Shown: piece by piece, positions 1 to 64,000 of the stretch | How positions within the stretch are numbered: position 1 is the stretch's first letter | Layout: each line of letters opens with the position of its first letter | Origin: Nageia nagi | Taxonomy: Eukaryota > Plantae > Pinophyta | Direction: 5' to 3' | DNA: 64,000 nucleotides | NCBI GenBank assembly: GCA_050084985.1 | Contig: JBITNC010000002.1 | Span: forward strand, 5,208,001 to 5,272,000 | Made by a program: the position numbers and the translations under genes | The notes under the pieces: generated by a model | Told to the model about the DNA's origin: nothing | What the model saw: only the letters and a program-made list of their open reading frames with translations | The model's database searches: none

Positions 1-320
1 TGATAATGATACGTGTGCGTTGGGTAAGACGCTCTGCAAACTTGGACGTGGGCACTTGGCAGGGGCAGGACAGTATGATATTCTACAGGCGATTGAATGG
101 ACAGGATCTGCTCCAAAGAAGCGGGAAGACCGAATCCTTTCGTTCATCAACGTGCCGCGTGCTGTACGGTCATGACCTCGCTGGCATGGAGTACGGATCC
201 GGACGTGATTGCTCGTGACAGGCTGGATATTTGGCTTCCGTACTGAGGTGCAGCCAGCGAGTGTTGATAAACGGCTAGTGAGTGGAGGTAAGGCGGGCAG
301 GGGATGTCGTCTTGCGCAAG
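1..320. promoter_or_regulatory. GC/CpG-rich segment with four ACGTG (G-box/ABRE core) motifs; possibly the promoter of a gene outside the left edge
   Basis: ACGTG at about 11, 47, 150 and 203. CpG is retained here but depleted in the surrounding repeats. No recognisable protein in the frames I translated. Confidence 0.3.
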
Positions 321-2099
321 TAACAATTAAGTAGTGAAAGATCCAAGAGAAAAAAGTAGGTGAAGAATAAATAAGTTTATATGGCTTTTCCAAGACTAGT
401 AGGTGGATTGGCATCCCTCAAAACTTGAATAAAAAAGTCATAATTGTAGAAGTAACTAGCTATTGCAACCAAGGGCAATGGATACGCCAGAGAACATTAT
501 ATGGTTTATATATTTTTTTTCAATTGTAAATTATAAATATTTGAAAATAAGATCTAAAAATTAGATTTTGATTTGTTCTCTAATATCATTTGGAATAAGG
601 GGTTAAGAATTTAAAAATATTTTGCTGTTTAGTTTTTTTTTTTTTTTTGCTTTTTACATTTATTGTTAAAGTATTAACATATCGATTTCGAAAAGAATAA
701 TAAAAAATGTAAATCTTAAAGCATAGAAAAGTTTGAAAAGATTAGTTAATACCATGATAAGTGTCTAAATCAATACACATGCATCAATGCTCTTGATATT
801 TACCTCTCTTGAGAGAAAACCAATAAAGTAGAGTCATCACAAAAGTTCTAGGTTTATTTTATATGTTTTGAATTTTTGAATTTATTTTTGTTTCATAATA
901 TGTATTTTTGAGGTTAAAGACTTTCTCTCCATTAAAGGAAGTTTTTATAGAAGTATCTATTTTATATATAAGAGGGTAAGAAGTGATGTATAAAAATTGA
1001 TAGTATTTTTAGAAAATGACATTATTTGATTTTAAATTTTCATGAAGAAATATTATAGCTATCTTAGTTGTTGGTTGAGTTGGTTATGTGTTGAACTTGT
1101 TGTGACCTATAGACATACATGCTATGTAATGGCCTACTACAATTGTTCGATACATTAATCTACAATTATTCAATGCATTAATATACTTTAACTTTTTCTT
1201 TTTACAAAAAAATTGCAATGTAAATAATATTTAATAAGAATATGAGTAAATTATAAATTTACATTATATATTTAAAATTTATATTTAAAAGTTTATGTTT
1301 ATAATCTATATTTAATTTTTTATAATTTATAATTCAAATTTAAATTTTATAATTTATATTTAAAATTTCTAATTTTTAATTAAAATTTATAATTAATATT
1401 TAGAATTTATATTTAAGATTTAAAATTTATAAATAGAAATTATAATTTATAATTAAAATTTACAAGAAGATTAAGTCAAGAAGGTAACATTTATTATTAT
1501 TATTATTAAGGTATGTTGGTACAAGGTTGAAATGTTTGTCTTAAATGTTTAAATTTTTTTAGGTTTTTTAAACATTTTTTACAATAAATTTTTTTCTTAA
1601 CTATCACATAAAAAAATACATATATAATAAAAAATAATGATAGTTAAGAAAAAAATTTATTGTAAAAATTAAATTTAAAAATATATGTATTTTTTTATTA
1701 TATATGTATTTTTTTCTTAACTATCATATATATATAATAAAAATAAATTTTTTATATTATTGATATTTATATATATATAAATTTAAAAATATTTATGTAT
1801 AATTAAAATTATTTATATTTAATCCACAAATGACATAATTTTATTATATTATTAATATATTTTGATGGACATAAAAAATTTCGAAGTATATTGATGGGTA
1901 TTAGAATAATGTTGTAAATAATTTGTGGACGTGCAGAGGAAAACGTCAAATTTCAACCCTGATTTAGTCAATGAGAATAACACATGGTTGGTAAAGATTG
2001 CACCAAATTCTTCCCAATCATAAATTTTAAACATGCATGCAATGTTGGGTGTCAAGGAATCACACGACCAGTGCGAGGAAGGCGAAACAAGTAGAGAAA

Positions 2100-2260
2100 G
2101 ATAATCGACCAGTTTATGGAGGTAGAGAAAGATCTCGTGCTGTGTAAGTTCATGCACTGAGTGGCCAAGATGGCTTTTCGATGTGTGGAATTTGATAGAG
2201 ACACGAGGCCCGCCATGGTGGAGGTAGCACAGGAATTAGACTTCATATGGACCAGTTATA
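2100..2260 (+). pseudogene. WAK-like receptor kinase C-terminal fragment (copy A)
   Basis: Translates as DQFMEVEKDLVLCKFMH*VAKMAFRCVEFDRDTRPAMVEVAQELDFI (kinase subdomain XI); duplicate of ~4700-4860. Confidence 0.7.
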
Positions 2261-3104
2261 GTTGCAACATCTCAACCAAAAATGCCTCACGAGATAGAGA
2301 TAATGACAATGACCAAGCTCTTTGAATCCAACTGCAAAAATGTTTCAATCGTTTGGCCGCTACCGTGGAGCTGTAGCCTACCATCAATTTGCCAAATGAG
2401 CTTTGAAGTCTCAATGAGGATAGGCAGGTGGAAAGGATCGAGATGCATGATGTAAACGCATGAAAAGTAAACTTGCCATATAAAAATCTAAGGTCCATAG
2501 GATTTCAATCCTCTGCTGGGTATCATGGAGGTTGATAGAACCATGGATTGAGAGATGGAGCTCCTCAGTCTCAATGTGGGGATGACTTACGATGTAAATA
2601 TGGAGATTACATGTCATGAGTCAATAGCTCTTACTTTTCATTATTAATATATATTACTAGCTCGTCTTTCTAGTTGAAATTTATTATTGTATTCCTCATC
2701 TTAACATTCTCAATATGAGTGGCAAAGTCACCACCTCATTTGATTGTATTCTCAAGGATGTTAATTGACATAATCCATGTAGATTCACCTATGGCAGGAG
2801 ATATAGCCAAGGAAAGCTTGGGGACTATGTTTCAAGTCGCTTAGAGATTTATAGCATGGGGAGGAGAAGGTGGATGTTGTTGTGAGATTTGGAGTAATAA
2901 AAAGATTTGGACCTCTTAAGAGAAACATAACTTATAATGCATGCCATATTCCCTAATAATCAATGAGGGTTTAGAGGTGCACCATCTCCATATCAATTTT
3001 ATTTGTATAAATATAAATATGTGATAACACATAAAAGATAACTTTCACTTCGTCATCAATGGTGATAAGAACCATATTAGACATCCATTAAGGATAATCT
3101 ATAG

Positions 3105-3246
3105 GATTTAAGGGTAGGGTTTAATGGTTAAAGGTTAGGGTAACAAGTTAAGGGTAGGGTTAAGGTTAAGGTAAGGGTTTTGGGTTGGGGGTTAGGTATC
3201 AAAGGTTTGGGTTAGAGGTTAGGGTTAGGGTTTAAGGGTTGGGGTT
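3105..3246 (+). repeat. Degenerate telomere-like (TTAGGG/TTAAGGG-type) tract at the duplication junction
   Basis: G-rich 6-8 bp units. Shares unique interruptions (gtttaatggtta, gtaacaagttaaggg, ttaggtatc) with ~13660-13812. Confidence 0.85.
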
Positions 3247-4169
3247 AAATTTGCATGAAGAAATATTATAGTTATCTTAGTTGTTGGTTGAGTTGGTTAT
3301 GTGTTGACCTTGTTGTGACCTATAGACATACATGCTATGTAATGACCTACTATAATTGTTCGATACATTAATATACTTTAACTTTTTCTTTTTACGGAAA
3401 AAATTACGATGTAAATTATATTTAATAAGAATATGAGTAAATTATAAATTTACATTCTATATTTAAAATTTATAATTCAAATTTAAATTTTATAATTTAT
3501 ATTTAAAATTTCTAATTTTTAATTAAAATTTTTAATTAAATTTAAAATTAATATTTAAGATTTAAAATTTATAAATAGAAATTATAATTTATAATTAAAA
3601 TTTACAAGAAGATTAAGTTAAGAAGGTAACATTTATTATTATTATTATTATTATTAAGGTATGTTGATACAAGGATGAAATGTTTGTCTTAAATGTTTAA
3701 ATTTTTTAGGTCTTTTAAATATTTTTTACAATATTTTTTTTCTTAATTATCACATAAGAAAAATACATATATAATAAAAAATAATGAATTTATTGATGTT
3801 TAAAATATTTATTTATAATATTGATATTTATACATATTTTAAATTTAAAAATATTTATGTATAATTAAAAATATTTATATTTAATCCACACATGAAATAA
3901 TTTTATCATATTATTAATATATTTTGATGGACATAAAAAAATTCAAAGTATATTAATGGGTATTAGAATATTGTTATAAATAATTTGTGGACATGCAAAG
4001 GAAAATGTCAAATTTCAACCTGATTTGGTTAAGGAGAATAACACATGGTAGGTAAAGATTGCACCAAATTCTTACCAATCATAAATTCTAAACATGCATG
4101 CAATGTTGAGTGTCAAGGAATCACATGACCAACGTGAGGAAGGTGAAACAAGTGGAAAAATAGGTGCTT

Positions 4170-4575
4170 TCATCTAGCTAAATGTTGTGGTTGCAAATTC
4201 CTTGGTAGACATGTATGCAAACTGTAGAAATCTAAAGAATGCATGCAAATTATTTCACAAGATGCATGATTCATACATGGTTTCATGGAACTTAATGATC
4301 GTAGGATATGAACTAAATGGATTTTTTGAAAGAGTGCTAGAGATATTTTCATGGAATGCAATGATCGTAGGATATGCATAAAATGGGATTTCTAAAAAGG
4401 CCCTACAGACTATCTAAAATTTGCCAACATTCTTCCAATACGTGCCAGCGTAGGATCTCTAGAAGAAGGTATGGACATCCATCAAAGAGTAGTTGGAGAT
4501 GGTTTTTCGTCAAATGTTGTGGTGTGGGTGCCAGATAGACATGTATGCAAAATGTTGAAGAATACACAAGGCTTA
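4170..4575 (+). pseudogene. PLS-class pentatricopeptide repeat (PPR) gene fragment
   Basis: VVANSLVDMYANCRNLKNACKLFHKMH...VSWNLMIVGY...WNAMIVGYA*NG and MDIHQRVVGDGFSSNVVV, with stops and frameshifts. Confidence 0.85.
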
Positions 4576-4619
4576 GGAATTATGAAAAATATTATTGGTA
4601 GAAGTGTTCTGCAAATTTT

Positions 4620-4860
4620 GCCCTTATGGTGGAGATGTAATCCACATCAACATGGTGGTGTTAACCACCAACAAGTTTCGAAGTAGTTATAGTTTGGAGG
4701 AGATATTCGACCAATTTATGGAGGTAGAGAAAGATCTCATGCTATGTAAGTTTGTGCATCGAGTGGCTAAGATGGCTTTTCGATGTGTAGAATTTGATAG
4801 ATACACTAGGCCCACCATGGTGGAGGTAGCACAGGAATTAGACTTCATATGGATCAGTTA
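4620..4860 (+). pseudogene. WAK-like (WAKL14/15-type) kinase C-terminal fragment
   Basis: INMVVLTTNKFRSSYSLEEIFDQFMEVEKD...VHRVAKMAFRCVEFDRYTRPTMVEVAQELDFI resembles the WAKL pattern INLAALA...LDEIIDPFLE...IHKVAELAFRCL...RPSMxEVAxEL. Confidence 0.75.
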
Positions 4861-7534
4861 TAGTCGCAACATCTCAACCAAAAATTCCTCCCTTCATTTG
4901 ATTGATATTATCTTCTTATCACATGTTGCATGAGATAATGACAATGACCAAGATCTTTGAATCCAAGTGCAAAAATGTTTCAATCGTTTATCTGCTACCG
5001 TGGAGTTGTAGCCTACCATCAATTTGCCAAATGAGCTTTGAAGTCTCAATGAGGATACACTTTATAACAGGCACATGGAAAGGATTGAGATGCATGATGT
5101 AAATGCATGAAAAGTAAACTTGCCATATAAAAGTCTAAGGTCCATAGAATTTCAATCCTTTGCTTAGTATCATGGAGGTTGATAAAACCATGGATTGACA
5201 GATGGAGCTCCTCAGTCTCAATGTGGGGATGACTTATGATGTAAATATGGAGATTAAATGTCATGAGTCAATAGCTCTTACTTTTGATTTTTAATATATA
5301 TTACTAGCTCATCTTTCTAGTTCAAATTTATTATTGTATTCCTCATCTTAACATTCTCAATATGAGTGGCAAAGTCACCACCTCATTTGATTGTATTCTC
5401 AAGGATGTTAATTGACATAATCCATGTAGATTCACCTATGGCAAGAGATATAGCTAAGGAAAAGCTTGGGGACTATGTTTCAAATCGCTTAGAGATTTTT
5501 AGCATGGGGAGGAGAAGGTGGATGTTGTTGTGAGATTTAGAGTAATAAAAAGACTTTGACCTCTTAAGAGAAACATAACTCATAATGCATGACATATTCC
5601 CTAATAATCAATGAGGGTTTAGAGGTGCACCATTCCATACCAACTTTATTTGCATAAATATAAATATGTGATAACATATAAAAGATAACTTGCACTTCGT
5701 CATCAATAGCGATAGGAACCAATTAGATATCCATTAAGGATAATCTATAGGTTGAATAAAATATATGCCTATCAGCTTTTGGAGTTCTTCCTTGACCATT
5801 AAGGCTATTGTAGGATGCATTTTTTTCAATTTTAGTTTGTAAGGCTTAGCATTGGGATCAAGGGTAAGATTATGTACAATGAGCTTAGGATCAAGGTCAG
5901 GCATGCAATCTTTATAAGACCAAGAAAAATACCCTTTTTTCATGATTTTAGAATGTTTATGAGGAGTATCTTTTCTTCATTAGTCTAAGTTATGCCTATT
6001 AGCATGATTTGCAAGTTATTTGGTTATGTAGAGAGATCAACTTCTAAAGTATCTTTGATCAGCATGTGGCACTTATCCTCTAATTGGTGAGGAACATGAA
6101 TGTAATATCTCTCATTTATGTTTAATGGGGATGAAGACTTATCATCATCTAATCCTTCCACTTGATAGATGGGAAAATATGTAGAATGAAACGAAAGAGG
6201 GGTGAATTTATGTACATGGTTCAAAACCTAAGGCATAAGAAATAAATCATAAGAAGTTATATTCAGTAATATTTTACTAAAGTCAATGGTAGTTGGCTTT
6301 AGAGGAAAAGTACAAGGATAGTATTCTTCTAAACGAAGAGGAGAAAATAAATCAGTGTACGCCATGTGTGAATAAGGAGGTGCACCTACAAAAATAAAAG
6401 AAATGTAGAAATTAAAATGCTTAACTCATTAAAATACTTATGTGTAAAAAGCATGAAATTATTTACAAGAACATCTATTATCTAATATATAATAATGTAT
6501 AAAAGAACTAGTACAAGGGAAAAGAAGGCAAAGAGAAAGAAGAATGAGGTGGAAAAGGAGAGGAAAGAGATGGTGTAATAGAAGAAGGTTGAGATGAGGA
6601 AGTAGAAGCAACGAAATGAGACAAAGAAGAAGATAAAGAAGGTGTAATAGAAGAATATTGAGATGATGGTAGAGAAGGAATGGTATGAAAAAGAAATCAA
6701 GAAGGATATGATCGATTAACCAAAGGAGGAATGATGGGATGCAATTTGAAAAGAACTACATGTGTGAGTGGGGTGAGGTACTATGGAATGTGTATAATAA
6801 GCTCGAAGTCATTATGGCAAAGAGAAACTATTCAACTTGATTCATCCTTTGAAGCATCAAAGTTTATGGTAGGAGACGCGAAACTACCCTTGACATTATC
6901 ATTAGAGGAGTCAATAAACTCAATGTGAATCATGTAGATATCCAAGGTCTCATCAAGAGAAATGAGGGAAGAATACTTGCTCGAATTAATAAACAAGTCA
7001 TCAATAAAATCACCATTACTCCAAGGAGTTGTTTATTTTCCTCTAAGGCATTTATGTTAAAATCCTCTAAGAGTTATTCAATAGTGATAGAGGATTCTTC
7101 TTGATGGTATCCTAGGCCTGCTTTATATATGGGAAAGTGATATGGAACTTGTAAGATGCATCGAGGTCCTTTCTCATCACACCATAATCCATGAACTTGT
7201 AATTGATATCATTGAAGGCAATGTAAAACATAGTCTAGATTTGATAAGTAACCCATGTTCCTTCAATAGACCCTTTAGGTAGAGTTGTGTGGGGTAAAGT
7301 AATGGGTTGGTTAGCTCCAACATAAATAAATGATGTGGTAAAGTCGGATGGACCCAAATGGCATATACTACCATTGATTTGTCTAGTTGTAGGAAGAAAA
7401 CTAAATTTTTGAGCAATTTGTATAGTAGGGATGGGGAAATATACATTGTGAACAACATACTCTCCCATGCTTGAACTCAATATCTATACAAACATGTGCT
7501 ATAAGTCGATATGGATTGATGTGAATGAGGTTGT

Positions 7535-8067
7535 TGTTGGAATATATAATGCATAATTGTAAGGTTATTGTAAATTCATCAATACTTTAAGGTATCTATA
7601 GATAACTTAAGTATTTAAGTGAATATGATAATGCAACTTGTCCTACACTCCTTCTCATAAGCATGCCCTTGGGTAAAAGGGTGAAGCATGCCATGCCTTT
7701 TACAATGGTTAAAAGGGTGATCCAAGGGAGAATTTTAGCCTATAAATATAAGGCCCTCTCCTTGATATTACACACCAAAAGTTGAAGCAAAGTTATTCTC
7801 TAGGATTAGTGTTAAGAGAGGAAGAAAGAGATCTTGTAACAGAGTTATCTATGTGAATGTGAAAGATCTAAGTTAGCAGATGTACTCCCATGGTTGAGGA
7901 ACCACGTTACATTGGTGTTAATTTGTGAGAATGTTTATGCTTTGAGTATTGATGTTTGAGAGAGCTTTCATATAATATTGGGCATATACGAATTAGGTCT
8001 TTTACTCTTAATTCAATCGATCATCTCTTAAGGGCTTGAAGATGCTTGTGTATATGATAAACAAACA
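7535..8067 (+). mobile_element. Probable solo LTR of the Copia family found at 45395-45969
   Basis: Begins TGTTGGAAT and matches the reverse complement of ~45720-45969 (e.g. aagtgaatatgataatg(c/t)aacttgtcctacactcc). TATA-like cctataaata is present. The right end is approximate and no TSD was confirmed. Confidence 0.75.
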
Positions 8068-10841
8068 ATAAGGGATTATGGAACAAGAGTAACAAAAGGT
8101 ACACTAATTGGAATAAAAGAAAAGGAAGAAATAGTGATACTAGGAGAAGAAGTTATAGTCATAAAAGCAACATGAATAGAAGGAGAAGATTAAGAGATAG
8201 AAAGTTGGGTAAAGGAGAGAGGCATCCCATACTTAGGTTTACGAATAGGATATGTTTCTTGCACATGATCATTCACATACAAGGAAGGGATCATTAGAGA
8301 AATAAAGATATGAGGTAACATTATGGAAGATGGTAGAGGGTGATTAGTTTCAAGAAAAGGAGTAGAAAGAAAAAGATGGTAGGGAGAGAATTAAATTTGT
8401 TTGTAGAAGAATAAGGAGGAGGAAATAATTTATAGTAGAAAAAGGAAGTGGCCAAGAGGATGAGAGGATGAGCTACATGTGTTTATGGAATGAAAAATAA
8501 CTAGAGGAGATACCTAATGGTATTATGGAGCAAAAAAGTGTAGAAAAGACAAAGAATAGAATGGCTAAGGAGGATAAGGAGGATGAGAAGGGAAATGGAT
8601 AAAAGGATCAACAAGAGCTTTAGGGGAGTAAGGGTAGAAAGAAGAAGGAGAAGGGGATCTAGGTCTTGAAATAGTAAATGAAGGAAAAAGGGACGAAGAA
8701 GAAGAAGATGAAGAAGGTAAGATAGGTGGACTATGAAGAGAAGAAAGGTGTGTAGAAGGAATACTAGGATGAATAGAAGAATGGATAATGTTATAGTGAT
8801 TAAATGAGATATCATTTAGAGGGATACGATGTACATGCATATACTTGAGATAATGATGAAGAGTTGAAGGAACATGGTTCTTAGCATGAATCCATGGTCA
8901 TCCTAATAAAATATTATTATCAAGTTTACCACCTACAACATGGAATAAAGATGAGATAGTTTTGATACCCTTCTTTATAGGGAGAACGATTGTTATAGGG
9001 GTGAAAATAAGGAATTATCAAAGGCATGCAATGCAAAGGTAGGTGTAGAAATATGCATAGATGGTAACCTTAAATGTTCAAGGGTAGCTTGAGAAATGAT
9101 GTTAATCAAAGACCCAATATTAGTGAGAGCTCTCTTAAAACATAATAAATCAATCTCAATAATGATGTGCATGGGGAGATCCTTAGCATTAGGGTCTATT
9201 CAGTCTTGAATTTGATCATCATAAAAGTCAATAAAAGGAGAGAAAAGAGTTCACACACTTTTTATAAAGAGAGCAAAGACCTTAAGATTTCTTTCATCTA
9301 GGTCGATGGATTGTAAGATCATTTTTATGGCTTGTGATGGGGGTTAAATTGTTGTAGTAGGTTAAAGATGGTGAGCTTTGCGAGAGCAATCTTGATTTGG
9401 TGGGGAAGGATACTCATGATGGTTAGAAGTGGATGAGTAATTATGGTAGTTCTAGGGGTGATTGGAATACTGAATGGAGGATTGGAAGACTATATATTTA
9501 TGGGTGGATTAGGATCTCTCATTTAATCATAATTGGTATAGGTAATGATATTAATCATGCCAACAAAATATTGTGTATTAATTGGAACATGGTTGACATG
9601 GTTAATTTGACCTAGGATGGTTTGGGAAGTGGAAGCAATATGTGGGGGAGGTCATGGTGGTTATTGAGTAAGTGGGGGTTGCTACAAGAGTGGATTTTGA
9701 AATATTTCAAATTATTAATTGTGAGGAGTGAGAGGGTTATTAAATTTGTATCATCCATCCTTAATCATATCTTGCACAATGTTCTTAAGATTATGACACT
9801 TTTTTATTTCATGACCAGCTTGGTAATGATATGAATAATATTCTTCTTGATGTATGATACTAATTTAATTTAGGTGGCATCATGAGGATGAATCTTAAGA
9901 ATATTAATATGATGAGTGTTATATAACCTTTGGAACACATTATATAAGGCCTCATGAACTAGGGTGAAGTTACACGATGGAAATGGTAGGTGTTGTGGGA
10001 GAGCATTGGGAAATGAAGGTAGTGGAACAAAGAGGTTGTGAACCACATATTAGGGCTAAAGGTAAAAAGGTGGAGGTGTCATGGAAGAAGTGTATTATAG
10101 AGGATAATATGGCATAGGAGGTGATGGAGGATATGGAGATGGAGGGTAAGGTGATGGTCGATCTATAAGAATATAATAGGGTGAGGGTGAAGAATATGAA
10201 AATTGCATGGGTGAAAATATTATTTCATTGAAAGTAACTTATCCCACATGTGCTCCCTTAGATAGATATCCATAGGTAGGAGTGGATTTATTGGCTTTTG
10301 GGGGATAATCAATTTTCTTATTTAGCTTCAGGTCTCCTTTGTTTATCTTAACTTCCTCAATAAGTTTGGCCTATGATATAGCATGCTCGCAAGAATAGTA
10401 TTGTTGGATCTGCAACATAGATGATATGTATTTTCCACAACTCCAAGAAAAACTATTCACCAATTCATTTGAGGGGATATTAAGGGGAGGTAATTGATAA
10501 TATCCCTCCATCGAGACACATAATCATTGACAGAATCATCCATATACTATCTAAGATTGTAAAGATCAGGAAAACATGTCTTCCTCTTAATGTTGATTAA
10601 GTATGGATAAAGGAAGGTATTGACTAATTATTCGAAAGATAAGAGACTATGTTAAGGCATATTATTGAACCAATCACTTTTTTATCAATAAATGAAGACA
10701 ACATAAGAGGATCATTAAAGCTAATGAGATAACATAGACTTTGGAAAGTATGAACATGCTCTAGTGGGTCTTCCTTGCCCTTGAATTGGTCAAAATTAGG
10801 AACCTTAAACTTATCTAGATATGAATAAAATGGGATAAAAG

Positions 10842-11447
10842 TGTTAGAACTATAATGTTATTTAGGGTATTTCTTAATTAATATGCCTTAGCATATTAAG
10901 AATCACCTAAAGTTGTTTATTAGGTGATAATAAGGTTCATGCATGGTGGGTGGAATAGTATTCTCCACTCAACTTAAAATAGTATTTGTTAGGTGGAATA
11001 GTGTCTCCACTAACAAATACATGTAAATTTATATTGTAACTTAGGGTTAACTAACCTATTAATGGTTAGGTTAGTTAACTACCTAAGGTTAGTTTTGAAT
11101 CGTATAAAAGGAGCTCATATTGTGAAGATTGGAAATGAAAAATAGGAAGTAAATAGAAATATAGTTGTAAAGATGTTAATATAGATCTTAGGTAGTAAGG
11201 TCTTAAGCATGCAAGCTATGCTTCATGCTAAGGAGAGTCATGGTTGAGATCCATGAGAGTGTACATTGTTTGAGAGTATGGTGAAAAGGGGACCTAAAGT
11301 GAAGTACTCCATGTGATGGAGGAACCACTATACATCTTGTTTTACTATTTGAGAATGCTTCTTGTGTACTTAGATTTAGAATGATTGATTGCTATATTTG
11401 ATGGAGGTCATACAAGTATTCTTGGGTTATGGAATCCTCCAATTCCA
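10842..11447 (+). mobile_element. Solo LTR inserted in the Gypsy gag region
   Basis: TG...CA ends with a 5-bp TSD AAAAG/TAAAG. Shares the gtactcc...gaggaaccac motif with the LTRs at 7535 and 45395. Confidence 0.7.
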
Positions 11448-13170
11448 TAAAGAAGGATTAATGGGTTCCTTGCAAAGGTGGGTTTGCAACCTATCCAAAA
11501 GCCTATGATCTATAGAGATAGACTGAGGAATCCTAGGTGGCGTAGCAAAATTAAGGGGTACCTATGGGGAAGAAGAATTTTTGGGCTAAGTTGAAAAGGG
11601 GATGGACTTGGAGGTGTATAGAAAGAGGTATATGATGGTAAAGGAAAGGGATATGGTGCAACTATCATATGAACTTGACTAGGTTATAGCAATGAAATTA
11701 GTGTTGAAAGCTAACTAAATGGTGGAGATTGGGGGTGGGGGGACATATTCTAATGAGGCTTGTGGTTATGGTAAAGATCATGATAAATCACATGTTTATG
11801 GTTAGGAAGTATACTAAGGCTGAGGAGTAGGTGAAAACTATTGCACTTACGTGGAAGGAGGTGGTTGTTGTCAAAGAAATAGGTGTTGTGCATAGCGAGG
11901 GAGATTAAGATGGAGAAGAAAATGATGTAGATGGATAACCCATTGATGAGGGAAATTTTACCAATAAAATTTTGGGAGGTAAAAGGTGCTTGGAAAAACT
12001 ATAAAAATGTATCATCGAAAGATGCAAATTCTATTGAAAATGTAGGATAAGGGGTAATCATAGAAGAAGGGTGTTGAAACTAAAAATTCAATAGAGAAGA
12101 TAACAAAATAGGGGGTGGCGTAAAGACTGTAGGTGAGAGATGAGACAATGTAATAAAATCATAAGATGGAAAAATGAAGTGGAAACCATGTAAGGAGTTT
12201 AGAAGTATTATGGAGGTATGGATGTGCTAAGAGTGAATGGATATTGAAATGTCTAAGGCGGAGGAGATGAGGAAGTGGTAGAAGAGAAAATAGCTTCTGT
12301 AAATGTAGGGGAAGATTAGCTTGATGAAAGATGTTAAGTAGTGGGAGAAATATAAATCATCTCCATAGAAAAAGATGAAGATATAGGATAAGAGCTAGGG
12401 TAATAGTGAATCTCAACTTGGTAAGAAGGACCTAATGTAGAAGTGGGTGAAAAGGATATGTGAGGTAAACTCTCCATATGTAGAGGTGAATGAAAAGGCA
12501 AGTGCTCTTTTGGGGTGACATATGTAACCAAAAAGGGGTGGTGAAGATTGTAGTATGCATCATATGTGTCTCCATGATTAGACTCATGATAGTAATCACC
12601 ATCTTGTAGGATACCCTCTCCACCTTGACAATAATGAGTGGTGGAAGGGTTTAGGTGTATGAAGAAAAGTTATAATACCTCATGCAAAAGAAGGTAGATG
12701 TAGAAGGATCACTACAAAATAAAATAGATTTTATGTTAGAGCGCACATCATAAACTAATATATTTTTTTTTACAAATTTTGATCCATAATTTGATGCCAT
12801 ATCTATTGTTAAACGACATGATAAAAATTATGTTAAAATTTGTATCAAATAATGCATCATCGTGTGTTAGATATGGAGACATTCGATGTCAAAATTAGAG
12901 TAAAAACTAGAGACACTTTATGTTAGTAGTGGAGGAACTTTGCATTTTAATTTGAGTAAAAAATAGAGACACTTTGCATATTAATTTGTAATGAAAATAG
13001 AGGCACTTGGATTGAGCATGTGCATCAACAATAGAGGTACTCTGAGGTGCATTTTGAGTAAACTATGCAGGCACTCTAAGTTAGATTTCACATCATACGA
13101 CATTAGTATTGGCATAAAAAGTTAGAATTTTGTAAAAACATATTTGAATTGATCTTGTTGGACTAGTGCT

Positions 13171-13982
13171 ATTAGGGGTTTGGGTTAGGATTTAAGGGTT
13201 ATAACATTTCTATATGCATCACATGTAATGTACATACCTTGATGCCAGCCTTTGATGGTGTTAAGGTGCACATTGATGTAGCTTTAGAAAGAATAAAAAA
13301 TACAAAAAATATTATAATACCTTTTTTAATAATTAAAAAAAAATATAATATAAATATTATAATTTAAAAAATATAAATATGTAAAATTGGGTGTTTGGGA
13401 TTAAATGTTGGGGTTAAGGTTTAATGGTTAGGGGTTAGTGTTTAAGGGTTAGGGTTAAGGTAAGGGGTTAAAGGTTATGGTTAGAGGTTAAGATTCAAGG
13501 GTTAGGGTAAGGGGTTTGGGTTAATGTAAGGGTTTTAGGTTAGATGTTAAGGTTTAAGGGGGTTTAAATGTTAAGGTTAAGGGTAAGGATTGAAGGGTTA
13601 GGATTTAGTGGATAGGGTTTAAGGTTAGAGGTTAGGGTCAGTGGATAAGATTCAAGGGTTAGGATTTAAGGGTTAGGGTTTAAGGGTAGGGTTTAATGGT
13701 TAAGGGTTAGAGTAACAAGTTAAGGGTTAGGGTTAAGATTAAGGTAAGGGTTTTGGTTTAGGTATCTAGGGTTTGGGTTAGATGTTAGGGTTTGGGTTTA
13801 AGGGTTGGGGTGAAGGTAAGAGTTAGGGTTTAGGGGTTAGGATTTGAGGGTTGGGGATTACTGTTAGGGTTAAGGTAAGTGATTAGGGTAAGGGGTTAAG
13901 GGTCAAGGTTAGGATTTAGGGTTATGGTTATGATTTAGGGATTAGGGTAAGAGTTAGTTTTAATGATAACGATTAAGGTTAG
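13171..13982 (+). repeat. Left subterminal degenerate telomere-like array (G-rich on +)
   Basis: Short tract 13171-13200 and long tract ~13389-13982 of TTAGGG/TTTAGGG/TTAAGGG/TAAGG variants. Confidence 0.9.
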
Positions 13983-14754
13983 TGTACATGCACAAATATA
14001 TATATTTAGATATGGAATCATGTATAATGTATTATATGATTTAACAGTTAATGATAATCATAAGCTCATATATTTTTTAATATTATTACTACATGGGGGG
14101 ATTGATAATTGAGTTTGAAAGGAATTTTGTATTTTATTTTTAGTTCTTGGCATGGTAGTTAATGTCATTGGTCAAATGTTGATGGACATATAGTCTTCTA
14201 GAATTGATTTTCATTATATTTTGTTTTATTTTACTTGTAGTTCTTATATGAATGATTTTTTTTTTAATTTTAAAAATATTATAAATAATGAGTAATGATT
14301 TTTGGTTTTTTAAAATTTGATAATATTTGAATTAGTGGATTATATCTCTATATTGACCAAGCGAATTGATGTTTTCTCAAATGCGAAAGACATACCTTAT
14401 ATTCCTTAAAAGAGAATATATCTATCTTTAGATGATGACAAGTCTCCTTATATTCCTTAATCGAGGATAAATGTTTCATTAGATGAGGATGAGATGGAGA
14501 TGCCACCAAATCGACACATAAATTTCATTTAAGAAATTATATATGTAGAAATTTAAGATCATTTAAATTCTTACTTTGATGATATTATGTGAAATATTTA
14601 ACTTAATATTATGATTAATATTATAGGAAGAATCAATTTACCAAAAGAATGAAAATTGATTAAGATGATGATGATCATAAGGCAATTAGCATCAAAATTT
14701 AATTTGATTTTAGAAGTTTTATTAAATTAAATTGAAATAATTATATTAAATTAA

Positions 14755-15517
14755 AGTCAAATTCATCATATAAAGAGAGAACAAGATGAAGAGGGAAGAA
14801 CATGCAGAAGAACAAGATTTCATAGAGCAGTGTCACATATCATTGTAAATGAGGAACCATTTGATATACCATTAGAGATTGTTGGTAATAGTTCTTTTCC
14901 AAATCATCTACAACATTTATGTAACGATACATATGATCGTGAGGCATACGATGCATGGCCAATCGATAGACCTTTTCTAAAAGCTTTTGAATAATTAAAT
15001 CATTGTGGTGATTCATACATGATCAAACTTTAAGAATATTTGCATGGTGATGGCATGGGTTTATTTATATTGCCTTATGTACATGTTCATCATGATATCT
15101 AGTACCACCAACATTGATGTATTTTTGTGGATCAATTTACAAACAAGGTATTTGAAGATAATTATCATCATATATATACAATATGTCTAAATACAAACTT
15201 TATGGAAATGGTCATAGTGTAGCAGGAGATCAAATAAATTTTTTTTATATTGATGGTTGAAAAAAAATACATGGAAATATTTTAGAACACATAAACAACA
15301 CCAAAGGCACCACATACACACACACCCCCCTAATTGTGAATTTGTAGAATTTTAAAATGATCAAGAATATTGGATGTATAAAAAAATACGTAGTTATGTA
15401 GGTTTAGTTATTCTTAGAGATCTTTTACCTGGTTCTGAGTTATGGATCTACTACAATTACACAAAACATACTCTAAGATGTAAGGAATGTTTGGAGTCAG
15501 GATATCAAAATGCTTAA
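14755..15517 (+). pseudogene. SET-domain (lysine methyltransferase-like) gene inside the CACTA element, frameshifted; possible upstream exons at ~14330-14680
   Basis: Three-frame reconstruction. Frame 1: YMIKL*EYLHGDGMGLFILP (15016-15075). Frame 3: PTLMYFCGSIY...MSKYKLYGN...FFYIDG*KKIHGNILEHINNTKGT (15108-15311). Frame 2: PNCEFVEF*NDQEYWMYKKIRSYVGLVILRDLLPGSELWIYYNYTKHTLRCKEC...NA* (15329-15517). The SET motifs occur in canonical order. Confidence 0.8.
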
Positions 15518-15759
15518 TATTTGTTTGGATCTATGGATATATGGACATTGTTACTATTTGATGCTTAATATTTGTATGTATGTATGAAAAATAGATAATA
15601 TTACTATTTGATGTTCATATAGATATTGTTAACTATTTTAATATATGGATATCAATGTTTGTATGGATGTATGAAATATGGATGTTATTGATTTTATTTT
15701 TTTTCACTATTTTAATGGCTAATTTATATGTAACAACTAATTAATTAATTTTATAGGCA

Positions 15760-18700
15760 CACGAATATGCAAGAATGTCTTATACACAAGTCCAAAAAAA
15801 CATAAATAAGAAAAAAAAAGGGAGTGACTACACATGTATTAAGTGTTGATGCATATGAATAATTCTTTATAGACCCAAATCCAACAACTTATGTTCCTGG
15901 AGTCATGCATTCAGATACTAATAATAATGGAAGAGAGAATAATATTGCTCATCAAGATCAAAGTGCAATGAATGATTTATTTCATTCGGTCTATCCAAAT
16001 GCATATGATGATGTAGACATGAATCATACTTCTCATACACATGATGATGTAAGAGATGGTGATTAAGAAAATGATAGTATGTATAGTACTTCCAAAACTC
16101 TTTTATATGAAGAACCATGTTTATTCAAGTTATTGTAAACCCTAATTTTCATGAATTTAAAATCCAATTATGGATTATCAGATAAAAGTTTAACTGCTTT
16201 TTTGAAGTATGCAATATTTTTTGTTTCCCAATATTTTAATTTCAATGAATTTATATATTCATTTTTTTCATTTTTTAACAATAATTTTATTGCTTTATTT
16301 GGTATTTTCTAGGTTATCAAAAGCAAAGGTGTTTCCAAGAGATAATGTCATCCCTTCTTTGTGCAAAAATGCACACAAAATTTTTAACAATGTAGGAGTA
16401 CAGTGTCATTTATACCGTACCTATATTAATGATTACATATTGTATATAGAACCATATGAAAAATTAACTATATGTCCAAAGTGTGGTGCAAATATAAATC
16501 ATTCAAGAATGATAGGGAATAATATTCCTTATAAGAATGTTCGCAACTTTTCAATCATTCCTAGGTTGTTACAAATATTTTAGTGTAATTCAATTGCATA
16601 ATATATTGATTGGCATGTAAAAAATAGAAGTGAAGATGGTATTTTATGAATTCCTATCAATTCTAAAGCAATGAAACATATAGAAAATATGTGGCCCGAT
16701 AAATTCTAAGACAAACCTAAGAGTATCAAATTGGTTAGCAATTGATGGTATCAATCCATTTTCTATAGACACATATAATTATTCATTGTAGCTTATTGTT
16801 GTTTTAATTATAACATACATCCATGGATGTCTATAAAAAAAATATTTGATATTGATTGTCTTAGTTCCTAGATCATATCAGGTGAAAAATATAGATGTTT
16901 ACCTTGAACCATTGATTGATGAATTGATGTAATTATGGAATATAATTCAGAGTGTGATTGATATAAGTAGACCTATCCAATAGAGGTCATTCATATTATA
17001 TGACATCCTATGTTGGATTGTACACGACTATTTAGGACTTACTATTTGTTTAGGTATTTATATATAAAATCTTTATTACATTTGCATGTATAAAAAGCTA
17101 ATATATCATAAATATTTGATTTTATTTTACCACATGATAATGTATTCTCTAATAAAAATTATTGCAAGTATTCATACAAAAGGTTATCATGCTTTTCCAC
17201 AATGTGTAGAAAATCTCACATCAAGATATTCGAAATACTTGTAGAAGATGGAATACCTTGGCAATAAAAGATGGAATACGCTTTTTGAATTTTGAAATCA
17301 TAGTTTAATGGTGAGGTTGACTACAACCCCACTCCCAATTACACATCTCCTATAGATTGGTGGGTAAAGCTCGAGGAAAGTGTAGAAAAATATTGAGAAT
17401 GAGTAGTTGAGGAAGATACTGTTGCAAACTTAGATAATGTTATTGTTCATGAATATGACTTACCTGAAGGTGAAATTTAACAAAATATACAAGTATATTT
17501 ATTTATTTGAAAAAATACATGTTTGTAATATTTTAATTTCAATATTTTATCAATTAAATGATTAATTTTATGCATGTTTTCAAGCATGAAGACTATCAAT
17601 ATGGTATAAACATACATAGTGGGAGGAATTATTAATGGCACATTTATTAAATCCTATGCACATTGTAAAAAATGTTGCATCTTTTTTGTATCAATATATA
17701 ACAAGCAAAGATTCAGATAATCCTATTATGAAAAATGATTTAAAAGATACCAATACAAAGCATTCCTTATGGATAACTCATAATTCAAATGGATCAATAA
17801 ATGTAACTGATCCCTCCACATGGATTATGACCAAAGAACAAGTGACCATGCTACATAATGTTTTTCGAACCACTAAAATACCAAGTGGATATGGATCATC
17901 TTTAAGAAGAGAATTCACAATTGATGGTAAGATGACATGATTAAAGTATTATGATTATCACAACTTCTTAAAGGTATTATCATATTACATGTTTATAGAA
18001 ATATTTAAATTTATATTAATATACATTTTATTCAAAATATAGTGATTAATATATGTTGTGAAAAACTTTTGATGGTATTATATTTAGAATATTTTTCCAT
18101 TTGCAATCCATGCATGTTTTAGTTTACCTTCTAATATCTAGAAGACATGTAATTGATCGACTATCAATGTTTATAAGGCATCATGTAACATTTATATACT
18201 AGTACTATTCTATGAAGAAAATAACATGTGTTTATTGTTGTGTTCAAATTTTAGCTACATTTTGACATGTAACGATATTATATTTTCATAAACAAGTGAT
18301 TAACTTCAAAGGAGATACATGTGCATAAAATACATAGATGGCATAGAGAAAATACTAAAATTATATGTAAATCTGAAAATGAAATGTCTAATATTTTTAT
18401 GGACATACAAGTGTACTTATTGATCCATCTAGTAGATGATATTGAAATAGTAGGTGTTATTAGTGGTTGAGATATATTTTTTATGGAGATATTTTTGAAA
18501 GTACTAAAAGCATTTATTAGACAAAATTCATGATCAAAAGGATCTATAGGTGAGGGATACATTGTACATGAATATAAATTTTATGCAAGTCAATATGTTT
18601 CTCAAATCCATAATTTTTCCTCAAGGATGTGCAATGCAGACAACTTAGACAATTAGAAGGGGAGGTTTTAGAAATAAATGAGATAGTATATTCTCTTGTA

Positions 18701-19655
18701 GGTAACAATATTTGAGATTTTAGTAATTTATAATAATATATATGTACATGCATTTTGGATTGAATTTAATCAATGCATACTAACAAGTACGTATGATGAC
18801 ATCATAATTTACAGATTGTGATAAATATCAATCTAGAAACCAATTTATCATGATGAATATGGAATGTTGTAAAGTGTGAATTGAATTGTACAATAGTAAA
18901 AGAAATACAATTCCAAGAGAATGTGCCTTGCTCCGTAGTGTAAATCCAAGGGATCTTCTACCTTCACATCTAAGAGAGGAAAATTTGCCAAAAGAGTAAG
19001 GTCATGAATTATGCAAGCAATTGAAGAGAAGATGCATACAATATAGCTATTGGATGCAATAAAATAGTAATTATTATTTTATTCATTTGCATATAATTTT
19101 GTACATTTTTATAAGACTTTATTAGCTAATTAATATAAATATAATGATTGCACTAATAATATTTTGATGTAAATATGTGTAGGTATTGCATTTCCCTGTA
19201 ATATGGGCATATGGTCAATACATCATAATTGAAAATAATGATGAAAGAAGGAAATTTGATTATGGAGTGATGGTTTAATTTGAACAAGCAAGTCATCTAA
19301 GTACAAAAGATACAAACTAGATAGAGGGAAAATTATAATATATTGGAAAAATACAAGAAATTATTTGATTGGATTATAGATCATTCTAGTGTGTAGTATT
19401 TGAATGTAAATGGTTGGAAGGATTTAATAGAAGAACAACCTTGTATGATGAACCCAATGGTTATCGTTCTATTGAATCAACATGATATTTTCCTAAAGAT
19501 AAAGAGTCTTATATTTTACCATAATATTACAGTCAAATATTTTTCATTCTAGATGTATTGGATAAAAAATGGTGGTTTGAAATTAGTTGTAATCCAAGAG
19601 AAAAATATATTGTATATCCTATTGATGAAGATGATATTAAGAGATTGTATCGTTA
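15760..19655 (+). pseudogene. CACTA Tnp2/TnpD-type transposase (Transposase_21, DUF4218 and DUF4216 regions), intron-containing, decayed
   Basis: CPKCG...IIPRLLQIF; IDGINPF; KNIDVYLEPLIDELM*LW; WIVHDY; HLLNPMHIVKNV; LKYYDYHNFL; MDIQVYLLIHLVDDI...KGSIGEGYI; YIGKIQEII*LDY...VVFECKW...ESYILP...QIFFI. AT-rich intron-like gaps separate the blocks. Confidence 0.92.
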
Positions 19656-19886
19656 AACTATAGAAATATGTTTTGATGTTATATTATGATATATTGAATA
19701 TATCTAACCATCAATATATTTTCATTTTGAAGTTAAATGAGTTACTTGAATTTAATATATTTTTATGTACCATTATGACACACCTACTACTTTTTGTGAT
19801 TATAAAAGTTTTTTAAAGATTTATTTAACTTTTAAAATATATTTGATTAATACATTTAATGTATTTGAAATTAATATATTTAAATT

Positions 19887-20790
19887 TAAATCCTAAACCT
19901 CTAAAATCATAAACCTTAACAACCTAAACCCTAAACCCTAAAACCTTAAAACCATAAACCCTAAACCATAAAACTCTAAATCCAAAATCTTAATCCCAAA
20001 ATCACTAAAACCTTAAAACCCTAAACCTTAAACCCTTAAAACCCTACAACATAAACCCTTAAAACCATAAAGCTTAAAACCATAAATCGACCTATATCCT
20101 TAAACCCAAAATTCTAATCCCTAGACCTTTAAAACCCTACCTAAAACCTAAACCCTAAAACCCTACACCTAAAATCCTAATACCTAAACCCTAAAATAAT
20201 CATCAACATCCACCTAGTACAATGAATGCATTGGTTATTACATGTGAGAGAATGATTAACCTTTCCTTATCATCTGTAATAGAATAAAAATATGAACTTA
20301 TAATAAAAGCAATTACATCACTATTTGGGGTAGAGCATGCTTTGCCAAATTGGGGTACAATACATTGCCCCATGCCATGATCAGGTTATCTAGAAGAATT
20401 CCCATAAGGATAGAACACTATATTTTCTCTCTAGAATAATGCCCATAATGTTAACATTTTCTTTGATGATCAAACCACAGTCCATTCATTGAGCCTCTTC
20501 CCTTTTCATGGAAATAAAAATGTTATAGCAAAAAATACATCCAAATTAGGCAATTCCAATGATGGTATACATTATATTTAATATAAAAAGGCCCCATGGA
20601 AGGTATTTCAAGTGCTATCTTGGTTTCAAGTTCTAAATTTTTTATGGGTTTATGCATTACAACCCTTAAACCTCTAAATTACCCTACAACCCTAAACCCT
20701 TAAAATCCTAAAATCCTAAACCATATACCTTTAAAAACCTAAAATCCTAAACCATTAAAAACCTAAAATGCTAACCCTTAAAAATCTTAA
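19887..20790 (-). repeat. Right subterminal degenerate telomere-like arrays (C-rich on +)
   Basis: Long tract ~19887-20195 and short tract ~20660-20790 of AAACCCT/AAACCTT/AAACCAT variants, including several perfect AAACCCTA telo-boxes. Confidence 0.9.
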
Positions 20791-21179
20791 ACTATTATAG
20801 TTTTTTAAAAACACTCATAAATTTTTACGCCAGCATCAGAACAAACCAAACTAGTTTAGTGGTGGGATATATCGTCATACTTAGCATAATTTGTAACATC
20901 ATATTTTAATTAAAGTACATCAAACATGATATCAAACAAATCAAATATTTTGTCAAACATGACATCAATATAACGTTGTTTAACCGTCATGGGTCATCAA
21001 ACTCAATGTCACTAAATACAAAAAAAAATCATTGATACACAAGTAACATTGTTTGACATTATTACATTTAGAATATTGTTTGGATATCCTTAATGCACAC
21101 CCTGATGCTAAATGGGTTTTGTGTTGTAGTGATCCATGTATCTAGTCAAGAAGAACTTATCATTTTTCTTATACTCCAT

Positions 21180-22932
21180 ACCATAACTATATGTACCATA
21201 TATGTATCTCAACATATATTTAGTCGCTATCCAATGTGCTTCATTTGGTTCATGTGTAAATATAGAAATATAGTTAACAATATAAAAATATCTAGATCGA
21301 TATAAGTAAGGTAAATTGATCCTCCAATTGATTGATGGTAGAGATTTTCATTTACTAGTGGAAAATTATCATGACCTGAGATCCATGTAGTCTATGAAAT
21401 CGCATCTACATTATGTATCTATTTAAATTTTTTTTTAGCCTTTTATATATTTTCACACATTGTATACACATCTATTACGAAATTTACATCCTTAACAAAT
21501 GGCATAATATGCTTCTAAAAATATTGATATTTGTAGAATCTATTGCAAACTTATTGAGGAGGTTGGAAAGGAAAATTGATTTAGTTGGAATACTATTATT
21601 GTCATTTTATCATATGAGATAGTTTCAATGTTTGTCAAGGGAAGTTGTGTCTTTGGTAACCAAGAATTATTATATTCCATGCGCAGATGTTAAATTGTTT
21701 AACCATCCAATTAAAATATTAATGGATGACTGTTGAATTTATGTGATTGACATGCATGTAGATAAGTCGATATTAGAAAAAATCTCATGGAAGATTGTTT
21801 AAAACCCACGAGAACTTGATAAACAATTAGGTTAATAACTTCATAGATCATTTAAAATATGCAAGAACTTGATAAATCATCAGGTTAAGAACTTTACTGA
21901 TCATTCAAAACTCAGGTTTAGGTCATCCTTAAATATTATGAATTATCTAGTTTACTATAACATAGTAACATATTACTCTATCTTGTTATCATGCATAGAT
22001 GAAAGACACCTACAAATTCCTCAATTGTATGAGTGAATAAGACTTCTCATGAAATATAATAATTTATGGTATATTGTATATCCCAAATATGATATAATAG
22101 GATATAGTTTTTCCTTTAGGTGTCCTCATTTCAAATGTGTGGAATTATCTTGTTTACTTGATAGATCATCACTAATTCAGTAATCGGTTCAAATATTTTG
22201 ACCAAACAGATCATTACAGTCTCTTGCCACTAAAGTGATCCTTGGCTCAATTTTCATCGTGCATAACCATGAATCATCAGGACTTTTTTGTAATATGGAA
22301 GAATGTGTAATGTGTACTACTATTTGTTGGATGTTGCTAATAGTTATACCAGATATTGGTGGCTATTTAGTTGATGATATAATTTTTATTTATAATTTCA
22401 AGGTTAAAGAGGAAAAATCTTATTTTGAAGTTAAGGTTATTTAAATTAGATTTCTTAAAATTTCTTTATATGGGCCAACTATGTGATCTTAAATAATTAA
22501 AAATTAGTTCAAATTTGGGCTATTAAAGTGTAAGGCAGATCCCTACAAATTCAAAAAAACTAAAGTTGGGAGTTTGAAATATTCACCTATTTAGGATGGA
22601 TCGCCTCTATTATTTCTCTTGCTTATCTATAGATTTTGAGTTATCAATTTAATTCTTTACTAATGAGATCATTCCAATGGTAGAGACGAAGTCCAAGATC
22701 CTCTTATTGGATAAGTTCAATAGGAAGGTTTTAACATATTTGTTGTATTATTTCAATGAAATTTGAAATAAATCTAAGAATAAACCCCATTTTGTAGTTA
22801 ATTCTATATATAATAACAATTTTTCACTCCAATTTGAAAAAAAATGCTATATAATATTCTTGTTTACTTTTAATTATATTACATTATTTGAATGTAATTA
22901 TGACTTCTACAATCATTATAATTTAGTTATTT
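21180..22932 (+). repeat. Long inverted repeat, left arm (~1.75 kb)
   Basis: Colinear reverse complement of 34500-36201, from ccataactatatgtaccata to tataatttagttattt, with many substitutions and a ~50-bp indel near 22590-22640. Confidence 0.9.
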
Positions 22933-24360
22933 TCATTTCATAAGTTTAATTAGGATGAATAGATATAATTGATTTCTATTTCTATTTTATTTCTAAATAA
23001 ATAAATTTCAAATATCTATAATGGATAAATATGGATAAGGTATCAATTTATGAATCTTTGAGTAATCATGAGACATATTGGGAATCTCTATCAAACTTAA
23101 CTATTTAATGAATCTTCCTTCTAGTGGGTTTATAGTCTAGCACATGTAAATCCAACTTAATTTGATGAGCCTAGTTCACTTAAACCTTAAGGTTTGCTTA
23201 TGAATTAGAGGGATATTTTGCCAAAAATCACATGTATACTATTAAGAAATAGTTATTTTTAAGCATGATAAACTAAAGGGTTAAAAATAGCTACAAAATA
23301 ATGGTTACCTATATTTATCTTGTTTATCTATAAGAGAGTTCAGACTTGATCACTATCAAGAATTATTAACATCCCCCACTCCACCTGTAATAAGTAAGAA
23401 CCCTCTCAAACATCTTCTCTTTTGTAGGACCTTTTATATTTTCATTTTTTTAAAGCTAACCTTCATAAGTAATTGCAAGAACAAAGGGTACTAAAAAGGG
23501 TAAAAATAAGGCACACTAAGCTCATAGCACCCATCATCATTATCACTATAATCAAGGAAGTGTCATCAAAATGAATAATATATATATTTTAATCACTTTG
23601 GAAACATAGTTTGAAGTTTATCCACCATATCTCCAAAGGGGCCACATAGTAAACACCTGAATTTTATTTTTGATTTAATAAAAATCTCAAATTTAGATAT
23701 TTGCAAATAATTGATGAATTGGAGGGTGTATTACTAAAATAAATGCAAATTTCAAGAATCAAGGTCTACTAGTTCAAGGTTATATTATTTTGACATGATA
23801 TGAATAGCAAGTTGAATCTCACTACAAAGTATCAACTAATTTGATTATGAACTTATCTAATGTCTTCATGATCAATCTTTCTTAAGGAACAAGCATGAAA
23901 CAATTCATATCTTTTATTTTTGATACGCTACGAGCTAACCAAGATAGGCAGTGTGAATTTTACTTGCCATTTAAGATATTACAATAATCTTATTATAAGT
24001 TTGAAGTCATTTTGTGTCGAAGCGAATATTTTGAAGCCATGTAAGAGAAATTGAACCCTATATTTAAGGTGTTATGATCATATCACATCTTTTGCAATTT
24101 TTATGAGGTTAAAATAAATAAAGAAGAGGATTAACATTGAACATGTCTAAACTCTATAGTATTGTGATTAATTCCATTCATAAAAGGTTATAACCTAATA
24201 TAATTGTAAAATTTGATACAAATTTAGAGGTTTGTTATAAAATTTATTTGTCTTTTACTTATACCAAATGTATATTTTTTTAATCATTCATTCATTTATA
24301 TTTTTATTTTATCTATTAACATATAGAAAGAACTTCATCATCATCATCAAGATTGATCAA

Positions 24361-24613
24361 AGTCAAAAAGTAAAACTCACATCACAACATTGCGTGGATA
24401 TTTTCTTTTGTTTTATTGAGAAATATTTATGCGATATTTTGAGATAGGCCCCTTGTACTTAAAAGTGTTGAAATTTAATGCCATCAAAAACGATAGACGA
24501 ACGACTTTCGGAACACACGTTAAAATTGACTTGACTCAATTTTAACGTTAAAAGTCAATTTTAACCGCAATCCTTCTGGACAGTTTGACACGCATCCGCA
24601 GAGTCCATATATA
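24361..24613 (+). promoter_or_regulatory. W-box cluster and TATA-like box upstream of the receptor kinase
   Basis: TTGACT at 24526 and 24531, AGTCAA at 24361 and 24553, TATATA at ~24608, about 80 bp before the ATG. Confidence 0.6.
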
Positions 24614-24691
24614 CAACCCTTCCCCTGTTTCCTTCCACGCATTATAGAAAGTTGTAATTCGAGCGCTGAACATTCTCTGTTCACGTCCGTG

Positions 24692-27124
24692 ATGGAGGGT
24701 GTCTTCCTGTCACGTCTAATTTTGGCACTCATTGTATTCAGCAACCTCATGAGAAGGAACGGAGCGGTGGAAGGCACAGATACTCTTTCTTTGGGTGCCT
24801 CTCTGAGGGGTAATCAGACTATTGTTTCACAAAATGGAACGTTTGAGTTGGGATTTTTTAACCTCAATGGAACCAATAACTGGTATCTCGGCATCTGGTA
24901 TGCTAAAAGCCCCAAGCCGGCCTACGTTTGGATGGCCAACAGAGAGAATCCCCTGAAAAACATGCCCGGTTTACTGAATTTATCGACAGAAGGTCAGCTT
25001 GGCTTGTTTGATGCAGAGGAAGCAACCCTGTGGTCTTCCAACGGGAAAAAGCCGGCATCTGCCGCTGTTTTACTGGATTCCGGTAATTTTATCATGCTGG
25101 GCGCTGAGAATAAATCTGAGTCTGTCTGGGAAAGCTTTGAGCATCCTGTGGACACATGGTTGCCCGGGATGAAAATTGGTGGAGAATCCAAGTTGATATC
25201 TTGGCGGAACTCCGTGGATCCGGCTCCCGGAAAATTCTCTTTCGAGATAGACCAATCGGGTGCATTACAGTTCGTTCTCCGTTGGAACGATTCCGTTCAG
25301 TACTGGGAGAGTGGCCTTTGGGACGGTAAAATCTTTGCTAACATTCCAGAGATGGCAAGCACTAGATATGTTTACAAAATGGAGAACACCACCTCCGGCG
25401 GTTATCTCAGTTATATTCCTACTGCCCCAGATGCCCTTCCTCGTTTCGTCATGGACAAGTCCGGATCACTTCTGCTGTATTCGCTGATTGATGGCAACCG
25501 ATGGGATATGTTCTGGTCTCGGCCCACGGATCAATGCGAGGTTTATGGTCTCTGCGGGGTTTATGGAACTTGCAATTCCAATAATATCGAATTCTGCAGC
25601 TGTTTGCAGGGATTCAAGCCCAGAGACGAGCAAGCCTGGGGTTCGCAAGAGTGGTGGACAAGTGGCTGTGTTCGTCGGAACCCAATCAACTGTGATGCCA
25701 AAATCAATAGTCCTGACCAGTTGATCGACCTGAATGTGTGGCTGCCGGATAATAACAACAACAACAACCACGATGATTCATACGCCGCGACATGGAATGA
25801 TTGTGAGAAATCATGCCTCGATAACTGCTCTTGCACTGCTTTCAAGTATCTGTCTAATGTCTGCCAAATCTGGAGAGGGGACTTACTAAACATACGCAAC
25901 TCTCGGCCGAAGAACGATTCAGCAGTCTTCCTTCGGGTGGCCGCATCTGAATTTGGAACCTCTTCTTCCTCCAAAGGTAGAAGAAGCAAAATAGCGTTGA
26001 TGGTTGGAGTTGTTGTTGGTTGCGCCATTTGTATGGTCATTTTGGTATGTTTAATCTGGCGGAGGCGGTGGATGAGATCGATAAAAGGGTACGCTGATTA
26101 TTTGGCTCTCAGGTTCCCCGTGGCTTCTTGTTGTAAGGGTCTAGAAGCTAACGAAGTTGATGCTACAACATCTATTCGGATGTTCACATACAAGGAGTTG
26201 CAGATTTCAACAAGAAGCTTCACACATAAATTGGGAAGCGGCGCATTCGGTTCGGTGTTCAGAGGAACTCTACCAGACGGTACACTTGTCGCCGTTAAAA
26301 AATTGCAAGGCGCAGGACAAGTAGACAAACAGTTCCGTGCTGAAATCAACACCGTGGGAAATATAAATCATGTGAATCTGATCAGGCTTCGGGGATTTTG
26401 CGCTGAGAAATCTCAAAGGTTACTGGTCTACGATTACATGCCCAATGGCTCCCTAAATACATTTTTATTTAAGAACAAGTCTAAAAACGCAGAGGAGTGG
26501 AAAACCCGGTTTGAGATAGCATTAGGGGTTGCACGGGGATTGGCTTATCTTCACGAGGAATGCAAAGAACGCATCATTCACTGCGATGTTAAACCCGAAA
26601 ACATTCTCCTGGATGGCAACTTCTGCCCAAAGTTGGCGGATTTCGGGCTAGCAAAGCTTGTGGGTAGAGATTTCAGCCGGGTGTTAACTACCACAAGAGG
26701 AACGAGAGGCTACTTGGCTCCAGAGTGGATCTCTGGCCTTCCCATCACTCCAAAAGTCGATGTGTACAGTTTTGGTATGACACTGCTGGAAATTATATCA
26801 GGGCGGAGGAACCTGGATTTGGATGCCCAAGAATCCAGTAAGTTTTATTTTCCCATGTGGGCGGCAACTCAAATCCAAAACGAAGAAATAATGAGGCTTG
26901 CTGACGGTAGGATAGCAAAGAGTGCAGAGAATGAAGAGGTGAGAAGAGCTGCTGTGGTTAGCATGCTATGTATTCAAGATGATGAGACAGTGAGGCCAAG
27001 CATGGGTCAAGTCCTCCTCATGTTGGAAGGGAAGACGGAACTCCATACACTGCAAATTGAGAAGTCTCTATTGACGCTCCTAAACCGACAAGGAAGAAAC
27101 CAGGATAGTGATAGCAGTTTTTGA
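24692..27124 (+). CDS. G-type lectin S-receptor-like Ser/Thr kinase (SD-2 class, non-RD), 810 aa, intronless
   Basis: Signal peptide; bulb lectin (GTFELGFF, WYLGIWY, VWMANRE, LLDSGNF, WESFEHPVDTWLPG); S-locus/EGF region (CEVYGLCGVYGTC); PAN (CEKSCLDNCSCTAF); TM helix; kinase with GSGAFGSV, VAVKKL, HCDVKPEN, DFG, GTRGYLAPEW. First ATG is at 24692; the ORF track starts at the preceding GTG. Confidence 0.97.
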   Translation: MEGVFLSRLILALIVFSNLMRRNGAVEGTDTLSLGASLRGNQTIVSQNGTFELGFFNLNGTNNWYLGIWYAKSPKPAYVWMANRENPLKNMPGLLNLSTEGQLGLFDAEEATLWSSNGKKPASAAVLLDSGNFIMLGAENKSESVWESFEHPVDTWLPGMKIGGESKLISWRNSVDPAPGKFSFEIDQSGALQFVLRWNDSVQYWESGLWDGKIFANIPEMASTRYVYKMENTTSGGYLSYIPTAPDALPRFVMDKSGSLLLYSLIDGNRWDMFWSRPTDQCEVYGLCGVYGTCNSNNIEFCSCLQGFKPRDEQAWGSQEWWTSGCVRRNPINCDAKINSPDQLIDLNVWLPDNNNNNNHDDSYAATWNDCEKSCLDNCSCTAFKYLSNVCQIWRGDLLNIRNSRPKNDSAVFLRVAASEFGTSSSSKGRRSKIALMVGVVVGCAICMVILVCLIWRRRWMRSIKGYADYLALRFPVASCCKGLEANEVDATTSIRMFTYKELQISTRSFTHKLGSGAFGSVFRGTLPDGTLVAVKKLQGAGQVDKQFRAEINTVGNINHVNLIRLRGFCAEKSQRLLVYDYMPNGSLNTFLFKNKSKNAEEWKTRFEIALGVARGLAYLHEECKERIIHCDVKPENILLDGNFCPKLADFGLAKLVGRDFSRVLTTTRGTRGYLAPEWISGLPITPKVDVYSFGMTLLEIISGRRNLDLDAQESSKFYFPMWAATQIQNEEIMRLADGRIAKSAENEEVRRAAVVSMLCIQDDETVRPSMGQVLLMLEGKTELHTLQIEKSLLTLLNRQGRNQDSDSSF

Positions 27125-27574
27125 AGGAAGTCGAATATTACAATTTGAAAGCCTCGTATATGTAATATGTGAAAAGTGATGAAATCGTAAATGACAATAA
27201 AACTAGCCATGACACCGCTGTGCGATGGTACGCCGAAGTTTTGTTTTTTTAATGTTGCAGTTATTTTAATGTAATAAAATGTTTGAGATAAATTGAATTT
27301 GAGATGTTGTTGTTGCAGCAAAGTATTTATTGGGAACTGCCATAATACAGTTACAATTTCCGGTTGTAATGATCATATATTATGAAATTGGTATTTTGAA
27401 GATATATAAATAGATGAAATTATAAAATGTAAAGGTTCATTGAAATTTTTTATTACATTCTCTTATCATTTGTCAAGATGGGAGTTTTAGAAGAAGTTTG
27501 AATGTTCATCAAGCGTAGAAGAAAAGCCTAAGGAATGATGCAAACAATTTTTTTTTTGGGCCTGCAATTATTGG

Positions 27575-27722
27575 AGTACCTGTTCGAAAGGGATATGTTG
27601 AAAGGGCATGTGTATTGTTTGGCAAGATGCACACCGGAAGCACATTATAATGGACAAAAATTATTGTAAAATACTCAATTTATGGTTACAAGAGAGATTT
27701 CTTTAAACTCTTTCATCTAATG
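27575..27722 (+). pseudogene. PPR gene fragment
   Basis: VRKGYVERACVLFGKMHTGSTL*WTKIIVKYSIYGYKRDFFKLFHLM fits the KCG.IE.A..LFDKM....SWT.MI.GY..HG....AL.LF.LM pattern. Confidence 0.65.
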
Positions 27723-29849
27723 ATATTTAGATCGATAGGCTGGCAGTCAATGGGTGACGGTGGAAGTCAAAATGGTGCATCATTCGGATCATAAATATTT
27801 GATCAATTATTTTGATTTTATTAAAATTTTAATACAAAGTTGACTATATTAGTTTTAATAAATATTTTGTATATATAGATAAAATATTTAATAAATTTCA
27901 AATCATAAAATAAAATTAATTAGAATTTAGCTATGTAACCATTTGTTATATCCAAGATAAATGTCTCGGAATTGTTATCTCTCAAGTGAAAGATATAGAA
28001 TTACTTTCAGTATATAAAGAGACAAATGTATATATTTACTTATGATATGTGAAATCAAAAAAGAAATTATAAGAAATTAATGAAGAGTACTCTAATTAAA
28101 TATTTGATATGTATAAGAATAGTTAAAAAAAAATTGATCAATAACCATTATAGTAATTAGAATAAAAGCAATGAAAAAAAATCACCTAAGACCATTGGCA
28201 TTATAAACTGAAAATAAATTAAAATTTAAATGCAACTATGTAGACAATAAACATTTTGGTATAGTGAGGCTATTTTTTTTTTTTTGTTTTGTTTTTGAAG
28301 AGATGAAGGCAATATTACATCAAATTGCATATCTTTGCCAACAACTTTAAATGAAAGTTCAATTTTGTAATTTGTTTATTAATGTTAGGAAATTTTTATT
28401 TTTCAATGTACATGTAATCAAAGTTTTAGGAGAACATAAATAACAAGGCTAAAATATTTTAGCAACAAAAATAAGTTATTTGTAATATTTACATCATATG
28501 TATATAATATTTTTTTAATGAATATTCATTTATTCATCCTATTATATAAGCATAAATTGATTAAAATAACTATTTACTCTTTAATATTTACTCATCCTAT
28601 TACTATTAGCTTTGCAATGAAATTTTGAATTATTAAATTTGATGTAACTAAATAAAAGTTCAACGAATAAAATACATTTAAATCAAATTCAAATAAAACA
28701 TTGACCAAGATTTATAATAAGACTATCAATGTTGACAAAGTATTGCTTAAGTCATCAAATTCTTATTTGATTGCCCTAATATTAGCAATGAAAAGTCAAA
28801 TTTCAATAGTACAATGATAATTGAATAAGCCTTTCATTTTACACAATAGATCCAATACAAAAGGAAGGAAAAAATTATATTTTTATAACTATGTAAGAAA
28901 GGTTTGAAATTTTTAATGTATTAATCTTCAAAATAATAATAATAATAATAAAATATATGTTAAGACATATAAATAACTACATTTTTTATGTTGCAATCTG
29001 TGTCTCGTGTTCCATTCCTAGTATAAGATATACATGTATGTCCCATAGATCAGTTGATCTCCAATAGACATTAATATAATTTACCTTTACCTTTATGCCT
29101 AATAAATAATTATCAAATAAATTACTATCATTCTTTTATCAAGAACATGTGATTGAAGATTCTTAGAACAAACAAACTCATACTCTTTAGAAAAACCTAT
29201 CATATAATATACTTTCTTAAAGCTAATCAAATATATTTGTTTTATGTGATTTTAAATTTACATGAAACTAAAGCTATAAGCCAAGTATGATGCACATTAT
29301 GATAGAAAGCATTTTGAAGTTAACATTAAAGATGATACCTTAGCTATAGTATTCCCCCTAAGGTAATTTAATGGAATATGGGCCCATCATCCATTTCCAC
29401 TTCCATGTACAAGTTGTTAGAAGGTAGAAGATGGAGGATGAACATAAAGTATCTCTTATTTTTATTTCATGAGCTAACATTTCTATAGGTAAGGAATGTT
29501 TAATTTTAATAAAAGTATTACTTATGATATAATAATTCATCTCTAATGTTATTCTATATAATAAATTATTAATATGTCAAACTTTAGCATGTTCATTGTA
29601 TTGTTAATTAAAGTACACATAGGATCAAAATGAAAAATGGTAGGATTGGTGCCACCTATAATCCTCATTAAGCCACATAGAAGAATACACTCCCTATATT
29701 GTCTATTATCCTGCATTCACATCATCAACTTCTTTATTCGTACATCCTAATGAATCCTGTAAATTATTTTTGCTTCTATTGGAGGATGGATTTTTAAGGT
29801 AATCCTAACCCATTACATTATGCAAGAGAGTACGTATTTAAGCTTATAA

Positions 29850-32800
29850 TCGAGGTTAAACCAGGGACCATCCAAAAAATAACAAAAATGGCTATCAAGA
29901 CATTAACCAAATCATCGAACTACTTTTAAAAACCTCCAATACACTAACCAAAATAACTTATACAACTTACGAAAATACAATATACTAACAAAGGAACTAC
30001 TCCTAACATCATCACATAACACCAACACTAAGTCATATAAGCAAAAATATCAACCCTTCTTATGCTCCTCGACCTCCATCTCACTCACGATTTTACCATA
30101 GGCTTCTAACATATGCATTGTTGGTCAAACTAATCCAAAGATGTTTCTACTACTGATGGTCTAAAGGTGGCCTTGCTCGATCATAATTGGGCCTTCCTTA
30201 CCTTTTACCATGAACTCCTCATGCTCTGATGCCTCTAACAAATCCTCCTCATCTATGCCTTGCTTCCCCTCTTGCACCAGCTCCTCTGGATCCTTGACCA
30301 ATCCCTCCTTTTTATCTAGAGGACCCTAAGTTACCATGAATTTCTCCATAGCCCTCTTTACATGTTAATCTCCTCTAGAATCACCTTTGATTTTGACTCC
30401 TCTATATAGATTGAACTTTTTTTTACTTTACAAGGCAGGTAATGCCTTTCCCTACCTTCAACTCTTGCAAGATACCAATCCTCATCTTCAAACTTGATCC
30501 TTCTCTTTTTCTCCATAGAAGAAGGATGCTTTTTATCTAAGGCTACTTGGACCAGAGGTGCCTCACTTGTAGTCCATTCAAAGCTCTTTGATATCCCTAT
30601 TTTCCTTATGATAAACTTAAACATCATCAAAATCAAACCCTGATGACACATATCATTACCATGGCTCTTTTGGAATTCCTTGATCTCTTTATCCAACTCT
30701 TTATAAAGAAAGGTCAGGATGTTCATCTTTGTGTCTTTCAAGTGATTCAAGAAACTAAAATAGAAACTTCATACCTAGAGGTCTATGGTATCTAGGGTGA
30801 TGAAATGCATAATGACCAAGGTGACTTTCCACCATGGATTTGGTAATGAAATTTGTGCTATCCCACCATGCTTCTCACGTTGTAATTTTGGTCCACCTTT
30901 ATAAAACTTAGCGATAAAATCCTTAGTAATTTGTAATCCATTCCAAAAGGGAGAGCCTGCTTTCAAATTATTCTCTTCGAGAAAAGATGAATTGGAGATG
31001 TATTTTTTAATTGATGATCTTTACCCAGGGCATGTCTTCTTTAATCGTTATTTTCTAGCCCAATTTTTCCAAAAGAGCCATGTTCATCTTCTTAAAGTTC
31101 TTAATGCCTAGGTCACCTTGTACAAAGGGGAGGTAGACCTTCTTTCATGCCACCAAGGCCATTCTTTTCTTCTCCTTAATACCTTTCCATAGAAAATATC
31201 TTTAAATTTTAATAATTTTTTCTTGGACCCCCATCGGTATTTTAAAGATAGACATAATAAATCAGTAAGCTCTGGAGGGCTAACTTGATCAATTGGAGCT
31301 TCCCTCCTAGCCTTAACAAAGCTCCCTTCCACCCCACCAACTTTCAAGAAAAAGCATTTAATGATCGAATCCCATAAGGCCTCATTCATGCATCCTTTAA
31401 AGAGTGGTATGCCTAAATAAGTAATAGGAATATCCCTAAGAAACATTCAAATATTCTAGAAACTCTTTGTTGTAACAATAACCCAATGTTGTAAAAGAAT
31501 AATTTACTCTTCTCAAAATTAATCTTTTGGCTTGCAGCTACTTCATAAATATCTTAAGAGTTTTTTAATTACCTTAGCTTGAGGAATGGAGGATTGCGTT
31601 GAAATTAGAGTGTCATCCACAAACTATTGATATGGAATTGGAGGTAACTTATCTGAAGGTTTAATGACATCAATCCTCCCATGTCGCGTAGCTTCCATAA
31701 TGCTTCTTCCTAAAGCTTCCATCAAAATGATTAAGAGGAAGGGGTATAATGGATCACCTTGGTGGAGTACCCTTTTTCTAGGAAAATAACCAGCTGCATC
31801 CCCATTGATAAGCACTGAGAAGGATACTGAAGAAATGTAAGCTTCAATTAAGGAAATCCAATCTTTTCTAAACCCAAAATAATATAAAAACTTAAGAAAA
31901 AAGTACCAATCAACCCTATCATATGCCTTACTAACATCCATCTTAAGTAGCATTCTTTCCTTTCTTGACTTTGCCACTGAATGGGAGACTTCATGGATAG
32001 CAATATTACCATATAGAATTTGTTGCTCTTGAATAAAAGCACCTTAATTAGGACTAATAATGATTGGAAGTATAGTTTTAAGATGATTTGCTAAAACTTT
32101 TGACATAATTTTGTAAAGAAAATCGTAGATACTAATGGGTCAAAACTTACTAAAAGAATTGGCTCTAGCCACCTTTTGAATTAGAGCAATGAAGGTGAAA
32201 TTTACATCTTTAGGCATTTGTTTAGTTGATTGGAAGGTTTGCATCACCTCCATAATATATTTACCTAAGATATCCCAAAACGATTGGAAGAAATAACCTA
32301 GGAAACCATCCGAACCAAGCACTTTAGAGCCCCCCATATCACACATTATTGCATGAATCTCCTTCTCAAACTTACTGCTAAGAAAGTTATTAAGCTAGTA
32401 CATCATCAAATTAGGGATTTTATTGAGAAGTTTTTCAACTGCTCATTGTTGGGAGGTAGACTATTTTCCTAATATATCAAGGAAGAAGGATACCCCCTCC
32501 TCTTTAATTCTCTTTAGGTCCTTAGTGGTGAAGCCTTTTGCACATTATATTTCCTTTATGGAGCTATGACTCTTATGCCTTAAGGTTTAAACATTAAAGA
32601 ACTTAGTGTTCCTATCCCATTCCTTTAGCCATTTGATTCTAGATTTTCGCTTCCACATAATCTCTTCCTGTTTAAGATTATTATGCAATTACCCCCAAAA
32701 CATCCCTTTCCTCAGCTCGAACCTCCTCCGTATAGCCATGAACCTGAATATGATGCACCAAGGTATTTATTTAATTTTGAACATTCACATTCCTTGCGAG

Positions 32801-34499
32801 TAACAGTCTAAATCTTCTAAATCTTGAGATTATGCTTGATTAGGACAATTTCTTGGTAATTTGGGTTAGGGGCGATCTCATGAAGCTTTGCTTCCATCAA
32901 TTTTTAATATTTTCTTCAAGACTATCATGGGTCAACCACATCTTTTCAAAGCAAAAGGGGGCATTGAATTGGCATCTTTGATCATGGGTATCCCACAGTA
33001 AAGGGTTGTGATCAAAGCCAATTTTGGGTTACCTTGTAAGAGTAGATTCCTTGAACTTAGTGATACAATCTTGGGAAATGATCACTATATCTATCCTTTC
33101 ATGTATATGAAACTTCCCACATATTCCATTGGTCTACATAAATTTGGTTCTTCTAAGCTCCATGTCCATCAGATTATTCTAATTGATAAAAGCAACAAAG
33201 TCTCTCATGCTATCTGTAAATCCTTCCACCCTCTCATTTATCAAAAGGGTATAAAGAAGAGTTAAAATCCCTTACAAGAATACAACTAATCCCCATAAAG
33301 GCCTCCTGAATTTGGTTTAAAGAGGATCACATAATTTTCCTCCTAGCACACATGGTTGGAACATACACATTTGTAATAATAAATAAGTCCTTAGTATCTA
33401 AGGAGGTGAAAAGAATAGAGTAGAAGTTAGAGCTATAGAAAATTACCCTACCTTTGAACTTGTTATTGTCCTAAAGGCACATGATGCCCCTCAAATTACC
33501 TTTGGCATGAAGAGGTACATATTTATCCTCCATCCATAGAATATTTTTTATAGAAGGAGCCTTTCCTTTAATAATTTTCATTTCTCGAAGCAAGATAATC
33601 TTCGATGTCAAATATTTTTTCAAAAAAATTAAACTTTTGTATCTTTTGGGAGCACAGACCCCTCTTAGATTCCAAGTTAGGATTATCATTACTTCAAGGA
33701 TTTCTTCTTTACATCGAAAAGGGTAGTGTGAGCTCCATTAGCTATGTTCCACTTTGGTTTCCTGATACCTCACCACTCCTTTTGAGGGTCTTCCTGGTTG
33801 TTCCTTCCCAACATTTCCTTCTTGTTTCTTCTTTTGGTTTCATGTTCAACCTGGAGTGGTTAAATTTATCTCCTCTTAAGAATATAAAACTTTCATCTCA
33901 TCCTAAAACTTCCCAACTGGGGATGGGAAAAGAGGAGGAGTGTGCTCCAAATGATCCACCATAGTTTATCCACCCCCTTCCAAATGGCCTACTTTCAGTT
34001 GAGATTTGGGTACCTACTCCAAAACTTCACTTGGTTTTTATGCATACTCTTCTATTTGAGAGACCATTTCTATTTACAGTCATATTTCCACCTCCATCAA
34101 CAACGAAACCTCCTCACTCTCCTTTTCATCTTGGTGGATCAATGCAACATGATCTTACACCTTATCCTTCTCTTCTAGAATAGCCATCATAATTTCCATT
34201 GTCAAAGATTAGGAACCTACCAGATGTTCCATCGCCCTCCTATAGGCGGACACTTGAGGCTCAACCACATCCAAACTAGAGAAATCATTATGCATGGGGA
34301 TTGAGTTATCGACCTTTTCCCCATATGGCCCAAGGTTTCACCTCTTTCTTATCTAGGACCTTTCCTTGCTTATTGTAACTTCTTTTTCTACTTTTCTTGG
34401 TGTTTCATTGGATACCATGATGAGGGATGACTCTTCTATTTGCATGACTCATAGATTTGTGGAGGATTTTCATACTTGATAGGTTGGTTCCATTTGCCC
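29850..34499 (-). mobile_element. Decayed L1-clade LINE: ORF1 tail, endonuclease, RT and an extra 3' ORF; 5'-truncated at the inverted repeat
   Basis: Endonuclease start MIILTWNLRG (33689); GSDGFLGYFFQSFWDIL; LKMDVSKAYDRVDW; LHQGDPLYPFL; FVDDTL (~31610-31625); PITYLGIPLF; GSPFWNGL. The 3' boundary is approximate. Confidence 0.9.
30050..30925 (-). pseudogene. Additional ORF remnant 3' of LINE ORF2, same strand
   Basis: LPNPWWKVTLVIMHFITLD...NHLKDTKMNILTFLYKELDKEI...MCHQGLILMMFKFI followed by a charged, Glu-rich tail. I cannot match it to zf-RVT or RNase H. Confidence 0.55.
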
Positions 34500-36201
34500 A
34501 AATAACTAAATTATAATAATTAGAGAAGTCATAATTATATTCAAATAATGTAATATAATCAAAAGAAAAAAGAATATGATATAACAATTTTTTCAAATTG
34601 GAGTTGAAAATTGCTATTATATATGTAATTAACTACAAAATGGGTCTATTCTTATATTTATTTCAACTATCATTGAAATAATGCAATGAATATCTTAAAA
34701 CTTTCCTATTGAACTTATGCAGTAAGAGGATCTTGGACTTTATCTCTACCATTAGAATGATCTCATCAGTAAAAAATTAAATTGATAACTTAGTGAATAT
34801 TTTGGACTCCTAACTTTTGTTTTTTTGAATTTATAGGGATTCCACTTAAACTTTAATAGCCCAAATTTGAATTAATTTTTAATTATTTAAGATCAAATAT
34901 GAGCCCATTTAAAGAAATTTTAAGAAATGTAATTTAAATAGCCTTGAGTACTTAGAAATAATATTTTCCCTCTTAAGCCTTGAAATTATAAATAAAAATT
35001 ATATCATTGACTAAATAGCCACCAATACCTGATATAGTTATTAGCAACATCCAATAAATAGTACACATTACAAATTCTTTCATACTACAGAAAATACCTG
35101 ATGACTTATGGTTGTGCATGATGAACAGATGAGCCAAGGACCACTTTAGTTATAGAAGACCATAACAATCTATTCAATCAAAAGATTTGAACCAATTGCC
35201 AAATTAGTGATGATTTATCGAGTAAATAAGATAATTCATCACATTTGAAATAAGAAAACCCAAAGAAAAAAGTATATACTAGTATATCATATTGGGGATA
35301 TACAATATACCATAAATTATTATATTTAATGAGAATTATTATTCACTCATATAATTAAGGAATTTAAAAGTGTCTTTCATTTATGCATGATAACAAGATA
35401 GAGTGGTATGTTACTATGTTATAGTAAACTAGACGATTCCTCATATTTAAGGATGACCTAGACCTAAGTTTCAAATGATTAGTGAAGTTCTTGACCTAAT
35501 GATTCATCAAGTTATCATAGGTTTTAAATGATCTATGAAGTTATTAACCTAATTGTTCATTAGTTTTCATAGGTTTTAGACAATCTTCCATGAGATTTTT
35601 TCTAATATCGACTTATCCACATGCATGTCTATCACATAAATTCAACAACCAATCATTAAGATTTTGACTATATGGTTAAACAAAACATGATCTGTGCATG
35701 GAATATAATAATTTTGGATTACCAAAAATACAACTTACCTTAAAAAATATTAACATTATCTCATCTGATGAAATGATGATAACAATATTCCAACTAAATC
35801 AATTTTACTTTTCAACCTCCTCAACATGTTTGCAGTAGATTCTACAAATATCAAGATTTTTAGAAGCATATTATACCATTTGTTCATGTTGTAAATTTCA
35901 TAATAGATGTGTATACAATATGTGGAAATATATAGAAGGCTCACAAATTATTTAACTAGATACACAATGTAGATGTGGTTTCACATACTGCATGGATCTC
36001 AAGTCATAACAATTTTCCACTGGTAAATGAAACTCTCTACCATCAGTTGATTGAAGGGTTAATTTACTTTTCTTATACCAATTTAGATATATTTTTTATG
36101 TTGTTAACTATATTTCTAGGTTTATGTATGAACCAAATAAAGTACATTGGATAACGGCTAAATAAATGTTGAGATACATCTATGGTACATATAGTTATGG
36201 T
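34500..36201 (-). repeat. Long inverted repeat, right arm
   Basis: Reverse complement of 21180-22932. A short local duplication of the outer end follows at ~36202-36273. Confidence 0.9.
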
Positions 36202-38099
36202 AACCATTGTACATATAGTTATTGGATAGTGGATAAATAAATGTTGAGAAACATCTATGGTATATATAGTTATTCTATTCCTTATAAAGATGAGAATTAG
36301 TTGGAAGGGTAACTTATATGGTGTCAAAGGGTGAAAGCTAAGGCAAACCTCAAAGGGTAAGTAGCCTATAAAAGAATGTACTTCTCAATTGTACGTATGC
36401 ACAATATGGGTAAGACTCAAATTTCATCTAGCTAGAGAATAATGATGTTATATCGTCAAACTATGGACCAATGTGAGATTAACAACCTCATTTTTTCCAT
36501 CGATTTATGGATGAAAAGTAGTGGAAAATTTGAGATAAACTCCCAAACATTTCTAAAGGTAACGTCAAAAATATCCCACAAAGCATGGATCACAATTTAA
36601 GATGATGTTGGAAGAAAGTCTAACAAATTATCATACGGAATCAAAAAATAACTAAGCTAAATTATGAGTTGAATAAGTCTTCCAATACGAAATAAACTTT
36701 GTCATCTTACTGAAATAAAGATGATAATTGTTTGGCATATGTATAATAGTTCTATTTGGAATTTAAAAAGTCTCTTAATGATAGACCATTACATGATCAT
36801 TTTATTTCAATAAAATAATAAGATAAAATAGAGAAGCATCAATCTCAATCTCAAAAGGATGAGTTATATCAAGAAGGACCATGATCAAAGTAGTGCAAAT
36901 TTAATGCTTTAAAGTGTTGAAGGTTGTAGTATGAATATCAATCCATATAAAGGAAACATTGAGGAAAATCAACTAATGTAATGGAGCAACAACTTCTATT
37001 AGTAAGCACAAGGAAACTCCTCAAATCTATAAGGGTGGAAGGACATGTCCACTTCTGTAGTACTTCAACCTTCGCAGATTTAATTATGATACCTCGCTCA
37101 TCAATAATGAATCCTAAGTAAGAGATAGATAATTGAGAAAAAATAATATCTGGAGAGCCCTATAAAGAGTTGATGTTATCAAATATTGAGAAAAATATGC
37201 TCCAAATGTTGAAAATGTTCCTCCCAATTCCTAGATAAAATAAAAATATGATCCAAGTAAATGATAAAAAATAGATCCAAATAGTCACAAAAAACTCCAT
37301 TCATCATCCTCGTGAAAGTGGCAGGAGCATTAGTTAGCCCAAAATGCATTACAAGCCACTCAAAGAGACCAAAGTGTGTTTTGAATGCTATCTTCCCAGT
37401 ATATTATGGTTGCACTCGAATATGATGATTATCATTCTTAAGAACTAATTTGAAAAGAATTTGGTACCTTATAATTGATCAATTAAGACATCAATGCATG
37501 GAAGAGGGTACCAATTCTTGATTATGATTTTTTCAATGCTTGAAATTTAATGCATAAATGTTAAGTATAATATATTTTAAGGATCAAAAGGATAGAAGAT
37601 GCCAAATAAGAAACAATGGATTTTTATGAATCCTTTAGGTAATAAGTCTTTAATTTTATTCTTAATTTCTTCATTATGTGTGATAGAATTTCGATAATTG
37701 TGCATTTGGAAGAGAAGCTGCTAAAATTAAATCAATTGCAAGATTACTTACTTTGTTTAGATGAAGTGCAAAAGGTATATGGAAAATATATGAATATGAA
37801 TTAAGAATCTTATCAATATCTACATGATTGATGGCGATGATGTCAATATTGCAAGATGTATCTAATTATGGTCAAAGAAAGATAAGAGGTAGTTCAACAA
37901 CATTATTGACTTCTTTTTTAGCTTATTTGCATGTAAGCATCAAATTCATATTTTTTTAAGGTGAAGTAGTTAAAATTAGGTACTTATGGTTATCTTTCTA
38001 TAATATGTATGTATTGTGAAAGCATCATAATGTGATTTCCTATCATATTGATAGGGTTTACTGATTAGAAGACCATAACAATCCATGTTGGTCACGAAA

Positions 38100-41000
38100 A
38101 GAATAATCTTATCCATAAACTTAAGACCCAAAGAAAAAGCGAAAGTGTAAATATGTGTGATCTATATGGAAAAACCACTATCCTTTTATCCCAATGAATA
38201 TGGGTAAGGATGAGGTTCGATGCAAAGCTTCAAGTTTTTTATGATGGACCTCACAATTAAATTTTTCTATGAGCCATTATCAATAACAAAATCTATAGTA
38301 AATTCATATGTCATATGTGCAAGAGTCAAAAATAAGTTGTCACAAGTATCAAAAGACACAAGACAATGCATCAAGAGAATCTTGTTGAGGCATCCTTACA
38401 ACTCATCATAGGTATTATTTTCACCATTGGACTCAATGAGGGTTGTTAACTACTTTTTATTTCTAGGGGAAAAAGGGGACAATAGGGATCTAAGATCCTC
38501 CTTTTAACGAGGTGGTGCTCAATGTGTTTGCTTAGTGTTAATGGATTGTATCAAGGCTTATGTTCTTTTTCTCACAATCTTTCCTATAGTTAGATTAAAT
38601 ACTTACTCCACTAGTTCCAAAAAAGTAACTAATTACTTAATATTTGTAACTCAGATGCATTAGAATTGCTCAAGTTATTCAAGTTACGAGAAAGATAGTA
38701 ACATGTTTCACACAAGTATCTCTTCACTTATTGGATGGATATTTTTGTATTTTTTATATTTTTCACCTTTTCCTCTAAATGTGCAAAGATTTAGTTTATT
38801 TCCATCATAATTTTTCTTACCCTTGAATTAAATGACCATTCCAATAATTCTAGAAAAGTAAACAATCACTTAACCATTTTAACCAAGATGAAGAATTATT
38901 TGCCAATTTAATCAAGTTATAAGTAAGAAGTGATAAACTCAAAGTAAATTATCTTGCACTTATTCTCTTTTACTTCTTATTCATGAGAACTTAGTTTCTT
39001 TAATGAGGTATTATACTGCATAGCTTGAATAATACATCATATTTCTTTCACTAACTCAAACGTTGATTTCTTTTTAAATTCATGAAAAGATAGCATTATC
39101 TAAGTATAAGAAATGAATTACTACGTAGACTTGAAATTCATCTCATTACTCAAATAAGTATCAAAGAAACAAGCATTCATAAGCAAGATGCAAAAGATAC
39201 TATCTTATATTGCAGAAGATTCAAAGTACAATTTTCAAAATTTAGAGTACCAACGAGAGGGTTACAAATGAGGCTCCTTCATATTTAAATAGTACTCAAA
39301 AGTATTTAGGTTTAAAACAAAACCCTAACTTCTTTGGAAACCCTAATTTTAGAACCATCATTATTTGGCTGTCTAAAAATTAGCCAACCCAAAAAGAGAC
39401 TAAGTCTAGAAAATAAGACACAAAAATTAGACTAACTTTGGATATCAAGGGGACAAAATTTCTAACACCCTTAATTCCATTTACAATGCTGTTGAAAACA
39501 TAAATAATAAACTAATCTTCAATTCGTTGTCGATGGAGGAGGAAATAGAGCTATCATGTCTACAACCTTTGTCTTGATATCTCCCCCTAAGAAGTTTTAA
39601 ACTCTATCATGCCCCTCCAACAATCCTTGTTATTGGCAAATTGCTTACCCTATTGCCCAATTTGTAATCTTTTGATGTGCAATTTTAAGTTGGCAATCCA
39701 AGAGAGATAGCACTCATATGCTCCAAGAACTTCTTTTCAATATTCTGATTTCAATTTCTTCTCTAAGAGTTTTGTTAAGCTTTCTTTGACCTTCTCATCT
39801 TGAAAAATATGAAGATTAATTTAGCCATCATTTCGAGACAAGACAAAAAGCATTATTTTATCAAAATTTTCATTTTCTTAAAATTACTCATTTTCCTTTA
39901 GTCGCATCGAGTTAAGAACATAAGTGGGAGCGACTAGTAAAAATCGCATAAGTCATTTCGAGATGAAGTTAAAAATGATGTGATAATATGAAATGCATGG
40001 TCGCTTCCAGTTGATTGTCAACATGATGTGACTACACTATGCCTTAGTTACTTTGAATTAGAACTCTAAATCATGTGACAACTAAACCTTGAAATCACTT
40101 TGAGATAAACTTCAATTTAGTGTGACAACCAAATGCCTTAGAAGTTTTCCATGTGTTTAGTCGTTATAGGTCAAAAAGAAAGGTGATGCAATAAACACAA
40201 TGCATGGTCACTGTGAAGCAAATATTAACCCAATGCAACAAATGAATGACTAAGTTGATACAAAGTGGAGCTTAACCCACAACGATAGAAGAAGGTCATG
40301 GTTGCTTTGAGGTCAAGGTTGATTCCTTGCAACAAGTAAGCATTTGTGGGGCCAAATCAAAATCTACATCAATGCAACTTAGGAAAAGATGTTCTCAATT
40401 AAGCTAAGTCCTTACGAACCTAATTACTCAAGTTGGCTCAAAACAAGTCACAAGGAGTGGATGAGGTAAGGGAACCTCTTAGTTACTACAGTTTAGTCCT
40501 CAACACCTTGCAATAATGGTAGTTGCTTCAACTCAAAACTTGACTCAACGTGATAATAGTTACTCCTTGATCGCTCTAGCTTGAAGACCTATACACTCTG
40601 ACAAGGGCACAAATAAGATGCTAAGTGATAAATAATAGATAGTTTGACTATTTATAGACGAAAATGATGCTAAGGGACACATGGTGGCAATCAGGTTATC
40701 ATTTCCCTAGATCATATGGTGAAAGAGTGACGAGCAGGAGGCCTTAGGCAAGATGAGTTGATGTCAAAGTCGACACGACCAATCACTCCGAGGTTAGACT
40801 TTAAGTGAATGTGATAAGAGTGAAATCATTAGTTGTTGTGGGTTGGATCTCATGTGGATGCGATTGAAGGAGATGTTAAGTTACACTGAATTGAATTTTA
40901 AGCTGATGTGACCAAAGAAAAAGACTAAGTCACTTCTAATTTGATGTCTAATTGGGTGCGATAATGGAAATAAAAAGATAGTTAGAATTCATCACTTTTA

Positions 41001-43174
41001 GCTCTGATTTTGAAAAGTAAGATCATTTTGGTTTTCAGGTCATGATGAGAACCAAGTTTCACTTTTCAATGTTTAGAATGAGCACTTGGCTTCGAAAGAG
41101 AGATTTTGATGCTTGTCATTCAACAGTTGAGTAGGATCAAGTTCCACTCGTGTTTAGGGTAGGTGCTTGCAATCAAACTTAGAGGATGGTATTTAACGAT
41201 TTCATAGAAATTGATTTCCATGTTAATGTTCATAATATGTACTTGCCTCTAAAGTAAAAGATACTACCCAATGATCCAAACTCTTTTTGTGATAAAAAGA
41301 TGTGATCTTGACAACTTCGTTATTTTTTTGGATTTTTGATTATTTAATTTTTAGGTGTTTTTTGTTTAATTAAAATAAACAACAAAACTTTGTTAAGATG
41401 CCTAAATCGAGGAAAAAGTTGAAAAAATTTATTGATCAAAAATTGGGTGGTAACAAGGGCATCATGCGCTCTTTCATTATTCATTTATAAAAATAAAGTC
41501 TTATTCTTTTTTAATGTAAAATATTCAAACTTGTCATGTCCTCTCTTTTTATAATAGCAAAAAATCTTGTCATTTCATGAAGAAGAAGAAGAAGAGGGAG
41601 AGAAAGGAGAACAAGAACCAATTTTATCCTTTGAAGAATTATCTTAACCTGAAGAAGGTGACTTATAGAACTTGGAAGAATTCTGCGAGTTGGATGAACA
41701 AGTAGGTGCTTTGGAAGCAAGGTATTTCTCCTCAATTAATTATGCATGATTGAAAGCTACATCAATTATGTTAGAATCTAAAAACTTTATCTCACAAAAT
41801 AAAGGTTCTATCAAGATACTCTTGCATTTAATAATTAGATCGAATTTAGATTACTCCCTTTGCAACCAAATCCTTAGACGATTGAAGTTGATGTAATCCA
41901 TAATGGATTGTTGGTATCCTTGTTAAAGTTGAAACTATTAAACTTGAAAGTAATCTTCATAATTTGGAACCTTGTAAAATGTATTACCTGATAATGAGAT
42001 TAAATCATTATAAGATGTGAGAGTTTGCTCATGGATGACCATCTTTATGATCCTAGTAAGTTTGATAAGAGCAAATGGAATTTTCATCATTCAAAATTTT
42101 ATTGAAATCAAACCCAAGTCTCCATGTTAAGGACTCAAGAGCTTAAAATATCAGCATCCTGAACTCCACTACTCCATTATAGACTCACACTTCGCATTTG
42201 GCTCATCAAGCAATTGATTTGGCAGTACCAATACCACCAAATTTGATGGCCAAATACGCCACAATGGTGATGATCTCGATGACTTTGTTGGTCAAGGTAG
42301 TTGTCGCCATGGTTTGGGAATATGCGATTGCCTCAATGTGACATCAAAGATCTCGCAATAATAGAAGAATCAATTCAAGTGATGGTCTGCATAAAGATAT
42401 TTTGTTATAGAAAAGAAAATGGTGAGTGTCAATAGCTTACATCCTCTCTATTATAAGCTAGATGCCTTCGTGTAAGTCTGATGAGGAGGGTTGTGTGCAT
42501 GAAAAGAAGAGAAATAACATAGAGAATCATAATATATGTAGCTTTTGTTAGTTTTGAGTTGTAAAGAGAAACTAGAGAAAGGTGTGTGTGGTAGAGATGT
42601 AGCCACAAGGGAATGAAGCATGCCCCAAAGAGCATATATCGTCAAGGTCAACACTTCACCCATGGAAATGGAGTGCAGAGGTGAGGAATTCCATGCAAGC
42701 CTAATAGATAAAATGCACACCCAAAAAAATCTTATGTCAAATAGGGAGAAATGTGGTAACACATTGTTACATAGAAGCCCATGTGTATCAGTAGAGAAGT
42801 AACCCAGAAGAGGCAGGAATAACAACACGTCTGAGCCCTGGAAGCATGACGATCTAGCATAGATCATTAAAGGTAACACAACCACAAAAAATGTTTTGGA
42901 GTGCATCTCTCAGCAAATAAGTGATGCATGAAAGTGCAAGATCTAATAACATACGTACAATAGATTATTAATTCACAGCTGAGATGTGAAAATCTATAGT
43001 ATGTCCACCAATCCAAAATGTTCAAGTGAAGAACAAATTTTATGAAACAAATTAATTCACAACGAGCTGGAAGGCCACATGCACAAAAAATAAATTCCTC
43101 GAAAGTCAAGATCTAAACATATATCCAAAGGAAATAAAATAGAGAGCCACAAGAGCGAAAATGCTCTTATATCA
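38100..43174 (-). mobile_element. Decayed chromovirus/CRM-like Gypsy remnant (PBS, gag, protease) split by a 3-kb solo LTR
   Basis: Protease IDFVIDNGS*KNLIVRSIIKNLKLCIEPHPYPYSLG (~38190-38298); decayed knuckle CYYKKRGHDKFE (~41520-41560); tRNA-Met PBS-like gctcttatatca (10/12 to gctctgatacca) at 43163-43174. Confidence 0.6.
38444..41455 (-). mobile_element. ~3.0-kb solo LTR (Tat/Ogre-type terminus)
   Basis: Ends TGTTAAC...GGTAACA with 5-bp TSD AGGGT/AGGGC. Minus-strand start is TGTTACCACCCAATTTTTG. TATA-like tract near 39280; internal degenerate tandem repeats ~39850-40970; no coding domains recognised. Confidence 0.7.
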
Positions 43175-43699
43175 CTGGCGAGGGCTCAAAAACTACGTAC
43201 CTTGCATTCCAAAAGTAATAGAATAAATAGCTTACAATATGTTGTATTTGGGAGAATCTTACAGCTATGTGGAAGATATCTCAACCAAGAGCAAACTCAT
43301 TAAAAATAATAAAGCAATAGGGGAGATAATATACTAACAACTATTATGCAAATTGCTAACCCCAAATAAACTTCCAATAACATAGATATCTAGTTTATTA
43401 TTTTCTAACATATGCATTAATTATTATTCTTCATTAAAGAGAATATTGAAAAGTAATATTCAAGTTCAAAAAATAGACATGTAAAATATCAAAAGAAAAT
43501 GGAAGAGCAATTTGAGAATTGATTGCGTTATTCATGAAAAAGCTTCACATAAATAGCAAGTGCATACAATATGAGCTAGAAGATCTCATCCATACAAGAT
43601 GAGTTGTCTTGCTCCAATAAAGGGAATATCTAAATATCCTAGTAGATAAATAAGGTAATAAATATACTCTTAACATATCAAAACATGCCTTTTGTTATT

Positions 43700-45390
43700 A
43701 GAACAAAACACAATCTGGATATGTTGACATTGAAAATCATACTCGTATCATTACTGTAATGGTGCCTCTTGACACCACCTATCCAAGGATCTATTATACT
43801 CTTGTACATGGTTGAATGGTTTTAATTTTTTTTCTTTTTTTTGCAATATCTTTCATAATCATAAATATCAATATTATTATCATGCGTAATTGTGGGAATT
43901 TTTTATGATGTATTTGGGTTACTAGATTCAAATATCAATTTGTCAAGGTGCTTGAGGTGTCAGATCAACTTGTTTGGGGTCTTATCCAATTCGTAGGGCA
44001 TAAAAAAATCATTTAGACTAGTGCTAAATTGTATTATAGACATAAGTCAATTATTAATTTATTTTATTTTAGATAGTCTACATTTTTGTGAACTCAACTA
44101 TTTCAATGGTTCTTTTGTAAACCCTAGGGTTTATTCATAGAATTTGGTGCAGATCTAAGAGTAGAATGAAATCGTTAATGATTTTATTTGCATACATGTT
44201 GCAATGTCTCAAAATACAGATATCATGTATTAGCTACAATTATTCTTAGCTAACCCTGATATTATGAAAGAAGTAGTGACTACTTTGGATTATTCGGATC
44301 TCATCAATTAGAATCTTTCGAATGGAAAACAAAGTTAAGAAATCCAAAATTAGAATATTGTAGCAATTAACAAGGATTTGGTAAATCTCATATCTAAAAT
44401 AGATAACAAAAAGAAGGGTGAAAGTCTTGATGGCTCTTTTGATAATGAGATCCTCAACTATCTTATTCCACCTTAATACAAGAACCCCAAGTTTGGCATT
44501 TTCAATGGTAAAGGAGATACAATGTAGCATATAATTAATTTCATAAAGGAATATTTTCTAAAGTTGGAGAGTAATTATAAAACATTTATGGTGAAAGCTT
44601 TCCCTAAAAGCCTCAAAGATGATGCAGCTAAGTGGTTCTCTAAGCTACCAAATAGATCCATCACCTCACTCAATAATATTGTCAAAATGTTCATGAATCA
44701 TAATACCAAGCACATAATGAAAGTGGTAGATATTTGTACTTTGCATCAAGCATCAAATAACAAATTGGAAAAGTTTATCCTTCTCTTCTTGAAAAGGTAT
44801 GATAATGCATGAAATATAAATTAGATGAAGATGAGATTAATAACATTTTTGCAAATGCTATTTTTCCACCATTATAGTCAAAGCCATATATTACATATAG
44901 CAAGGGTTTGACATAATGACAAAAAAAAAATAGCAAAGAAAAATATTTTAATAGAAACTAGGGTGTTAAAGTGTGGATCTAGATAAACTATAAATGCAAA
45001 AGAAGGAAAGAAGTTATATGTTAAAAAGGAAAGCTATATAGTTAACATTGTTGAAGCTCCTGATCTCACAAGATCTTCTATTAAAAAATAGGAAGAAGAA
45101 TAAAAAAAGAAATCCATGCTTTAGAAAACATAGTATGTATTTATCTACCACATTGATTTTCTTTTTCTTTCCTTTTATTTGAAAAAGAAAAGAGAGAGAG
45201 AACATCTTGTAGTGAAAACCATCATATGCGCTACAAGCACAAAGGTGAAGATGAGAACTAGTCTTGGTTGGCTCTCTATATTTGGAAAAATAAATCCATT
45301 TGTAAAAACTAGCTTGGTATCACAAATCAAAAAGTCTCTTAAAAACCAAGAAATTAAGAATAATCACTTACAAAAAAATACAAAACAATA
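43700..45390 (+). mobile_element. Gypsy remnant: 3' part of an LTR followed by gag
   Basis: LTR-like segment ending ...tagtctaCA at ~44081; gag PP*YKNPKFGIFNGKGD and KAFPKSLKDDAAKWFSKLPNRSITS (retrotransposon gag pattern). Confidence 0.7.
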
Positions 45391-45394
45391 AGAG

Positions 45395-45969
45395 TGTTGA
45401 TGTTATTATTTTTTCATGATGAACATCGATGATGTTGCTCCAAACTACTAAAGATCATCAAGGAAGATTTTGAAGGAACTAACACTAACAAGATAATTCC
45501 TAAACAACCAAGATCTCTTAAAAGATCATAATTACATCTAACTATCACACGAAGCAATCTCACAAAGATAACACAAGATGTAAGTGGTTCCTCCAATTAG
45601 GAGTACATCCACTAACTAGATCTTTACTTCAATCACAAATACAACTCTTTTACAATCCTCCTAATCTCATCTCCTAAACTTTTATCTTATAGCATAACTT
45701 AACTCCACAATTGGTGTGTGATCACAAAGAGGGAGCCTTTTATTTATAGGCCAAAATCTCTCTTTGAATCACCCTTTTATCCAATGTACAAAAGCATGAC
45801 ATGCACATCTTTTACCCAAGGGGCATGCTCAAAACATGGAGTGTAGGACAAGTTACATTATCATATTCACTTAAAAACTTAAGGTATCAAATGATACCCT
45901 TAAGTATTAGTGAACTTACATAGAAGATTTAATACAAACCTTTACAATAATGCATTATGCATTCCAACA
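45395..45969 (-). repeat. 3' LTR of the Copia element (575 bp)
   Basis: Minus strand TGTTGG...TCAACA, immediately preceded by the polypurine tract TTAAGGGGGAG (45970-45980). Confidence 0.85.
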
Positions 45970-48900
45970 CTCCCCCTTAATGCAATATTGGGATAAAGCG
46001 AATAAGAGAGAAGAAAAAGAGAAAGTAAGAGAGTTCTTCTCCAAACAGATACAATGGAGATGAGAACTTTTTACATATTTGAAGAAATATCTAGTTTAAG
46101 ACTCACTACTTTGCCAAATACAATCATTAACCATAACCAGTTTCAATGTACATGAAGTAGTCATCTAACTAGAAGTTATGAAGAGTTTGCATACCTGAGG
46201 TAAGTAACTTGCAATCTCAAAGGAACCTATAAGTCATAAGCAGCTCAAATAACAAGATCAGTTAGATGCAACATATTCATCTCATCAAAGATAGATGAAT
46301 CACACAAATGCCATCACGAATTGATTAATGGTGCACTATAAGTCATCACGAAGATGCCATGCTAAAAAGTTATAGTCACCTACTATATATAAAACATGTG
46401 TTGATTATCATAACAAAATAGAGAGTGCACATACGAGTTCCTCTCATATGGATAACTGAATAGTGTTTCCTCACACATGGTTAATTGAATAGTGCTAGAT
46501 TGATCAAACATAGAGCATGCACATATGAGTTTCTCACATATAGATAACTGAGCAGTGCCAAAAGACACATAAGATTTTCTCATACATGGATAATTGAACA
46601 ATGCTAGATTGGCCAATTTGTACAATAAGTTCTTCATGCAGAGAGAACTTACCACGAAGTTGTACAATAAAATCAACACTATACAACATAAAATCTTACT
46701 AGGGGTGAAGTTGTCATCACAAACATGAATTCAACATAAGAAATCAAACTTCATTCCCTCTTGAAGGTAACTTCACCAACCCGATAGCATCCTTAAGCTT
46801 ATAGAATTGAGCTTCTAGGAGGGAATTGGTGAATAAATCAATGGAGTTCAAGGTGGATGGACAATACTCCATGTGCATGATGCCATCTCCTCCCTAATAA
46901 AATGGGCATGGATTTTCACATGTTTTATTCTTTTATGGAACATATGATTCTTAGCCAATGAAATAACCGATTGATTTTCTAAAGAGATCAAAGATGAGTC
47001 ATCTTGCTCATACCTAATTTCTTTTAGCTTCTATGGTGGAAAGAGAAATAGTAGGCTGCTTCTTAGAATCTCAAGAGATAGCACCTAAACCAATGCTAAA
47101 CACATATGCAAAGGTTGATTTCCTATCATCTCTATCTCCCCTATAGTCAAAATTTGAGAATCCAAAGAGAACAAATGAGGGTAACTTAGAATACTTGAGA
47201 GCAAGATCCTTAGTCCCTACAGCATACCTCAAGATTTACTTAACAGCATTGAGGTATTCAACATATGGTTTTTGCATGAATCATACCATCAGATTCACTA
47301 CAAAGGTAATATCTAGCTTGGATATAGTCAAATACAAAAGACTACCAATTAATTTCCTATAAGCTATAGCATCAGCTAACTGAGAGTTGGAACTTAGAGA
47401 AATAGTAATTCTAGGAGAGACTAGGATTGTAACATATCTGCACTCCTCCATTCCAAATTTCTACAAAATATATGATATATACTTAGATTGACTGAGGTAA
47501 GTACAATCTTTGTATTGATACACTTGCATTTCAAGATAGTAATGCAAGAGACCAAGATCAATCATTTTAAATATTGCCTTAAGTTTGGATATGTACTCTT
47601 GAATGATTTCATCATTATTTCTAGTAATCAAAAGATCATCCACATAAAGGAGAATCAAGACCATGTCTTTTCTTTGATTGAGCACATATATATTGGAGTC
47701 AAAAAAATACTTAGAGAAACCACTATCTGCAAAGTACCATGAAATCTTTCTATACCAAAATTAAGGTGCTTTCTTAAGTCCATACAATGACTTCTTTAGC
47801 TTGCACACAAAGGACTCTTTGACTTCCATAATAAACTCTTCTGGTTAATTAATGAAGATTTCCACATCTAAGTCACCATTGAGAAATGCACTTTTGATGT
47901 CAAGTTGAAATACTTTCCATCTTTAAGCTGTAAAAAGAGCAAGGATAACTCTCATAGTATGCATGTTTGTAATGGGAGCAAAGGTTTCCTCATAATCTAC
48001 ATTGTATTTCTAAGCAAAACCTTTAGCTACTAACCTTACCTTGTATTTCTTAATATCTTCAAATGAATTGAACTTGACCTTGTAGATCAACTTATTACCA
48101 ATCATATTCTTCTCATTGGGATAAGGAACCAAGTCTCAAGTTTTATTTTTTATAAGCACCTCATACTCCACTTTCATAGATTCTATCCAGCACTCATGTT
48201 TTGAAGCTTCTTTGAAGGTTGAGAGCTCATGCTTGTTGTCAATCTTGGTAAATAAGGATTTGTTCAAGTCATGCTTCTTGTTACCTTTTATGTTGGAAAA
48301 TTTTGTTCCTGAGGTGACTTGTTTATACTAATATCTAACTAGCTAAGTGCAACTAAAGAGTCCTTTGGATCATCAACATCCTCATTAGAAGCAAATTCTT
48401 CAAAAAGTTCATTGAACTTTACATCCTTTGAAATGAATACTGCTTTATAGGTTGAAGAGTAAAACTTGTATCCTCTATGTTGACTATCATAACCCATAAA
48501 AATGCATTTTTCAACTCTTTTATCCATCTTCTTCCTTTTCTCATAAACAATGTAGGAGAATGCTTCATAGCCAAACACCCTAAGGTGAGAAATGTTAAGT
48601 TTTATTCCTAACCATGCCTCAAAAGGAGTTTTACTTTGAATGGCTTTTGTGGGACACCTATTCAAGGTGTCAATAGCAATGCTCATAGCTTCACTCCACA
48701 AAAAAATAGGAAGATTACCCAACATGCATCTAACCATCTCCATAATTATTCTATTTTTCCTTTCGATAACATCGTTCTACTGAGGAGTGTAAGGAATTGT
48801 AAACTACCTCTTGATTCTATACTTAGCGCAATAGTCATTGAATTCATTGCTATTATATTCTTCTCCATTATCTGATCTCAACATCTTGATTTTAAGGTTA

Positions 48901-51900
48901 GTCTAATTCTCAACAAAGGCTTTAAAAACCTTAAAACTCTCAAATGTTTGATCTTTATGCTCAAGTAGATACCTAAAGGTCCTCCTACTAAAGTTATCAA
49001 TAAAGATCAAGATGTAAGATGCTTCTCTAAGCGACTTAGTCTGAAATGGACCCATCAAATCTAAATGCACAAGCTAAAGAGGTTGAGATGCTCTTGTTGC
49101 CTTATCTTTTTCAAACTTTTATCTATGCATTTTGCCAAGAATGCACTTCTCGTATAAACCAACTGAAGGAGAAATTTAAGATAAACTTTCCATAAGTTCT
49201 TAATCTTTCATGACTTGAATACTCTTATGGTTAAGGTGCCCTAAATGATGGTGCCAAATATTACTTTTAAAACACACACTAAAAGTAAGAAACATCTTTG
49301 ATAAAACTTGATCCAGATGTAGAGGTTATATTTCATAGATCCTTTAACTAAAGTGGCAAGTCCTTTCTTAATACACCAAGATTGAGAATCAAACTCAAAA
49401 GAGTACCCTTTTCTAGCAACTTAGATCATAAAGAGAAGGTTCATCCTTAACTTACGAACATAGAGAATATTTTCAAGAACCTTTCCATGAATCAACACAC
49501 TCCCAATCCCTTGGATTTCAAGGGTAGAGTTATCACCTATCACAACTGCATCTTTTTTATACTTATGAAAGTTCTCAAACTTTTCTTTTTCAAAACATAG
49601 GTGATTAGTGCAACCAGAGTCAACAATCCAATTAGACAAAAAAGAGCGAGACATGGAGTAGAGCTCCGTAGCAAAACTAGCATGAATATGCTCCTTTCTT
49701 TTATAGTTCTTTACATTTCAATTACTTTTATTTTTTTCTTTCTTTTCTTTTTGTAGCAATTAACTTCTTTGTGACATTGAATGCCATAATAGTTACAATT
49801 ACCATCAAATTTTTCCTTAGGATATGGATTGTTTGCTTTACCTTTTCTATTTTTTACTTGAAATGGTTGTTGTTTCCCTTGTTCTTACTTCTATGGTTAT
49901 TATTTCTGTTGTTCTTACTACTATTGTAGCTATTACCTCTTTTCTCAATTTTTTTGGAAAAAGAAGGATAAGATTTCTTTTGATGGTTGAACTTCTTCTT
50001 AAAAGGAGTTTTGGTTGCTCTAAGAGCAATGTTATTATCCTTACAATAAGAAATCAACATCTTATTGTTAAGAGCTTCCTCATGCTTCAATAGGTGCTTA
50101 GAAAGGTTATCAAGGGAGAAGACTTCTTCTTCTTCATCAAGCCTTGTTTCCATAATCGTTACAAAGTTTTCAAACTTTGAAGAAAGGCTTTGAAGAATGA
50201 TGAAGACCATGAACTCATCATTGATCCAATTGCATCCACAAGCAACAAGTTAGGTCCTTAGGTCAATGATTTTATTTAAATAGATAGCCATATTTTCATC
50301 TTCCTCTTGATGAGATTGAAGCAACTTTTGGAGAATGGTAAACCTTCTTAAAAAGTTTAAACAAAGGTATATTTGTTTAAGCTTATCCTAAGATTTCTTT
50401 ACCAAGGTTGAAGAGGAAATCATCAGGAGCACATCATCTAAAATTGCACGATAAATCATGGAGGTTGCTAACTCAATCTTTGTGTTGTAAGCCTCTAGTG
50501 CCTTCTTATCTATAGGAGGTACAAGGTTTTTATTCACTATTTGCCAAAGCTTCTTTACTTGTAATTCAGCTCTTATCCATGGTTCCTAAACCTTATAGTT
50601 GGAACCATCAAGAATGTGTTTGGATAAATAGGATTCTCCCATTTGCTACATAAGAATGTAAAATATTAAGCATGTGGTTTTAATAAATAACATTAAATGT
50701 TAAGTTTTAACCAAGTAAATAATACATGTTACATCTAACACTAAATACATGCTTGATTTGATTCATAAGTGCAAATATTTTATAATTCAAATAATAACTC
50801 ATGTACCCAAATACATTTCTCATCTTAAAAATCGTATATGTAGAGTGACATTATTGAGGATTTTCTTGTCTAAAAGTAGGCATTCACTTGGATGCCCACA
50901 TAAGAGGAGCCTAAGTCCTACTAATCCTCAACCAGTTCCCCTTGGGTAGCAATATAATCTCACAAGGAGAAGTACTAGCTATTTTTCATGGTTATGATGT
51001 TTATTGGATTGACCAAATTATTAATCTTGATTAAGTTTCAAGTTATCCTTCAAGGTTATTAGGATAATCCCTGAATGGATGTGTGGATATGTGGTATCAC
51101 TACACACATACCTGTCCACCTATTGGAGTTAAATCCAGACCAATAGAGAACTTAGGGGCAATTGAGAAATATCGACCTTTCACCATTTGGGTCATCAAAC
51201 TTAAAGGCTCCAATTCACCTATCCTCACCTCATGGCTTCCCAAACAAGTCATGTTGCAGAATGTATGTGCAGATGTATTCATTTTAGGGGGTTGTTCATT
51301 TCAATGTTTACAATTTTGCATAAGTAAATAAAGTAAAATACGAAACATGAAGTAAAAGAGCATAAGTAAAACATCATCTATTCAAAAATTTGAAATCTAA
51401 GTCTCCAATAGGTTTTGTTTACTAACCCCTAAAGGACATCTTTACATCAATCCTTATAAGTTTATTCCATACTTTGCATAAGGAATCAAAAATGCATCAT
51501 TCCCATAAGTTAACTTTGCAATAAGAATGATAAATACTTAAGTGTAAGCATGCATCAATCTCATAACTTAAAAAATTAGGTATGCATCTTAACTTTAAAG
51601 AAATAAGTAGCATGCGTTTAACCGTGTCTCACAAATTTTTAAATACTATGCATTATTCCATAGTTTAAAAAATAAGCATGCATCTTAAGACATTTAAGCA
51701 AGTATCATTCCTATTAGCATGCATCATTTACTTAATTACATAAGTATATTTATATTAAAGATCAATTCTTTAAAAACAGACATATCAAATTTGCATAAGG
51801 ATCTAAATTTTAAGTAAAAATTTTATAAAATTTCTTCTTTTTTTACTTAAAAAATTATCACTTAAGAAAATAGCCCACTCTTTTTTATATATATTATTAT

Positions 51901-52800
51901 TATGCCTCCTTCATTTAAAAATTTCAACAACCAAAAAAAATAAATGCAACTAGGTGCCCCATACTCCACGCTGAGCTCAAGAAATGATATCTTAAAAGAG
52001 GTTCCTTGCAAGTAAGAAGAACATTTAATGTAAGACATTAAATGTGGAGACCAAAGTTTTTTTTTTAAGATAAAGAGGCCACGCAGAGTGGGAGACATGA
52101 AGAGGAAGAAGCCTATATTCGAACGACGATAAGAGATCGATTGGGCAACATTTAAGGAGGTCGGTTGGGTCATGAGGCAGCAAGCCATGGGGGTGAGAGG
52201 AGGCTATGATGAAGCATTTATGGAGGTCAGTTGGGCTAGCATGGAGGGAGTTGGAGAGCAATGGACAATGCCTTGTAGGTTAGAAGGGCGAGCACTAGGA
52301 AGGGGCGCACATTGAGAAAAGGCTACAGATCTTTTGTTACTTATAGAGTGAGAAGGGGCCCAAATAATTTTTAATAATACTTGGAGCCATGAGCTGAAAA
52401 GAATGGTCATGATTCAACATTTGAGTAATGCCAAAAGGAAGGAGAATACAGCACCATGATTGTAACAAGTTTTGAGGCTATTCCTTTAGATTGGAAGGAG
52501 GAGAGCCATGGTGGAGAAACCCTACAACAAGTTGAGCAGGAAGGAGGTGATAATGGCATGAAAGAAGGAGGTGTTTTAGAAGCTAACACATAGGCCACAA
52601 GGGCCATATAGTTTTTTATGTTATCATTTTAGGATAAAGGTGCAAGCGCCAGGATTAAGCCCCATGATGGGTGCTAGAATTAAACAACAAAAAAAGGCAT
52701 ATAATATTGTTATCTATTTCCTAAGCATAAAGTCATAGGTTCGACCCTTACCCGATGTGCCAAAATTAAATAAATAAAAAAAAGGCATATAATGAGGAAA
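45395..52800 (-). mobile_element. Ty1/Copia LTR retrotransposon, decayed; 5' LTR not found
   Basis: gag LDGSNYKV (~50600); Zn knuckle (~49760-49805); protease WIVDSGCTNHLC; WHHHLGHLN; integrase MVRCML...LNRCPTKA...HLRVFG...KCIFMGY; RT LDIKSAFLNGDL, LKKSLYGLKKAP, LLYVDDLLI; RNase H DRDDRKSTFAY, RIKHVKIHAHF. Order is gag-PR-IN-RT-RH. The 5' boundary is approximate. Confidence 0.92.
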
Positions 52801-54529
52801 ACTCGGGTTTGATTAGCCTATAATCGATCAAATCGGGAGAAGCTCCTCCTAATACCCAACATTCCAATGCTAAGAATTTCACAGTTAGATCTTCTAACTA
52901 GCATTGAAATCAAAATTGTTCTACTAGTGTTGGTGGTGAGTAAAATGCTGCTTTATAAACCAATCCCCCACTAATGGGTTAGATTAATGAAGGGACATCA
53001 TTTTTCAGGTAGGTCACCATTTTTCCATTGTTTATCTATCACACATGTATTACTTATTGATATAATATAGATTAAAAAATAACTCTATTAACTCTACTGC
53101 TAGGGAAGAACTCAAGGAGAAAATCTGCCAAGTCATAGAAAAGCTAAGAAGTGGGGTAGAATATGGTCGACCTCCCCCTTGAATAAATTGAATTTCAACA
53201 TAAGTTTTAATATCTTTCAAGAAATCAAAGAAAACTTTATTCAAATATATATAAAAACCTTTTTATTGAATTTTTGCATATACTTTTTGAAGAACAAAGT
53301 AGTATATATGTATTTTTACTCAAAGTTTTGATATTCAAAAAATAAAATCTCTAAATTTAAAAATTTGTATAATTATAGCAATATAATAGGCAAATTTAAA
53401 ATTTCTACTAACAATAAAACATATTAGTATAAGCAAAGAAAAATTGCATCATAATATATTGCTTCTTTAGGCATATCTTACCATAACAAAAGGACTAACA
53501 TAACACAAAAACTATGTTAGTAATCCAATATAAAGTGAAGTAAGATTTTTGTCTCATATAAAAACACTAGTGATTTTTTTTTATCAATAATAGTAGATGA
53601 AGATTTTTAGATTCAATACGTACAATAGATAGGACCTCAATAGTTCTAATTGGATTAGTTATTGCAACAAATAGGATATTAAAAATCTCAAAGCGGATGT
53701 TCCTATTTGGACTAGGTCATGGTAACCCCATGACAATCAGTCAACTCCTTTTTTATTCTTTTGGGGCATCACAAAAGAGTCACCATCATGAAATATTTGT
53801 TGGAGGATTTTAGATATATAAAAAACATAAAATCAAATAGTAGAGTCTCTTTTGGACCTTTTGGGTCATCACAAAAGTTCCATTGCCATGGTAGCTCCAT
53901 TATACAAATCAAATTTGGATGAAGTCATTAATGACCCTTCATAGGACAGATGGATATACTCCTAGAGCACCATTTTTGGTACTTTTAGGGAATTAAAAGT
54001 ATCACCATGGGTAAAACAAATTAATGATTCATTTGGCTAGATAACTTCAATCCCTAAGCAATACCATCATCTTCAAGGCAAGTTTTGCCTTGGTTCCCTT
54101 TTCCTTTTGGGTTGTTGAGGAAACTAAGACAAAAAGGGGTATGGAAGAAGCATCAAATAAATAATATTCAAAAAATTATATTTCAATCTTTCATCATATA
54201 TTTATTCTTTCATGAATAACATTTTATTTGGATATGCAATTTAAATTCGTATTACTACATACCCAAAGAGGTACAAATTGTAGATACCAAAAGATGATTT
54301 TTTATTTATTATAAAATCATATTTATGGTATCTAAGTGAATTATTAATTAAAATATGCTAATATGAAGACTATTGTGTTGATCATATGTTAATCAATACT
54401 AATTATTATTAATCATGATTAGAATCTTTAATTATCTTGAAATTATTATTATTCTTGGAACGTTGACTAACCTCTCCATTTTCTTTTTATGTAAGATATA
54501 AAAGGAGGATCAAAGTGTGGAATTCCCTA

Positions 54530-54875
54530 TCAAATCCCAATCCATTTTGGATAATTCAACATTAAGAATCATGCTCTAATATCACTACTCTAATGGTGTC
54601 TCTTGATCATGGCTAAATGGTTTTTGTTTCTACATAATATCTTTAAGAATCATAAATGCTAATGTTATTATTTTGCATAATCATGGGCATTTTTGTTGTG
54701 ATGTATTTAGGTTTTGACATTTGAAGATTATTTCATCAAGGTGCTTAAGGCATCAAATCATCCCATTCAAGGACTAACCCAATTTGTAGAGCTTCAAGAA
54801 TATCATTTAGATTGGTGCTAGATTATATTGTAGATATAAGTGAATTATTAATTTAATTCATTTTTCATAGTCCAC
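54530..54875 (+). repeat. LTR-like direct repeat of ~43700-44081
   Basis: Colinear diverged match (taatggtg(c/t)ctcttga; tcaaggtgctt; atcatttaga(c/t)t(a/g)gtgcta; aattattaattt) ending ...tagtccaCA. Confidence 0.7.
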
Positions 54876-56699
54876 AACTATACAATTCACATGAATTAGT
54901 TGTTAGTTTTTCAATCATAAGTTTTTTTATCATACAAATAATATTATGTGGATAGGATGGATGTTCAAGTTTTGGGTTGATGATATTTTTATAGTAGGCT
55001 AGTTTTCTTCTTACTTTTTATATTATCATCCCTACAAGAAATTTCATTTATTTTATTTACAATTTATGATTTTAATTTTTCATTATATGAAAGGGCTTAT
55101 ATTATTATGTATGTTCTAAAAATTAATCTAGTTATCAAAGTCTTTTAGTCAACGTCTTGTAAGATGTTGATGCGTTAGAAAAGTTTGTTGGGCAATCACA
55201 TAGAGTCTATTATTGTCATTACCCATTTTTCCCAAGACCTAGAAAACTAATAATCAGCTCAAGAAATTTAAACCAAAAAAAAAATGATGAGGATGTCCAA
55301 ATAATTGATAATATTACATCTTTTGCATGTTGGTACTTTGTATAGTATGATTGTATTTCAAATTTATGACATGACTATATTGATAATAGAAATAATTATA
55401 GTGTAGCATAATTAAGTGATGAATGGAATTATGATATGTGTTTGTTATTATGTTCATATCAATTTAAAAATATCATTATTGTTACTATTGAATACTAGAT
55501 TTCTTCTCTCTCTATGTGGTTTAGGTCCCGATTGGTCCAATGCAATCTGGATGTGGGGAGGAGAGAGAGAGATGTGTATGATGTTGAAGATTCTAAATAA
55601 GGTCATTTGATCTATACTCCTACAAGCACATTAAAAATCAAAAATACAACACATAGTCATAAAAGGGGATAAGTCCTCTTAAACCTTAGAAATGTGATCA
55701 CCTCAATTTGATTAAAAGGCAGAAAATAATTATATAAGTATAAAAAGTTAAAGAGAATCATATCATTTTGACAAGCATGACATGATTTTTGTGAATGTTC
55801 AGTAATAATTTTATATTTATTAAATAGAATATCATTATGTAATTTAATTTACAAGATGATGACTAAGTTAATTGTAAAAGGACTTAAAAATATCCTACTA
55901 GAATTGATCTCCAAAACAATAAGGCTTTTTTACAATAGAGACAAATCCTAAATAAAATTGTAGTGGAACAAGAAATATCCAACACAATCAACCAAAAAGG
56001 AAATTAAGGCATATTCTTGAAATTTATTAGCATGAGAGAATTCCAAACAAAAATCAAACCACACTTTGACTATTCTTGGCAATTTGGAGATTTTCTAGTG
56101 ACTTGGTGAATTCCTTGTAAACTTGGTGATATAAAAGAAACCAATGATAAATTAAGTAAATAGAGAAGTGGAGATTTTATAAATAATAGAATATTAATTC
56201 AAATCTCCATAATTGTTATGAATCATCGCTATACATAATGAATCGTCATATCTCTTGAAGACCAGTCGATATCATACAAATGATAGAGACTATATTGGAA
56301 GAAAAGGGACAACCAATTTTCAATCATTAAGGGAGAAAATAATTATCAGTTAATCAATGAATCATTGAACTATAATGAATATGTTATTTTTACCATTACA
56401 ATAATATTGCCACACTATAATAACTTATATTTAGCTATTATAAATACAAATTACCCTCTTACTTTTAAATTTTATTTTATTTCAATATTATACTTTCAAC
56501 ATCTCCATTATTTCTATTAGTTTTCACTTATTCCTTGTTTGTGGGAAAGAATTCTAAATGGTTAAATTTATTCAAATCGTTTAACAGTTTTGTTATTGGG
56601 ACTCCTATAAAATAAAGAAGTGAGATCTTAATGGACTACTAAAGGAGGCTTATAAAAGAGTACCATTTAAACCATCTTTTAAATCTGTGCAAGTCTAGT

Positions 56700-57420
56700 T
56701 CTCTAAACAATTAGGATAATTCACAAAGTGGGTTATCCATTAAAATAGATGTATTAAGTCAAAAGTAGCAGACATAATCTTTGATGACGAAAGCTATGAA
56801 ATATTCTAGTACGAATTGTCCAAATAATTTCATTCTTGGTTCACAAAATAACTCAAATTCATCATCCAAATCATAATTCCTAAAGTTAAGTGGGACATGG
56901 ATATCCTACTCCAATTGGAAATATCATAACAATCTTGGATTAAGAAGATTGATGACTAGGTTCAGAAAAAACTTGACACTTATATGAGCAACTTTTCTTT
57001 TAAAGACTAAGAGTCACGGAATATAGGGAAGGAAAGGTTCTTCACAGGCCCAAAAAAGAGTTTCTTAGATAGCATATCTTATATTTGTAAAAGATATTTG
57101 ATTGAGCAAGGGGCGAACCTTAACACTTTATCCTATCTGTAGTGAGAAAGGTCCCAAGGGGTAGGGAAAGAAACCATGATGATGGGGTTTAATTGATTAA
57201 ATATCAAGCTCGTAAGGTTCTTAGGAACCCTCATAGAGTCTCCAATTATCCAAGAAGGAAACTCATTTGTTCTTCCTATTGAAACACGTGTCTTTAAAAA
57301 TTCTAGAAAAAGAGGGATCCCCATTGATAATAAATTCTTACAAGCTAATTTAAAACCAACATAAGAAGCCCAAGTACTAAAGAAATTATCATAACCTCAA
57401 GAGTCATCAATAATATAGAA
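56700..57420 (-). mobile_element. Highly decayed L1-like LINE ORF2 C-terminal remnant
   Basis: MGIPLF (YLGIPLF-like) at ~57310-57324 and a GSP motif at ~57110 in the expected order; otherwise very eroded. Confidence 0.35.
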
Positions 57421-58479
57421 ATTACCAAGAATACATAGATCACTAGAACTTCATAAGGAAGACTAAGATAGGTCATATAATGGAATGGAATTAAAAACTC
57501 CAATGCAAAGATAAGTTTCTATAAATGATTTAAAGTATATTTCTCAAAATCTTGAGACAAAATCATAGAAAAGTAAGGGTCCTCACAAGATTCATTATGG
57601 AAAATCAAAGTGACGATTCTAGTACCCCTAGTGACATAAACCTTATGAAGGATTCTTTAAAATGGATATAGAATATTATTGCAAAATTGGGATGATATTT
57701 TAATCAAATTTCATAGAATAAAATGAAAATATTAGCTCCTTCCCTTCTTGAAGAAATCCATTTGATCTATTAGGAAAAGAAGATCAAGAATAAATAGTAC
57801 CTTGACTATTGTGATTTACTGAAAAAGCATTTGACACCCTTGTTGATATGACCCTAAAAAATATAGGAAATAAAAAAATATTGAAAACCCCATATATCTA
57901 TGGACTCTGCCCATTGTAGAACTAGGTCAAGCATAATATGATGATGTTTGTTAAAATCTCCAAATAGTAATTAATAGTAAACCTAAAATTCATGATAATT
58001 GTTCCTAAAATACTCTACATATGTCTCTTCTATCATTTTACCTAAAATTGAATGATATTGAAAGCCAAGAATGAAGGCTTAGCTCTCTTGTAAAACTTAT
58101 AGTTATATAAAAAGAAATTGTGTTTATCCTTGCCAATAAAAAGAATAAATAAATAATTATTGATTATTTGGATACAATTGAGAAGTAAGAGGATGTTTCT
58201 CTTTTCTTGGCCAAACTCTCACTTCGATGCTCACACTGCTCTTTCAACTTTGAAGTAAGAAACTTTTAATATTCAATTGTCTCTTGGTCTTAGCAATCTG
58301 TTTCTACTTTGTTATTCTTACTCATTTCCTTTACAATGTTAAAGGTATTACAAGTTTTTGCATCTGTAGACATTTTCTTCACTTCTTACTTGTCTTTGAT
58401 GGTAAATTTGAAACTAATGAATCTTTGTTTATTTTTGAATCTTGTATTATTAATAGCTTTAAATGTATCATAAAACTTT

Positions 58480-58830
58480 AATGTATCAAGGGCCACACTT
58501 AACGATATGAATGATATGGGGTTTGAGAATATGGAAATAGCACAAGCAACTTGTGATACCTTAGGAAGAAGTTGATAATTGCAAACATAACAAATAGTGC
58601 CACCTTTATAGGCATCTTTCAAACATATACTAAATTGGTGGATTTACAATTAATTGAGTTTGCACATATAAGGCTCTTTGAAGGGAGATCTTTCTCAATT
58701 TTTATTGTTGTAAATGCTTTATTAAATATGAATGCAAGTTTTAAAAAAGTGGAGAGGATGCAGGTGCCATTCTACAAAAAAAAAATAGTGGAGAGATAGT
58801 TGCATGCAATACAATATTCGTAAGATTTAA
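58480..58830 (+). pseudogene. PPR gene fragment
   Basis: ITNSATFIGIFQTYTKLVDLQ...FSIFIVVNALLNMNASFKKVER fits PNS.TF.GIL.AC..L.DLQ...V.NALLDMYAKC..IE. Confidence 0.65.
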
Positions 58831-59881
58831 GTTATGCACCTCATAGGAATTTGAGGGATTTAAGTTATCTTAGCATTCCTTCTTCAAACTTGGATTAAAT
58901 GATGGCTTCAACCAAAAGAGGTGGCTTCGAATGTTTATTTCCTTTAACTAATTGGACCCAAGTAGTTTTGACTTTTATTGATTCAAGTTTAGAGGCAAGG
59001 TCTTTAGGGTTGGTTGTAACTTTAGCATTTAAATTTGTAAAATCGCCTGAATTAATAAGGTCTTACTTATATGTTTTGCAGTTGGCAATAAGCTAAACTC
59101 GTAGGTTTACGATGTCACGTTAGGTTATAACCCAAAGATATATTTTCAACTATGTCATTTGTTTAACATGTGTGTTGATGATATTTTATTAGTCACGAAA
59201 TGTTTGAAAGAGATTTTTATTTATCAACCAAATTGATTATATATTTAATATCTTGTTCAAAGAAGTCCATCTTGCCCATGGCAAGCAAAGTCAATTCTTA
59301 ATATGAGCTCTTGTGCTAACAAGTTCAATCTGTCTATGTTGTGGGCAATATCATAATCCTCATTTTGCATGTCTTCAAGTCTGGTGGCAAGGTGGTACCA
59401 AGAAGTTATAATGTTAATTTTGACTTAAAAGGTCAAATGTTCTATAGGTGGTCTACTTTAGGTCCTTAATCCTTGAAGGAAGAGGGAATCAACCTTTAAC
59501 TATAGAAAAATTGACAAGCCTTAACATAAACAAGATAAATAGAGAGATAGATAAGTATTTTAACGTCCTTGTAAACCCCTTGTTTTGTAAGACCTATCAA
59601 AGTTCATCCATAAGTAAATATATACCAATTAAGTATTTGAATGATTGTTTCTCATATAATTAATTTATATAATAAAATTATCAAACTTGTTTTGGTTAAG
59701 TTATGTTGTCTCTTTTGATTTAAAAAGAGAGGACTTAAAAACATAGAGCAACAACTTATGAATATAGATTTAAAACCATGACAAAACAAGTTATGTATTC
59801 TCAAGAATGAATAAATGTTTGACCTCATACTCCTCAAAGTTCCAAAGAAAGCAAATTGAAGGGTACGTGAAATTACTGGTA

Positions 59882-60571
59882 TCATATCAAGGAAGGCTTA
59901 AAAACCATTAAACATGTTAAGTTACAAGCATGGTTATAAATATGTAGAAAACATTCATGTAAGTTCTTCATGCAACATGGTGGAAGCCAATTCCACTTAT
60001 TTAGACTTAGATTGTATATAAGCGATTCAGCATTGCCACTTTTTCCAAAGCATATGTAGTCTTTCACTCCCACACATTGCATATATATGGAAACAATATA
60101 TTCTCTCATCTTCTTTGAAAGAGGATAAACATCGTTAACACTCTATAATTGTAAACAACCAGCATAACATAGTTGCCATCAAACTTTGGACCAAGAAAAG
60201 ACACCCAAGTTGGGAAATCCAAGTCCTTCATGTTGTAAACCACAACACTATGACTAGAAGGTCTGTTACAAGTTGGAAGAAGAAGGAAATCTTTTCCAAA
60301 AATAATATCCTTTATCTTCCCATGATACATTGGGATGCGACTTCTTTGCAATCCTCCAAGATCTAGTGAAAGAATTCAACACTTTCATGTTAATGTGATC
60401 ATAGTCATCATGATTGAAATCATATATACTTGTACTATTATCACTACCTAATGCCATAACCTTGTAAGAGTCTCCATCTTTGTCTAGAATGGTGTTTACA
60501 ATGGCTTTGCTCATAAACAAGAAAGGAGGTAGTTTCGTGCATCCTCTTGTGAAGAGATTGCAAAGATACAT
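59882..60571 (-). pseudogene. F-box/kelch-type (F-box-associated domain) pseudogene, frameshifted, N-terminal F-box not seen
   Basis: Three overlapping frames: LCNLFTRGCTKLPP...SYKVMALG...VLNSFTRSWR / VVVYNMKD...MLVVYNYRVL / CVGVKDYICF...LIYNLSLNKWNWLPPC...MVFKPSL. Confidence 0.75.
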
Positions 60572-63146
60572 TTAGATAAACCTCATAAGTATTTATGTTT
60601 GGTGTTATCTATCTTACCAAATAAAAGAAGAAACAGTTCTAAAGAAGGCACAAGAACTTAACCAAAAAAGTAATAAATATTTTAAATGATAAAAAGCAAA
60701 AACTTTGAATTTTAAAAAGACTAGGGAACCCTAGAAGAAGCAATATGAGGATAAAAAATAACAAGCTCCTTGGGAAGTAAAAGAAATACCTAAGGGGAAA
60801 CAAAAGAACCCAAATACTAAAGAGGACACTGTTTTTATTAATTTATTTTATCATTTGATTCTTAAATGTAACTTTTATGAAAGGGGGAAAAAAGCTTATT
60901 AAGACCTCAAAGGAAGAAACACTATAAGAAACAAGGGGAGGAGCAGTAGAAGAAAGCAATAGTGAAAGGTAAAATGGAGAAAGTTGGCAAATCGTGAAAT
61001 CAACTTTATAAGTGATAATTTTCATTCCAAGCAAACCTCACAACACTTTTAACAACTTTATTAATCCAACTAACAATGGTGAAATCAACTTTAGAAGTGA
61101 TAGACTTCAAAGGCAAAGATTATGATGGCATCAAACTCATGTTCCTAGAAAGACCCTAAGCTCACTTTTAGGAAAGCATATCACTAGGCAAAAATAGCAG
61201 GAAGACTACATAATAGGAGGGGGACCCTTACATATTAAATTATGTGTTTGATAAGTAGCTTAGATAACTATTTGATTTAAGCAAAAAGGGTCTTCTCAAA
61301 AGAACAAGTACTGAAATATTTGATTGTATATTGATGGCACCTCCAACTTGATGATAGGCTACACAAAAAATTCATCAAAAAATTAACAAAAATAGTAAAT
61401 TTGATTTATAATAAAATTTTAAATATCGCATTTATAAACAAAACCCACAAAATACAATGTCAAATTCATATCATGAAATATGTATTATATTTATAATTAC
61501 AACATAATCCATGTATCCTTGAAACCAAAATAAATTTGACAATTTTATTATAAATCTAATTTTATTAGAAATAAATATTTAAATACATAAATATTTTATA
61601 TTTATCTTTCAACAAATTTTGATAGATTCTTCAGACCATTGAATTTAAATCATAATCATTATTCCTATTTATTTACATTAACACTTTATTAATTCTATTG
61701 CTTGGGATTTGTTGTTCTTTTTTAACTTTATTTTAATCTGTGATTATAATTATATTTCTCTTTTCAAATCAATTTGCTTTGTATAGTGATTATTTTGCTT
61801 GTATTATTTAAGTTACTTTATTATAGAGATATTTTGTTTGTTGATTTTTAAAATATAAAAGTTTACTTTTACTTCTTGTTGCAGCTGGTTCTTGATTTAA
61901 TCTTCACAGCTTTATTCTCAATAGTTTCATTTATTAATTGTGGGCCAAGGATCATCTATTCCTTGCTTTTTGCATGCTGTTGTCAATTGAGTAAAATTGT
62001 TTCAAGTTCATTCAAAAGCTAGTTTTGCGTTATTTCGGAACTCTCCCAAAGGCTCCGATTATCACTCTATTAGGTATATTTAGAGATTAATAAGTTCATC
62101 TAATTTTATTTTGTTTACACAATTTAGAAAGTATTTGCATTTCCGTTATTCTCCGTGATATCATTTGCAGCAAACAAAGATCAACTATCAATACTATAGA
62201 ATCAAGACAATGTGACCATCCTTTGATCCAAACCAAGTCTCTGGTGGATAAGAATTAGTGTGTCAATGCTGTACAATGCTTTCTAGAGTTTTAGTATTGC
62301 ACACAGATTTATAATTGCCTCATCCATATAAAGCACATCCAGAATTTACTCGTGTGGCAGGCTAGGACACTTTCTGACGCAAAGTCATCAAAGTGCAAAT
62401 GAGATGATTTGGTGGGTTTTCCTTATTGCTTGCTTCGACTGTTTATTCATCAAAGACATATTCTTACACAAAAATAAGGCCCCCTACAAAACAACAAATG
62501 CTTATCACTTTAGTTAGCTGTCTATACAACAATTTTCCTTTCTGTGCAGTTGTTTTCAAAAGTTTGAGTAACATCAGCTTCAAACAAATAACAGCAGGTA
62601 AATATTCAGGCCTCTTCTCACATTAAAAATGCTGATAAATAAATAACAACTTTTTCCCATAGTAGCTAATAAAAAATGAATTTAATATATCTTCGCAGTA
62701 TTTCCTTAACAATATATTGGATCTCCATCACATGGAGCACAATAAACGAGTCTCATCTTGCAACGAAGACCCTGTACAGGTAAATTTCATCAATGTAGAG
62801 AATTCCACCTTTAGTATTGAAGGCCTACCATAAGCCTCCAAAGGAAGAGTAATATTATTGACTATCAATACATGTACGCCTCCTTGCTTAACAACTCAGA
62901 AGACGTGATTGCCTCCTTGGGTCATTATCATGTTTTATGAGCATAACTGAGCGCCATACATGGAAGTACCTCTTCCAAAAAAAGAAATTGGATAAAAAAG
63001 AATTAATTTTCCAATCTAAACGCACAAACCATCAGAATACTGCAGAAAAACCTCCGACCATGTTTGATGCTTACCATACTGGATCAACATAGTCCTCAAC
63101 TGATTTAGCAGGCAGATGTGGTATTCAAAAAATGAACAAAAGTATA

Positions 63147-64000
63147 CTAATCTAATGCCGCCTTGTTCCGCCATCCATTTGATGGTCTAGGTATAGCATC
63201 AAACAGAGGTCTGGACACAGCAGATGTCAAAATACTCTGACTGTCACCTTTTGTTGCCGACCTAGAGACTGATTTTAGTGGAGATATCATTGCAGAATCT
63301 TGCAAACTTGGGGTGCTTGACGATCTCCTCACCTTAGATAACAAATCGTGCCCAGCCTTTCCATTACCAGAGCTATCCCCAAACCCCTTCATCACACCAA
63401 CTCCAATGACAAGCACATCAGCCATATTAGGGTCGCTTATCGTGAACGGATTATCATTGGCACCTGTTACATCACTTGAGATAGAAACTCTACCAGCAGA
63501 TTTTGGTCTCAAAGACAGGCCATTTCCACCCCTCCCAGTTAAGCTAGCTTCCTGTTTGAATACATTTTCAGTGACACCTGGTAAGAAATCTGTGCCTTCA
63601 ACCTTGGCTCGCCTTCTAACTGAGCTTTCAGTTGTTTTCTCAGTTTCAGTTGAACTTGTATCTGCAACAAGTTCCATCTTATGAAGGCCATTTGTTTTTG
63701 TTAAGTTGTCATATGTTAAGTCTTGCTCAGCCTTCATCAGTAAATCTCCATTGTAGAATTTTTTATACATCCTATTTACATCTTCAATTTGGCCATTAGC
63801 ATATGTTTGAGGTGGAGTGGATGGTGGATCTCCTGTGGGGAGAATATTGTCTGTTTTATACACAGTCATCTCTGTCCCTTCATCTCCCTCGCTCTTACTT
63901 GGTGAAAGCCCATAATAACCTCTTAAGAGACCCATCGCAACAGAAACTGGTCTACTATCAGATTTCTTTGTCCCAGGAACATAGACAGAGTCAGAAGACC
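63147..64000 (-). CDS. 3' coding region of an uncharacterised Ser/Thr-rich protein; the frame stays open to the window edge
   Basis: 262-aa ORF plus an open upstream extension SSDSVYVPGTKKSDSRPVSVA; gene-like GC content; C-terminus RRSSSTPSL...RPLFDAIPRPSNGWRNKAALD. Family not recognised. Confidence 0.8.
   Translation of the reverse strand, partial: SSDSVYVPGTKKSDSRPVSVAMGLLRGYYGLSPSKSEGDEGTEMTVYKTDNILPTGDPPSTPPQTYANGQIEDVNRMYKKFYNGDLLMKAEQDLTYDNLTKTNGLHKMELVADTSSTETEKTTESSVRRRAKVEGTDFLPGVTENVFKQEASLTGRGGNGLSLRPKSAGRVSISSDVTGANDNPFTISDPNMADVLVIGVGVMKGFGDSSGNGKAGHDLLSKVRRSSSTPSLQDSAMISPLKSVSRSATKGDSQSILTSAVSRPLFDAIPRPSNGWRNKAALD

Follow-up and report, generated by a model that had tools for sequence, protein, structure and literature searches.

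The window analysed here, a 64-kb stretch of the Nageia nagi genome, is AT-rich (31.7% G+C) and contains between 12710 and 21131 what is probably an old, inactive copy, about 8.4 kb long, of a plant CACTA/EnSpm DNA transposon. Its left terminus lies at 12710–12739 on the plus strand (CACTACAAAATAAAA..., with CACTACAA at 12710) and its right terminus at 21102–21131 on the minus strand (...TTGTGTTGTAGTG, with CACTACAA at 21131 on that strand); the two ends are alike at 20 of 30 positions, the first eight of which are perfect. The triplets flanking these ends are GAT and ATC and no direct 3-bp target site duplication was seen there, possibly because of decay in an old element or because the ends are slightly misplaced. 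Inward-facing subterminal arrays of degenerate, telomere-like TTTAGGG-type units are found at both sides, with GGGTTTA-type units on the left (13171–13945, plus strand; repeat families D1, D6 and D8) and CCCTAAA-type units on the right (19880–20790, minus strand; repeat families D2 and D3), and a stretch of unrelated sequence about 455 bp long (20205–20659) splits the right array in two; left and right arrays match at 67–71% in reverse complement. The heavily broken remains of a TnpD-type CACTA transposase occupy 15863–18653 on the plus strand, where Transposase_21 (PF02992) was matched at 16837–16929 (E 1.7e-4, profile positions 70–100 of 213) and DUF4218 (PF13960) at 18300–18467 (E 3e-5) and again at 18534–18653 (E 0.033). 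These three matches are collinear on the plus strand, and each stays below its gathering score because the transposase gene is shattered. Three features that characterise CACTA elements are present together, namely Transposase_21 with DUF4218, terminal inverted repeats that start with CACTA, and inverted subterminal arrays. Inside the CACTACAA ends, on the transposase strand and immediately upstream of the Transposase_21 and DUF4218 remains, lies a decayed SET-like gene.

Several other features of the window were recorded. The region 1000–5700 is tandemly duplicated (period about 2.1–2.6 kb, identity 81–96%), and a 148-bp telomere-like array inside it, at 3102–3248, is 88% identical to 13674–13814 in the left arm of the CACTA element; this is possibly a remnant of a further copy of that CACTA family. 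Apart from this array, the SET-like stretch was not found a second time within the 64-kb window. An inverted duplication of about 1.7 kb (21179–22932 and 34500–36202, 84–91% complementary) starts 48 bp past the right end of the CACTA element and brackets about 11.5 kb containing a receptor-kinase gene and an RVT_1 fragment (31624–31974, minus strand); it may be either a long-TIR element or a segmental inversion. The receptor-kinase gene, which marks the host as a land plant, is an intact, intronless 811-aa ORF at 24689–27124 on the plus strand, a G-type lectin S-receptor-like kinase with B_lectin, S_locus_glycop, PAN_2 and Pkinase domains (Pkinase E 2e-48). A weak inverted repeat pair (7569–7785 and 45704–45920, 77–81% over 88–115 nt) lies 38 kb apart.

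The SET-like gene, of about 248 codons, was delimited at 14770–15517 on the plus strand by three-frame translation (all forward frames over 14700–15560) together with tblastn of its relatives. The ORF list misses it, as the initial annotation had pointed out, and offers only a 54-aa GTG ORF in the region. Downstream of an N-terminal region at 14770–15033, the gene reads through EYLHGDGMGLFILPYVHVHHDI in frame 1 (15034–15099), then through ..PPTLMYFCGSIYKQGI (15096–15152), ..MSKYKLYGNGHSVAGDQINFFYIDG (15162–15257, ..MSKYKLYG..FFYIDG) and KKIHGNILEHINNTKGTTYTHTP.. (15261–15344, beginning KKIHGNILEHINNTKGT) in frame 0, and finally through PNCEFVEF (15329–15352) and ..SYVGLVILRDLLPGSELWIYYNYTKHTLRCKEC.. 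(15356–15514, containing VGLVILRDLLPGSELWIYYNY and then RCKEC) in frame 2, all on the plus strand. The first frameshift is located between 15073 and 15104, and the second lies inside the (CA)n/C6 tract ACACACACACCCCCC at about 15310–15335. The peptide strings described beforehand were reproduced exactly, with the frames and both frameshifts where they had been placed, and the copy is indeed dead: its ATG is lost (ATA at 14770) and it is interrupted by six internal stops (14992, 15031, 15153, 15159, 15258 and 15353) as well as the two frameshifts, ahead of the terminal TAA at 15515–15517. The stops reported as ‘a few’ are therefore real but more numerous than the wording implied. Of the limits first proposed, 14755–15517, the end holds, whereas the start is moved to 14770 by homology to the relative P0004. 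A small intron at 15148–15219, which would remove two of the stops, was also considered and not adopted, since SET motifs II and III would then, as judged by eye, lie too close together.

Relatives of this gene exist in public sequence data. With the 79-aa open piece 14755–14991 alone as query, a 108-aa ORF, P0004, was found on a 1.4-kb public (Logan) contig (E 3.5e-23); in the reverse comparison by tblastn it aligns with 14770–15072 of the window at 64% over 101 aa (E 5e-39). P0004 begins MKREQDEEGR, its Met facing the window ATA (Ile) at 14770, and stays in one frame as far as ...YMIKPLEYLHGANMDLFIL, where it has entered the first SET-like motif, degenerate in this relative (GANMDLF); window stops 14992 and 15031 are Gln and Leu in P0004. 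Among 1.8 billion representative proteins, the 53-aa C-terminal piece of the window gene (the C piece) retrieved the 44-aa P0001, from a separate Logan contig (E 5e-8), which in tblastn aligns with 15374–15502 at 60% identity (E 2e-14), shares an invariant RDLL.G..LW..YNY with the window and ends within a few residues of the window copy's stop. The other matches from that search, P0002 and P0003, are repeat proteins and were set aside as spurious. Further homologue searches with the C piece and with the alignment A1 returned nothing besides P0001, and no relatives came from scanning metagenome contigs with either A1 or P0004, so that two relatives were found in all, both fragmentary. No RNA run among the public sequencing runs contains the stretch, and three DNA runs hold small shares of it.

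Since P0004 is open in one frame from its ATG across two of the window stops, 14770–15517 is read as one gene; on these alignments it is a unit of about 248 codons with its own start and stop, of which two or more other copies exist, both known ones well diverged. The existence of diverged copies also argues against a one-off Pack-CACTA capture. The earlier view of an element-borne gene, as opposed to a recent capture, gains from this recurrence in P0004 and P0001, and no detectable similarity to any particular host SET class emerged. The N-terminal and SET-like parts have diverged to about the same extent (64% and 60% amino acid identity); this and the large number of breaks are what neutral decay of every copy examined would produce.

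The first part of the gene, about 85 aa, carries no domain recognisable by Pfam or NCBIfam, is open in P0004, and has a low recognition in the ESM Atlas (1076). For the C-terminal 160 or so residues, the comparison is with the published SET motifs, which are I GxG, II YxG, III RFINHxCxPN and IV ELxFDY (PMC3585878). The window has GDGMG, FCG, EHINNT..PN and ELWIYY, in the published order and with plausible spacing, just as the initial annotation had read them. Under the same motif definition, motif I stands in the context GDGMGLF (15046–15066), motif II is represented by FCG with Phe in place of Tyr (15123–15131), motif III is spread over GNILEHINNT, the (CA)n/C6 frameshift tract and PNC (15273–15337), and motif IV falls within RDLLPGSELWIYYNY (15416–15460; compare ELxFDY), all on the plus strand. 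Measured against RFINHxCxPN, motif III keeps I-N and P-N, has Asn for His and Lys for Cys, and is interrupted by the slippage tract (EHINNTKG..PN); motif IV keeps the E, the L and the last Y. MLL1 requires the His of motif III to bind AdoMet (H3907A), and Set1 and Set7/9 conserve it (PMC3585878); the window copy has neither this His nor the Tyr of motif II. The replaced His had been likened to that of PR/SET domains; the Asn is there, but motifs II and III are covered only by the dead window copy, so neither substitution can be attributed to the family and no PR/SET label is given. The cysteines of RCKEC are likewise not conserved, being replaced in the IRKEH of P0001, and there is thus no conserved post-SET motif.

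A minimal ordered set of the four motifs, relaxed just enough to admit the candidate, occurs once in the window, at this gene, while 300 simulated windows of 64 kb contained no instance of it; analytically, 0.0016 occurrences are expected per window by chance, or about 25 per Gb, and the minimal set alone is therefore not decisive genome-wide. The extended contexts G.G.GLF, GN....INN[ST] and RD...G.EL...Y, which were defined post hoc, are expected less than 1e-9 times per Gb. In the ESM Atlas the C piece obtained a score of 0.95, a value which comes from this one 53-aa piece and is reached by shuffled sequences about once in 100; 26 of its 30 nearest clusters carry PF00856, with 171 of 256 shared features and a recognition of 2522. 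This placement draws on the same motif as the initial reading, and the family it names is the family predicted beforehand.

The match to the SET profile (PF00856) that the initial reading led one to expect did not appear: with Pfam, the six stop-free pieces, which are short queries of 22–53 aa, gave no SET match at E up to 10, NCBIfam found nothing on the same pieces, and Pfam gave no SET match for P0001 or P0004. Against the PDB, the eight best matches of the C piece all fall in the C-terminus of the ASH1L SET domain (top match residues 174–211, E 0.39), and all seven matches of the two-sequence profile A1 fall there too, at the matching position; the E-values of these ASH1L matches, 0.39–0.45, are at chance level. 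PDB searches with the 32-, 28- and 22-aa pieces found nothing, and P0001 alone gave no SET match and only a chance match to CNF1. A SET fold has a pseudoknot built from motifs III and IV. AF2 modelled P0004 with a pLDDT of 41 and the C piece as a beta hairpin with a pLDDT of 61, and Foldseek returned nothing useful for the models of the pieces, the C piece being without a match. The best reading of the C-terminal part is a divergent SET-like domain, and we consider it quite likely to be correct; a SET identity is probable, being supported yet below the profile threshold, and no profile or fold establishes membership of the family.

Taken together, we put at about 70% the reading of the whole locus as a dead CACTA copy with a SET-like accessory gene upstream of its transposase. 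Were the gene a genuine CACTA accessory gene and its SET motifs convergent or fortuitous in an otherwise unknown small protein, the absence of a significant Pfam, NCBIfam or PDB SET match for any piece would be expected, as would deviations at the catalytic positions of motifs II and III, and the 25 or so chance occurrences of the minimal set per Gb would supply the rest. We regard this as rather unlikely, given that the extended motif contexts, their order and their spacing fit SET and that in the Atlas the C piece falls among SET clusters, with a score which about one shuffled sequence in a hundred attains and in a family predicted beforehand. That the gene is a host SET fragment, caught by one CACTA lineage in Pack-CACTA style and carried along unused as a decaying passenger, seems improbable. 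Every sequence seen is broken or fragmentary, both halves have diverged about equally, as they would under neutral drift, and P0004 no longer has the GxG motif, all of which a passenger would explain; it is harder to reconcile with a complete unit that begins with a start codon in P0004 and whose stops nearly coincide in two copies, with the absence of visible host-type introns across the 480-bp SET part, and with the lack of detectable similarity to a particular host SET class.

The N-terminal two-fifths raised a different prospect, that of an EEP-fold nuclease or phosphodiesterase (TDP2-like), and hence an endonuclease-like accessory protein. P0004 matches residues 31–125 of C. elegans TDP2, a 5'-tyrosyl-DNA phosphodiesterase, at E 0.0099 (19.6 bits), a three-row profile retains the match (E 0.015), and the total of about 248 aa resembles the length of an EEP domain. 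The match is, however, confined to one TDP2 orthologue and does not gain in score with the profile, the N piece of the window itself has no TDP2 match, and Pfam finds no Exo_endo_phos. In the alignment, Ser or Ile stands opposite the E of the TDP2 LQEV stretch, which we take to be the catalytic Glu of EEP enzymes, and the GDxN and SDH motifs expected downstream in these enzymes are absent by eye, the C piece looking like SET instead. As a single E of 0.01 among nine PDB searches is unremarkable, and neither the window copy nor Pfam reproduces the match, it was judged to be due to chance, and a TDP2-like protein is very hard to credit.

On the preferred reading, that of a SET-like accessory gene, the CACTA family would have carried a small gene directly ahead of its transposase and on the transposase strand. 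This ancestral gene, of about 248 codons and apparently without introns, would have encoded some 85 aa without a known domain followed by some 160 aa with the SET motif order (I GxG, II Y/FxG, III ..INN..PN, IV ELxxxY). In the window copy it would have been lost by neutral decay, through the change of ATG to ATA, six internal stops and two frameshifts, one of them at the CA/poly-C slippage tract. By analogy with the SET genes that HarbingerS, oomycete MuDR, Helitron and red-algal Plavaka elements carry, the product in the active ancestor may have been a lysine methyltransferase dependent on SAM, or else a SET-like module with weakened catalysis that served for binding, and may have acted on chromatin or on proteins of the element or host to the element's advantage. 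An anti-silencing role is speculation.

A bolder version would have active ancestors make a SET-type protein that wrote or blocked a lysine-methyl mark, on histones or other proteins, at their own chromatin, possibly spliced to the transposase. We hold this to be a long shot; if true, it would mean that a transposon of seed plants encoded an enzyme for counter-silencing or targeting, and a SETMAR-like architecture on a still-mobile element. A GT at 15480 (GTAAGG) and an AG at 15872 (TTCTTTATAG) make a 393-nt phase-1 intron formally possible, and this splice would link the SET frame, in phase, with an open 67-aa piece (15863–16063) before the transposase. Of 30 GT/AG pairs, 4 give an open junction, so that the 15480/15872 junction is no evidence by itself, and both the window copy and P0001 stop shortly after. 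A SET–transposase fusion by splicing is only a possibility.

Few transposons carry chromatin-enzyme-like genes of their own, and those that do are of interest for the arms race that pits mobile elements against epigenetic silencing. To our knowledge, VANC of VANDAL is the only well-studied land-plant case. A SET-like gene is uncommon for land-plant transposons and has precedents elsewhere; a CACTA family carrying one would add a seed-plant example to the oomycete, Helitron and red-algal cases, and the gene would be a concrete candidate for histone or protein methylation. To this the window contributes one more dead copy, known from sequence alone.

The initial annotation gave no precedent for SET cargo in plant CACTA elements. 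SET cargo as such has been published, in the passages of PMC12730594 that cite Kojima and Jurka (2014, Repbase Reports), as SET histone methyltransferase genes in HarbingerS and in oomycete MuDR, and also in Helitrons and in red-algal Plavaka elements, which belong to the EnSpm/CACTA superfamily (bioRxiv 10.1101/2025.02.11.637652); the novelty stands to the extent that no paper was found on a SET-like gene in a land-plant CACTA element. As those passages describe them, HarbingerS and oomycete MuDR resemble the present case in being cut-and-paste elements with a SET gene of their own, proposed to act on epigenetic marks, and differ in superfamily (PIF/Harbinger and Mutator) and in host. The closest parallel in superfamily is PAG2 (Plavaka accessory gene 2) of Plavaka, likewise a SET accessory gene beside a DDE transposase in an EnSpm-superfamily DNA transposon of which most copies are degenerate. 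Compared by description, PAG2 is a larger protein with a Pfam-detectable SET domain (PF00856) joined to an N6-adenine DNA methylase domain (PF01555) and forms part of a three-gene cassette in giant red-algal elements of 17–19 kb, whereas the Nageia nagi gene is a small stand-alone ORF whose SET-like half is sub-threshold, in a classical land-plant CACTA element of about 8.4 kb.

For the anti-silencing role suggested beforehand, a functional analogy is offered by VANC, the anti-silencing proteins that VANDAL (Mutator) elements encode in Arabidopsis (Hosaka et al. 2017, as cited in PMC12730594). VANC is alike in being an accessory protein of a plant DNA transposon and in acting on the epigenetic state of its own element; it has a demonstrated activity but does not belong to the SET proteins, whereas the window gene is so far a sequence only. 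Among host proteins, the SET2/ASH1 class (ASH1L; 4ypu, 6ago and 3ope) gave the best, non-significant match of the C piece, at motif IV; the window differs from ASH1L in its E of about 0.4, in having no AWS or post-SET zinc motif, and in a motif III without His. SETMAR, in which a SET gene is fused to a mariner transposase, belongs to its host as a domesticated gene that no longer moves. Its SET module lies directly upstream of the transposase on the same strand, as in the window, where the module instead sits inside a mobile-element copy and has its own stop codon in two copies.
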